From NCBI RefSeq assembly GCF_964188315.1, contig NC_135658.1, forward strand, positions 75,702,001 to 75,766,000: a stretch of DNA of 64,000 bases. The letters are read 5' to 3'. The DNA comes from Podarcis muralis (taxonomy: Eukaryota). Numbering within the stretch: the stretch's first letter is position 1; each line of letters begins with the position of its first letter. This document shows positions 1 to 64,000 of the stretch, in pieces. The notes beneath the pieces are model-generated. The model was given only the letters and a program-made list of their open reading frames with translations. It was not told the DNA's origin and searched no databases. The position numbers were made by a program, and so were the translations under genes.

Positions 1-790
1 TAACTTTTAGACTGGAAGTGAAAACATTTTCTTATTTCTCTTGGTGTTTGATCTTATATTTAATGTTTTAACTCTGCTGTCCTTGGCTTTGGGTGTTGTG
101 CTTTTATTCTATTATTGCTGTGTAGTTTTCTTTCTTTTCTGAATGGCACCCAAGCTGGTTTTCCTGTGTCCTCCTTCAACCCAATATGCATCAAAAGTGC
201 ACCTGTATGTTACCAGGCTTCTATTGTACATGATGCCCCCATCTGCTCATGCAATCTGGCTCCATTATGTCTTGCTTTCAACAAGCCACAGAGTTTTTTA
301 AATACTTAGGAAACCTGAAATATTGCTGCAATGAATCATACATATGCAGTCTCCTTGAGGCTGTTTTCCCCAAACGATTCTTGCAATCACTTCATATGCT
401 GCTTTCCACTCCATTACACCAAAATGCACCCAAGAAGAGGTTTTATACTTGTCCTCACAAAAAAATATGCTAGTTATAAAATCATGCTCAGCATCTTTAT
501 GCAGGTCATTTTGAGTACAGCACATTTATTTCTGAATGCTGATGGAATGCTGTGTCCTATAAAAGCGCACATAGTATCTGCCTGCTAAGGCTTCTTTCCT
601 GCACCTCTTGTATAACTGCACAAGCTACAAAGCCAAAAAAATATTTAGAGGAACTTGCAAACAGGTAGCAGGCATACAGTATGTGAATCCAGGAAGCTAC
701 TGTGTTTTGAAATAACTAGATCCAAACAACTTGCTTTTCTGTTTATTTGGTGTTTCATACAGAAGCACTGACCATTTTCTCTTTCAGCTA

Positions 791-1014
791 CAGTGGTACC
801 TCGGTTTAAGAACAGTCCGCTTTAAGAATGATTTGGTTTGTGAACTCTGCAAAACCGGAAGTAATGTCCCGGTTTGCAAACTTTACCTCTGTCTAAGAAC
901 GGAAGCCGAACGGTATAACGGCACTGGCGGCAGGAGGCCTCATTAGGGAAAGACTGCCACAGTTTAAGAACTGACTTCCGGAACGGATTAAGTTTGTAAA
1001 CCGAGGTACCACTG
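791..1014. mobile_element. Tc1/mariner-pogo (Tigger-like) MITE
   Basis: Terminal inverted repeats CAGTGGTACCTCGGTTTA / TAAACCGAGGTACCACTG, flanked by TA on both sides; non-coding. Confidence 0.85.
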
Positions 1015-1628
1015 TATCTGAAAAGTCCTATATCACATTTTCATAAAAGGGAACAATACAACTTTGTAGGCCTCCCGTTCAGCATCTTCATTTCCTTGCT
1101 CCTCCCCACAGCTGCTCTTGTTTCTGTGTCAAACCTGCTAAACCAAATCACATCTCCAAACAAACCTGCTGTACAAGCTCAGCCCCGTTCCTATTTCCAG
1201 AGACTTGGCAAATGATCCCTGAGTAAGGAGTTTACCTTCCCTTAAACCTGGCGTAACTTTTGCACAGCTTCCGTTGCTCCTCTTGGTTCACTGCTAAGCA
1301 GTATTATTATTATTACTACTTCAATACCGTCCTATACCCGGAGGTCTTAGGGCAGTTTACAGTATGCACTCCTGATTATGTAGCTCAGTAGTAAAGTACT
1401 TTCTAGTTTGAGGCTTTTTAGGCTTCCATTTCCATGCTAAGAAGTTAATGGGGGGCGGGGTGGGCGGGAAATAAAATTACGCACAGTATACAGAAATAAT
1501 TTTTTATTCTCACACAATAACTAGGACCTGGATTCAGGACAGACAAAAGGATGCATTTCTTCACACAGTGCATAATTAATTTATAGGATTCATTGTCACA
1601 AGATGCAGCAACAGCCTACACTCATGTT

Positions 1629-1861
1629 TAAAGGTAAAGGGACCCCTGACTATTAGGTTGAGTCGCGGACGACTCTGGGGTTGCAGCGCTCATCTCGCTT
1701 TATTGGCCGGCGTACAGCTTCCGGGTCATGTGGCCAGCATGACTAAGCCGCTTTCTGGTGAACCAGAGAAACACGGAAACAGCATTTACCTTCCCGCCGG
1801 AGCAGTACCTATTTATCTACTTGCACTTTGATGTGCTTTCAAACTGCTAGGATGGCAGGAA
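1629..1861 (-). mobile_element. Sauria SINE, 5'-truncated
   Basis: Reverse complement of the ACCTTT tail and body shared with the full copies at 9080, 26410 and 47408; tRNA head missing. Confidence 0.85.
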
Positions 1862-2942
1862 CACTCACGTTTAGGTGGTTTTAAAAGAATGCTAAACAAA
1901 TTATTGGTGGATAAGTCGAATAATGGCTGTAAGAAACGATGGCTACACAGAACTTCCATATTCAAAGGAAATACTGTGTAGACACAGTCTTTAAAGCACA
2001 TTTGAAGCACATTTCCTCCCACAAAGAATTCTGGGCATTGTAGTTGGTTAAGGTTTGCTGGGAATTGTAACTTTATGAAGGAAAAACTATCGTGCCCAGA
2101 ATTCTTTTGGAGATGTGCCTCAAGAGTGCTTTAAAGATATAGTACGTCCACAGGAGTGTGCCACTGAAAACCAGTTGCTAAGATCAGCAACCAGCAAAGG
2201 CTTCATCTCTATTTGTGAACTTCTTGGGAGTCATTCAGTTGACAACTGTGTGGCACTGTGAGGAGCATAATGAGAGGACCAGGTCCATTACCCTTTAAAC
2301 CTCACTGGTAGATCTTGGGCCAGTCACTGTATCACCAAAACCTATTTCACAGGGAAATGATAAAGACAAAATAAAGGGGGGGGGGGGAGGCAATCATTGC
2401 AGCTTGAGCTTCTTGGAGGAAAGAAAAGGATAGAAAAGAAAGGACAGAACACAAACCAAGGTGCTGGGCTGCCTTTGGTTTGATGCAACAGGGCTAATTT
2501 GTTCTTACTCAAGCCAACTTCTGCTGCTCCACATGTGCAGCCATAGATGTGAGGGATGCTTGGTCCAAACTAAGGCCTTGCCTACACAAACGAGGTAGTA
2601 AAACAGACCATCCCTACAGGTGGGGGAGAGAACTTTTTGAAGATGTTCTCTGAAAACAAGCACAATACAAACTGGGCAGACTGGGCCAGAGGAGTGTGTG
2701 CTTTCACATGGGACTCAAAAGTAGAATTCACCACCTGTGCGCAGCCTGTGGCACTGCCTGCCACATGGCACACCACACCAGCCCTAAATTTATATGGCAC
2801 TTGCTTCCAGGGAAGTTTTCTGCAGCCTTGTTCCCCCCTTTTGAGGTGAATACACGATGCGCCAAACCCCAAAGGTCCCTCCGCTCCAAGCTTACCCGAG
2901 TTGCCACTTCCCAAACGCTTCTTCCCTTTCAGCATCACTCAC

Positions 2943-3405
2943 CGTAATTATAGGACATGGTCAGGGTGGAGTTGCCGAACCTGGGCTCGTTGTAGATCAC
3001 CACGGCAGCCGCCCGCTTCCTCACGGCGTTGGCGATTTTGTCCTTCAAGCTGCAGCCCCCGTGCGCCACCAGAGCGATCCACGACGGAGGCGTCCCCGCG
3101 AACTGCGCTCCGGGCGGCCTGGGGATCTCGTAGTCGATCCCCGGCGCGCAGCCTTCCATGTGGCGGCCGCTCCCCGCTCCGCCGCCGCGGGGGATGCCCA
3201 CCAGGCCTTGCGCGTTGTCCTTGGGCGAGCCGTCGCCGTAGCGGCCGCTCTCGGTGCTCTCCTGCACCGTGCGGTTGGTGCCGGGCTCGGTGTACATGGT
3301 GGTCACCCAGGCCGTGTACCACACCAGGGACCAGGCTACCCGCGGGCACCCCACCGCCGCCAGCGCCAGCAGCAGAGGCAGCGCCACGCGGCGCAACAGC
3401 ACCAT
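2943..3405 (-). CDS. RNF149: RNF149 coding exon 1: signal peptide plus PA domain of a GRAIL/Goliath-family RING E3 ligase
   Basis: Strong Kozak gccATGG at 3405. Encodes MVLLRRVALPLLLALAAVG (signal), ESGRYGDGSPK, EGCAP and WIALVAHGGCSLKDKI...AVVIYNE. Phase-1 donor G|GTGAGT at 2942. RNF149-CREG2-RFX8 order matches human 2q11, favouring RNF149 over RNF128/130. Confidence 0.88.
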
Positions 3406-3790
3406 GGCAAACCCCCCACACGCGCTTGGAGAATGGAGCGCCCAGACCGCCTGAACCGAAAAGCGGCAGCGCCGGCGCAAGCGGCAACCTCCGCGTTCCC
3501 GCCCCTTCCTTCCTTCCCTGGGAGGCGGCCCGGCTCGCTCGCCCGGCCAGGAGAAAGGCAAAGAGGCGGGGACTCGGCGGCCAGGCCTCCTTCCTGCGCC
3601 CAAGCAAAGCCGCCCTCTTTCCTTCCCTCATAAATGCAGCCTGGCGCGCGCGCTCGTTTGGGAACCGCCCCCTGTCCATTTTCTTCCCCAGGGGAGAAAG
3701 CAAAGGGCTGCGCGCGCGCCCAGGCAACCCCAGCCCTGTCTACTCAGGAGTCGTCCATGAATTCAGTCCGGCTCGCGCCCAAGTGTGTAG
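2950..3790 (-). promoter_or_regulatory. CpG island / RNF149 promoter
   Basis: Very GC- and CpG-rich tract over exon 1 and upstream, with GC boxes and GCGCGCGC runs, against an AT-rich background. Confidence 0.8.
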
Positions 3791-5632
3791 GATCGCAGCC
3801 TAAAACTGCAGTCCCGACACACCTGGGAGTAAGCCTCGCTGAATTCAATAGGACTCTCTTCTGGGTAGGTATGATCAGGGTTATAATAATAATAATTATT
3901 ATTATTATTTATGATTTATACCCTACCCATCTGGCTGGGTTTCCCCAGCCACGCTGGGTGGCTCCCAACAAAATATTAAAAACAAAAAAAATCAAACATT
4001 AAATACTTCTCAAGTTGTCCCTTGGGCTGTATACATGATGTATGTTTAAATAATAAATCAATTTCCCCTTTCCCAAGTACAGTATGTTGGGAACTGAAGT
4101 TTATCCATCAAAGCTACAACTCCCAACAACCTTTCCAAACTACAGTTCCCAGGATTCTTCTTCTTTGTGTGTGTGCTGGGGGAGATGTTATTTAGTTATG
4201 CGACACTTGATTCCTGGCGACTGTCCTTTAAGGGTGCTGGCAATTGTAACTGTGAGGCGATAGCTCTGTTTTCCAGGACTCTTGGCGACGTCATGTACTT
4301 TAAATGTATGGTGTGGATGTATCCCTAACATTTAATTGGGGGGGGGGGGATATATGCTAGAAATGAGTATCTCTAGGTGAGATTATGGCAATGTGTTAGG
4401 CATGGCCTGCCTCTGAAAATGTTCGAAAACTTCAGCTGTTGCAGCTAGTTCACTCCATCTTCTTCACAATGTAGACAGTTGCTGGGAAGCGCAAGTCAGG
4501 AGGCTGCTGTTGTGCTTCTGGGCTTCCTGTGGGCAACTGCTTGACCACATTTCTATGGCACCTTGAGAAGAATAAAATCTATCCTCCCCCTTCAGCTACT
4601 GGGCAAAAGTTACAATTACGAGTACATTTTGGCTTTATCCCAACACATAGATGGCCCTTAAGACATTTTGAAAATCCTATTATGTCAAGCAACCTGGAGG
4701 CGGGAAGACCAGCAGTGCCTGGTCCCTGCCAAACAATAAAACAGTGCACTGTCCACTGAACTATGAGCCATGGTTAACATTAGCTATGATGTACTGAAAC
4801 AACCCAAGTTCATTAACCATGGTTTGCAGTTGGCTTGCTTCAATAGACCATAGCTACACTAAGCACACAGCATGTCCAGGTCCAGACATAAGAAATCAAT
4901 GTCCACTGAAAATCAAAGCAAAAGCTTCTAATAATCTCATATTGCAGAAAGAGAAGAGAGTGGGGTGTCCATAAGCCCAACACTAAGGCTCACAATACCA
5001 GGCAACAGTTAAATGTGAATGCAGCCACAATCTGAATGGTTAAAGCAAAGTTAAAGACTTGACTTCTTCTTTAGTCTTCCATAAAAGCATATTAGGATAC
5101 AGAGTTGTCCCAAAACCATATTGAAAGCATCTTAAGAGTATAGCATTTTGTAAGATAATTAAAGACAAATGTGTGCCTAAGGAAAGGTGGAATCTATAAT
5201 GTCAACTTAATTAAAATTCTTTACATACTTTAGGCAGCTCTTTAGAGTTTCATGTGAACAACTAGGTACAATAATATAACCACCATATATATATATACCA
5301 GCCATTTCATTTTGGGTTGCGATTCTTGTCCAGTTTCAAAAATTATAATGAGCACATCCTGTGGTATACATGTTCATAAAAATCCAGGAATATTTAAACA
5401 CCTTAAAGAAGAGTCTAGTATTATCTGTCTCCAGCCTTAACATTCATTTTCATTTCAAAGGCCCTTACTGTGTCAACCCACTCCATTTAAGAGAAATGGA
5501 GCCATTTTAAGTACTTTGCACAAAAATACTGTTAAATAAATAGTCAGTACCATAGAATATAAAACAGTTGCACCCCCCAGCCACCCCCCAAAGTAAATAT
5601 GAAACACTGAATCCTCTTATTTGGAATTTTGA

Positions 5633-5780
5633 TCAAGCTTTACTGGGAACTGCTTTGAAATACTCCTCCACCGCAATGGCGGCAATTCCTCCATACCAAT
5701 TCTGAAGCCAGACATGTTCAATGTTCATTTTCATAAAGAACCATTCATAATTGCGAGGCCATTTTCTCATTGCTGGATGC
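5633..5780 (-). CDS. CREG2: CREG2 exon 4 (last coding exon)
   Basis: Acceptor ttccag|G; encodes HPAMRKWPRNYEWFFMKMNIEHVWLQNWYGGIAAIAVEEYFKAVPSKA*, matching the CREG2 C-terminus; TGA at 5633-5635. Confidence 0.95.
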
Positions 5781-7129
5781 CTGGAAGAACAAAAGGTAGC
5801 CAAACAGGTTAGAATAAGGCAGGTCCAGAAGGCTTCTCACAGCCAATGGTCCCTAGAATTCTTTGGAAATAATGTGAGTTTCAACACTAGCAGTTTCAAC
5901 ACTATCCTTTAGGACAGCAAATATTTAAGCCCAAATATGTGCATGACACAAACAACAAGAAACCCTAAACGTTCAGGGATGAATCCAGACTTTGTAATAC
6001 TTAAGAGTAGTCCCGCTGAAAACTGTGAGACGTAGGAGTGTGTTTATCTTCCACATTTCCGCTTGCCCTTCCTGTTGCTTTGCCCCGGGGAAAACCTGCT
6101 GTTTACTGCTGAATCGGAGCAAATGTCAATCAGGTTTTCTGTGGACTGGCGTTTGTTCCAATTTAGCGGCAAACAGTGGGTTTGCCTGGGGAAAGCAGTG
6201 GGACAAGCAGAAAACCTCACAGACGCATTCTTTTTAAGCACAGGACAGGTGGAAGCACTAAGTATGACTAAGGGAGCAGTCCAAACCCAAGGTTTGCCAG
6301 GATGAGTGGCGTTTGGAAGAGGCGGCTCTCTAGCTAATGTCCCTAATGAGCTGTAGATACGCCATTGTAAGTCCTTCATTCTGGCTCAGCTGAACCAAGG
6401 CCAGGGTGCGTCCTGAAAAAGGGGTGTTATGGGTCATGGGGAGGCAGGAGGAGATTTTCTCCTGTTCCAAACTCTTTCAGCTCAGTCATGGGACCCAGCA
6501 ACCCAACGGAAACTACAGTGGTAAAAAAGGGTGGTGTAAGTAAAACTCTGCTTTAAAACTATTTAAAACTCGATTGTTTTTCCTTACAGGCGCAGACCAG
6601 CTCAAGCTGCGGTAGCCCCACTCTTGACCTGAGTATGCCATAGGGGCAAATTACACACGACATAAATTACCCTTGCTTTCTGTTGTTTGGGTTGCTCTGT
6701 TGGGCTGCAATACTAGCTACGCTTACCCAGGAGTAAGCGCCACTAAATTCAACAGGACTTAGTTCTGCGTCCTGACATGTGTAGTAGGATTGTGATGTTG
6801 TGCCAGCTAGTGTACTGCCGAGCATTCCCTCACATTAACCTTGGACATTATTCAATCAATGCTAAAGCATCTTTAAAACCCATGGATTTCAAATACGAGA
6901 GTTAAGCACTGACCATAAGGATTTACAAGTACTTAAAAAGTGCCTGGGAGGAACCCAGGTTTTCAATTAACATTTGGCTCTTGCCAGCAGATGCGTTTGG
7001 GAGAAGTTCCGTTCTGGGGGTGGGGGACAATGCTCATGTATTATTCCTTCAGTTCTTGGTCCAATTGCCTTATTTTACATTTCACCCCCACCCCTCCTGT
7101 TAGCACAGTAACATTAGATTCATACAGAC

Positions 7130-7243
7130 CTAGAAAACAATGCTTGCTTGGCAAATTCCATTTCTTCCAGAGGCACCGTCACCATCTGCCCTGTAAGAAT
7201 AAGTCTGACACACCGCGGATCATCAGGGTCAACAATTGTTTTT
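7130..7243 (-). CDS. CREG2: CREG2 exon 3
   Basis: 114 nt, phase 2/2; KTIVDPDDPRCVRLILTGQMVTVPLEEMEFAKQALFSR; acceptor ttacag, donor AG|GTCTGT. Confidence 0.93.
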
Positions 7244-9079
7244 CTGTAAGCAAAGAAAAGTGTTTATGTTATATGGCAGCTTAAAGATTAACTAATTTAT
7301 TATGGCGTAAACCAGTCTTTGCTAACATGGCACCTTCCATGTGGACTACAATTCACATCAATCTCAGCCAGGAGCAGGTTGTACTGGCTACAGCTGATGG
7401 GAGTTGTAGTCCACAAATTCTGGAGGGCACTCTGGTTGGTGAAGCTTTAGTGGACTACAGTCCATTTGTTCAAAAGTTGTGTTACTGCACTTCAGAACTT
7501 GTACCTGCAGATCTACATGTGTTAACTTCATATGTAAACTTAAAACAGTCTTCAAAATATGGATCAGACCGTACTAGTTTATTGTGAAGGGCAGATATTA
7601 CACATTTCTGATATGAGTGATATAGATGGGGTGTCGGAGGCAATAATATAAGGGCGAATGACGTCTCACAGAAGGCAATGATTCTCAACAAAATTCCATT
7701 ATCTGTTATAAAATAAAATAGGGAACCAATGAGACACACAAACAGATGCCTACGACAAATATTAACCAGCACTGTATTCTCAAAAAGAAGGTATGGATAC
7801 AAACCATTTGTTTTTAACACTATCAGAACCCTTGCTGAAATAAAATAGTTTTATTAATGTTTGGTACAAAGAGGTATTGTTATGCTGATCCCCTGAAGAT
7901 TCAGGTTATCTGTCCTACTATAACAAATTTATACTAAACTCTTTGCTGCTCTTTATGTAAGAACAACATCAACGATTGGGTAACATATAGCAATACTAGC
8001 AAAGGAAGTCACAACAGGTTCAGTAGAACTAATACCAGTTTCTATTGATTGTTCGTTTCTACTTTTATCTCACATACATTGGAAGGTTATTGCTTATTAT
8101 GCAGGCATAAATCAAAGTCACATTGTGTTTATTGGGGGGGGGGGTGTTATTGGATTGTTGTTTTTATTTTGAGTATGTATTTTGTTGTTTTATATTTTGC
8201 TTTTATTCTGCGACCCACCCTGAGACCTCCGGTTATAAGGCGGTATATAAATTCAGTAAATAATAATACACACGAATAAGCTTGCATAGGACTGCATCCT
8301 TAACTTTACAGATTTGAAAAGCTGCTCGTAGCAATATATTTCTGAGTAATAAGAAACTGGAATTAATTTCCCCTCACTTGAATTATACTTGGTTTAGGTT
8401 GCCATTCTAGGCACACTTTCTTGCGAGTAAGCCCAGCTGAATGCATGTTGCACTGTATTCACTATATCATATAAGATGATGACTCTAGCAAATCTGATTT
8501 AGGGAGCTGCAGCCTGTGTGCAATAAAAGCTGTCATTCACAAACCATATATTCTGGAGTAGTTTTTCTATTGTACCATCCAGCTGAAATTTATGCGAGTT
8601 CTCCAGATTAAATGCTTTGTGCACCGCATCCCAAAACTGTAGGTCCAACCTCTCGCAGCACTTCACTATTAGCATACCTACAAGAAAGAATAATAGCGTA
8701 CTGCTTCCGTCTGTCTAGCATAGCTTGTTTTTCTCCTATGCTCTGCCTCTTTAGGCAGCTGTAATGTGTCTGTTTTATGAACAGCATTTAGTTTAGCGCA
8801 GTGGAGAGAAATAAGCTTGTACTAAATTCTCATAGACCGCTAGAACCCATTGTGGTGCCCTTGAAAAGATGTTGGATCTTCCATCACCTTGATGGCTTAG
8901 GTTGATGGGAGTTGTAGTCCAAAAGCATCTAGAGTCAGCAGATTGGATACTACTGTCACGAGGCAATGTAAGAGGTGTTTTAGTATTATCCAGGTCTTTG
9001 GCTAATTCAACAGTCTGTGGTCTTTTGAACAATGAGGGGCGGGGGGACATTGTTTTTGCTTGTTACTATGTTATGTATT

Positions 9080-9422
9080 AGGGACGCGGGTGGCGCTGTG
9101 AGCCTAGGACTTGCCGATCAGAAGGTCGGCGATTCAAATCCCCACAACGGGGTGAGCTCCCGTTGCTTGGTCCCTGCTCCTGCCAACCTAGCAGTTCAAA
9201 AGCATGTCAAAGTGCAAGTAGATAAATAGGTACCGCTCCGGGCGGGAAGGTAAACGGCGTTTCCGTGTGCTGCTCTAGTTCGCCAGAAGCGGCTTAGTCA
9301 TGCTGGCCACATGACCCGGAAGCTGTACGCCGGCTCCCTTGGCCAGTAAAGCGAGATGAGCGCCGCAACCCCAGAGTCGGCCATGACTGGACCTAATGGT
9401 CAGGGGTCCCTTTACCTTTACC
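9080..9422 (+). mobile_element. Sauria SINE (small deletion in head) inserted into an L2-like 3' tail
   Basis: GGGACGCGGGTGGCGCTGTG head, GGTTCGAATCC-like B box, ACCTTT tail; TSD TTATGTATT at 9071-9079 and 9423-9431. Confidence 0.9.
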
Positions 9423-10994
9423 TTATGTATTTTTGTGCTTTTATATTGTAAACCGCCCTGTGATCGTCGGATGAAGGGCGGTATAGAAATTTAATTAATA
9501 ATAATAGTAACAACAACAACAACAGTCCTTATGCTTAAACTAGGGTGCTTCCGGTAAAAACAGGTAACCTGTTATTGGGCATTCATCCCAGTTTGATTGC
9601 AGGGAGGTTAGATTACATTAGCCAATTATTGAGCACGCATTCTGAATTTGCAGAGGTGGTGGATGGGGAGGAGTTACGCAACATTGCTTCAAGCAAGTGT
9701 TATCCCACATTTTGCAATGCCTTTCCCCAACTCTGTCCTTATCACATGGGGGGGCAGGGGCGGGGTAGGAACCGGTTTGTTGTGCACACCCTTCAAATCA
9801 GCTTTAGTTGCCAACCTGAATGCGGCTGGGATGCGATTGTGAATCTGCACCTGAAATGGCAACAGTCCTGAAGTGCCCCCAGTTTTAAAGCGTAATCCTA
9901 GATGTATCTTCTCAGAAGTAATTCCTGCTCAGTTCAGTGGGGCTTAGTCTCAGGTTACAAAATGGCAGCCTAAACATCTGGATAAATTCCAGATTGTGAA
10001 GAAAGGCAAACAAAACAGTTGTGCAATTCTAGGTGGAGGATGTGTTGAAAATCATTGTTTCTTTTCCACCTACTTATTCCTCTTCTTTCACACATGTGAA
10101 TTCCCAGTTTGAGAATGACTCAGGAAAGGAGCATGTCAACCTGCTTATTAAAGTCTGTGCCTACACGAGAGTCCTGTCAACATCAAATTTATTAGTGTCT
10201 GCGGGAGTTTCACTGAATGTTTCACCTGATCATTCATAGCTGTCATGAAACAGTTTGAAGATTATTTATGCTGGTGTACTATAACAGACCTCAGCATGGA
10301 GAGCTGCACCAATAAAAGTGGTCCATGAATCTCTTCTTCTGAACTAGGATCGAACTCGAGGATACATCATAGTATCTGTGCTCAAAAAGTGAGGGTGGGG
10401 AGCCTTTTGAAGCCTGTGGGCTGCATTCCTTTCTAGGCCATGTTCTTCTACTCCCCACAACTTAGTCCCTCTCAAGGTTGACATTCCCAGAATTTTTATG
10501 GAGAAGCCATGATAGCTCAGTTTCAAAATCTGCACTGATGTCCTGGAATAGACAAGGCAAGCAAATGGACAGGCATGGATTGTCATGCAAGCTACAACCT
10601 GAAATTCCTTCTTCTACACCACTTTTGCGTAGACTTGAGGCAGGCCGAAAACCAGCAGTCTGGCAATGCAAAAGGAAGCTCTCACTAACAAATGGCTCAG
10701 TCAAAGAGATTAGGAAAAGGATCAGATATTGGAGTGTTATATCAAATAATTATATACGAGTCCCCAAGAGAGTAGGGCTAAAGAATGGTGTATTAGTTCA
10801 GTATCCTAGCTCAGATTTCCCTCTAGTCAGCCGACCGACTCCCAAGCCATCTGATGGCAGCCCTGTATAGGGAGGTTTTTTAATGTTTGATGATGTTTTT
10901 ATATATGTTGGAAGCTGCCTAGAGTGGCTGGGGCAAGCCAGTCAAATGGGCAGGGTAGAAATAGTAAAAATCTTCCTCTTGTTGTTGTTGAATA

Positions 10995-11344
10995 AAGGCA
11001 AAGGGACCCCTGACCATTAGGTCCAGTCGTGGCTGACTCTGGGGTTGCGGCGCTCATCTTGCTTTATTGGCCGAGGGAGCCGGCGTACAGCTTCCGGGTC
11101 ATGTGGCCAGCATGACTAAACTGCTTCTGGCGAACCAGAGCAGCGCACAGAAATGCCGTTTACCTTCCTGCCGGAGCGGTACCTATTTATCTACTTGCAC
11201 TTTGACATGCTTTCGAACTGCTAAGTTGGCAGGAACAGGGACCAAGCAACGGGAGCTCACCCCGTCGCGGGGATTCGAACCGCCGACCTTCTGATTGGCA
11301 AGTCCTAGGCTCTGTGGTTTAACCCACAGCGCCACCCACATCCC
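10995..11344 (-). mobile_element. Sauria SINE, full length
   Basis: Complete head and tail; 12-bp TSD TGTTGTTGAATA at 10983-10994 and 11345-11356. Confidence 0.92.
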
Positions 11345-12278
11345 TGTTGTTGAATAGGACGTCCTTATTTTCATCAGAGAAATGTTGGAAGGTATGCTGA
11401 TAGCATAGGGAGCAGGAAATTAGCTCCTAGTTTGAGCCTTTTGAAACACTTCTGTGGAATTTTTTGTCCTACAATTTTTCGTTTCCCACTTAGCCTTTTA
11501 TGGGTTCAGACCCAGTGCTAAGCAATCTTCACTCCGAAACAGTTCAGCATATGTGGACAAACAATGGCTGGCATGATATGGGTGTCTTCAAACATGACTC
11601 AGCTTGATGGAAACCAGGTTCCCAAATATTTTGAATCCCCTCCACCACCACCACAGCAGTACAGAAGGCAAAGCTATATTAACAGATAAATACTGCAGCT
11701 AATTTATCAAAAACCCACATCACATTCATTTTATGTTTTGAAAAGCACAACTGCATACCTTACACGCATCCTCTTTGGCCCATAAATCGTAACACACCCT
11801 TAAAGGATATGAGCTGGTAAGCATGTATTAGCTTTACTAATCTGTGTGGTACGGACATCAAACTAAATCTCACTTGAAAGCAAAATTCATAATCTGAAAA
11901 GCTTCTCTTGATCTTTGGCTTTATGCTTCTGGGCACTGTTAACTTCCTTGCTGCTGCAGCTTTTTGCGATAAAGAGCTTTCTCTTTCTTACACACACACC
12001 ACACTTCAAAGCTCTGAGTTAAAATTCCAATAGCTTCTAAAAATGAGATGCCTGCACTTGATTGAATTCCCTTTTCTAGTTGAGTTCACAACCACTTGCA
12101 TGCTGCAGACGGAATTGTTAAAGAGTTTTGAATCTACTTGTTTCTTCATCTGCTAATTTCTCCTTGCTGCTACGTGCTAAGATTTCCTCATATGCACCCT
12201 CTGAACAGGTGGCAGTTGTCTGACGGCAATGATCACCTATTTGGGCAGAAGACGGACTCTGGATTCCGTTCCTGCCAT

Positions 12279-12754
12279 ATGCCCCAAGGCATTATGTGCA
12301 CTTTCAAAGCTGACTGCAACACACCAGGAAACAGAGTATCCTGGAGGCTGTGGTGATGCTGGGGGTATGTACCACCACATAATCAATTTTGACAAACTAT
12401 ATCATCCTGGTTATTTCGAAAAAGTTGGTATGAGACATTCCCACTTGAAGAAAAACCAGCACCTCTGTCCTACGGTGAATCTGAATAAGCTCTGGAAACC
12501 TGTTAGTGAGCAGACGAAGCTCAACTATGCCAAAAAATCAGGCGGGATTAGCTCCAGTTATTGATGTTGTATGCTCGGGTTACTACGAAGTCCTGGCATG
12601 AGGAAACTGCCCAGACAGCCTGTAATAGTGAAAGCAGAATTTTTCAGCAGAAAGGCAGAAGAGAAGATCAAAGAAGCCGGTGTGTTATTGGCGTAGTTTT
12701 TGTATGTATCCAGGCATAAATAAACATAATTTCAGATGTGCATTGAAAAATAAA
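12279..12754 (+). pseudogene. RPL27A: RPL27A processed pseudogene, antisense in CREG2 intron 2
   Basis: Intronless [53 protein letters not shown]... then, after frameshifts, [15 protein letters not shown] and [24 protein letters not shown]...VLLA*. Downstream AATAAA signals. The 5' boundary is approximate. Confidence 0.9.
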
Positions 12755-13560
12755 ATGTTATATATATACATACACACACACGTAAAAGGTTGGGTTTCTA
12801 ATCAGGCGGTATGACAACTAGATCCAGGCACATGGAACCAACTATAACCTGGACGTTTTTTCTAAAGAAATCCAGCTTTGGGAAAGGAGGGGTTTGAGCA
12901 GAGAAGGGAGTGCTCCATTACTTTCCCATTGGCTGCTGTTGACGCTCCCAACTACTTTTCCACCTTGCCCTCACAGCATTCTAGATGCGCGTTTGCTCTT
13001 GAAAGCATGCCTTTGGCACGCTGTCTGGTGAGAGCAGCTGAGGAAATGACTCGGGGAAGGAAAACTGCAGGTGGAGAAAGGGTCAAGACAGTCCTTCCCT
13101 TTACGATCGCTTGTCCCCCCAGCTGCTCAGCACTTGTCGCTTGACGGAATGGGTGAGTTAGGGCCCATCTGGGCCTATAAAACCCAGGCTGAGCAATTGG
13201 TCACGGTCAAGCTGCTCTCAGAATGTGTTTGGTTTCTTGCCTTCTGGTTCTGGGTACTTGTCAGAGCTTGCTTTGCCTCCAGGCCTCAAAACCAGACGGG
13301 TGGGTGCATGGACCCAATCTGTGTCGATGACAGCACACACAACCCCGGGGTGCTCCATGTGTGTATCTTATCTGCTCTGAGATCAAACATATAGTCCCTC
13401 TGGGGCTAGACCAGAACGTCTTCACTGAAATATGACAGCCATGAAGTGCTCTGCTTCAAACGCAAACAACTTTCTTAAATGTTAACAAAATGGCATAAGT
13501 ATGGATGTGGATTTCTTGGTGCTTGTCAACATCAGTGACGTCCCAGACACCATCTGATAG

Positions 13561-13652
13561 AACTAACTTAGTTGGTCTTTAAGGTGCTACTGGAAGGAAT
13601 TTTTTTTGTTTTGACTATGGCAGACCAACACGGCTACCTATCTGTAACTGGA
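13561..13652. mobile_element. Penelope-like element terminal fragment
   Basis: TTAGTTGGTCTTTAAGGTGCTACTGGAAGG...CAGACCAACACGGCTACC, shared with the 14290, 14540, 26285 and 52910 copies; 12-bp flanking duplication ACCATCTGATAG at 13549-13560 and 13653-13664. Confidence 0.65.
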
Positions 13653-13898
13653 ACCATCTGATAGGTTACACTTAGAATATACAAACTCGGGAGTTGGAAA
13701 ACACCTTTTCTCAGCAAACAACAGCAATACAACTCATTTCAGCTTGAGCACTGGGAAAGTCCAACATCCGCACGCTACAAGAAAATGTGAATCTCCCACA
13801 GCAAATGAGTAAACAGCACCATATTTGTTGTGATTTAAGCTGAAAAGAGCCTTCATGTTAAGTAACACAACCACCTAATGCTCTCATAATCATTGTAC

Positions 13899-14068
13899 CT
13901 GCAGATATCTCCTTCTGCCTCTGGCAATGTCAGGGAAGCAACGGAATTTTTCATCAGATCAGCTACTGTGTTGTCCTTTGGAGTCACATAAAAAAAAGGA
14001 ATTCCAGTGCTATTGTCTGTGGGGCCATCGCTAATAGATAAGCAATTCCCAAACGGTGCTCCCCGGAT
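13899..14068 (-). CDS. CREG2: CREG2 exon 2
   Basis: 170 nt; IRGAPFGNCLSISDGPTDNSTGIPFFYVTPKDNTVADLMKNSVASLTLPEAEGDICR; acceptor tttcag, donor AG|GTACAA. Confidence 0.95.
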
Positions 14069-14289
14069 CTGAAAAATTCCAAGCAAGTTGTGCTTAGAAA
14101 GCGTTGCAAATGTCTTCTACAAAGATGCTTGCCAGAAATTAAAAGAACCAGTGTAGTATATTCAGTTCTACTTCCCTGACTGCCACTGGTTTGTACTTCA
14201 TTAAATTAGATTTGTTGTTCAGAATTGATAACATACACATACATACAGTATATCTCTCTCACTTGCTCAGGCAGAAATATATTTTAAAA

Positions 14290-14420
14290 CTTGTGCATGC
14301 ACACGAAAGGTTATACCAAGAACAAACTTAGTTGGTCTCTTAAGGTGCTACTGGACAATTTTATTATTATTATTTTATATATTTCGACTTCGTCAGACCA
14401 ACACAGCTACCTACCTGAAT
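14290..14420. mobile_element. Penelope-like element terminal fragment (hammerhead core truncated)
   Basis: Same family as 14540-14750; retains GTGCATGCACACGAAAG but lacks the upstream CTGAAGA. Confidence 0.6.
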
Positions 14421-14539
14421 CTAGAACCTTGCTCAGGTTGATCGTTCACCTACTTTCTCACCTTTTCAGGTTAAACCAGACTTAATTAAAAGAAACAAAA
14501 CAGGCACTTTACAGAAATAATTTTAAAAGGTGTAGATAT

Positions 14540-14750
14540 AGGTAGGTAGCCGTGCTGGTCTGCTGTAGTCGAAACAAAATAAAAAAAAATCCTTCCAGTA
14601 GCACCTTAGAGACCAACTAAGTTTGTTATTGGTATGAGTTTTCGTTTGCATGCATCAGGTATCTGAAGAAGTGTGCATGCACACGAAAGCTCATACCAAT
14701 AACAAACTTAGTTGGTCTCTAAGGTGCTACTGGAAGTATTTTTTTATTTT
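14540..14750. mobile_element. Penelope-like terminal repeats in inverted arrangement
   Basis: 62-bp arms at 14593-14654 and 14674-14735 with 2 mismatches; sequence resembles reptile Penelope termini (GTAGCACCTTAGAGACCAAC..., GGTAGCCGTG.TGGTCTG). Confidence 0.7.
14658..14697 (+). ncRNA. Minimal type I hammerhead ribozyme motif (Penelope-associated)
   Basis: Stem I GGTAT/ATACC; core CTGAAGA plus extra A; stem II GTGTGC-AT-GCACAC; GAAA; palindromic stem III AGCT; predicted cleavage after CUC at 14692. Confidence 0.7.
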
Positions 14751-17700
14751 GTTAAAAAGGTGTTTGAACTGCAAATAATAATACACCCTCTTTAATAATA
14801 AAAAACGATGTTTCTCCATGAATCACTAAGGCTTGTGGCGATTTTATAAAACTGAATATATATACTGTAAAGATTCATATTGCTTTGAGGACTGTAATTC
14901 TGTGAAGATGGCCTAGAGATTCTAACACAGAATTCTGAGCATTCTCACCTAACTATATTTCACATGATTCACTTGGGAAAGCAATGAATGTCAGTTAAAA
15001 AAATTAATAAGAGAAGATTTTTATCCTGCTTTTCCACTGTGCAATGCCTAAGGCAGCTCACAAAACCCCCCACAAATTCTTCAAAACAATTTAGTAGAAA
15101 ATAAGACATTTGCAGCGCAAATACTCCTTTGTGTGTGCATCTCATACATAACGTGCTATTTCTTATATATCTAAATGAAATTTGTCTTCCACATAAGCAA
15201 TGAAGAGGAAACGTTTCAGATTAGTAATGCACTGCAATCAATTTTAAAAATCTGACAGTTGCTCAGAGATATATTAATAATCTTACATCGTCAATGCTCA
15301 TTTTTTAAAAATGCAATTCATAGCAAACGTGTTAACCCATTATTTAGAAATCTGATGGAAAATTATGCTTTTTTGTAATTTACATCTAGGTTCAAAGAAC
15401 TCCTTTAAGTTCACTCTGAGGCAAGAAAATCTCCAGTTTTAAAGGGCACAAGTCCAAAGTTTTTTCTGTTCTTTTTTTTTATTATTGTGAGCTATGTATT
15501 ATAATTGCAGGTTCATCTAACATCAAGTCTGCACTTCTACTGAAAGACCTTGCAAGAAAACAAATGATAATACCTGAGGCTTTATAGTCCAATAATGTTA
15601 TCGGAGACCTAAGATGGTATTACAGACCTCTGCTGCACAGACTTCTATTGCACAATGGGGAATATTTTATTTTATTAATATTTCATTAATGACCTTTTGT
15701 TACCAACTAACCCGCTGCATTTCACTGCCACACAGAGAGAAGGTTGTGTTAACAGCGCCTTCTAGAGACCGCAAAGGCTGATGCTTATACACGTTTCCCT
15801 TTAAAAAAGAAAACACCAGCACGATGGAGCCAAAGTTAAGCAAATTAAATGCCACTAACATCAATGGGGATATTTAAAGCACACACTAAACCTTTCCACT
15901 GCATCCAAAATAATGTTTAATTTTATCTGGGAGACTAAAGCTGGGATGTAGGGGGAGAAAAATAAGAAGAGCATATTTTGTTTTTTACATATAAAATCCT
16001 TCTCTGCGGCAACACTGAAAATATTCACATTAGCTACTTATGTAAACCAATGTATTTCAAAAGCAAGAGCTTATTTTTGGACTACTCTTTTGTGCAAGCA
16101 TGGTAGATCACAAGAGGTATATGTGCACATGTAAACAAATACCCATGGGTCTCAGGTTTCCTGGCTTGGAGCAACACACAAACTCACACACAAACGACTG
16201 CTGTTTTGTGCAAATCTGGGAGATTGAGAAACTTGTATTAAAATAAATAAAGGTGTGTGCTTACAGGTAAACAGATACCAGTGTGCATGCCCATAGTGAC
16301 CTCAGGTAAGGCCAGCCCACCCATGAAGTAGTTATCTCAGACAGCGGGTGCCCCCGAGGCAGAACCCTCATGAGCATCTCCTGCCATGCCCTCCTCACCT
16401 CTGCCAGAGAAGCGGTGCCAGGATAGGTGCGGATTTCCTGCAAGATCTTGCGAGATCTCATCAAAGTCTTGCGAGATGTCAAGGAGAGCAAAGGATCTCA
16501 TGAGATCTGGGTGAGATCTTGGCAAGCTCTTTCAGGGCATCGGCGCCCATGCCGGCACTGCTGCTCCACAAGCGGTGGTGGTGACGCAGCTGGTGGCACA
16601 GCTGCAGTGCCACCGGCAGGTGGCGCAGCGGTGGGCAGTGTCCCATGGGTTGTGGTGGTGTGGCAGAGAAGGGTGGCACTTCCTGTTTTACCTCAAGTGG
16701 CAAAATGGGACGTACCACCCGTGAACTCAGGATTCCAGCACTTACAGTTGTCAGTTCTGAGGAAAGGCAGGCAAGGACCCACAGCCCAGGTGGGGCTGGC
16801 TACCTTGGGGAGGAGGTGTGTGATTCCTCAGCTGGAACAGGCTCAGGAAAGGTGAGGGTCACATGCCACATCAAGCCCAGAAGGTATAACAGGCCGGCGT
16901 CCTAGCCAGGCCAGCAAATAGCTCTCTTGACAGATGACTTGGACAGATGACTTGTACTCAGATAATTGAGTACTTTTAATGCTTTTCAGTAATATTTGTG
17001 GATCTAGGGGAGAGCAGCTGCCCCCTCCCCCAGCTACGCCCATGCTGGTACAGCAAAAGGCAGTATGCAAGGGAGCATTGCTGGACCATCAGGGTGATGG
17101 GCAGAGCCTTCTTACTCTGGCAAGTGACTGAGGTGATCATGAGGCTTTCAAGTTTGTTTGCATGGAGGGTTCAGAGGATGAGGAAAACAATCAAGAAGAG
17201 ACACACTAGCAGTTTAAATGTTAGCACTTCTTTGTAAGATTGTGCGTGCCTAATTGAAAAATAAAGGATGCATTTAAGATGGCTGGAGATCTTTTGTTAA
17301 GGCTCAGGGTGTTTTACAAATTAAACCCATGCAGTAAAACATAGGAGCTTACTCCCAGGAAAATATGCATTGGATTGCAGGCATTCTGATAAATTTGGCA
17401 TTATGCTACGTACGCTCCTGTGTCTGTAATGACAGATCAACTCAGCTATTTGCATTTTCGGACATTCCTTGGGGGTGTGGCTGTGGGGACTGTTGTGATA
17501 AGCTCCTGGGCTTCAAAATTTATCACTGCACTAGACTGTAGTGTCACTGTAGTAAACTAATCTTGCACAGTGTACACCTTTTAGTAATTTGGTCCACATT
17601 TCAACTACCTTTCACATCGTTTTAAAAATACTCGACTTGCAATACCAGAATTCCTCTGTTGTATATCCTTAGTTAAAATATGCAAACTTCTCCTCTATGT

Positions 17701-18189
17701 TTACAGTCAGATGATGCCCCTTGCAAATGGCTCCTAAAGATGTAAAACAACAACAACACCCCCACTCTGCAATTTCTCCAGTGAGACAGCAACGATCCAT
17801 TAAAAGCTGTTCCATTTATATAGCTAGTATCGGAAGGTTTGTCATGGAGCAAGAATAATCGCTTATCACATTTACAAGATGCTGTTGGGAGTGCACAGAA
17901 GCCTGGATAGAAACAGCCCATTCCAAACAGCATTCCTGTACTATCATCATTATTCCCGTTTAGCAGACCATCCTTCAACAAGAGTTCTTAGGATGGATGG
18001 TGGAGGACATTCACAACAAAATACAAAACTGCAGCATCATAAAATGAGGCTATGTATTTTTTTTAAAATATATATAGCGCCTCATTTTTATGATATATAT
18101 TTTTTATATATAGCCTCATTTTATGATGCTACAGTTTTGTTGTGAATATGGTATATATGGAGGATATATATATATATAGGTTTCTAGCA

Positions 18190-18900
18190 GAGGCGTGGTA
18201 CCTTTTCTTGAGCAGATCTCGTGGCCAGAAATCCCCAGCTGCTGGAATGGATCAGGAACCGGGCCGCCCTGGCCGCTTGCTCGTGGGGCGCGAGGCTCTC
18301 CGTGCCCCCTTTGGCGCTCGCTCTCCGGTAGGAAAACATGCGGGAAGGGGACGAGTTCTGCTTCGGCCTCGCCGCCCCCGGCCTGGACCTCATCTCCTCC
18401 TCTTCCTCCTCTTCCTCTTTGTACACCGAGGCCGGGTAGCTCTGCTTCCAGATGCCCGTGGTGTCTTCCAGGAGCGCGGGGAGAACCTCCTCGTTGGAGG
18501 AGCTGTGCAGCTCTTCCTCCACCTCGTTGGTGACGGACCACGACACCGAGTTCACGATCACGTAGCCGCCGGCCGGGGCCAAGGCCAAGCTGCACCACAG
18601 CAGCGCCCACGAGAGCCAGCCGGGGCACGCGGCGGCCCTGGGCACCGGCGGCGTCCGGCGGCGGCAGCAGCAGCACGCGGGCATTTTGGAGCCAAGCCTC
18701 CCCGAGCTGCGTGCGCCCAGCTCCGCAGCCCGGAACGCGCAAAGCCCAGCAGTCTGGAGGGAGCTTTTGGCTGCGAGAGCAGCGGCCCCTTGAGGCGGAG
18801 GAGAGCGGCTGGCCTGAGAAAAATGCCTAAGCTGGCAAATCGCCAGCAGCAGGGAATTGTCGGAATTCTCTTGTTTGCATCCCGCCCTTAAGCATCCTCC
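18190..18900 (-). promoter_or_regulatory. CpG island / CREG2 promoter
   Basis: CpG-dense tract covering exon 1 and about 200 bp upstream. Confidence 0.8.
18202..18684 (-). CDS. CREG2: CREG2 exon 1 (signal peptide, acidic region, start of the split-barrel domain)
   Basis: ATG at 18684; ...ALAPAGGYVIVNSVSWSVTNEVEEEL...PALLED...MFSYRR...HSSSWGFLATRSAQEK; donor AAG|GTACCA; 483 nt, phase 0. Confidence 0.93.
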
Positions 18901-18924
18901 GCGTTACTATTTCTTACATTTTTA

Positions 18925-19032
18925 AGAGCCCTTAATCGCAGCTTCAGGGGTTCGAAACCTCACCTTGGGCAAAAAGATTCCTGCACTGAAAGCGGGTTGG
19001 ACTAGACGACCCCAATTCTATGATCCTATGAC
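18925..19032 (+). mobile_element. Degenerate tRNA-derived SINE with CR1-type tail (Squam2-like)
   Basis: GGTTCGAAACC B box, GGGCAAAAAGATTCCTGCA, GGTTGGACTAGA and ATTCTATGAT tail. Confidence 0.5.
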
Positions 19033-19039
19033 CCTCGGG

Positions 19040-19400
19040 ATTCCAGACCCTCCAAGTGTCCCTATTTTCCAGGGACAGCCACAGATTTATAGAAACCGTC
19101 CTGGTTTCTGATCTTATCCTGGAATGTCCCGCTTTTCCTTAGGACGTCCCTATGCAGTTGTGCCACCCCTGAGACAAGGAGATAAGTAACTATACAACCT
19201 CGAGAAGACATCTGAAGCCAGCCCTGTATAGGGAAGGTTTTTGTAACGTTTAATGATGTTTTTATATATGTTGGGAGCTGCCCAGAATGCCTGGGGCAAC
19301 CCAGTCAGATGGGTGGGGTATTAACAATAACATTAACAATAACAACAAATTATCATCATCATCATCATCATTCAAAACAACATCCCTATTTTCATTTCTA
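19040..19400. repeat. Recurrent interspersed composite repeat (pieces also near 10855-10975, 11357-11396 and, inverted, 59405-59747)
   Basis: Shared motifs CCCTCCAAGTGTCCCTATTTTCCAGGGACA, TTCCTTAGGACGTCCCTAT and CCCTGTATAGGGA.GGTTTTT, plus an L2-like tail. Confidence 0.6.
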
Positions 19401-19628
19401 TGATTCTGATTCTTACATGGGGCACAAGCCAGGATATGCAGCTCCTACCCTCCCATTTATTTCCACAACAACCCTATGAGGTAGATCAGGCTGAGACATC
19501 GTGACTGGACCAGAGTCTCCCCAGTGCAGGTAGGGCACTCTGCCCACTGCATCGCACACGAGCGTAGTTAAACCTATGGGGATAATGGCCTTGGCTGCTC
19601 TTGTACAGCTGTTGTAAAGATTATTGAG

Positions 19629-19760
19629 ATAGAATCACAGAGTTCGAAGGGACTCTTGTCTGTCCAATGCTCCTTCAATGCAGAAATCCTTTGCGCAATG
19701 TGGGACTAGAACCCACAATCATGAGGTTAAGAGATTCACACTCTACTGACCGAGCTATCC
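19629..19760 (-). mobile_element. tRNA-derived SINE with CR1-type tail (Squam2-like)
   Basis: Minus strand reads GGATAGCTCGGTCAGTAGAG (A box)...GGGTTCTAGTCCC (B box)...CCCTTCGAACTCTGTGATTCT. Confidence 0.55.
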
Positions 19761-19974
19761 TTGTGAAGCCTTATTAACTCTCAAAATGCATAATGCATAA
19801 TGTTGATGTCAAAGTAGTTTGACTGATTGATTCAATAGTCTTATACCCCACCCTTCCTCAGGGCACACTGATGACAATGTGTTCCAAAACTCTGCATGAC
19901 CCTACACGGCAGTCTCATGTAGATTTAAAATAGCATGAGGAGGCAAGACCACACACTGGAGAACCCACGGGACT

Positions 19975-20345
19975 GCGCATTATTCCCTATGTACTACCTT
20001 CTGGTCCAAGTAGGAGTGGAACCACTTCAAAGCAGGGCCCCCTACACCAGTCTCTCCCAGAATGGTACCATGGCCAATAGTATCAAAAGCTGCTGAGATG
20101 ACCTGACACAGGTAATCATAAAGGGAGACCAAGGCAGCTTCTGTGTCAAGCCAAGCTCTGAATCCTGATTGAAATTGATCCAGAAAACCAGTTTCTTCCA
20201 AGACTGCTGGATCTGGTTGGCAACCGCTCACTCAAAGACCTTGCCCAGGAAGTGGACATTTAGTTTAAGTCGAAAATTATTAAGATCCTCCGGGTCCAGG
20301 GTAGGTTTATCCAGAAGTGGTATTACCACACCTCTTTCAGGTGCC
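19975..20345 (-). mobile_element. Degenerate L2/CR1-group LINE reverse transcriptase fragment
   Basis: LDQFQSGFRAWLDTEAAL...SAAFDTIGHGTIL...ALKWFHSYL matches RT motifs QxGFR, AFDTxxH and WFxSYL. Confidence 0.75.
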
Positions 20346-20672
20346 TTGGGACTAGTCCGTGTTAGAAAACACTTATCAAATAGCTACTTCCAGGATGAAA
20401 AATTGAGTAACAATTTGGGGGCAAGGGTTCCACTGAATATTCCCCCCTCCCCCTGAAAGTTTGAAGATGTTGAGTCAGAAGCACATGGGGTATATTGGAC
20501 TGAATACATTTGGATATCCCCAGAGAAGTCTGGTTAAGAAACACGTACATCTACACACATACAGCTTTCATAGTAAGATTTTATGTAAGCTAGCTACCTA
20601 AGCGAATCTCCAACCCATTCACTTTGGAATGGCATCACTGATGTCAAAGGAACTACCCTTCTAACCCTACAG

Positions 20673-20808
20673 CAGGCATAGGCAAATTCGGCCCTCCAGA
20701 TGTTTTGAGACTACAATTCCCATCATCCCTGACCGCTGGTCCTGTTAGCTAGGGATGATGGGAGTTGTAGTCCCAAAACATCTGGAGGGCTGAGTTTGCC
20801 TATGCCTG
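20673..20808. mobile_element. hAT-type MITE
   Basis: TIR CAGGCATAGGCAAA / TTTGCCTATGCCTG; exact 8-bp TSD CCCTACAG at 20665-20672 and 20809-20816; internal palindrome. Confidence 0.92.
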
Positions 20809-20852
20809 CCCTACAGGTATTGATCTGAGGACTGCAGGCAGCAGTTGACATC

Positions 20853-20901
<49 letters not shown>
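20853..20901. repeat. (TAA)n microsatellite, about 16 units
   Basis: Direct read. Confidence 0.95.
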
Positions 20902-20903
<2 letters not shown>

Positions 20904-21486
20904 CAGGACTTGAATCTGCCTAGAAACCATACATGCTTTGATTTTGGGACCCCTGTTTTTTAATCCCTGGTGTGTGGCTACTCTGCAGTCAACTCTGCAC
21001 AGACATCTGTTTTATTATTTCTTTACCTGCTCCAGGACTTTAAAAAGTACCTGGGCTTTCTGGTTCAAATTAAGTCCTGACTGTCACCTTGAGGAGACAA
21101 TTCGCTCAGATTAAAATGCTGTCCCTAAACTGCTGGGCTTTGGAACATTCTACATATACAGGATTTGTAGTAGGACTTCTCGAAATTCAGACTCCTGCAG
21201 GGACATGAACCACACCTGGTAGCCTTAGGTACAGAAGGCATAATTCTGGGACTATTTGTATTGGCGAAATGGCCTTTCCTTGCTATTAAACTTTAGATTG
21301 CAAGCTCCATAGAACAGGGTTTCTTGTGGGAGTGGGTGGGAGGAATGGTTTATACTGTAAAATGCCATGTACAGTCATGGTGCTGTATGTATTAATTAAC
21401 ATTATGGGGCTCAACCGATACATATTGCCACTTGTTTGCATCTTTCAGCATTACAATTGCAACTGAAGTGGGAATGTCACCTGAAA

Positions 21487-21492
21487 TTTATT
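21487..21492 (-). terminator. Candidate RFX8 polyadenylation signal
   Basis: TTTATT on plus = AATAAA on minus, about 260 nt after the RFX8 stop. Confidence 0.45.
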
Positions 21493-21752
21493 TACCACAT
21501 TTAACAAAATTGTTAGTGTTACTTCCTACAACAGCTATAAAACGTAAGACACCGAAGGGGAAATTTCATTAACTATGCATGCTAGGCAGATAAAATACAT
21601 CAGAAAAATGACACAATTTTTAAAAATGTATGCATGCTCGTCATAAAAACTACTTACTTCCACAGAATATACACCGGGGCTGTGCTAAATCTATATTCGA
21701 ATCAACTATGTACAAAACACATTTTTTTTTGCGATGGTCGTCAAACAGTCTT

Positions 21753-21923
21753 TCAGATCTGCTTCGTTTCCTCCCAAGCACTGCTGCAGTCTTCTTGCGG
21801 GTCAGAGGTATGAATGATAAATTTCTGCCCATCTTTTAGAGTAACAAGTGCTTCCTGTCCAACAGGAAGATTCACTTTAACCGAACTTTTAGATGCTTTG
21901 TCTTCCAGAACTACCTGGATAAG
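21753..21923 (-). CDS. RFX8: RFX8 exon 15 (last)
   Basis: LIQVVLEDKASKSSVKVNLPVGQEALVTLKDGQKFIIHTSD...KQI*; polypyrimidine tract and cag acceptor. Confidence 0.92.
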   Translation of the reverse strand, partial: LIQVVLEDKASKSSVKVNLPVGQEALVTLKDGQKFIIHTSDPQEDCSSAWEETKQI

Positions 21924-22582
21924 CTGCACATTAAAAAAGAAAGGAAGGAAGGAAGGAAGATGCAATATCACTATCACTGCTGTGGGAAGACAGGATTGAC
22001 TCAGGGCTTACTATCACTTACCTTTCCCCCGTGCCCACAGTAGGCACAGGTCAGTGTTTTAAAGCTCTGCGTCCAAGCGCGCCTTTTTTCGCTCTGCCAC
22101 TTTCCCCAGTGGCACTTTCCATTCATTTATGCTGAATCGGAAAAAAGGCAATTTCTGGTTTTCCACAGCTTAGACACTGAGTTTTAAAGCACAGACCTGT
22201 GCCTTGAAACGCAGCACAAAAGGAAGTCTGGACGAGGAGCCCATAAACACAATTCTGTTTATTCTCTCTCTTTCTCCTCTGAAAAACTTTGAAATGGAAG
22301 TCTCCAGAGCAAAAGCAAGGCAGATAACACCCAAGAACAGCGAGGCAGTATGTCTTAGTCCTCCTAAAACCAGACTTTTTGCTGCTTATAAAAGCTGGGG
22401 AACTTTCAGAGCTTTCACATAGTCAGAAGCCTTCAAAGGACTGTAGCAGACAGAAGGATTTCTTGGCCGAAAGTAGTAATCTGAATACTTGAATCCAGGG
22501 GAACCTGTGGCAAATGTTTTTTGGACATCAACTTCCAACATCCCCAGCCAGCATGGCCAATGACCAGGGATGATGGAACACC

Positions 22583-22837
22583 AGAAGAAGAAGAAGAAGA
22601 GGAGTTTGAATTTGATATCCCGCCTTTCACTCCCTTTAAGGAGTCTCAAAGCGGCTAACATTCTCCTTTCCCTTCCTCCCCCACCACAAACACTCTGTGA
22701 GGTGAGTGGGGCTGAGAGACTTCAGAGAAGTGTGACTGGCCCAAGGTCACCCAGCAGCTGCATGTGGAGGAGCGGAGACGCGAACCCGGTTCCCCAGATT
22801 ATGAGACTACCGCTCTTAACCACTACACCACACTGGC
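22583..22837 (-). mobile_element. MIR/Ther1-derived tRNA SINE (Squam3-like), (TTC)n tail
   Basis: GCCAGTGTGGTGTAGTGGTTAAGAG head and CTGGGTGACCTTGGGCCAGTCAC core on minus; near-identical to the 24983 and 58037 copies. Confidence 0.88.
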
Positions 22838-23067
22838 CATGAGAAGTTCCTCATGGTCTGGTATAAAGCCCACCAGGGTGGCCTACTTCAAAGCTGAAAT
22901 GAAATTCACCTACTCTTGATCATAGCTGCTGGGAATACCTTTTGATGTTCACAGATATCACAAGCACAGATAGAGCCCTCTGTACATGCCTCAAGCATGC
23001 ATCCATTTCCAACAATCTGATTTTCCACTTCTCATTCAGAAGCAAATATGAAGAACTGGGTTTTTAC

Positions 23068-23348
23068 CTTGTTGCCTGTGTCAGCATCTACTAGGCAGCT
23101 GAGGACCTTCAGAATAATGCTACTTAAGTTAATGTCACTTTGACTCTGGGTCAGAATGATTCGAGTTGGTGCTGCCTCCCCGCCATCAGGCTGTTCAGCT
23201 GCAAAATCGTCCAGAAGACAGACTGGTTGAAGAGCCAAGGTATCCTGCGGCATCGTCAACGGAGCCCCATCTCCTTCCTCCTCCACATGGGTTTGAAGTA
23301 TGTGAATAACATATTCAAGCAGAAGCAGATTGAACAAATGCCAGGAGC
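23068..23348 (-). CDS. RFX8: RFX8 exon 14
   Basis: GSWHLFNLLLLEYVIHILQ...ILKVLSCLVDADTGNK; acceptor ctag|GC, donor AAG|GTAAAA; 281 nt. Confidence 0.93.
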
Positions 23349-24982
23349 CTAGGTTTTTAAAAATATAAAAACAGATGGGATAAATTGTGAAGCCATCTAT
23401 TAGACCTTCCTAGTCAGATGAAAAGGCAAAGGCATTGGCTAGCATTGAGATAGGAATGGGGAGATGGCACTCGGCTCTAAAAATCAACCAGTGACCTCAC
23501 ACTCGGAGAGTAATTGTGTTGTCCTTTACATACAGAAGTACCGTACATGGACACATTTGCATAGTTGCAGAGGACAGAACTACAGAGCCATTTCTCCCAC
23601 TGCTTTGAACTTCCCCAAGCAGGTCTTGCAAAGGAAGGAGTTACAACTGCATGGTTTGCACAACAACAGGGCTTTTTCCCTCTTAGCTGCTCCCTGGTGA
23701 GGAGCTGTTGGGTGAGTCCCAGAGCTCTGGGTGAAATCAAGATGTAGTTAAGAGAGGAAGTACATCTCAGAAAACCTACCAGTACTTATCAGCACTATTG
23801 TAACAGGCGAGGAGTTGCTGACTCTATTTGTATTTCCAGAGGGTAGTAAATGAACTGGCAACAAACCTCCCTTTGTTTTGCAGGTGACTGTTGTATGGAT
23901 TCGAAGTGCCCCAACACCTACAAACATCTCTGTCTAGATGCACCAAGACTGACTTTAACTGATTTTAAAGTGGTCATCCTGGAGCAAAGAAACTTCAAAT
24001 GAAAACTGCACAAGTTTGCACCGGTACAAAGTGGTTGGGTTTTTTTGTTTTGTTTTGTAATAATATTTGTTTGTAATAATACATAGAGAAAGTAATTTGT
24101 TGCTCAACGATTATATTCCATTTCAACAAAACTACTGACTTCCCGCTCACCCAACATCAACGTTTATAACTCAAATCACGAACAATTGCATTTTAAGGTT
24201 TCCATCTTATCTAATTTCACACTCTCTAACATGTTTCTTAATGTATTCTGCTGTTTTCTTACACTACAAACCCCGCTGTGGTCTTTGCATATGGGAAATA
24301 ATTTTACATATAGACTAGGAATGGTTTCCAGTCTTCTTTAAAAGATTCTAAATCTGTATCTTTTATCAAGTGCTTTGTTTTGTTTTTGAATCACACTGCA
24401 TGTGTCAATCAGCTTACCAGTGCCAGAACGTGTTACCATCAAAGCTGTTTTGTGGTCACTGTAACACAGCTATCACTGTCTGTACTTCCTGCATTTAATT
24501 TCCCTCTTGCCTTACTGTTTACAACAAGAATGTGGAATCTGACGCCCTCCAGATGTACGTAGTTGAACATCAACTCTCAGCAGCCCCAGTCAGCATGGCT
24601 AATAGCCAGGGACGGGACTTGGGAGTCCAACAACATCTGGAAGTTCACAAGAGGTACATCTTCAGCCTTCACAGAAAGTTGCATAATGAAGATGCCAGGC
24701 ACACCTCTGTGGGGAAGAATTCCCACAACTTAGAGGCTGCCACCCCAAGCTTCTGAGGGCAAAGGAGCTACCCCCTCTGCCAGTCTTGGCACCCAAAAGG
24801 GTCTGTAGGGAAGCAGGTGGTCTTTCAGGCATTTACAATATGTGCACCATCCGTCATATGCACAGAGCAATGTACAACGCCTGCTGGATTAAATGGCCTG
24901 GGTTGCCTACCTCTCTTTGTTCAGTTACTAGACTTTCCCAACAATGCATCTATTTTACTTTTGGGAAAACGTGGTTAGGCAG

Positions 24983-25234
24983 GAAGAAGAAGAAGAGGAA
25001 GAGTTTGGATTTGATATCCCGCTTTATCACTACCTGAAGGAGTCTCAAAGCGCTAACATTCTCCTTTCCCTTCCTCCCCCACAACAAACACTCTGTGAGG
25101 TGAGTGGGGCTGAGAGACTTCAAAGAAGTGTGACTGGCCCAAGGTCACCCAGCAGCTGCATGTGGAGGAGTGGGGAAGCAAACCCAGTTCACCAGATTAC
25201 GAGTCCACCGCTCTTAACCACTACACCACACTGG
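24983..25234 (-). mobile_element. Squam3-like SINE
   Basis: Same family as 22583-22837. Confidence 0.88.
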
Positions 25235-25830
25235 TTGCCCAGGCCAGCAACAAACAAGTATCACTGCTGCCAACACAATGTCTGAGAAGGATAGGAAGGG
25301 CTACTACTGGTAGTAGGGCCAGCATTAAGGGCAGAAATTGAGGTTCTAAGTATGGCAGGCTGATTTATGCCATGCCTGACTCTGAGCAATCCATATTGTT
25401 CTTAATTGCATGGCATAAAGAGGAGGCATTTGTTGTGGGATCCGTGCTTACGACGCATGCAAGCTTTTTTTGAAGCCTCCACATGACATAGCTGCCATCC
25501 AAATGCCAACCCTCCTCATTTAATCTGGATTTACACTTTCTGGGGGAAATCTGATCGCCCCCCCCCCAAACCCATCAACAATCTGTTTGCAATATCTCCA
25601 CAGCCCTTTTGCAATATGAAGGCCCCCTCCCCACCTGAAAGCAGACTCCTCTTCTATCGTGGGCCTCAAGCGCACAAGTCATAAGCACACACTGAGGCAG
25701 GTGGCTCCTTAGATGAGAGTCCCGCCCTCATGGCGCAAGGCTCCTTGTTCAAGATCCCAAGTTCTTGACCACCAAATATGTTTTACAGCAGAATACGACC
25801 TACAAAAGACCATCTCAGGACATCACTGAC

Positions 25831-25945
25831 CAAAGCTCTCAGTGTGGCAGAGGGTCATAGCCTTGCTGACAGACGTCAAGAGGAAGTTCCACCTCAGCTG
25901 GAAATTAGCAGCGAGCTTTCTGAACTCTTCTTGATTCTTGCTCGG
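25831..25945 (-). CDS. RFX8: RFX8 exon 13
   Basis: [39 protein letters not shown]; donor G|GTCAGT; 115 nt. Confidence 0.94.
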
Positions 25946-26284
25946 CTGCAAAGAGTCACACAAAGACATTTCATTGTAACATGGCCCCAAAGACTGCATA
26001 GACAAATGCTTCAAACCTATACCAGCCTCCCTGAGAGTTAAATCCCACTAAATTCTAGTGAGCTCATTTTTGATATGATTAGGAGTTTGGGAACTCTGCC
26101 GGTGGAAGAAAGTTGGGATATAAATGTAGTACTTTTCTTCCACTATGGATAAATTTCTTCAGACCTGGGACAGCTGTCTAGTGGTTTCTGGCATACCATC
26201 AGGATGTGCTTATAAAGAAATAGGAGCTGCTTTAGTGAATGAGACTTTGGGAACAGGGTTGAACGTATACCTGCATTTATGCTA

Positions 26285-26790
26285 CAGGTAGGTAGCCGTG
26301 TTGGTCTGCCGTAGTTGAAACAAAATTAAAAAACTCCTTCCAGTAGCACCTTAGAGACCAACTAATTTTGTTATTGGTATGAGCTTTCGTGTGCATGCAC
26401 ACTTCTTCAAGTGGGACGCGGGTGGCGCTGTGGGTTAAACCACAGAGCCTAGGACTTGCCAATCAGAAGGTCAGTGGTTCGAATCCCTGCGACGGGGTGA
26501 GCTCCCGTTGCTCGGTCCCTGCTCCTGCCAACATAGCAGTTCAAAAGCACCTCAAAGTGCAAGTAGATAAATAGGGACCGCTCCGGCGGGAAGGTAAACG
26601 GCGTTTCCCTGTGCTGCTCTGGTTCGCCAGAAGCGGCTTAGTCATGCTGGCCACATGACCCGGAAGCTGTACGCCGGCTCCCTCGGCCAATAAAGCGAGA
26701 TGAGCGCCGCAACCCCAGAGTCGGCCACGACTGGACCTAATGGTCAGGGGTCCCTTTACCTTTACCTTTACACTTCTTCAGATACTGCAT
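26285..26790. mobile_element. Penelope-like terminal fragment interrupted by a Sauria SINE
   Basis: GGTAGCCGTGTTGGTCTG...GTAGCACCTTAGAGACCAAC...GAGCTTTCGTGTGCATGCACACTTCTTCA, continuing as GATACTG after the SINE. Confidence 0.7.
26410..26770 (+). mobile_element. Sauria SINE, full length
   Basis: TSD CACTTCTTCA at 26400-26409 and 26771-26780; ACCTTT tail. Confidence 0.93.
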
Positions 26791-27235
26791 TTATGTGTTT
26801 GAGATCATACTGAAAGGTCCCTCTATTTTAGCATTGATTCTCACCCACACTCCAAGCACACAAATATTTCAGTTCAACTATTTTCAACTAGTGTAGAAAC
26901 TTCTCATATATATACATATGAGAGAGAGAGTGTGGGTGTGTGTGGGTCATTGTACAAAGTACACAATGGGGATGGGATTACCTTCCCCAGACCAAGGGCT
27001 AAATTTCTGCTAATCAGCTTGCCAGGAACCTCATGCCCGCAGTGGGCGGAGCCAAATTGACACTGGGAGGAGGGCAAAGTGGACAAGTCCAGAGCTGGTA
27101 GTGAGCAGGGTCACCCTATTCTCCCTCCTTCACCTTTCTCTCATATAAATGCACACACACCAGCTTCATTTCAGGAGCATCACCGTCTCTCGTGTGAAAT
27201 AAACACAGTATCTCTAAGACCGCCTAATTTTGTAC

Positions 27236-27330
27236 CTGAATCACGAAAGCCTCAAGGTCCGAGGACAAACAATTTAGCAAAACCCTAATATCTGTCGAAG
27301 TGTCCAGTGAAGACATCAGATTATTCAAGC
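27236..27330 (-). CDS. RFX8: RFX8 exon 12
   Basis: (C)LNNLMSSLDTSTDIRVLLNCLSSDLEAFVIQ; acceptor ttatag|GC, donor CAG|GTACAA; 95 nt. Confidence 0.92.
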
Positions 27331-28508
27331 CTATAAAACAAGTGAATATGCACTGGCTCGTAGATGACTCAAGGCTGTTCCTTAGTTTAAATCTCTTTAT
27401 ACTTAACAGAGACAAAACATATTAAATACAACTATATGAAGACAATATGTTTTCTTATTCACTTCTAGTTAAATAGGATCTTGTTTTTATAGCCTGTTGA
27501 TTCCAAACTTCACTGCAACCTCTACGGAGAACTAGGGCTTTAGTCAATCAATGTGTGTTTGTTCTTATATGTGAGAAATACTGTGCACAGAGCAGCCGAA
27601 ATTCAACATTTTTTATGTTCAATTCATTTGAGTGAGATTAAGAATCAATTTAGTGTTCCTACTGAATCCAGCTTGGGCTGGACCATGTCAACTGTTGTTG
27701 TCACATGAAAATGTAAGGCAGGGAAACCATGAAAGCTTAGTCAATGAAAATGTTATTCTTTGATGCAAAGGACTGCATCATATGATACTTTGATGTGTAG
27801 GACTGCATCTCTGTACTAAGGTTACAGTTATTCAAGGCACACATGTCTTGTGTCCGTTGATAAAATTATGACTTCCCCATTCACATACAAGCAAGAAGCT
27901 TTGCCATGAATATTATCTACTTTGATCAGTTAGGTCTTCTGATATTAGTGTACAACAAAGGGTGTTAGTTCAAGTAGCAACATATAATTTCAACAGTGAT
28001 GTGGCATGAAAGTTTTCCTATTTCATCAGTTCCTTAGTAAGAACGCCAAAGGCAAACACAGTATTAGAGCAAGCTTGTCAGTTTAAAAAAAATCACTAAA
28101 TACAGGTAAAATGGACAAGAGCACTTTCTAGGGCATGAGAAAACTTTCCAGAGCAAACTGAAAACTTTCTGATGCAAATTGCCCTAATTTGCACAGGAAG
28201 TTCTCCCAAGTGCTAACTTCCTTTCATCACAGCCATGCCCACTGTAATTAATATGAGGAGAAACCTTATTAGTCATATAAAACTTCAACAAGAGGTCCAA
28301 ACCAAACCAAATGTTACAAAAGAATTTGGAAGAAGGACATCCACATTTGAAACTAAGAACAAACTGTGAAATAATCCTCATGTGATATCCACATAAGGAA
28401 AACATTTTGTATCAAGGAAAGAGGGAGAGGTTCTCTATCAAATTCTAGCAGAAAAAGTGAACAAAGTACTCCATCAAATAGGAAAATAGTAAGAGCCTGT
28501 GCTGCTAC

Positions 28509-28665
28509 ATTTCAGCTCTGTGCCACTTTCAATTTCATCCACATTTCTAAATGCAATTTGCAGCGAGCTTCCAGGAATGTCCGAAAACCCCTGAGTAATG
28601 ATTGCGTTCATGTCAGATTTCAAAACATTAACCCTCCTGCTGTTGTTCAAGACTATTCTCATGGT
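28509..28665 (-). CDS. RFX8: RFX8 exon 11
   Basis: TMRIVLNNSRRVNVLKSDMNAIITQG...GTELK(C); acceptor ttacag; weak donor T|GTAGCA whose phase matches exon 12; 157 nt. Confidence 0.88.
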
Positions 28666-28865
28666 CTGTAAATGAAGAGAGAAAAAGTGCACATCATTTA
28701 TGTCTTGGGAAAAGCAAAAACAAAACCAATAACCCCACTCACTTTCAAAGGGTTTAATCTCAGTATACAGCTAACACTGGGTACAACCCAGGCTTATCAG
28801 ATTGCTGATGATCCCTCTCACCTCCTCATAACACACAATATCATCACCATTATCATGATCAATTA

Positions 28866-29334
28866 CCATATTTTTCGCCCTATAGGATGCACCGTCCCAT
28901 AAGGCACACCTAGTTTTTTGGGGGGGAAATAAAGGGGGAAAAATTATTTCCCCCCCAGGCGCGGGGCTGGGGCGGGGGAAGCCCGAGCTTCCCCCGACCT
29001 CAGCCCCCAGAACAGGCAACTCTCCGCAAGCTGTGGGAGCCTGGCGCCAGGCTCCCACGCCTGCGGAGAGCTGCGCGATGCCTGGGCGCGCTGAGCTCAA
29101 CGCGCCCAGCCTTCGGCATGCAGGCAACTCTCCGCAAGCCGCGGGAGCCCGGCGCGGGCTCCCACGGCTTGCGGAGATCTGCGCGAAGCTTGGAGAGCGA
29201 GAGGGTCGGTGCGCACCGACCCCTCTCGCTCTCCAGGCTTCAGCGAATGCCTGCATTCGCCCCATAGGACGCACACACATTTCCCCTTCATTTTTGGAGG
29301 GGGAAAAGTGCGTCCTATGGGGCGAAAAATATGG
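28866..29334. mobile_element. Tc1/mariner-pogo-type non-autonomous DNA transposon with GC-rich internal repeats
   Basis: TIR CCATATTTTTCGCCCTATAGGATGCAC / GTGCGTCCTATGGGGCGAAAAATATGG; TA on both flanks. Confidence 0.85.
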
Positions 29335-29427
29335 TAATAACTGGTAATACAGTCACTTTTATTATTAGCATTGAACCAGAATTGGGGCTTGGAGGGGTTC
29401 TACGGTGGCAGCGGTGATGATGCTTTG

Positions 29428-29762
29428 TGTTATGTACTGAGTTGAATAGGATCCAAAATGCAGCAGTCTGATTGGTCCTAGAACAATAGGATTCAGAATG
29501 CAGCAGTCGGATTGGTTCTAGAACAACAGGATCCAGAATGCAGCTGTCTGATTGGTCTGCAGGAGCCGCCCAATCCAACTCCAGGTGGAAGTTAATCCGC
29601 AACCTGATTGGCCTACAGGAGAATCCCGGAATTAGCCAATCATGTGGGGCCAATTGTGTAAATAATGCATATAAAGCAGACATTTCGGGGGAACTTGCAT
29701 TCCTCACTACTATGAGCTGAATAAAGAGCATGAAATCCACACTCGACTCCGAGTATATTTCA
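29428..29762 (+). mobile_element. Solo LTR (335 bp)
   Basis: TG...CA termini; exact 5-bp TSD CTTTG at 29423-29427 and 29763-29767; 3x40-bp U3 repeats; 7 CCAAT/ATTGG boxes; TATAAA at 29670; AATAAA at 29720. Confidence 0.9.
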
Positions 29763-30027
29763 CTTTGGTACTCAGCAATGAACAAAGGGGAAATGATTTT
29801 CGTACTGCTCCATATCTCTGCATTACAGCTTACTTTCCCCACCAATCTGCCCAAGTCCTCCACCCATCCCACATTCTGTCCAGAAGGAGGCAGCATCTCA
29901 TAACTGCACTATGTCCACCAACACAACACAACTGTAAACATAGTCCTGTGACTGATCCATCCTACAGAACGTTTTTGTCAGCTAATTCATTGCGACTGAC
30001 TTCAGCTTTCACCTTTGGGATACATAC

Positions 30028-30086
30028 CTTTGCCATGTTAGCAAGGTAAGTCTTCCTCCGAAGTCTTTTTATAAACAAAGTCACCT
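30028..30086 (-). CDS. RFX8: RFX8 exon 10
   Basis: EVTLFIKRLRRKTYLANMAK; donor AAG|GTATGT; 59 nt. Confidence 0.94.
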
Positions 30087-30235
30087 CTGAGAGGAAAGGA
30101 AGAAACAAATGATCACGATTCACCACCACTTAATTCTAAACGACTTGTGTTACAGCCTGCATTACTAAACAGTTTGAACAGTCCGTATCTATGAATATTG
30201 ACCCTGCTTTTCAAGTTCACAAGACTTGAACATAC

Positions 30236-30386
30236 CTTTGATTTTAGAGGCGCCCAACAATGGTGGGAGGTCTTCCATAGTTGCGAGCAGCCAGCTTTTA
30301 ATATTTTTGCTGAACAATCTGACCAGTTTGAGGTACTGTATAGAGACATCTTCCAGAAAATCATGAAGCAGAATCTTCTCCATTTC
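30236..30386 (-). CDS. RFX8: RFX8 exon 9
   Basis: [34 protein letters not shown]...SKIK; donor G|GTATGT; 151 nt. Confidence 0.95.
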
Positions 30387-31364
30387 CTAAAAGTATTGGA
30401 TAGTTCTTACCCAAAGGCAAATGCAATGGACACAACATGAAAACAGATTATTTCCCAACAGATTGTTCCAAACCACTGAAGTGACTAGGAATTACTTTCC
30501 TCTTGAGGATTAAATACAGCGACCCAGTTCAGACAATTACTTAAACCATGGTTTAGGTTTACGAGATTAGGAATTACCACAGTGAGCCCCCTCTCCCTTT
30601 TAATGTGCAAGAGAAAAATGAAAGCTTCTGCTTTCACTTTAGTAGAAGCCGCAATTCCGCATTACATTACAAACAGTTCTGCATTACAAACTTGGAGAAG
30701 CGTGATTTCTTGCTGTAACTAGGGTTGGACGAGAATCCATTTTGCATTTAAAGCTGAATATATCAAATCAGTACCTTCTGAAACAATATGCAAACCAACA
30801 CACATCTTTCCTTAGAAATCTGCACTTACCTGAATTTTGCAATGAAGTTCTCCAACCACACAATGTTCACCAAAAATATATATGCATGTATTATAAATAA
30901 AGATGTTAGTGAAAATAACCTACAAAATGCATATTGTTCAATAACATACAAAAATATGTGTGTTAGTCATTAGGAGAAATTCTCACTAAAATGCTGATGA
31001 ATTTTCATGAGGATATAGAAGGCAACAAGCAGCTGAATAAAGTTTGCACTTACAAATTTATATGTACAGATGCAAAATTAGAAATGATGATTACAATTTA
31101 AATAGAAATGCAAGTAACATATCTCACCATGATGGAGAAGACAGTGATTAGGTAACCTGCATGCCTGTATAGTCTGCTGTCTTGGTGCTAACTGATTATG
31201 GGCAACTACAGAGCCCTTGATGTTAAACCTGAAACTGCTTGCAGGAGCTTTCAAGTAGAGGACTCCTTCAAACTCTCCGCTGTAAAGTAGGACACATGGC
31301 CACACTAAGCAGCAAAGGGGCTCATAATAAGGTCTCCTCATAAGATCTCCTCAGAAAATCTCAG

Positions 31365-31548
31365 TGCCAGTGTGGCTTCGTGGTTAGGGTGCTGGACTAG
31401 GTCCTGGGAGGCCAGGATTCAAATTTCCACTCACCCATGAAGCTCACTGGGTGACCTCAGGCCACTCACTGTCTGTTCTTAGCCTAACCTACCTCACAGG
31501 GTTGCTGTGAGGATGAAATGGGGAGGAGAACCATGTACACCACCTTCT
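31365..31548 (+). mobile_element. Older MIR-like SINE
   Basis: GCCAGTGTGGCTTCGTGGTTAG head, CTGGGTGACCTCAGGC core and CCTACCTCACAGGGTTGCTGTGAGGAT. Confidence 0.7.
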
Positions 31549-31857
31549 GAAAATCACAAATGAGCACCAATCATTGGAATACGAGAGCAGCCCTTCTGGG
31601 GTTTCTTTCTCCCCAAGTGAGGTTGAGATGATGAAGGACTAGGAATGCAGCCATCCCCACAAATCCTGTACGAATATACAAGGTTTCTCTGTCAACCAGG
31701 GGACATTCAAGCCATACATGTATTAGCTGCAGAAGCAAGGAAATAACCATCTGGTTGAAGAACTTCGTTTTTATCTGCACACTTCTGCCCCACTTCTTCC
31801 AAAGAAGGTCTGACTCAAAGTTTGGGAACCTCTGGTCTAATATATGAAAGGTGGTAC

Positions 31858-31971
31858 CTGGAAGAGCTGCCTGTCGTAGCATTGAAACAGCTGGCAAACA
31901 TCTGCCTGGGACATGAATATTATTGCGTCAGGCTTCAGAGACTTCCAGAAAGAACTGAAGAGCTCTTCCAC
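31858..31971 (-). CDS. RFX8: RFX8 exon 8
   Basis: VEELFSSFWKSLKPDAIIFMSQADVCQLFQCYDRQLFQ; acceptor ctttag, donor CAG|GTACCA; 114 nt. Confidence 0.93.
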
Positions 31972-32934
31972 CTAAAGGAGCACATACTTAATGAATTTTC
32001 ACTGCAGCATTGAAGTCATTTATTGTCGGGAAAAGAAGCTTAAGGACATTCACTTAGCCCAGAACCCACCATGTGCTTCTGCCGCCTTCCCAGATGTTGG
32101 GAATCCCCTGGAATGCTTCCTTCCCCTAATGCAACGGCCACACAGCTCCTGAACATGCATCTCCACATAATGGTGGTGGGCTGGGGGGGGGGGTAGAAGA
32201 AGACTTGCTCTACTCATGTTTGGCTTAAAAATAAATAAATGTCACAATGCAACTGGCCTAGAAGTCAGAAGTAAAATATCGGCAGTGGTCCCCATTGTTT
32301 CCAAAAAGGAGGCAAAATAAAAGTCTTGGGAGTCTAAAGCGTATTATATTAGCAATGAAATCTAGAAAACAAAGAGGTTACAGGACTGTTCATTTTGCCT
32401 GCCTGATAATCAAGAAGATTTGGGATAAAGTAGTTGGAGTAATGAGATTTACGGGAAGGAGGAAATTCCATTGATGGCTACAATCTTATATATATGCACG
32501 TTTCCTTGGGAGCAAAGGCATGCCCCCGCTCCGCAAAGCAAATAGCATCTTAAGAACATGAGAGCCCTACTGGATCAGACCAAAGACCCACCTATTCCAG
32601 CATTCTGCTCCCACAGTAGCCAGAGTTGCCCAAGCCTCTTTCAGAGGAGGTATTTTCTTCAGGACCACAGCACAGAAAGAAAGAGTTGAATTCCTCCTCC
32701 CTGCCTCCTGCAATCCTAATAATTATCAGCCTCTCTCACCATCTGATATTTGCATTTTAAAAACTAAAACAAACCTATGTGGCAAGGGCAAAGACATATT
32801 TAATCTCACATCACCTTTGGCCTAAATACAGCCAGAGAAATTATGTGGAACTTCCTATCAAATAAACATGGAATGGGTTGATCTGAAGGAAGGCTTACGC
32901 AGACGCAGGGACCTAACACAAACATCACACCTAC

Positions 32935-33012
32935 CTGGTCAAGATCCTTGTTTTTTACATTCTGCAACACTTCCTGGCAGTGGGTGCAATACGCATCAGC
33001 AAATAAAGAAAC
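32935..33012 (-). CDS. RFX8: RFX8 exon 7
   Basis: VSLFADAYCTHCQEVLQNVKNKDLDQ; donor CAG|GTAGGT; 78 nt. Confidence 0.9.
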
Positions 33013-33406
33013 CTGGAATATATACAAAACAAGGCAACATGAAAGCACCATGGTCAAGAATTCATAATTGCTCCATTCATTCAGTCTTCAAAGAACCATG
33101 CAACAATCTATAACCAAAACAGGCCCAAACAGGCCAACCCTATCATAAAAAAATCTATTCAATAACCAGAAGCGGACTATTGCAACTCAGAGGTTTGGGA
33201 TAATAAAAATAGAAGATCTTACTTGTCAACCTTAAAGGGACAAGGGTGTAGGTTTCCCTTTGGGATAATTTCCACAATATGGGGGCTACCACCAAGAAGT
33301 CACTGCTTCTTACAATCTTGCTGTCCTTGGTGGCAGTAGCCACAACAGGGTCTCATGACTTGATTTGATCTCAGCTCTGGAAGGGTTGTTATGCTACCAA
33401 ACATAC

Positions 33407-33499
33407 CATTTTACAGGAATATTTCTTTTCTAGCTCCTGCTCCCATGAAGAAAATCTCCTGAATTCAGGAAGTGGATATCCAACTGCTTCTTGGTCCTT
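33407..33499 (-). CDS. RFX8: RFX8 exon 6
   Basis: KDQEAVGYPLPEFRRFSSWEQELEKKYSCKM, resembling human [27 protein letters not shown]; donor ATG|GTATGT; 93 nt. Confidence 0.88.
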
Positions 33500-34495
33500 C
33501 TGCAAAACGACAACAGTTTATTAAGTTTACAACACACACTTACAACTATGTTTATTACTACTGGGTGGCACAACATTGGGAAACAACAGAGTGGGGTCCT
33601 TTGGCATTGGTGTGTATTTGCAACAGCCACATCGATCTGGGGCAACCTTGACATGAAGGATTTTTTGGGTGGATTGGGCTGTCATTTTGCTTTTACAGAG
33701 TGTTTCCAGAGCCACTCCTATCTAGTAATCCAACTCGCATTCCCATTAGCCTGATCAAAGGATTCTCACACTTGGTTTGATACTCTGACACAAAATACAT
33801 GGGCATCACTGTCAGTTGCGAAGTGCACACCCATGTATGGCTAGCTCCTGCTTGTTCCTTTGCTAAACTGCTCCAGGGCTTGAACAGAAAGCTTTCTTGG
33901 GAACATGATGTGGGGCAGTCAATCAGCACTGCGCATAGCCAGCTTCTGTTTCAAACTTGCAAATCTATCCCCCCACCCCACTCCGAATTCCATCATGGAG
34001 TAGAAAAGAGACTACTGGACTGAACACAGAAGAGGCAGTTTCAGAGTGAATCTACGGCTCCAAAATTGTTATGCCTGACTTCACCTTTAAAAAGGTATGA
34101 GCAGCAAGTCACACTCTTGTATTTGGTTCTATGAGTCTATGTTTCACAAGTGATGCAGCTGTGTACTTAAAGGTGGCAGCAGAATCTTCCCTGAGATCGA
34201 CTAACACAGCAGAGTACATGGACTGAGGTACAATAATGATCCTACCAGGAAGCAAGCAAAGAAATGGGTCACCACACTTAAAGTCTCTTGCATACAGGAT
34301 TTAATTATGCGCTTACTGATTCAGTGCCATGGCTCCTGCCAACTTCCTACAGCAGAATCATAGCCAGGAAGAAAAATGCTTTTTTAAAAAGCGTTCTCGG
34401 CAGGTTGCATTTCACTGATCCATCACAGACGGATGTTTTAACAGTCCTTGGCTCGTAGCCACCTCGTATTAAATCTGCTTTGAACAAATACTCAC

Positions 34496-34559
34496 TGTCT
34501 CTTTTCTGCAGCCACTGCTCTGATAACTTGCCGCATTCTCAAAACTGCAAACCTCCCCA
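34496..34559 (-). CDS. RFX8: RFX8 exon 5
   Basis: (S)GEVCSFENAASYQSSGCRKET; acceptor ccacag|T, donor ACA|GTGAGT; phases fit exons 4 and 6; divergent linker region. Confidence 0.75.
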
Positions 34560-34699
34560 CTGTGGTAGGACAGACAACAACAAAACCTACTTTGAAATAG
34601 CTCTCTTTGGTTAACTATTTCTCTACAATGTTTGAATCAGGAGAGGCTGCGAGTGTATGAACCAATGCCTGGGTGTTGTGATGGGCTAACAATCTCTCT

Positions 34700-35230
34700 G
34701 AATCCTTGGCAGCAAGTGGTTCCTGGGTTCAGAAATTAGTTTGTTTGCCTGTTTGGGGCAGGGTTGCACTCCTTATGAAGGAACAGGTACACAATTTGGA
34801 GGGCGCTCCTAGAATCATCTTTGCCACTAGAGGCCAAGGAGATCTCAGTGGCAAGGAGTGCCTATTACCATCTTCAGCTGGTATGACAGCTATGTTCTTT
34901 CCTTAACATGGGTAGCTTGGCCATTGGCAACCTCACAATTAGATGGCTGGCATGTACTGTCTGTAGGACTGCCTTTGCATCTGGTCCAGAAGCTGCAACT
35001 AGGGCAGAATTCGGCAGCTAGGATGCTGAGAGGAGCACTTAGCTATTTCATCCATGCTGAAAGAACTGCACTGGCTGCCTCTTTGCTAGCTCACCAGATT
35101 CAAGAGCTTGCGGCTGACATGTTATTTAATTTATTGTCTATTAAATTTATGCTTTGCTGTTCTTCCCCACATGGCAAACACATCTCTGGGGAAACCCAGC
35201 CAGATGGGCGGGGTATAAATAATACATTTT
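34700..35230 (+). mobile_element. Degenerate L2-like LINE 3' fragment
   Basis: C-terminal ORF2-like text (GLPLHLVQKLQLGQNSAARML) followed by the CAGATGGGCGGGGTATAAAT tail. Confidence 0.65.
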
Positions 35231-37746
35231 TATTATTATCCCCGATAAAACAAGTCAATTAAAAATGAAATAAAGACGTATTTTAAAATACTTTAAAACA
35301 ATTTAAAGCATCTAAAAAGCACCACAGAAGTGGTGGCACCTACCCTCTGAGCTTCATGCATGGATTTTGCCAGGTCAACCTTGGCCCCGGGTGTCTACTG
35401 ACCAGGGACAGCCTCTGTTTTCTAGTTCCTATCAAACGGTAAATCCTCTTCCTATTTTTGCCTTTGGGGAAACGCCTTGTTAACATTTTGTTAGTGTGCT
35501 AGAGCTGTCATCCTTCAGGATTCAGCTATTTATAACTCAAAGCTCTGTGGGATGGTGGTTCCATCTTGTCTGGAGCACATTCATATAAATGGCAATAAGC
35601 ACAGGGTGATCGCCAACCAAACAGTTCCAGTAACATAAAGACTTTGGACTGAGCAACGGAACTTTACCTCCCTCTCTTCTCATGTGTCCCCTATGTCTGA
35701 GTTGGGGGAACATCCAGAATTTACTTAGGGGGTACATGGGGGCACACAGAGAGAGGAGAGTGAGTGTCACTGCACAACCCAAAGTGTTTGTGCTAGCAGA
35801 ACTGTTTAGTTGGATACCATGGCACTAAACGCAGCCTACGATTTCACACACTGCAGGTCCCGAAGCAAGTTAGAATTGTAGCACGAGGGTTATGGTTTCG
35901 TTGTTCAACGTTAACAAAAAGAAAAGTCGCCCACTTGGCTTTTAAGCTAGCAGAGGAGGGGACCGCTACAGAACAAATGAATGTTGCTGCAACATGTAGA
36001 AATGTACAGTGGAAGTGAATGATCCATGTTATGAAAACAGACACAAATGTTTGTTTGTTTGTTTGTTTGTTTGGTGAAATGTTGGGAGGGCATGAGCTTT
36101 TTCGGCTTGCTGCTACAATTCCCATCATCCCTGGCCATTAAGAAGCCATCCTGTCTGGGGCTGGTGGGAGTTAGGACTCTAAGCACAGCTCAAGGGTCAC
36201 AGGTTTCTGATCCCTGGCTTACTGTGAACTTCTAAGAACTTGAGGTAGCAGTTCTAAAGGGCGGCAAACGCCAGAGCTGTTAAGATTTATTATGCTTGGC
36301 CCCCAAGTAGTTTTCGATGCAGCAAGAATTATTTAAGCAAGAAACGAAAAAGAAAACAAATTTGGCCGTAATCAATCAGTCTTAAAGAAGGCCTGCACAA
36401 CTGGCGACAAAGGCACTCCGGTACTCCTCTATTACAGCCTGCCAAGTTTTTAACCCACCATCCTGTTTTTGCAGTGCCAGCAAACAGCTGCTTCCATTGA
36501 GGTGCCATACATAACCAGCAGGCTGTATTCAGCTTGGTGGATAATAGCACGGCTTTTTTTTTTGCAGCTGGAGCTCACCAGAATACAGTTCTGGCACCTC
36601 TCAGGTGGGCGCCATTGCCATTATATGAGAACAAGGAAGTTGTTCGTGGTCAGTTCTGGCACCTCTTGTTCTAGAAAAATAGGGCTGGATAATAGGTTGT
36701 ACAAGCTGCATAGGAGCCAACACATAGGGGCTGATGTTCCTTTGGACCCCCTCAATACAATATTTGAGGGGCCACCGCTCCCCTAAGTTGATGGGCATTG
36801 ACATTCAAATGGTGTGTGTGTGCCGCATCATGTGATCCATTACGCAAGGTGGGCCTTACCTGCTCCCCCCCAATATTTTATTCAAGTTGGCACACCTGGC
36901 AAGGTGCGTATAAGTTGCTTTGCGGGCAACACTTCTTGAAAAACCAGGTTTTCAAGACTGGGACTTTGCTTCCTTTCTTTTTAATAAGGCCTTGGAGCAG
37001 CTCGACTTGAATTCTAGGACAAACTGCCGGGAGTGTAGTAATACGTTTCCTGAGAATTCCCAGCCCCTGCTTCTCTGGGAAGAGAACTCCGCCCAATCAA
37101 CTGTTGCTACTATAGCAACACGCATGGATGGTGCTCTCTCTCAATAGGCTGGCTGGCATAGCTGTCAGCTCTCGGGCCGCCATCCTGCTCCTCCTCAAGA
37201 GCCAATTGAGCTGTACGCATGGTCTCGTGGCTGCAGCTGCTGCCTAGAAACAGGGAAGCAGGAGAGCTCATCCCTCTGTTCGGTGATGTCAGCACCCTAA
37301 ACACCTGCTTGAAGCTTGCCATATGTAGCCACAGAACACTAGCAAACATCCATCTCGACGGTGCTCAGAATATCCTAGAGAACTGAGGAAAACAAACCAT
37401 TTTATTTTTTTTGCCTCAGAGTGCTTACAGTCTGAGTCGAATGAGAGAACTAAAGAGATGGGGAAAGGATCACAAGCAGGGATGAGGCAGCAGGGCTCAC
37501 AGAGAGCATGCCCTCTGAGCCCAGTGATCACCCGGCAATGGCCTCTCCCTGCTGCCTTGTGTGAGGAAATTTGTGTGACGTGTTTTGTTTGTTTCCTCCT
37601 GAGTCTGAGGAGAAACACCACGCTTCACCTCCGAAGTCACTGTGAGGGCATGTGTCGGTAGTGCCAGTAGTGGACTCCGTGATTCCTTCTGTCACCCACA
37701 TTCCCTCACATACATCCCTAAGACCCATTGGCTGCTTCTTCTCTGT

Positions 37747-37748
<2 letters not shown>

Positions 37749-37795
<47 letters not shown>
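37749..37795. repeat. (CA)n microsatellite
   Basis: Direct read. Confidence 0.95.
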
Positions 37796-37796
<1 letters not shown>

Positions 37797-40099
37797 CCTT
37801 CCACCATACCACACGGGGGGCTTTTGGAAACAGGCAAGGCCCACCCTATCATAGGCAAAGTAAGGCAATCGCCTCAGGTGGCAGATGCTGGCAGGTGGCA
37901 ACAGCCCTCTTGCTGTTCCTCTCTGTTGGACAGAGCTGTTTACGTTACACGGCATGCCTTGCTCCGCTTATTATGTTGTCAAGAACAGCTTGCAGAATAC
38001 AGCCACAATAAATCACCAGCCTGGAGGGACCCTTTGTTAGTTGCCCTGTGATGCTTCCCAATGCATATTTGTGTCTTCCCATATAAATCCTTTCTGGATT
38101 TCTTTCTCTAAACCAGGGATGCGGCCTGTGGTGAGGCAGGAATGGCTTCGGCCTGTGACTGCGCTGTGATCACTGCCACATAGAAAGGGACTCTTGTACT
38201 ATAGCACAACAAGAGTGGGACAAGAAATAAACTGAGACATTTGTGGCATTAAAAGATTCAGGATTTCACTAGCAAGTATGGGATGTGCATTGGACTGGAG
38301 ACAAAGCAGTCTGTCAACTGAACCCCAAGATGTTTGCAGGCACAAACACTTCTGAAAGTGGGCTCATTTATAACCACTCCAATAGCACCATGAGCACGAA
38401 TAATCATGAATTCACAATAAAAATGACATATGCAGGGGCCCTAAATTGAGTGGATGTTATATAGCAATGCCTACCCCAACAAGGAAAATGGACGGAACCA
38501 GTAACTAGCTGTGAGTCATGTCAGGTTACACTGCACATCCCCATCATGGTTAAAGTTATTTTTCCACAGGTTACCCAAGACTATATGCTCATTTTTTCCA
38601 GCTCATTTTTTATTTTGCTACATTTTAATGACATTATTTCATTGTGATGGATGTTGTCTGTTTTTGTGGCTGCCCTGGGCTCCTTTAGGAGGAAGGGTGA
38701 GATAGAAATTTAATTAATGAATAAATGAAATGAAATTCTTAAGACTGGTATTTTAATACGCTTGCTGACTTTCATAAAACACCTTGCAGGTGCCTGGCTA
38801 CATACTTAAAACCGCATAGGGCCACAGGAACAAATCTGCCTATGCTAATTTATATGTAGAAACATCACAGTAGGCAAGACAACTAATTTCCCACCCTAAT
38901 CAGCCCAGGTAAATTTTTCCAATGAATTTGCACTCCACTGCAGTTCACACCAAACTAATTTCTCTTCAATTCATTTATCCCCCATTAATTTCTCAGTACA
39001 TTATCCTCCAAAGCAATTCAACTCCCCTTAAATTATCCCCCATTCATTACCTCCAAATCATCTGGACAAAGTCATCTTAAATTAGTTTATTTCCCAAATT
39101 TAAAACCATACCCAGTATGTCCCAGGTTCAATTTCCCCCAAATTCATTGCTCACCCTCCAGATTTGGGGTCACCTTTTTCATCTATCACTAATTCAAACA
39201 CAATCATTCCAAGAGCAGAAATTACTTTTTGCTAGTGGAAACACACATTTGGATTCAACCCCACGAATTTTCACAAGTAACTTGTTTCCTCCCCCCCCCC
39301 CCACTTGTGTAATATGAATGTAGAATATATGATTTAGTCTCCAGGCAGAATCTCCATGCTGCACAACTCAGTTAAGTGGATCATTTTGAAGCAATTTTTT
39401 AAACCCACACTTCATCCATATATACTATTGTAGGCATCTGCATCCTTCTACTGCGATGTGTAGCTCATTGCAGAAGATGTGTGTGTGTGTGTGTGTGATC
39501 AATATGTGACAAATCTGATTTTAAGTTTAATCAGAACTTGGCAGCAGTAGTTTTGACATTTAAGAGTAAAATCTGCCGAACCGAATCTTGCTCAAACAGG
39601 TTATAACTGACAACTAGAGCTTGCAAATATATTCTGTTTGCTCAACAATGGGCAATCCAAAATTTGAGTTAATTAGCAAAGAGGGTCCCACTCTGATCCC
39701 TCAGCTGTTCAAATAGCTGAATCAGTAACTGGAAAGCTATCTGAAGTCCTCTTGCCTGGGACTTCATTAAACGGTCTCAGTTAAACCAGCTGACCTTTGC
39801 AAACTTGGTTCTTCTTATTTGTTGACCGTAAAGCTAAATGTCACCCATAAGACCTGGGATTGGACCAAGACATTTTGTGAATAACAAGATCACACTGGGA
39901 TAGCTCAGTTGGTACAGTATGAGACACTTAATCCCATACTGTTTTACAGCTTCTGTTGCAACTACAAAGCAAACTGGGACCCCCAATCCTCAAAGTGCCA
40001 GGGTTATCATTATCCAACCAAATGGCATAAATTCACTGGAAATACAACTTCAGCTATCCATACCCACATTTTGTCGTGAAACATATTTAAGAACCAAAC

Positions 40100-40186
40100 C
40101 TGTTCTCCCTTTTCTCAGCCAAAAGATAGCAATAGTAGGCATAGAAGGGTGAGCTCTTCTTTATCTGTATTCCATCATAATGATAC
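40100..40186 (-). CDS. RFX8: RFX8 exon 4 (end of the DNA-binding domain)
   Basis: (R)[28 protein letters not shown]; acceptor ttcag|G, donor AG|GTTTGG; 87 nt. Confidence 0.92.
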
Positions 40187-40409
40187 CTGAAGAATAACAG
40201 ACAAATTTAAGAGATTAATGAAGAGGCCAGTTGCGTGGCGAACTTTCAGCCATGATCTGTAAATATCTGTCAGATGGGATAAATAAATAAATGGGATACT
40301 TCCTGCGACACCGTTAACCACCTAATATGCTATGTACAACCTTGTTGATAATCAACTAAGCCAGTGCAACCAAAACTGTGGGTCCTGATGTGGTTCTGTT
40401 GGGTTGCAC

Positions 40410-40545
40410 CAGGCATAGGCAAACTCTGGCCCTCCAGATGTTTGGGACTACAATTCCCATCATCCCTGACCACTGGTCCTGTTAGATAGGGATGATGAGA
40501 ATTTTAGTCCCAAACATCTGGAGGGCAGGAGTTTGCTTATGCCTG
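40410..40545. mobile_element. hAT-type MITE (same family as 20673)
   Basis: TIR CAGGCATAGGCAAA; exact 8-bp TSD GGTTGCAC at 40402-40409 and 40546-40553. Confidence 0.92.
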
Positions 40546-40929
40546 GGTTGCACAATGAATGACATGCTCCCTTGCCCCATTTCCACAGGTCTTAGGTTCT
40601 TCCTTCCTTCCTTCATCAGGCAGACAGCACACCCTTCCTACTGGGCGACCCCATTAATAAATAAGCTCCTTCCATTCATGACAAGAGTGGGGAACCTGTG
40701 GCATTTCAGATGTTATTGGACTACAGCTGTGAACCTCCCTGGCTGCTGGCCAATGCTGGTTGGGGTTGATGAAGAATGAATTCCAACAACATCTGGAGGG
40801 CACAGTTTCCCCATTATTGCTCTATGTCACAGCTTAAATTCTATTCCAATACATACTGCCTAGAATATGGGTGGCCAAGGTATGTACTCTGGTGTTTTAA
40901 AATACAACTCCCATCAGTTGTAGAGCAGC

Positions 40930-41480
40930 CCCTGATGTTGACCCAGAAGCTGCAGCTTTGAAAAGCAGGGATGTGGCTGCTCACTGTGGCAAACGATCAT
41001 CATTATGTTACATTGCTGCTGAAAGATTTACACTGGGTGCCAATTGCCTACTGGGCTATGTTCAAAGTGCTGGTACTGGTGCACAATTCCCTATGCAGTT
41101 TGGGATCAGGAAACCTAAAAGACCCTATCACTCCTTATGTAACCCAACTGGTCACTGTGCTCTGCAAGAGAACACCAACTGCAGATACTATCTCACCAAG
41201 AGGGCTTGTTCTGCAGGACATAGGAACTGGGCTTCTAGAGTGGTGTAACCTATTCTTTGGTTTTGTATCAGACAGCCACCCTCCCACCTACTGTATTGTC
41301 GTTTTGATGCCTTCCTCTTTCAACAAGCCATTTAAGGGAAACTTTTGTCCCCATCTGTCTCGGATTTGAAATTGTTTTTATATACAGAACTGTGTCAAGT
41401 GTTTTATATATGTTTTCACTGTTGATGTTTCCAGTGTTAAATGACTTTGCGATGTCTCATAGGAAGCAATTAACAAGTGG
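40930..41480 (+). mobile_element. Degenerate L2-like LINE 3' fragment
   Basis: TLLLKDLHWVPIAYWAMFKVLVLVHNSL matches the L2 ORF2 C-terminal LHWLP motif. Confidence 0.65.
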
Positions 41481-42478
41481 AAATAAATAAACAAAACAGC
41501 CCCAGGAAGCATGTCCATTGGTCACTGATAATGGGAGTTGTAACCAACAGCATCTGGAAGACACTACATAGGCTATATACCTATGTCGTCATTAAAAATG
41601 GATATAAAATATAAACATGTGCAGTGTTGACTACTGATGATATATTCTTCAATGTGTTTTGAAGGGAGGAAAAATAAAATTAAAGGTGGGTCCCACTTCA
41701 AAATGTTTGAGAAGCACTAAGCTACAGGCCAGATTTTTATATGCTGCAATTTGACTTAAAACAAATAGTTTCTCTCCGATAAACATACGAAAACTGCTCT
41801 AAAGATCACCATGTTTTCCAATGTGAAGCTCTGCCCCACTATTTCAAGTTTTGCCAGATTAGTGATAAATTTAATTCTGCCTATAGATTAATGCCACATG
41901 AGGCGTGGGTGGGTTAAAAACCACAAGCATTGACTGATCCTTCTGTTCCACCTTAGAATATTTATGAACGTTAGCACCATTCAGCAGTCAACTGCCACCG
42001 GCAGAATATTAACAAACTGCAGCTACTATAAGGAAAGTAAAAAAATGAATTTAGTGTGAATGCACACACACACACTGCCTGAAGGGGAAGAGAACAGGTG
42101 TGCTGTTTTCAGAAAGGAAAAGATGCCAGGAGGTCAAGGACTGTGAGAACAGATGGGGAAGCGAGGAACAGAGACAGGGATCTTAGATGCGAAGAAATTG
42201 AAGAAAAGAGTACAATAAGCTGGGCAGAGAGAGACTCGGTGATTGATGGGGGAAATGATTTAACACCCACAGAACATTTAAGGGAAAGAGATACAGAAGA
42301 GGGAGGGAGTTGAAGATTTCTCTGTGAATATATTTCACTGTTTACAGATGTTGCTACCATGGTTTTGCATGAATGTTCACCTTCCTTATTACAGTACCCA
42401 TGAACTCTTAAATGCACAAATAAGCAGCTGACTATTGACTTTTCTAATAGCCTCTAAATCTTCAATTAATACAAATTA

Positions 42479-42592
<114 letters not shown>

Positions 42593-43188
42593 TTAGTCAC
42601 ACTGGTAAAATATTTGTGTGCTTCCTGTATCATCTCAGAACATTTTCAACCCATTTTCTAGTTATCACCAGGTGATGTACTCACCTGGTATTTACTGATC
42701 TGAACAGCTAGTAATTTCCCCACATTCTGTCAATCTATCTGGAATAGTTTACATGTTTTACAGTGCATTCCTCAGTACACATCATCTACTCAGAAGTAAG
42801 CCACATTAAATCCTCCCAGGAATGTGTGTTTAGGACAGCAGCCTCATGCCATTTTTCACTCGACAGTTTATATCCAGAAATACGAAATGTTTACTCAAGT
42901 ATACATTGTGCATGTCTCACAGCAGTTGTGAGTGGAACACATATTAAAACCACCATACTGAATCTCCCACTGGGTCTAATTTGAACCTAAGGCTGCCATT
43001 GTATGCAGATTTAATAGGGAGTTAATTCCCATTGAAATGAGCTGTACTGAGCAATTATGAATAGGAGTGTCCTGCACATGTCTCAACACAATATACAGTA
43101 CCAAGTGATTACTGAACAGAAGGGAAGATTTGTTTGATAAGTATGTACAAATATAACATCACTGATTCTCTATAATAAATGAATAGTA

Positions 43189-43519
43189 AAGGTAAAGGGA
43201 CCCCTGACCATTAGGTCCAGTCATGACCGACTCTGGGGTTGCGGCGCTCATCTTGCTTTATTGGCCGAGGGAGCCGGCGTACAGCTTCCGGGTCATGTGG
43301 CCAGCATGAATAAGCCATGCACGGAAACGCCGTTTACCTTCCTGCTGGAGTGGTACCTGTTTATCTATTTGCACTTTGACATGCTTTCGAACAGCTAGGT
43401 TGGCAGGAGCAGGGACTGAGCAACGGGAACTCACCCCGTCGCGGGGATTCGAACCGCTGACCTTCTGATTGGCAAGTCCTAGGCTCTGTGGTTTAACCCA
43501 CAGCACCACCCGCATCCCT
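43189..43519 (-). mobile_element. Sauria SINE with internal deletion
   Basis: 13-bp TSD TAAATG(A/T)ATAGTA with one mismatch, at 43176-43188 and 43520-43532. Confidence 0.9.
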
Positions 43520-43627
43520 TAAATGTATAGTAGTTCTACTAAAATCAGCTCCCAGAGGAGAAGAAACTGATACAGTTCCATCCGAAACCAATAACATTTT
43601 AAGGTAGCAGCAGCACACTGTGTATAC

Positions 43628-43751
43628 CTTTCCAAATGTAGCTGGATTTACTTGAGTCTGGGCCTCCTGTCTGCAGTTCTCCACATACATTTCGTACAGC
43701 AGACAACGTGGCACACTGCATCCTTCACATACAAAGAAATTGTCTGCTATC
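43628..43751 (-). CDS. RFX8: RFX8 exon 2 (helical part of the RFX DNA-binding domain)
   Basis: (W)[26 protein letters not shown]...VNPATFGK; donor AAG|GTATAC; 124 nt. Confidence 0.94.
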
Positions 43752-44586
43752 CTTGGAGGGGGGGAAAGAACCAAGAGGAAACAAATGTTATGCCTATTTA
43801 CGTTCAGAAGATGTGGGTTGCCATGTTTACTTTGAAGGACAGAAGGTTTGCAGTAGGTAAAATAAAATTATAACTTGGAATTCCTGGGTTTACAAAGCGT
43901 TTTGTGAAACAAAATTGAATTCCATAAAATTGTTAATTGTTTGAATACAGTGTCTCCATATCTCAAGGTTGTTGGTTTCACTTTGGTTGCATTGTATTTT
44001 AATGCTTTTATATTTTATTATTTCATTTTATTTCAATCTGTTTTAATCATTTAACCTTCATTTTGCCTACAGAACTTCAGTTGTTACGTGGCGTTAAAAT
44101 GTAGTAAATACATATATTTATGCATACTAGATCGTCTGGTCAGCTATTGGGGGGAACAAAATGCTAGATTCGGGGCTAATCCAGAATGGCTCTCTTCTTA
44201 TGCTTCTTACTCACTAATCTGCACACAATTCAGACTAACCGTACCTGATACCAAAAACAGAAAAACCCTATTTAATAAATAAACGATTATATATATAGCC
44301 CACCTTTTCCCCATCATGGAAATTGTGGCATCTCCCATTCAGACACTGACCAGACCAAAACCTACTTTGGTTTAAGAAGCTGGTTTCCTCAGACATCATA
44401 CTTTTGCTCTCAGCTTATGCCCAATCAAAGGTATTACACAATAGCATGGGTGTCATTAAAAGCAGGTTGGAAGGATGCCATTTGAGGCTATCTATTCTAC
44501 AACCAAAACAAACAGCACAATTATTTCCAACTTCCAAAGCTGGTGGGAACACTGAACCACATGGCAATTTGTGTTAAGAGGTTTAA

Positions 44587-44617
<31 letters not shown>

Positions 44618-44882
44618 CAGCGAAATGCCCCTTCAGGAAACACTGTGACGAAATCCATGTTTGCAAATGTAGTAATTGTGAGGGAAGGGCCACAAGCTCA
44701 TTGGCAGAGCACAGCATCTCAAGGTTGGGCTGGGAGAGAGACTTTTGCCCAGGACCTCGGAGAGATCCTACCCCTCATCAAGGCATGCAAATTCTGAGCT
44801 GCACAATACAATGGTCTGGAGGCAGCTGTAATACTGCACTGTGCAGAGTCTCTTGAAACTTATTTTTTGGGTGGGGTGGGGG

Positions 44883-46094
44883 CAGGGCCAGATTTTGGTT
44901 TGATGAGGCCCTGAGCTATTGAAGGTAATATGGCCCTTTACATGTCCAGCTGTCCTCTGTCAACAACAAATTGTTGCTGTTTTTGTGTGTTGAATATATG
45001 CTAAATGGTAATTTATGCATAGCATCTTAAAAAGTAGAGACATCACCTTGCCAACAAAGGTCCGTATAGTAAAAGCTATGGTTTTCCCAGTAGTGATGTA
45101 TGGAAGTGAGAGCTGGACCATAAAGAAGGCTGATCGCCGAAGAATTGATGCTTTTGAATTATGGTGCTGGAGGAGACTCTTGAGAGTCCCATGGACTGCA
45201 AGAAGAACAAACCTATCCATTCTTAAGGAAATTAGCCCTGAGTGCTCACTGGAAGGACAGATCGTGAAGCTGAGGCTCCAATACTTTGGCCACCTCATGA
45301 GAAGAGAAGACTCCCTGGAAAAGACCCTGATGTTGGGAAAGATGGAGGGCAGAAGGAGAAGGGGACGACAGAGGACGAGATGGTTGGATAGTGTTTTCGA
45401 AGCTACCAGCATGAGTTTGACCAAACTGCGGGAGGCAGTGGAAGACAGAAGTGCCTGGCGTGCCCATGGGGTCACAAAGAGTCAGACACGACTAAACGAC
45501 TAAACAACAACAATTTATGCATGCAACCAGTCCATGCAGAATGCAGGCACCCTATATATAGAAATGTGCAAAGCAGAGATATTTTAGGCTGAGCGAGCTA
45601 GCAGGCGGGGCCCATTACTACAAGCTAGCAGGTGGGGCACACAATTCAGACCATACCTGATACCAAAAACAGGAAACCCTATTTTAAAAATAAACAATTA
45701 TATATATAGCCCACCTTTTCCCCATCATGGAGCTTGTGGCATCTCCCATTCAAACACTGACCAGACCAAAACCTACTTTGGTTTAACAAGCTGGTTTCCT
45801 CAGACATCATACTTTTGCTCTCAGCTTATGCCCAATTCAAAGGTATTACACAATGCTATGCATGGGTGTCATTAAAAGCAGGTTGGAAAGATGCCACTTG
45901 AAGGCTATCTTCAAATGTATCATAGGAGCCTGCACAACACAAAACACTGCTGCTGTAGGTAGGTTTTATTTTATTTATCTTATATTTTGGAAATGTACAT
46001 CCAGTTGTTGTTTTTCTTTAAAAATTTTTGGAGCCCCCCAAAAAGTGAGGCCCTAAGCTGTAGCTTGTTTAGCTTATACGTAAATCAGACACTG
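44883..46094. mobile_element. hAT-like non-autonomous element with nested Bov-B and an internal copy of flanking DNA
   Basis: Imperfect TIRs CAGGGCCAGATTT and (reverse complement) CAGTGTCTGATTT; candidate 8-bp TSD GGTGGGGG / GGTGAGGA (6/8); subterminal GAGGCCCT(G/A)AGCT at both ends. Confidence 0.6.
45021..45511 (+). mobile_element. Bov-B (RTE) LINE, 5'-truncated 3' end
   Basis: Open frame ILKSRDITLPTKVRIVKAMVFPVVMYGSESWTIKKADRRRIDAFELWCWRRLLRVPWTARR is the Bov-B ORF C-terminus; ACTAAAC/CAA tail; TSD AATTTATGCAT at 45010-45020 and 45512-45522. Confidence 0.95.
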
Positions 46095-46139
46095 GGTGAG
46101 GAACAAACTTATTCACCAGTTTCCTCCTCCTGACACGTC

Positions 46140-46720
46140 CTTTATCAGGTCGCTCGCTTTCTGCCCGCCCACCCCAGAGCCAAGCAGCTCGGCTTTCCCT
46201 TCAGCTGCTGCTACTCATTGCACTCGCAGCTCGCGGGGCTAAAAAGCAGCAGGGCTGCTTATAAAGAGACGCCTCCACCTCCAGGAAATGAGGTCGTGGT
46301 GGTGCTGAGGACACCTACCACTGAGTAATGGGCTGGTATATGTTACTACAGCCGCCGGGGAAATGCTCGGCCATCCCGCTGCGCGCAGGCGTCCCGAGCC
46401 GCCCCGTCGAGGGCTCCGCGCGCGCCGCTGGTTCCTCTGCTGTTTATTTTAGAAGCCGGGCTCTAGACGTCGCGCTCGTTCGCGCCCGCCTTTGGAAAGC
46501 CGCGCCGCTCGCTGATTGGACGGCAGCAGCGCTTTGCCACCTTCCATCGATCGCTGCGCCGGCTGATTGGGCCGCTCGAGCAAACCGCGCTGGTGGGGGG
46601 AGGGAGGGCGGCCGCCGCTTCTCACGTCTGTTGCCGCAGCATTCACACACGAAGCAGCAGCTGCTGCGTTCGCTCCCACCCGCTGTGTGGCTCATAAATA
46701 AAGCAGCCGCCGTTTGGTGG
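46140..46720. promoter_or_regulatory. CpG island / RFX8 promoter with two CCAAT boxes
   Basis: CpG-rich tract; GCTGATTGG (CCAATCAGC on minus) at 46511-46519 and 46562-46570; GC boxes. Confidence 0.8.
46319..46374 (-). CDS. RFX8: RFX8 coding exon 1
   Basis: gggATGG Kozak; MAEHFPGGCSNIYQPITQ(W); donor TG|GTAGGT; phase 2 completes the conserved Trp of the DNA-binding domain with exon 2. Confidence 0.85.
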
Positions 46721-47407
46721 GGTAGTAAATTCCACTGAGCTCAATGGGACTGACTTCTGAGAGGGCTTGTATAAGGTTGCGTTGTGGGCCCTGTCCCTGG
46801 AGAAAATATTATTGTGAGTTCGATGGAGTTACTCTATAATGATGCCTGAGTACCTTCTTATCCCCGGAATTGTGGAGCCAACAAGAGTTAAAATCTAATA
46901 GAGGCAGAGGTGCCGACTTAAATAAACTTGTTGGTTGGTCTGATGCATAGTTTCTCAGAACTAAATCCCAATGGGTATAAATAACAGCCTGATCGCATGG
47001 TATACTCAGTGCTTTTTTCTAAAAAAAATAAAAATGTTTAGGGATACTCTCATTTTGACTCAAGAAAACCACCATTTTATAGTTCAAATCTGGGGAAAAT
47101 AAATACAGTAAATGGACGAAAGTACAAAGATTCATGAAATGTTTAGGGGTATATGTACCCCCAGAAAAAACGCACTGGGTATACTAATGCATTTAGCCTG
47201 CAATCCAATATTAGCACTTAACCTGGGAGTGAGCTGGGCTGAATTCCTTGGGGCTTACAGTACTTCTAAACGCATATGTATAGGATTGGGTGGTTATGTG
47301 CATAGGGCCAGGTTGCATCTCTCCTCAGCACACTTAACTTGAGAGGAAGGTGCATTTTGTTACTTCTGTTATGGAAATACACTATGGGAATTAAGGAATC
47401 ATACTAC

Positions 47408-47762
47408 GGACGTGGGTGGCGCTGTGGGTTAAACCACGGAGCCTAGGGCTTGCCAATCAGAAGGTCAGCAGTTCGAATCCCCGCGATGGGGTGAGCTCCC
47501 GTTGCTCGGTCCCTGCTCCTGCCAACCTAGCAGTTCGAAAGCACGTCAAAGTGCAAGTAGATAAATAGGTACCGCTCCAGCGGGAAGGTAAACGGCATTT
47601 CTGTGCACTGCTCTGGTTCGCCAGAAGCGGCTTAGTCATGCTGGCCAAAGACCCGGAAGCTGTATGCCGGCTCCCTTGGCCAATAAAGCGAGATGAGCGC
47701 CGCAACCCCAGAGTCGGCCACGACTGGACCTAACGGTCAGGGGTACCTTTACATTTACATTT
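47408..47762 (+). mobile_element. Sauria SINE, full length
   Basis: Complete head, body and ACCTTT/ACATTT tail. Confidence 0.9.
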
Positions 47763-48061
47763 ACTAGGCTCTGCACGGGGCTGGGCTACTGCTTTCAGGC
47801 AGGATCACCAATTGCCATTGTAATTTGCTTTCCACCTGGGGAGGTATACAGTTCAATTGCGTTCCGAGTATATATGTTGGCGTTTTGGAGGAGAATTTTC
47901 TGAACAGGGATTGAAGAATACAACATATGGCTATGTGCTGATTGCTGAAGTGCCATGGCAACCCACTGCTGTGCCATACATACATACCTAATAAAAGATA
48001 AAATAAAAGCTCTGGATTTTCTCTTACTTTTGCATAAATGCGATCTATAATTACCATGTCT

Positions 48062-48206
48062 ACATGGGAGTAGCCAAGGGGGGGGCAGCTCCCCCCCAGT
48101 CAAGTAAAACAATAGAAATACTTAACTAACTGACTACTCACTTTGGTTCTGCCCCCCCCCCCAACAAAAGTCCTGCCCCACCGACAAAAATCCTGGCTAC
48201 GCCCAT
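48062..48206. mobile_element. Small MITE
   Basis: TIR CATGGGAGTAGCCAAG / CTGGCTACGCCCATG; superfamily not determined. Confidence 0.55.
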
Positions 48207-48412
48207 GAATGTCTAGGTAACAGGACAGGCTTCATTCCTCTTCCAACTGTATCACTAATGGCAATCCACTTTCCATATTAAGCCTAGCTCACATAGGATT
48301 TTTTCACCTGGGGGTGTTTCTGAAGTCTCCATGGCAAGGATAATGTGCAGGACCAGACAAGACATTTCAGTGCCTGTAGCAGCAAATGGTGTGTCTCCCT
48401 TCACCCCGGTTA

Positions 48413-48504
48413 AGGTGCATGCTACCCAAATTATTAGGTGCATGCTACCCAAATTATTAGGTGCATGCTACCCAAATTATTAGGTGCATGCTACCCAAAT
48501 TATT
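48413..48504. repeat. Minisatellite, 4 perfect copies of 23-bp AGGTGCATGCTACCCAAATTATT
   Basis: Units start at 48413, 48436, 48459 and 48482. Confidence 0.95.
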
Positions 48505-49279
48505 TTGTCATCAGAAGCCGAAGACTCCCTCTCCTTAGCAGTTAAAACCACTATGAATAATAATTAAATTTGGTAACTGCTTCTCCTTTCAATATTGTCA
48601 AAATGGCCTTGCAAATAGTAGGGCCAGCTCCCACAATGGAGTACTGTACACACACACAGCCATCATAATGAGAGGGTCTTTTGCCTATTGCAAAACAATG
48701 GATTGCTTGGGGGTGGGGCTTTAGGAGCAAGCAATAAATCAGCTTGCAGAAAGGATTTCAAACAAAGGAAAACCCCTTGCTGTCAAATTATCAAAAGGAA
48801 AGCAGAAAGGAAGGCCACTTGGTCTCACGTGAAGATGAAGAGTTTAGATATTTCATTGAACTTTGCTCTGTGTAGAGGCTATAAGCCTTGCTCTCCGTGA
48901 TGTATGTAAGGCTTTCCCACTTCTTCCTTGGAGCCCCAACACAGGTAAAATGGGATAGTGATAGCAAAGCAGCAAAATGGTAATATGAAAAGTGCAGCGG
49001 GAAGAAATTAAAGGGCACAGAGGAAAAATAGTCCCTTGCCAGCATATTGCATGCAGTTGACAGCAAGCCTTTGCTAACTTGGTGCACTCCAGGTATTTAG
49101 GACTCTAACTCCCATCAGCCCCAGTCATTGCAGCAATGGTGACTGGAGCTAATGGGAGTTGTAGTCTCTAAGTAGGTGAAGGCTGACTTACCTGTTGCAG
49201 GCCAAAGTTTATGGGAGGTTATTAGTTGAGCTGTTTCATTTAGCTTGCATATGTTACAATATGGATGCACCAAAATATA

Positions 49280-49521
49280 CAGTGGTACCTCCGGTTAAGT
49301 ACTTAATTTGTTCCGGAGGTCTGTTCTTGACCTGAAACTCTTCTTAACCTGAAGCACCACTTTAGCTAATGGGGCCTCCTGCTGCCGCTGCGCCACCGCC
49401 ACGCAATTTCTGTTCTCATCCTGAAGCAAAGTTCTTAACCTGAGGTACTATTTCTGGGTTAGGGGAGTCTGTAACCTGAAGCGTATGTAACCTGAAGCGT
49501 ATGTAACCCGAGGTACCACCG
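49280..49521. mobile_element. Tigger-like MITE (family also at 61177, 62686, 63668)
   Basis: CAGTGGTACCTC TIR, TA flanks, internal GTAACCTGAAGCGTAT repeats. Confidence 0.88.
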
Positions 49522-50154
49522 TACTACGTTTTAAATATATTAGTTTTGATACTGTTAAGAGTGGTGATTTTTATTGTGTTTCCCCTTCTCCCTGCCCCTG
49601 GAAATCATCCATGTACTCATAAATGTTTGCTGCTCTGTGGAAGTGTTATGTTTCTAACAACAACAACAACACAATTTTTTTTATTATGCCAATATCTTAA
49701 GCTTCACAGAGGCATCACTCTGTGGGAAGCATAATGTTTTTATACTACCTGGAGGCTGGTGCAAGCATATATTTCAGCGAGGGCATATGTTGTCAATATC
49801 TGGGTGTAGCAAAATGTACTGTTTGTGTTTTACATTTCTGTTGTGCTATTCTTTTTTTGTAAACCACCCTGGGATCATGAATCAAGGGTGGTATAAAAAA
49901 TACCTAAATAAAGAAACAAGTTCAGTTCCACAGAAAATAACTTTTGGTATTTATGATCCAGTTGTCGCAATTAATTCATCCTAGGAAACTTATCAAGTAT
50001 CCACAGAGTCTGTTTTGATTCCAGCTAAGGCTATCTTGATATGTTCAGTGAATCCATCACAGCAATATTGCTAGCATTGGTGTGGCACTGAGACAAGAGT
50101 GGTCTAAACAGCAGAGGAAGACTTCCGTGTGTCTGACAAGAGTACTGAAGACCG

Positions 50155-50226
50155 ATGGACTCTATAGAAGATATTGAATGTATTAAGCCCCTGCTTCAAT
50201 ACAAGTACGGATGCCTCGTCTCAAAG
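50155..50226 (+). CDS. ASMT: ASMT-like exon 1
   Basis: accgATGG; MDSIEDIECIKPLLQYKYGCLVSK, compared with chicken-type MDSTEDLDYPQIIFQYSNGFLVSK; donor AAG|GTATGA. Confidence 0.88.
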
Positions 50227-51962
50227 GTATGATTTGTGGGTAATGTCTATGAATAATGAAACTCTCAAGGGTTTTCTACATATGAATGGTGGTGCAGTTA
50301 AAATTCCTGTCTTTTCTGAACATGTTTGCTTCCCCTTTTGGACCTTGGCCTAGTTTTGATGTTTCCCTTTGTGGTAACATAAAGTGAAGGCACTTCCAGA
50401 CTCTTACTAGTTTGGGGTGGGATTCACGTAAAATACCAGCAAATGCAGGTTACACAATTACAGCTGATTCATTGGGAGGTTTTGCGCAACAATCCTGCTC
50501 CCCCCAAAAGAAGGATTTTTTGCAATAAGTAAAGTCATAGGAAAATGTGTTAGGAAAGGGTGAGATAACATTTTCTTTGACATAGTGCTATCTAATCTCT
50601 CTGAAAACAATAGGAATGAATTTTCAATGAACACGTCACCTGGAAGCACCCTGAGAAAACGTTAATGTGGATACAACACGTTCATTATAGCAAAATACAT
50701 TTTTAAAAATGTTTCATTAAATGTGCATTAAGTTAGTTAGTTAAGTTTTTTTATTATTATTTTACTCGATTTAGGGAAGGGGCAGCTGTCTGGTCAACTC
50801 CATTCCACATTTCAATATTTTAATTTCTGCAATGCCATTTAATCGCAGTTTAAAGGACGCAATGCTAACAATCTGCTTCCAATATATGAAGCACTGAAGC
50901 AATCAAGATCTGTTTTCCTGCTCTTATTGCATGATTTGTACACGGGAAATAGAAATAGGGAAGAAATACCAGATTCTCCATTTATTCTGTTGGAATGCAT
51001 GAGACTTGGAGAGGCTAGACAAAACACATTGCAGCCGATGACTGTCACAAATGCCTGGCTTCACCCAAACACCTTGCGCCACTCTGAATAAAAAATACAA
51101 GCAACTCGTCTGTTTTCTCGTTGCTTTTGCCCTAGAGAACTTCGTACAGAATGGCTTTATGTTTTCAGTGTCAAAACCAGGCCAGATTCCAAAAGGGGAA
51201 GCAAACGCGTTCAGAACAGACAGGTACATTTTAATTGCACAATGTCAATAGTCAAGTCTCAGGCTTTTGTGTTCAGGCATAAACTAACACGGCAATCCCC
51301 TATTGCCAGAGATTCCCAAACTGTGATCTGCAGACCACAAGCAGCCTGTGAGCTTCATTCAGGTGATCTGCAATTACTACATTCCTTTTTTTAAAGTTCT
51401 TTGGTTCCACTTTTCCTTGTACATTCAAGGTAACTGACAAAAGATGTAATGCAATGCAGTAGAAACCAGTAAGCTCTATATTTTGACTCTGTGTGCTCCA
51501 AATGAGGTTGCCCAACTGTGCATGTGCAGTGCAGACTGAAACGTACACACCACCGCTTAACTGTGTATTTCGGTTTTAAACCGGACGCAAGCTGGTTTGA
51601 AAGGAAATGCATCAAACAACAGTGTTTCTCAAAAAGCTACAAGATACAGATGGATTGCGGTTCATGTCATGTGTACTTGACTTTAAACACCAGAGGTGGA
51701 AGCGTGCTGGAGCCAGCGTAAATGGTAATGTGTACACAGCCTTTGTGTCTCAAAAACATCTTCTCTCAACATCCTTTCTTCCTTCATAATTGTATATCAG
51801 GGATGGGGAGCTCATGACCCTCTAGATATTGGACTACATATAGACTGTGGCTGATGGGGAACCCAACAGCTTCCAGAGGTCCATGGGTTAACCACCACTA
51901 TGTAGATGGCCAAAGGATGACCTGGATTCACTTTTGTAATCCCCACCCCCATTTATTTCCAG

Positions 51963-52137
51963 GTTATGTTTACTGCTGCTGAGTTGGGAGTATTTGACCT
52001 TCTTTTGGAATCAGGCAAACTCATGCCATCAACAACTATTGCTGAACGTCTGGGCACCAGCTTCACTGGGATGGAGAGGCTGTTGGATACCTGTGTGGGC
52101 TTAAAGCTCCTGCGAGTGGAGAGGACGGGCAGCCAAG
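51963..52137 (+). CDS. ASMT: ASMT-like exon 2 (dimerisation domain)
   Basis: VMFTAAELGVFDLLLESG...GMERLLDTCVGLKLL; acceptor ttccag, donor G|GTAACC; 175 nt. Confidence 0.95.
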
Positions 52138-52909
52138 GTAACCACATTGGAAGGAGGAAGCAACTCAAGTTGTTTCGAAATTCTGACTCACTTGTAGCTG
52201 AAGATGACTGTTTTCAGCCATCTTATCTGCTAAAGTGTACAATGGTGCCATCAGGACGCAACTTCAGGACAGATGCCCAAATGGAGCAGGTCTACCATAA
52301 CTGGAAGCAAATGAAGTCATGAACATTGCCATCTAAATAAGGGAGACACCTAAGAACCTAGAGACGCAGGAAGCTAATATTGGTCTATCTAGCTCAGTAT
52401 TGTCTCCACTCTGACTGGCAGTGGTTCTTCAGGGTTTCAGACGGGGTCTTTCCCAGGAGGGCTCGTGAAAGGGGTGCACATGCCAGCAGGGGCCCCCAGA
52501 CTTTTTTTAAAAGGAAAACCGGACGTTTCTGAAGAAAGTTAGAGCACAAAATGCAGAGGTAGCTCTAATGCTTCAGCACTTGGCAGGCAGCACCATTGCT
52601 GAGGATGCTTGATTACTTCATCACTGTTATTATCAGAGGCAGGAATGTTGAGCACCCTCACCTGGGACTCTCCTAGCGTAGCAGAAGACAGAGGAGGATG
52701 CAGGGGCAGGAGGATGTTTGTTAAAGCTCTGCCTGGAAGCACCTTGAAACACAAAGTACTCCGGCTAAAATCTAAGTTGTATTTTCTTAAATAATAAGCT
52801 TTTGAGCTCACCCATTAGGAAATGAAATGGAAATAACTGTCATCACAATTATAGCTAGTGAACTTGATGCTTTGCTCTTTTCTGAAGAATTACTAGTTTG
52901 TGTAGTTCC

Positions 52910-53037
52910 AGTTACAGATGGGTAGCCGTGTTGGTCTGCCATAGTCAAAACAAAAAAAATTCCTTGCAGTAGCACCTTAAAGACCAACTAAGTTAGTTGG
53001 TCTTTAAGGTGCTACTGCAAGGAATTTTTTTTGTTTT
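52910..53037. mobile_element. Penelope-like terminal fragment with a perfect 45-bp inverted repeat
   Basis: Arms 52947-52991 and 52993-53037 are exact reverse complements around a single G. Confidence 0.75.
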
Positions 53038-53212
53038 AGTTTGTGTAGGAAAGGGATGTTCACTTGGCTTCATCTCACTACTTTCAGGGCTTTAGATCAT
53101 TTATTTGTGAGTTGTTGCTTCAGACATTTTGTTCACACAGTTGCAGTTAGGGAGAAAAACTTGCCTTCTACAAAGGTGTGAAAACGTTGATTCCTTTGTT
53201 CCCTTCTATCAG

Positions 53213-53342
53213 CTCTTTATGGAAGCACAGAGTTTTCCAATCTCTACCTTGCTGAATCGAGCCCGAAGTCTCAGTATCATCATATGATGTTCTTCTCTGA
53301 AATCACATTTCTGAATTTGAACTACTTGACAGATGCAGTGAG
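53213..53342 (+). CDS. ASMT: ASMT-like exon 3
   Basis: ALYGSTEFSNLYLAESSPKSQYHHMMFFSEITFLNLNYLTDAVR; donor AG|GTAAGA; 130 nt. Confidence 0.93.
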
Positions 53343-53347
53343 GTAAG

Positions 53348-53351
<4 letters not shown>

Positions 53352-53379
<28 letters not shown>
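53352..53379. repeat. (GT)n microsatellite beside the exon 3 donor
   Basis: Direct read. Confidence 0.9.
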
Positions 53380-53381
<2 letters not shown>

Positions 53382-53713
53382 TAGCTCTGTGTACTCATGT
53401 AGAAAATGGCTCTGTGCAATGAAATGCTGAACTGCCTTTGGAAGATGATTGCCATGAGGAAAGTCAAGATGTCAGCTGTTGAAAGTGATAAAGCTAAGAC
53501 TGTGTAGACATTTTTAGCTTAAAATGCATCTAAAGTTGTTCTTTTTCTCAATTCAGATAAAAGCTGGCTTGGGAAAGAACCCCGTGATTTTTACAGCTAC
53601 AGTTTAAAAGTGTTACTCAGACTCTGGTCTCTGGCTGTTTCTGGACTCCAATTCCCATCTTTCCTTGCTAGCAAGACCAGTGGTCCGGAATGATGGGAAC
53701 TATAGTCCCAAAA

Positions 53714-54075
53714 TGCGGGGACGCGGGTGGCGCTGTGGGTAAAAGCCTCAGCGCCTAGGGCTTGCCGATCGAAAGGTCGGCGGTTCGAATCCCCGCGGCG
53801 GGGTGCGCTCCCGTTGCTCGGTCCCAGCGCCTGCCAACCTAGCAGTTCGAAAGCACCCCCAGGTGCAAATAGATAAATAGGGACCGCTTACTAGCGGGAA
53901 GGTAAACGGTGTTTCCGTGTGCAGCTCTGGCTTGCCAGAGCAGCGATGTCACGCTGGCCACGTGACCCGGAAGTGTCTCTGGACAGCGCTGGCCCCCGGC
54001 CTATAGAGTGAGATGGGCGCACAACCCTAGAGTCTGTCAAGACTGGCCCGTACGGGCAGGGGTACCTTTACCTTT
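53714..54075 (+). mobile_element. Sauria SINE, distinct subfamily, nested in a hairpin MITE
   Basis: Diagnostic differences (AAAAGCCTCAGCGCC, GCACCCCCAGGTGC, CTTACTAGCGGG); 13-bp TSD TATAGTCCCAAAA at 53701-53713 and 54076-54088. Confidence 0.9.
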
Positions 54076-54249
54076 TATAGTCCCAAAACAACTGGCAACC
54101 CAAGTCTGGGAAACACTGGTTTAAAACAATACATGTAATCGTTTGTGCAATGTATTCTGTTTTCAGGTGGTGGTGGGGAACATCTGGAATTTTCTTTGGT
54201 CATCATGCTACCTAATTTTCATTCAATTGAAACAAATTTTCTGTTTCAG

Positions 54250-54318
54250 GCAAGGAAAAAGCCCACTTGGGAAAATATATGGCGATTCATCTAGCAATTT
54301 ATTTGATGTCATTTTTAG
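54250..54318 (+). CDS. ASMT: ASMT-like exon 4
   Basis: (R)QGKSPLGKIYGDSSSNLFDVIFR; acceptor tttcag|G, donor AG|GTAAAA; 69 nt, phase 2/2 as expected; sequence strongly diverged. Confidence 0.82.
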
Positions 54319-54376
54319 GTAAAAGCAGGGTTTTGTTTTTTTTAGAGGCGGGAGTTCTTACCTTTGAGGAAATGGG

Positions 54377-55178
54377 TGTTTGCTTGGACAGGCGGAGTCC
54401 CCCCAACCCCAGGCGACCCCCGAGTGGAATAATGACTCAAGACAACGTGCTATGGGATTAAAACTGGCCACAACTTTATTAAGTTTCAGATGTAGGGAGA
54501 CCTTGGCTCAGGCATTGGGCGTTTATCCTTCCCAGTCCCCAGCTGGGGATCTGGGAGACATCAGTGTTATCCAGAGTGTGTGGGGATTGGGCTGGCTCTG
54601 GAGAACATATGTTCAAGCAGAGAGCCCTCCCCCCGTTTCGCTGCCGTTGGAGGGGAGAACAATGACAACCTCTCGGCGTATGGCCAATGCCTCCCCTCAA
54701 CGGGGAACCCTGTATCACCGCCGCAAGGGGGGTGTGGGTCACTGGTTCATGCCCCGCCCCATTTAGGAAGATAAAGGATTCCGCCCAAGGCCTGAAACTG
54801 CCAAAGTTGTGACGTTTTGCTACGGGAAAGGCAAAACCTGCCAGTGCAGGAAAATTCCTTTCTGGCCCTGACGTAGCAGCACCAGCGCACCTGTGGAGAA
54901 GAGGTTAATCTGCAAAAGAAGACTTAACTGAGGGAGGGCAGGGTGGGAGAAGCTCTGGAGCCGACTGACGCTTCACAGGTAAGATTCACTTTCTGTTGTG
55001 TGGGCAGGGTGGTCCCTCCCCTTACCTGGCCATTCCCCTGGCAACGCCTCCCCTGGCGGGATTGGGCGATTGGCTGAGGTAGGCGGAGACCTCCAGGTAT
55101 CCAGCCTGGGGAGGATGAAGCCAGCCCAAACTACTAGGAGTCGCACTGGGATCTGGGGGGGCTTCGCTTGACAACACA
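54377..55178 (-). mobile_element. Putative LTR-like insertion (boundaries uncertain)
   Basis: Abrupt GC-rich block starting TG and ending CA, with AATAAA on minus (CTTTATT near 54474); no clean TSD found. Confidence 0.35.
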
Positions 55179-55251
55179 AAAGGCACCCCCCATTTGATGT
55201 GGGGAGCGGTCATTCTTGTCAGACTGAACAATTGTGCAATTGTAGGAAACA

Positions 55252-55642
55252 TCTCTGGGAAACGATGCCTTATGAGGAACAGCTAAGGGAGCTGGGCATG
55301 TTTAGCCTGGAGAAGAGGAGGTTAAGGGGTGATATGATAGCCATGTTCAAATATATAAAAGGATGTCATATAGAAGAGGGAGAAAGGTTGTTTTCTGCTG
55401 CTCCAGAGAAGCGGACACGGAGCAATGGATCCAAACTACAAGAAAGAAGATTCCACCTAAACATTAGGAAGAACTTCCTGACAGTAAGAGCTGTTCGACA
55501 GTGGAATTTGCTGCCAAGGAGTGTGGTGGAGTCTCCTTCTTTGGAGGTCTTTAAGCAGAGGCTTGGCAACCATATGTCAGGAGTGCTCTGATGGTGTTTC
55601 CTGCTTGGCAGGGGGTTGGACTCGATGGCCCTTGTGGTCTCT
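55252..55642 (+). mobile_element. CR1 LINE, short 3' fragment
   Basis: [26 protein letters not shown]...HMSGVL* and ATTCTATG tail. Confidence 0.95.
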
Positions 55643-55935
55643 TCCAACTCTATGATTCTATGAATGTGCATACTATCCAGACGTCCTCCATTGGCCCCCT
55701 TTCTGGCATTTCTAGTATTTCTCCAGCAGTGCTGGGAACAATGTTTTCAGTGGCCTTTGCCTGGGATTTGCACATCCTGGGCCAATTCTGGTTGGATTTC
55801 AGTCACAACTGGTTAGAGCACTTCAGTCACCCAGACACCATGGGACTGGATGCAATGGGGCTCTTGCAGATGACTTATTTATTGAGCACTTCGGTTGTTA
55901 GGAGCATTCCTGTTTGTCTGGTTGTGGGGAGATTA

Positions 55936-56177
55936 CCGTATTTTCTGCTCTATAAGACTCACTTTTTCCCTCCTAAAAAGTAAGGGGAAATGTGTGTGCT
56001 TCTTATGGAGTGAATGCAGGCTGCGCAGCTATCCCAGAAGCCAGAACAGCAAGAGGGATCGCTGCTTTCGCTGCGCAGCGATCCCTCTTGCTGTTCTGGC
56101 TTCTGAGATTCAGAATATTTTTTTCCTTGTTTTCCTCCTCCAAAAACTAGGTGTGTCTTATAGAGCAAAAAATACAA
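55936..56177. mobile_element. pogo-type MITE with a perfect internal 31-bp hairpin
   Basis: TA+CCGTATTTTCTGCTCTATAAGAC / GTCTTATAGAGCAAAAAATAC; hairpin arms 56035-56065 and 56075-56105. Confidence 0.8.
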
Positions 56178-56422
56178 TGAACATTCTTCCTGCATCTTTC
56201 CTGATTTTCTTGCAGGCTGTTCATACATCCTTCCAGATAATCAGGTTATTCCTTCCACACATTTCAGTTTATTTCCCCATCATTTTCCAAACTGCAAAAA
56301 AAAAATCAGTTTCTTTTTTAAAGTGGGTCTGTTGCACTGGAACATTTTATTTCATTTTAATTCCGTAAAACTGAATTTCCCAGTATGCTCTTCAGTCCCT
56401 CCTGTAAACAATGACAGTATAG

Positions 56423-56500
56423 AGGTGTCATATATAGCTTCAGGTGTCATATATAGCTTCAGGTGTCGTATATAGCTTCAATAAGTCATATATAGCTTCA
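56423..56500. repeat. Minisatellite, about 4 copies of 19-bp AGGTGTCATATATAGCTTC
   Basis: Units start at 56423, 56442, 56461 (one substitution) and 56480 (variant). Confidence 0.9.
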
Positions 56501-56676
56501 GGCCAAGAATTTCCTGAAATCATTCCTTCCGGCACAGCGGTTGACATAGCAATTAGGGCTTCTTCGTGTTTGCCCAGAGCGTGATTGTGTGATTGAGAGT
56601 CAAGCCCTACATTACAAATCAGGCTGCACCTGGGTATTGTTTCTGCTTACCTGCCAAAGTCATTTTGAATCTACAG

Positions 56677-56795
56677 GTCAGAGGGCGAGATGAAAAGGTT
56701 CTCTCAGAGCATGAATTCCAACTGGCATCTGTGCGGCAGAGATGTGATGGCTGCCTTCGATCTTTCTCACTTCCCACTCATTTGCGATTTGGGAG
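56677..56795 (+). CDS. ASMT: ASMT-like exon 5
   Basis: SEGEMKRFSQSMNSNWHLCGRDVMAAFDLSHFPLICDLG(G); donor G|GTGAGT; 119 nt. Confidence 0.95.
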
Positions 56796-57165
56796 GTGAG
56801 TTCCAGACAGGAGCAAGTTAAAAAGGGCTCAGCTGTCTTTCTTTTTCTGCCTGTCAACATCATGTGGGTGTCTTGTGTGTGCCCTATTCTGGAACAGTTT
56901 AGTCATTAACAGCAAAAAGATTCAAAACAAGACCACAAAAATTCCCAAGATGGGTGATAACAAGAAGGAACATATTGTTTCTGCTCTCCTGTTGAAAACA
57001 TCCTTCAATGGTATTACTCTATTTGCCTCCCAGCTGTTTTCTTCTATTAGTTTTCATATGCCAGGACATGTTGAGTAATTTTTTTTGGTCAAGTTCATCC
57101 TCTTGTCCTGCAGCATTCTTCTCCTTGACCTGTCTCTATCTGTTTTGAATCTGTTCATTCTAACC

Positions 57166-57301
57166 TAGTATTTCGCAAACTTGGGTCCCCAGCTGTTTTT
57201 GGATTACAACTCCCATCATCCCTAGCTAGCAAGACCAGTGGTCAGGGATGATGGGAATTGTAGTCCAAAAACAGCTGGAGACCAAAGTTTGGGAAACACT
57301 G
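57166..57301. mobile_element. Hairpin hAT-like MITE
   Basis: Ends (C/T)AGTATTTCGCAAACTT / AAGTTTGGGAAACACTG; internal ACAACTCCCATCATCCCT / AGGGATGATGGGAATTGT palindrome. Many degenerate relatives occur in the window. Confidence 0.75.
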
Positions 57302-57786
57302 GCTCTGTCTCCTCCCCAAACTTGACATCGAGGGTTATCCTTGCTAATCATTTCTGCTTATCCTTATTCTACCTGCAGTCTTTCCCCCGCCCTCCTTGTA
57401 CGCAATGAATTGTGGTTGCTTTCCCATGGTAATATCCCAATCTTATAGTTTGATTTTGAAATGTTCTATTCTATGCTATGCTACTCCAAGCTATTATGTT
57501 ACGGTGGGGAGAGAATATGGATGCCATAAATAAATAATAAAATATTGCTCCATTGTATTGTGTTCACATATTTTGATCTGCTTATATCCTGAATAATCTG
57601 TGGCACAAGTTCAATCCTGTCAAGTCCTTGAAGCTACTCAGGTGGTGATGTGTGTCCCTGCCTATGAAACGGTTGGAGAGGCACTTACCTGAGGTGATGT
57701 CCTGATATTTTGCACAGGAGTGTTTGAAAGAAGCTTTGAGATGCACAGAAGTTTTCATTTTTGTTTTTCCTTGTTCTCCCTTGAAG

Positions 57787-57927
57787 GAAGTGGCTGCGGC
57801 TTGGCTAAAGAATGCATTGCAATGTATCCAAACTCTACGGTGACCATTTTCGACTTACCCAATGTGGTGGAAATGGCAAAGAAGCATTTCGTATCCCCAG
57901 AAGAACACCGGATTACTTTCCATGAGG
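57787..57927 (+). CDS. ASMT: ASMT-like exon 6
   Basis: (G)SGCGLAKECIAMYPNSTVTIFDLPNVVEMAKKHFVSPEEHRITFHE(G); donor G|GTAACT; 141 nt. Confidence 0.95.
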
Positions 57928-58036
57928 GTAACTGTGGTTTGTTTTGATGTGTCATTACCAGGGATACCATTTTCTAGGGGCTGAGCCCTCCCCCCCATAT
58001 TTTTGGGGAGGGGGCCGGGATTCTCCCATGTTCAAA

Positions 58037-58307
58037 GGAGGAGGAGGAGGAAGAAGAAGAGAATAATAATAATTTGGATTGGATATCCCGCTTTATCACT
58101 ACCCGAAGGAGTCTCAAAGTGGCTAACATTCTCCTTTCCCTTCCTCCCCCACAACAAACACTCTGTGGGGTGTGTGGGGCTGAGAGACTTCAGAGAAGTG
58201 TGACTAGCCCAAGGTCACCCAGCAGCTGCATGTGGAAGAGCGGAGACGCGAACCCGGTTCCCCAGATTACGAGTCTACCACTCTTAACCACTACACCACA
58301 CTGGCTC
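58037..58307 (-). mobile_element. Squam3-like SINE
   Basis: Same family as 22583-22837. Confidence 0.88.
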
Positions 58308-59223
58308 AGGTAGAGGAGGAGGTGGAGGCGGAGGAGGCTAAGCACCTCACAGCTCCAGTGACTAATTCCTTCTCCTCCTCTACCTGTTGCGGAGAGGAAG
58401 GAGCAGAGAACCAGTTGTGGTGGTGGGAAGAGGAGGAGGACCCCCGCCCCCAGACATTGAAGCTGCACTGCCACCATGTTTGGCTCCTCCCCGGCTCCTC
58501 CCAATGTCTTGACATCACACGTTCGACGTTGGGACATTGCCCCCTCCATTCTCGCTCGCATAGATGCCAACTCCCCGGGACCTTGGGTGCCCAAGCACCC
58601 ACAAAATTACCCATGAAGGGGCTGGGCACCCGCAAATTTCAGTGCCAGGGCCATGCACACTGCATGTCACCCACAGTAACAGGGCCAAGCTGGCACTCCT
58701 GTTCCCTCAAAAGTTGGCACCTCAGATCATTAGATCATCTTGGAAAAGAAAGGAGGTATGGGTAGACCTGAAACATCCCATACCTTATTATTCACCTACT
58801 AGAGAGTAAAATGGATTCAGAACAAAATCCAAGTGTGGTTGTGCTTTGAGCGGTGAATTCTGCTTCATAATTCTGCTTAATCCTTTTGTGTTAGATAATA
58901 GTCATATCCATGCCTTACATTTAAATCTCTCTTTTACCACTCTAACAGTCGAAGAGTCCTGGGAGCTTGGTTTGTTAAGGCTGCTGATCTTACATAACTT
59001 CAGTTCCCAGGCACTCTTAGCAAACTGTGGCGCCCAGAACTCTTTGAGGGGAAGAATGTCCTTTGAACGTGCCTTGAAGTTATGGTATGTAAAAAGCCTT
59101 AGAAATCAAGAATGACATATTCTGCTAGCACCAGCTTTATAACCAGGGTATTTTTGAAGGGTAGAGCTCAACTATTTAATTGAACCCCTTGCTTTAATTT
59201 ACCATCTACCCATTTTATTACAG

Positions 59224-59346
59224 GGGATTTTTTTAAAGACCCAATTCCGGAAGCTGACCTCTATATTTTGGCTAGAATCCTGCATGACTGGGACGACGAG
59301 AAGTGTGTGCAGCTGCTAAGCAGACTCCACAAGGCCTGCAAGCCTG
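59224..59346 (+). CDS. ASMT: ASMT-like exon 7 (catalytic His-Asp)
   Basis: GDFFKDPIPEADLYILARILHDWDDEKCVQLLSRLHKACKP(G); donor G|GTACGT; 123 nt. Confidence 0.96.
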
Positions 59347-60787
59347 GTACGTGTGTTTATAAGGCGGGACTGGCCAAAACTGCAGCTGTGGTTGGCAATA
59401 AGTGCATACCCTCCAACATTTCTCTGTTGAAAATAGGGACGTCCCATTCCATAATGATAATTTTACTATTTATACCCCACACATCTTACTGGGTTGCCCA
59501 GGCCACTCTGAGCAGCTTTGAATATATATAATAACATAATAAAACATTAAACATAAAAAACCCTTCTCTAGACAGGATTGCCTTCCGATGGCTATCGGGT
59601 TGGATAACTCCATACCCGCCAACATTTCTCCAATGAAAATAGGGACGTCCTAAGGAAAAGTGGGGCATTCTGGGATCAAATCAGAAACCAGGACAGCTTC
59701 TCTAAATCAGGGGTGTCCCTGGAAAATAGGGACACTTGGAGGGTCTGTAAGTGAGCCAGAGCTCACTGTATGCATTGCCTACAGAAAGGTTTTAAAACAT
59801 GTCTTGGATTGGGTCAAGGTTGGGGTTTCACTTGTAGGTGCTTTGAGTGTCCTGGATGAACAGAAAAAGTGGGACTGAAATGTTTTCAAAAATAAATGTA
59901 GACTTTGGCCCAAAGTTGGGAAACATGTATGTGCACAGTCATGGCTTGGGCCTTGGAACAGATAGCCCCGTTCAAGTCCTAGTTATTCTGAGCAGTCCAG
60001 AGACCAGAGGCCTCAATCATTAACTCATCTGTTGACACATTGGCACCTACAGTGAGATCTCAATGCTTCTGATTATTTTCTGGTGCTTGACGCTCCATCC
60101 CGCTTCCAGTCTGCCACTATAGTCCATTGGCTCCTCCTGCCCAGGATAAGAAAATACCAGTAAGATCTGGGACTTGTAGTTGTTGTTGATGATGATTTTA
60201 TTATTTATACCCCGCCCATCTGGCTAGGTTTCCCCAGCCACTCTGGAGAGAGTGTATATATGATAGGGAGGCATCATGTCTCCCTCTGTAGCTCATACTA
60301 CAAATCTTAGCATTTGCTGCATAAGTGCATTCTTTCTCTTATAAAAGGGCACCTCCATCACAATCTGACTAGAATGTCACTTCTGTATCAGGGAATTAAG
60401 TTTGTCATGTTAAGGTTCTGTTGTTGTCGGTTTTTCTCATGGTAACAAGGTTCCTGTTTCATTTGTGCAACTTGCATTATCAAAATTCAGTGGCTATAGA
60501 AATTGCTGCACCTATTCTGAGCACATTTCAGGCAGGCTACTGGAGCGAAAGTGGTGGGGAAAAGAACATTCTATGAATTATAATTCACAGCCTGCTTTGG
60601 TTGCCACGTAGATCTTCCATTTTTATACAGTAGGGCAACTCAAGGTTAAACTGCTTTTCATTTGACTTGAGCTTCTGATCCCAGGATGCTTGGAAAGATG
60701 AAGCCGAGCTCTTTGAACATGCTGTCTCAAAAGAAGTAATGGTCTATCTTTCGTTTCCCTAACTTAATGAAATATACTTTGAAACAG

Positions 60788-60996
60788 GTGGTGGAGTGTT
60801 AGTGGTGGAAGTAGTTCTCAACGAGGACAGAAGTGGGCCATTGGAAGCACACCTCCAATCCATGTTGATGCTGCTTCTTACCGAAGGAAAAGAGCGAACC
60901 CCTTCAGAGTACAATGCGCTCTTCAGTGCTGCTGGCTTCAAGGAGGTTCAGCTAAAGAAATGCCAACTCTATGATGCCATTTTAGGAAGAAAATAA
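60788..60996 (+). CDS. ASMT: ASMT-like exon 8 (last)
   Basis: GGGVLVVEVVLNEDRSGPLEAHLQSMLMLLLTEGKERTPSEYNALFSAAGF...YDAILGRK*; TAA at 60994-60996. Confidence 0.95.
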
Positions 60997-61043
60997 TGTT
61001 TCCCCTGGATCATTCTTGTGCATTGTCCAGAGAATGCTAGAAC

Positions 61044-61049
61044 AATAAA
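61044..61049 (+). terminator. Candidate ASMT-like polyadenylation signal
   Basis: AATAAA about 48 nt after the stop. Confidence 0.6.
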
Positions 61050-61176
61050 ACTTGTTGTTATATCATCTATTTATCTTTCGGCTGTAGACACACGTTTATT
61101 TCAAAACACCAAAACACGACACTTTTTATTTCATAAACTCCAAGGTCCCTTGCAGTAGAGTTTGAATATCAAGATA

Positions 61177-61403
61177 CAGTGGTACCTCAGGTTAAGTACT
61201 TAATTCGTTCCGGAGGTCCGTACTTAACCTGAAACTGTTCTTAACCTGAAGCACCACTTTAGCTAAAGGGGCCTCTTGCTGAGCCCAATTTCTGTTCTTA
61301 TCCTGAAGCAAAGTTCTTAACCTGAAGCACTATTTCTGGGTTAGCGGAGTGTGTAACCTGAAGCGTATGTAACCTGAAGCATATGTAACCCGAGGTACCA
61401 CTG
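61177..61403. mobile_element. Tigger-like MITE with internal deletion
   Basis: CAGTGGTACCTC TIRs, TA flanks. Confidence 0.88.
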
Positions 61404-61492
61404 TACTCTTTTGAAGTGTGGTTGAAGTGCTTGATTCCAGAATGTTTGCAAATCTTTCTATTTTGTCTGTTCAGGGACAAAAAGATTCGCCG

Positions 61493-62603
61493 TAGAATCA
61501 TAGAATCATAGAGTTGGAATAGACCACAAGGGCCATCGAGTCCAACCCCCTGCCAAGCAGGAAACACCATCAGAGCACTCCTGGCATATGGTTGTCAAGC
61601 CTCTGCTTAAAGACCTCCAAAGAAGGAGACTCCACCACACTCCTTGACAGCAAATTCCACTGTCGAACAGCTCTTACTGTCAGGAAGTTCTTCCTAATGT
61701 TTAGGTGGAATCTTCTTTCTTGTAGTTTGGATCCATTGCTCCGTGTCCGCTTCTCTGGAGCAGCAGAAAACAACCTTTCTCCCTCCTCTATATGACATCC
61801 TTTTATATATTTGAACATGGCTATCATATCACCCCTTAACCTCCTCTTCTCCAGGCTAAACATGCCCAGCTCCCTTAGCCGTTCCTCATAAGGCATCGTT
61901 TCCAGGCCTTTGACCATTTTGGTTGCCCTCCTCTGGACACGTTCCAGTTTGTCAGTGTCCTTCTTGAACTGTGGTGCCCAGAACTGGACATCGTACTCCA
62001 GGTGAGGTCTGACCAGAGCAGAATACAGTGGCACTATTACTTCCCTTGATCTAGATGCTATACTCCTATTGATGCAGCCCAGAATTGCATTGGCTTTTTT
62101 AGCTGCCGCGTCACACTGTTGGCTCATGTCAAGTTTGTGGTCAACCAAGACTCCTAGATCCTTTTCACATGTACTGCTCTCAAGCCAGGTGTCCCCCATC
62201 TTGTATTTTTGCCTCTCGTTTTTTTTGCCCAAGTGCAATACTTTACATTTCTCCCTGTTAAAGTTCATCTTGTTTGTTTCGGCCCAGTTCTCTAATCTGT
62301 CAAGGTCGTTTTGAAGTGTGATCCTGTCCTCTGGGGTGCTAGCCACCCCTCCCAGTTTGGTGTCATCTGCAAATTTGATCAGGATGCCCTTGAGTCCATC
62401 ATCCAAGTCGTTGATAAAGATGTTGAATAAGACCGGGCCCAAGACAGAACCCTGTGGCACCTCACTAGTCACTCTTCTCCAGGATGAAGAGGAACCATTG
62501 GGTTCGGTCAGTCAGCCAGTTACAAATCCACTGAGTGGTAGCATAGTCAAGACCGCATTTTACCAGCTTCTTTACAAGAATATCATGGGGACCTTGTCGA
62601 AAG
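61493..62603 (-). mobile_element. CR1 LINE, 5'-truncated, young
   Basis: 300-aa open frame with [18 protein letters not shown] and FADDTKL reverse-transcriptase motifs; (ATTCTATG)n tail. Confidence 0.96.
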
Positions 62604-62685
62604 TAAATGACAGGTAACACCATTCAGATGGTGGGGAAAAATATGGAGGTGCCAAGAGGTGGCAGTTCCTGTGAGACACTGTATA

Positions 62686-62927
62686 CAGTGGTACCTCAGG
62701 TTAAGTACTTAATTCGTTCCAGAGGTCTGTTCCTAACCTGAAACTGTTCTTAACCTGAAGCACCACTTTAGCTAATGGGGCCTCCTGCTGCCACTGCACC
62801 GCCAGAGCACGATTTCTGTTCTTATCCTGAAGCAAAGTTCTTAACCTGAAGCACTATTTCTGGGTTAGCAGAGTCTGTAACCTGAAGCGTATGTAACCTG
62901 AAGCGTATGTAACCCGAGGTACCACTG
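62686..62927. mobile_element. Tigger-like MITE
   Basis: TIRs and TA flanks. Confidence 0.9.
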
Positions 62928-63667
62928 TACCTAGAAAGACTCAATTTGAGGTCCATTTTATACCCCCAAATCCACATTCCTGATGTCACTCATAAAGGTT
63001 TTGCAAACTAAGGGGAACTTCCAAGAACTGAAAAACTGCACGTCTTAACAAGATAATGGGAGCAGTAAGATTATACACACAGATACACCTTGAAGTATTT
63101 ATTGCCTGTAGATTGGGACTGATAATATAAACTACCATAAAGAACATAGCAGAGATTGCCATCGTTGCACAATTATTCTACGCTGACCAAGGGTTCTTTC
63201 AGATGTAGGGCCTTTAACACCAAGAAAATAGAGGAGACAGCACAGCTAAAAAGGGCAAAGGAATTAGGGAGGGCTAACATTCCTTTGCCCACACAGGATG
63301 AGGCTATAAAAATAGGGTTGAAATTGTGCAGAACCATCCGACTATCCTGCTTTGTTTTCCGCTTCTTCCGCTTTTGCAGGTGAGCAACCACATGCCCTTC
63401 ACCCCTTCCTCACCCCCCCCCCCCCATTTTTTACACTTCTAGGAGACTTCGGGATTTATTTATTTTTTCATTTTCCTCCCACTTCAGCCTCTTTCTTTCC
63501 TTCCCTATTTTCCCATGTCCTCCTTTACCTATCCTGGTTTAGCATCACTTTTGCTCTGGCAGAAGGCAAGGAGTGGGGAGGGGTCGGGAATGGCTCCCTA
63601 GGCCCCCTACCCTCTTACAAAAGCAGCTGCCTGCCAAGAGGTGGCAGTTCCTGTGAGACACTGTATA

Positions 63668-63909
63668 CAGTGGTACCTCAGGTTAAGTACTTAATTCGTT
63701 CCAGAGGTCTGTTCTTAACCTGAAACTGTTCTTAACCTGAAGCACCACTTTAGCTAATGGGGCCTCCTGCTGCTGCCACACCGCCAGAGCACGATTTCTG
63801 TTCTCATCCTGAAGCAAAGTTCTTAACCTGAGGTAATATTTCTGGGTTAGCGGAGTCTGTAACCTGAAGCGTATGTAACCTGAAGCGTATGTAACCCGAG
63901 GTACCACTG
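63668..63909. mobile_element. Tigger-like MITE
   Basis: TIRs and TA flanks. Confidence 0.9.
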
Positions 63910-64000
63910 TAGCAGGACTTGGCCTGGCTGAGGCTGTGTTCCATCTGCTTGATAAGCTACAGCTGCCCAGGACACACCCAAGCCAGCAAACAGGAGAGTA

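Follow-up and report, generated by a model that had tools for sequence, protein, structure and literature searches.

Does the ASMT-like gene found at this locus of Podarcis muralis still encode an enzyme of melatonin synthesis, or has it been turned toward another acceptor? ASMT (acetylserotonin O-methyltransferase) is generally regarded as a single-copy enzyme with melatonin synthesis as its sole purpose. The original prediction, made from the letters of the window (the whole stretch of 64,000 nt of DNA that was analyzed), proposed that an intact member of this family had kept its catalytic residues, had replaced polar substrate contacts by leucine, and might belong to an undescribed methylation pathway of lizards.

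Gene Model and Conserved Domains

Comparison by tblastn with ASMT homologues, together with reading of the splice sites, gave a gene of eight exons on the plus strand of the window, at positions 50155-60996, with a spliced length of 1038 nt, a 345-aa frame free of stop codons, and canonical GT-AG boundaries at every junction. The encoded protein showed 0 differences in 345 residues from XP_028581475.2 (P0309), whose older RefSeq version differs by 5 residues. This entry is named "acetylserotonin O-methyltransferase-like [Podarcis muralis]", and a generic annotation was already in place.

Exon 1 (50155-50226, + strand, as are all the others) contains the ATG and codons 1-24 and ends at a GT donor; it was placed by tblastn and splice sites and by its identity to XP_028581475.2. 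The dimerisation domain is encoded in exon 2 (51963-52137), with E62 at 52074-52076, and Pfam PF08100 was matched on residues 11-96. Exon 3 (53213-53342) carries F109, the counterpart of human Y108, at 53290-53292, and F110 at 53293-53295; the helix with these two residues was hypervariable across the squamate paralogue clade. Exon 4 (54250-54318), set by tblastn and splice sites, encodes RQGKSPLGKIYGDSSSNLFDVIF, and exon 5 (56677-56795) provides F157 and W165 and, with D186 at 56786-56788, the beginning of the SAM motif DLGG. The SAM-binding D211 is found at 57852-57854 in exon 6 (57787-57927), which was covered by spliced RNA contigs, and exon 7 (59224-59346), covered by the contig of RNA run X1, encodes G236-D237-F238, R253, the catalytic H256 (59283-59285), D257, and W258. 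Finally, exon 8 with the stop codon (60788-60996) encodes the pocket helix P294-G310 at 60838-60888, as well as E312 and Y338. A polyadenylation signal AATAAA was found at 61044-61049 (+), and an RNA contig ended at 61065.

The Pfam analysis of the protein matched PF00891 (Methyltransf_2) with 254.5 bits, covering profile positions 2-210 of 210, and the PF08100 dimerisation domain with 83.7 bits; no Maf domain was matched in its 345 aa. The SAM-binding residues G188, D211, G236-D237-F238, R253, and W258, which correspond to human G187, D210, G235-D236-F237, R252, and W257, were present, along with the catalytic H256 (human His255). In agreement with the original prediction, the rebuilt gene retained an intact 345-aa reading frame with R253, H256-D257-W258, GDF at 236-238, D211, and W165 all in place. 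The gene is thus a member of the class-I (Methyltransf_2) SAM-dependent O-methyltransferase family, belonging by descent to the ASMT subfamily. Moreover, the AlphaFold2 model of the protein, generated with an 84-sequence alignment, had a pLDDT of 92.9 and a pTM of 0.88, and its best PDB match was human ASMT, 4A6D, with a TM of 0.95, an rmsd of 2.0 Å, and 50% identity.

Substitutions at the Acceptor Site

The segment 60838-60888 (+) of the last exon translates to PLEAHLQSMLMLLLTEG, and residues 293-309 of human ASMT (PDB 4A6D) read PLLTQLYSLNMLVQTEG. When the last exon was aligned by phmmer to human residues 277-345 (E = 2e-17), the exchanges Y299 to Q300, N302 to L303, and Q306 to L307 were recovered as they had been read from the letters, within codons 295-310 of the gene (60841-60888). 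The three codons are found at 60856-60858 (Q300), 60865-60867 (L303), and 60877-60879 (L307) of the + strand, by translation and human alignment. The chicken helix given in that first reading was also correct, as seen in P0253, and a further polar-to-hydrophobic change, Y108 to F109, had been missed.

In the human ASMT structure, the N-acetylserotonin site is formed by Y108, F156, H255, D256, N302, M303, Q306, E311, and Y338, according to a secondary list (PMC6151645, section 2.4); the SAM-site and substrate-site residues used here were both taken second-hand, through PMC6151645, from the human ASMT structure. Residues 300, 303, 304, and 307 of the window protein share one helix (295-307), and their spacing of i, i+3, i+4, and i+7 places them on a single helical face. 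Residues 109, 303, and 307 are predicted acceptor-pocket positions.

The acceptor helix QLYSLNMLVQTEG and Y108 were present without exception in the canonical ASMTs sampled between sharks and birds, and in the human enzyme; among the canonical sauropsid sequences sampled, N302 was found in 18/18 and Q306 in 16/18. Since none of the sampled canonical ASMTs, which range from sharks to human, departs from QLYSLNMLVQTEG, the departure observed in the window gene is real. In addition, the sampled canonical squamate ASMTs did not have the L303/L307 pair. At positions 303 and 307, the orthologues of the window gene have L/L in P. muralis, M/H in P. lilfordi, I/H in P. raffonei, and M/L in Lacerta agilis. 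Codon 303 is TTG in P. muralis, ATT in P. raffonei, and ATG in Lacerta, Sceloporus, and Phrynosoma, and codon 307 is CAT in most species, with CTT seen in P. muralis and in L. agilis. The L303/L307 pair is therefore a recent state. Within the orthogroup (n = 10), E62, F157, H256, W258, M304, E312, Y338, G188, D211, D237, and R253 never varied, and variation was found at positions 109, 110, 113, 300, 303, and 307.

A Squamate-Only Family of ASMT-like Genes

When two relatives were used as queries, hundreds of squamate proteins bearing the name ASMT-like were matched, with several in each genome. In a maximum-likelihood tree of 104 sequences, 78 sampled sequences formed one squamate-only clade with an SH-aLRT of 100 and gecko sequences at its base, and the opposite clade brought together the canonical enzymes of squamates, tuatara, turtles, crocodilians, and birds. 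The squamate-only clade that includes the window gene had SH-aLRT values of 100 and 88 in two trees, apart from the squamate canonical ASMTs. Upon addition of sequences from sharks, ray-finned fishes, coelacanth, and amphibians, it grouped with the sauropsid ASMTs with a support of 99, and the ASMTs of fishes and amphibians were all placed elsewhere. A single tree with all the squamate sequences together was not rejected by the AU test (p 0.47-0.48). The gene family would most simply go back to a duplication in the squamate stem, and it may also be older. A reading of the gene as a singular lizard novelty did not hold, as it is one of at least 78 sampled squamate ASMT-like genes and was already in RefSeq.

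The window gene belongs to an early-branching group of the clade. This group contains single orthologues in three Podarcis species and in Lacerta, at least one sequence in Rhineura, and three copies in Elgaria; sequences of Sceloporus, Phrynosoma, and Hemicordylus were placed near it in the trees. Among the best 120 matches of each search, we found 1-8 sampled family copies per genome, counts that may mix alleles, isoforms, and assemblies: at least 8 in Anolis sagrei, at least 7 each in Sceloporus undulatus and Elgaria multicarinata, at least 5 in Pogona vitticeps, at least 4-6 in colubrid and elapid snakes, at least 4 in Lacerta agilis, and at least 2 in Eublepharis macularius. The annotated model of the Rhineura sequence P0177 mixes exons from two tandem copies.

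The SAM site was nearly invariant across the clade, with G187 in 78/78 sequences, D210 in 77/78, G235 in 76/78, P243 in 78/78, and R252 in 74/78. At the acceptor site, none of the 78 members had Asn at position 302, where we found L (34), I (19), M (9), K (6), V (6), and others; Gln was found at position 306 in only one member and Tyr at position 108 in five. The squamate family, with at least 78 sampled genes, lost N302 in its common ancestor. The column entropy of the clade was 1.68 bits at the N-acetylserotonin-site positions, 0.34 at SAM-only positions, and 1.20 elsewhere, and the positions with the highest variability in the clade among those fixed in canonical ASMT cluster at human residues 104-117, 129-167, 256, 295-306, and 336-337. 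Collectively, the residue counts in the clade and in the orthogroup bear out the predicted pattern of catalytic and SAM-binding residues that are kept next to N-acetylserotonin contacts that are replaced.

The catalytic His was gone from 17 of the 78 copies and present in the window gene. The loss of this residue in some clade members, along with the kept dimerisation domain, would suit a non-catalytic binding or regulatory protein, for instance, one that forms a heterodimer with canonical ASMT through that domain. For the window protein, we regard such a role as very unlikely: the catalytic His and G188, D211, D237, R253, and W258 are kept in the whole orthogroup, and the proposal is weakened because a non-catalytic protein would not need them.

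The Canonical ASMT and the Genomic Neighborhood

P. muralis also has a canonical ASMT, XP_028581473.1 (P0316), a protein of 346 aa named "acetylserotonin O-methyltransferase", which keeps N302 and Q306 and shares a 90% cluster with its canonical counterparts from Lacerta, Zootoca, other Podarcis, and Rhineura. In L. agilis, the canonical gene adjoins the AKAP-17A gene at 69.1 Mb, and the orthologue of the window gene is found at 72.8 Mb of the same chromosome. In P. raffonei, the corresponding positions are 72.67 Mb and 76.52 Mb; in these two other lacertids, the orthologue is thus separated by 3.7-3.9 Mb from the canonical ASMT/AKAP17A locus.

The gene order in P. raffonei is an RFX-family gene on the minus strand, a spacer of about 4 kb, the orthologue of the window gene, about 9 kb, and then two further ASMT-like genes of 346 and 345 aa. 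The window is collinear with this locus, and from the collinearity its RFX gene falls at about 41056-46400. The orthologues are not beside AKAP17A, and their neighbors are the RFX gene and other ASMT-like genes. The window gene is thus predicted to lie in a tandem array beside the RFX gene, a few Mb from canonical ASMT/AKAP17A on the same chromosome. The coexistence of XP_028581473.1, and the position of the L. agilis canonical copy beside AKAP17A, agree with the proposal that the window gene is a paralogue rather than the melatonin ASMT.

A paralogue might still make melatonin, as a subfunctionalised ASMT active in other tissues or at other times, whose pocket tolerates Leu, Met, or His. The catalytic His-Asp-Trp is retained, as are M304, E312, Y338, and F157, which belong to the published site for N-acetylserotonin; this would allow it, as would a fold nearly superimposable on human ASMT and the purifying selection on the gene described below. 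However, N302 and Q306, found in the sampled canonical ASMTs from sharks to human, are replaced in 78/78 and 77/78 clade members, and Y108 is replaced too. Moreover, the replaced positions are still changing between close species, a pattern that a fixed substrate would not lead one to expect, and a far more constrained canonical ASMT coexists in the genome. We therefore consider continued melatonin synthesis unlikely for the window gene.

Transcripts of the Window Gene

Four RNA runs were compared with positions 55100-61090 of the window. In run X1, a single contig of 659 nt matched 56687-56793, 57785-57926, 59223-59345, and 60787-61065, that is, exons 5-6-7-8 joined as modelled, and it ended about 20 nt past the AATAAA at 61044. 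Run X3 belongs to another study; among its contigs, one joined exons 5 and 6 and a second covered the last exon (60835-61041). The contigs of both X1 and X3 splice 56793 to 57785 (GT..AG, cut +2), and in neither of them was a differing letter found in the pocket helix. Elsewhere, the X1 contig showed M201L, T206M, and synonymous changes, all of which were taken as allelic. The transcript depth was low, with a k-mer depth of 5-8, and two other runs, X22 and X20, one of them bulk and one single-cell, gave no exonic reads in the fraction sampled from each (6-12%). Spliced transcripts of the window gene exist, then, in two studies.

Selection on the Window Gene

For the orthologues of the window gene in L. 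agilis and P. raffonei, dN/dS was 0.47-0.62 with a dS of 0.07-0.09, whereas for the canonical ASMT of the same two species it was 0.10-0.18 with a dS of 0.06-0.09. The comparison of P. muralis with P. raffonei gave 0.50-0.69 (dS 0.04-0.06), the independent pair of Sceloporus and Phrynosoma gave 0.49-0.68 (dS 0.08-0.11), and the deep pair of P. muralis and Sceloporus gave 0.27-0.37 (dS 0.57-0.72). The set used for dN/dS excluded P. lilfordi, the Zootoca isoform P0287, and the mixed-exon model P0177 of Rhineura, and the neighboring paralogue P0320 was left out as unmappable with the shared exon lengths. Crude nonsynonymous:synonymous counts between L. agilis and P. raffonei were 35:17 for the paralogue and 8:18 for canonical ASMT (Fisher p = 0.0035). 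With Nei-Gojobori counts, pN/pS was below 1 both in the deep pair (p = 1e-18) and in two independent shallow pairs taken together (p = 5e-4). The window gene is under purifying but relaxed selection, about 5x weaker than that on canonical ASMT.

The four lacertid orthologues vary at 45 positions. Among the 30 positions that are hypervariable in the clade, 12 vary in these lacertids, with an odds ratio of 5.7 and p = 9e-5, an enrichment that is partly circular because the list is data-derived and the lacertid sequences belong to the 78 that define it. At the nine published substrate-site positions, lacertid changes showed no significant enrichment (2/9, p = 0.33). The raised dN/dS and the changes at former substrate-site positions fit plain relaxation as well as adaptive diversification.

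These data bear on the possibility that the gene is a redundant duplicate with little or no function, drifting under relaxed constraint toward loss. Such a fate would be in line with a dN/dS about 5x that of canonical ASMT, with 20 amino-acid differences between Podarcis congeners and the 5 between the two P. muralis RefSeq versions, with the low transcript depth and the two RNA runs that gave no exonic reads in the fraction read, and with the catalytic His lost in 17/78 clade copies. Nevertheless, neither the frame nor any of the 14 splice sites is disrupted in P. muralis, P. raffonei, L. agilis, or Sceloporus; exons 2-8 of Phrynosoma are likewise intact in frame and splice sites, and the P. 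lilfordi protein is full length. In addition, the dN/dS of the deep pair, at p = 1e-18 against neutrality, the SAM-binding and catalytic residues that are invariant across the orthogroup, and the correctly spliced transcripts all argue against drift, which we regard as improbable. A pseudogene reading was rejected, as the gene is intact, spliced, and has an omega below 1; the presence of spliced RNA and a dN/dS significantly below 1 also run counter to the decaying copy that the original prediction had named as the outcome that would count against it.

Proposed Function

The best reading of the window gene, and in our judgment a probable one, is an active O-methyltransferase, an ASMT-derived paralogue of the squamate clade, whose acceptor would not be, or would not mainly be, N-acetylserotonin. 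Continued melatonin synthesis, drift, and a non-catalytic role each appear weakened by the sequence evidence. The window protein would work as a homodimeric O-methyltransferase that binds SAM as ASMT does, with His256 acting as the general base that deprotonates the hydroxyl of the acceptor. From residue identity, the acceptor is expected to be a molecule other than N-acetylserotonin, or not mainly this one. The predicted pocket of Phe109, Leu303, and Leu307 would have lost three hydrogen-bonding side chains, and therefore a less polar phenolic or indolic acceptor may be favored.

At the family level, the clade may represent a radiation of methyltransferases acting on small molecules, whose acceptor specificities diversify like those of the plant and bacterial members of the fold. 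We tentatively propose, with a confidence somewhat short of an even chance, that O-methyltransferases derived from ASMT have undergone an undescribed radiation in squamates (1-8 per genome among the best matches), dating back to the gecko split or earlier, with pockets that diversify fast, even between congeners, around a conserved SAM and catalytic core. These enzymes would form a lineage-specific system for the small-molecule methylation of indoles, phenols, or other hydroxylated lipophilic compounds, in the service of chemical signalling or xenobiotic handling, or as part of a non-melatonin methoxyindole pathway, and the Podarcis gene would be an early-branching single-copy member.

A full-text literature search that covered few subscription journals found no paper on ASMT paralogues of lizards or snakes, and the accessible part of a melatonin-gene study that uses squamate ASMT as outgroup does not mention squamate paralogues. 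A family of up to eight sampled ASMT-derived genes per genome points to a vertebrate small-molecule O-methylation chemistry that is not known to have been assayed, within a family that keeps the catalytic machinery and whose N-acetylserotonin contacts have been discarded and are still being reshuffled. There is also a practical side to it, since work on reptile melatonin genetics and automated annotation can take the squamate copies for ASMT by mistake.

Comparison with Known Systems

The closest known system is canonical ASMT, with which the window gene shares a structure of eight exons that agree in length and phase up to the last one, where the difference between 209 nt in the window gene and 212 nt in canonical ASMT amounts to one codon. 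The Pfam domains, the fold (TM 0.95), the SAM-binding residues, and the catalytic His-Asp-Trp are also the same, and the identity of the window protein is 50% to human ASMT and about 62-64% to lacertid canonical ASMT. The window gene differs in its placement within a separate squamate-only clade, its location at the RFX-gene locus, the substitutions Y108F, Y299Q, N302L, and Q306L, and a nonsynonymous rate about 5x that of canonical ASMT. It thus lacks three defining features of canonical ASMT, namely, the tree position, the AKAP17A neighborhood, and Y108/N302/Q306.

Two other vertebrate relatives were considered. The teleost ASMT2 is an extra ASMT copy beside the pineal and retinal one, with a wider reported tissue expression; it derives from the teleost genome duplication, is located by fgfr3/letm1, and keeps Y108, N302, and Q306 (PMC6151645). 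The ray-finned fish ASMTs sampled here formed one clade far from the squamate clade, in a tree without any sequence labelled ASMT2; this separation would speak against an orthology between ASMT2 and the squamate genes. ASMTL has an ASMT-like C-terminal domain with Y108H, N302S, and E311Q (PMC6151645). It is a Maf-ASMT fusion of the pseudoautosomal region, whereas the window protein is without Maf and has F109, L303, and E312. An identity with ASMTL was rejected, as the window protein has only the Dimerisation and Methyltransf_2 domains. The RefSeq name "acetylserotonin O-methyltransferase-like" invites confusion between the two.

Turtles, the spadefoot toad Spea, lungfish, and lamprey have independent ASMT-like copies, one to few each, with position 302 and/or 306 changed, and all of these fall outside the squamate clade. 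The turtle copies have N302I/R with Q306 kept and are found inside the canonical clade, and the Spea sequence P0024 reads PLLTHMESVPILLLTEG and also has Y108F.

The small-molecule O-methyltransferases of plants and bacteria (COMT/IOMT-type; RedM, PigF, DtpM, DnrK) have the same fold, with TM values of 0.79-0.88 and 21-26% identity. In the plant and bacterial Methyltransf_2 families, the SAM site and the catalytic His are conserved, and the acceptor-pocket residues diversify among tandem duplicates; to our knowledge, none of these comparison families is a vertebrate family. The squamate clade and these families of secondary metabolism are thus alike in pattern, with a shared descent at the superfamily level only.

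Catalytic Residues and Variation of the ASMT-like Protein

In the clade alignment of the 78 squamate ASMT-like paralogues, the catalytic His255 (human numbering) was replaced in 17 proteins, by Tyr in nine, Phe in five, Cys in two, and Ile in one, and an Asp at position 256 was found in only 33 of them. Some members of this family may have altered catalysis or none at all. Variation was also observed within P. muralis: the RNA contig from run X1, which joins exons 5–8, differed from the window gene by M201L and T206M (codons 201 and 206; window positions 57822 and 57838), and the older RefSeq version of the protein, P0311, differed from the current one, P0309, at five residues, L132V, Q159H, D177N, M201L, and S268T. 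The majority of the differences between these two versions matched other Podarcis species. Collectively, the contig and P0311 differences suggest either that nonsynonymous polymorphism is high or that P. muralis comprises divergent lineages.

Gene Models in Other Squamates

The annotated 345-aa Rhineura floridana model, P0177 (L003:10001-39694), appears to be a composite of two tandem copies. When mapped on this locus, its exons 1–5 corresponded to the first copy and exons 7–8 to the second, about 17 kb further, and exons 3 and 6 had no placement at the identity cut-off used. R. floridana may therefore have one gene of the window-gene group beyond those annotated. In Lacerta agilis, the RefSeq protein XP_033003499.1 is 320 aa long and does not include exon 1. 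This exon is intact at L002:7754-7825, with an ATG and a GT donor, 2.2 kb 5′ of the annotated start, and its addition gives the full 345-aa orthologue. An intron of this gene also contains a 163-aa AhpC-TSA/Redoxin open frame (L002:13644-14135, minus strand), probably a peroxiredoxin retrocopy.

Neighborhood of the Window Gene

By collinearity with P. raffonei L001:1-6021, an RFX-family gene was placed at about 41056-46400 of the window (minus strand), head-to-head with the ASMT-like gene, whose start codon lies about 3.8 kb away; the P. raffonei protein has 605 aa, with RFX_DNA_binding and BCD_RFX Pfam domains. On the other side, 0.6 kb 3′ of the ASMT-like gene, a 300-aa open frame on the minus strand (61573-62472) matched the reverse transcriptase domain RVT_1 (E 6e-13), and a near-identical second copy of its C-terminal part, with no Pfam match, lies in intron 4 (55172-55588, plus strand). 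Both are LINE fragments. Very high RNA depth was observed over several intronic repeats of the gene. At 2845-3800, a G+C-rich segment holds long open frames of 262 and 317 aa in two plus-strand frames; this may represent a CpG island, or else exon 1 of a different gene.

ASMT-like Copies outside Squamates

Position 302 and/or 306 was also changed in independent non-squamate ASMT-like copies, found in turtles (P0206, P0221, P0228, and P0235), Spea bombifrons (P0024), Protopterus (P0055), and Lampetra (P0034). The turtle copies showed N302I/R and kept Q306, and P0024 had PLLTHMESVPILLLTEG at the pocket helix, along with H255F and Y108F. It seems to be a recurrent outcome of ASMT duplication that the N-acetylserotonin contacts are lost.
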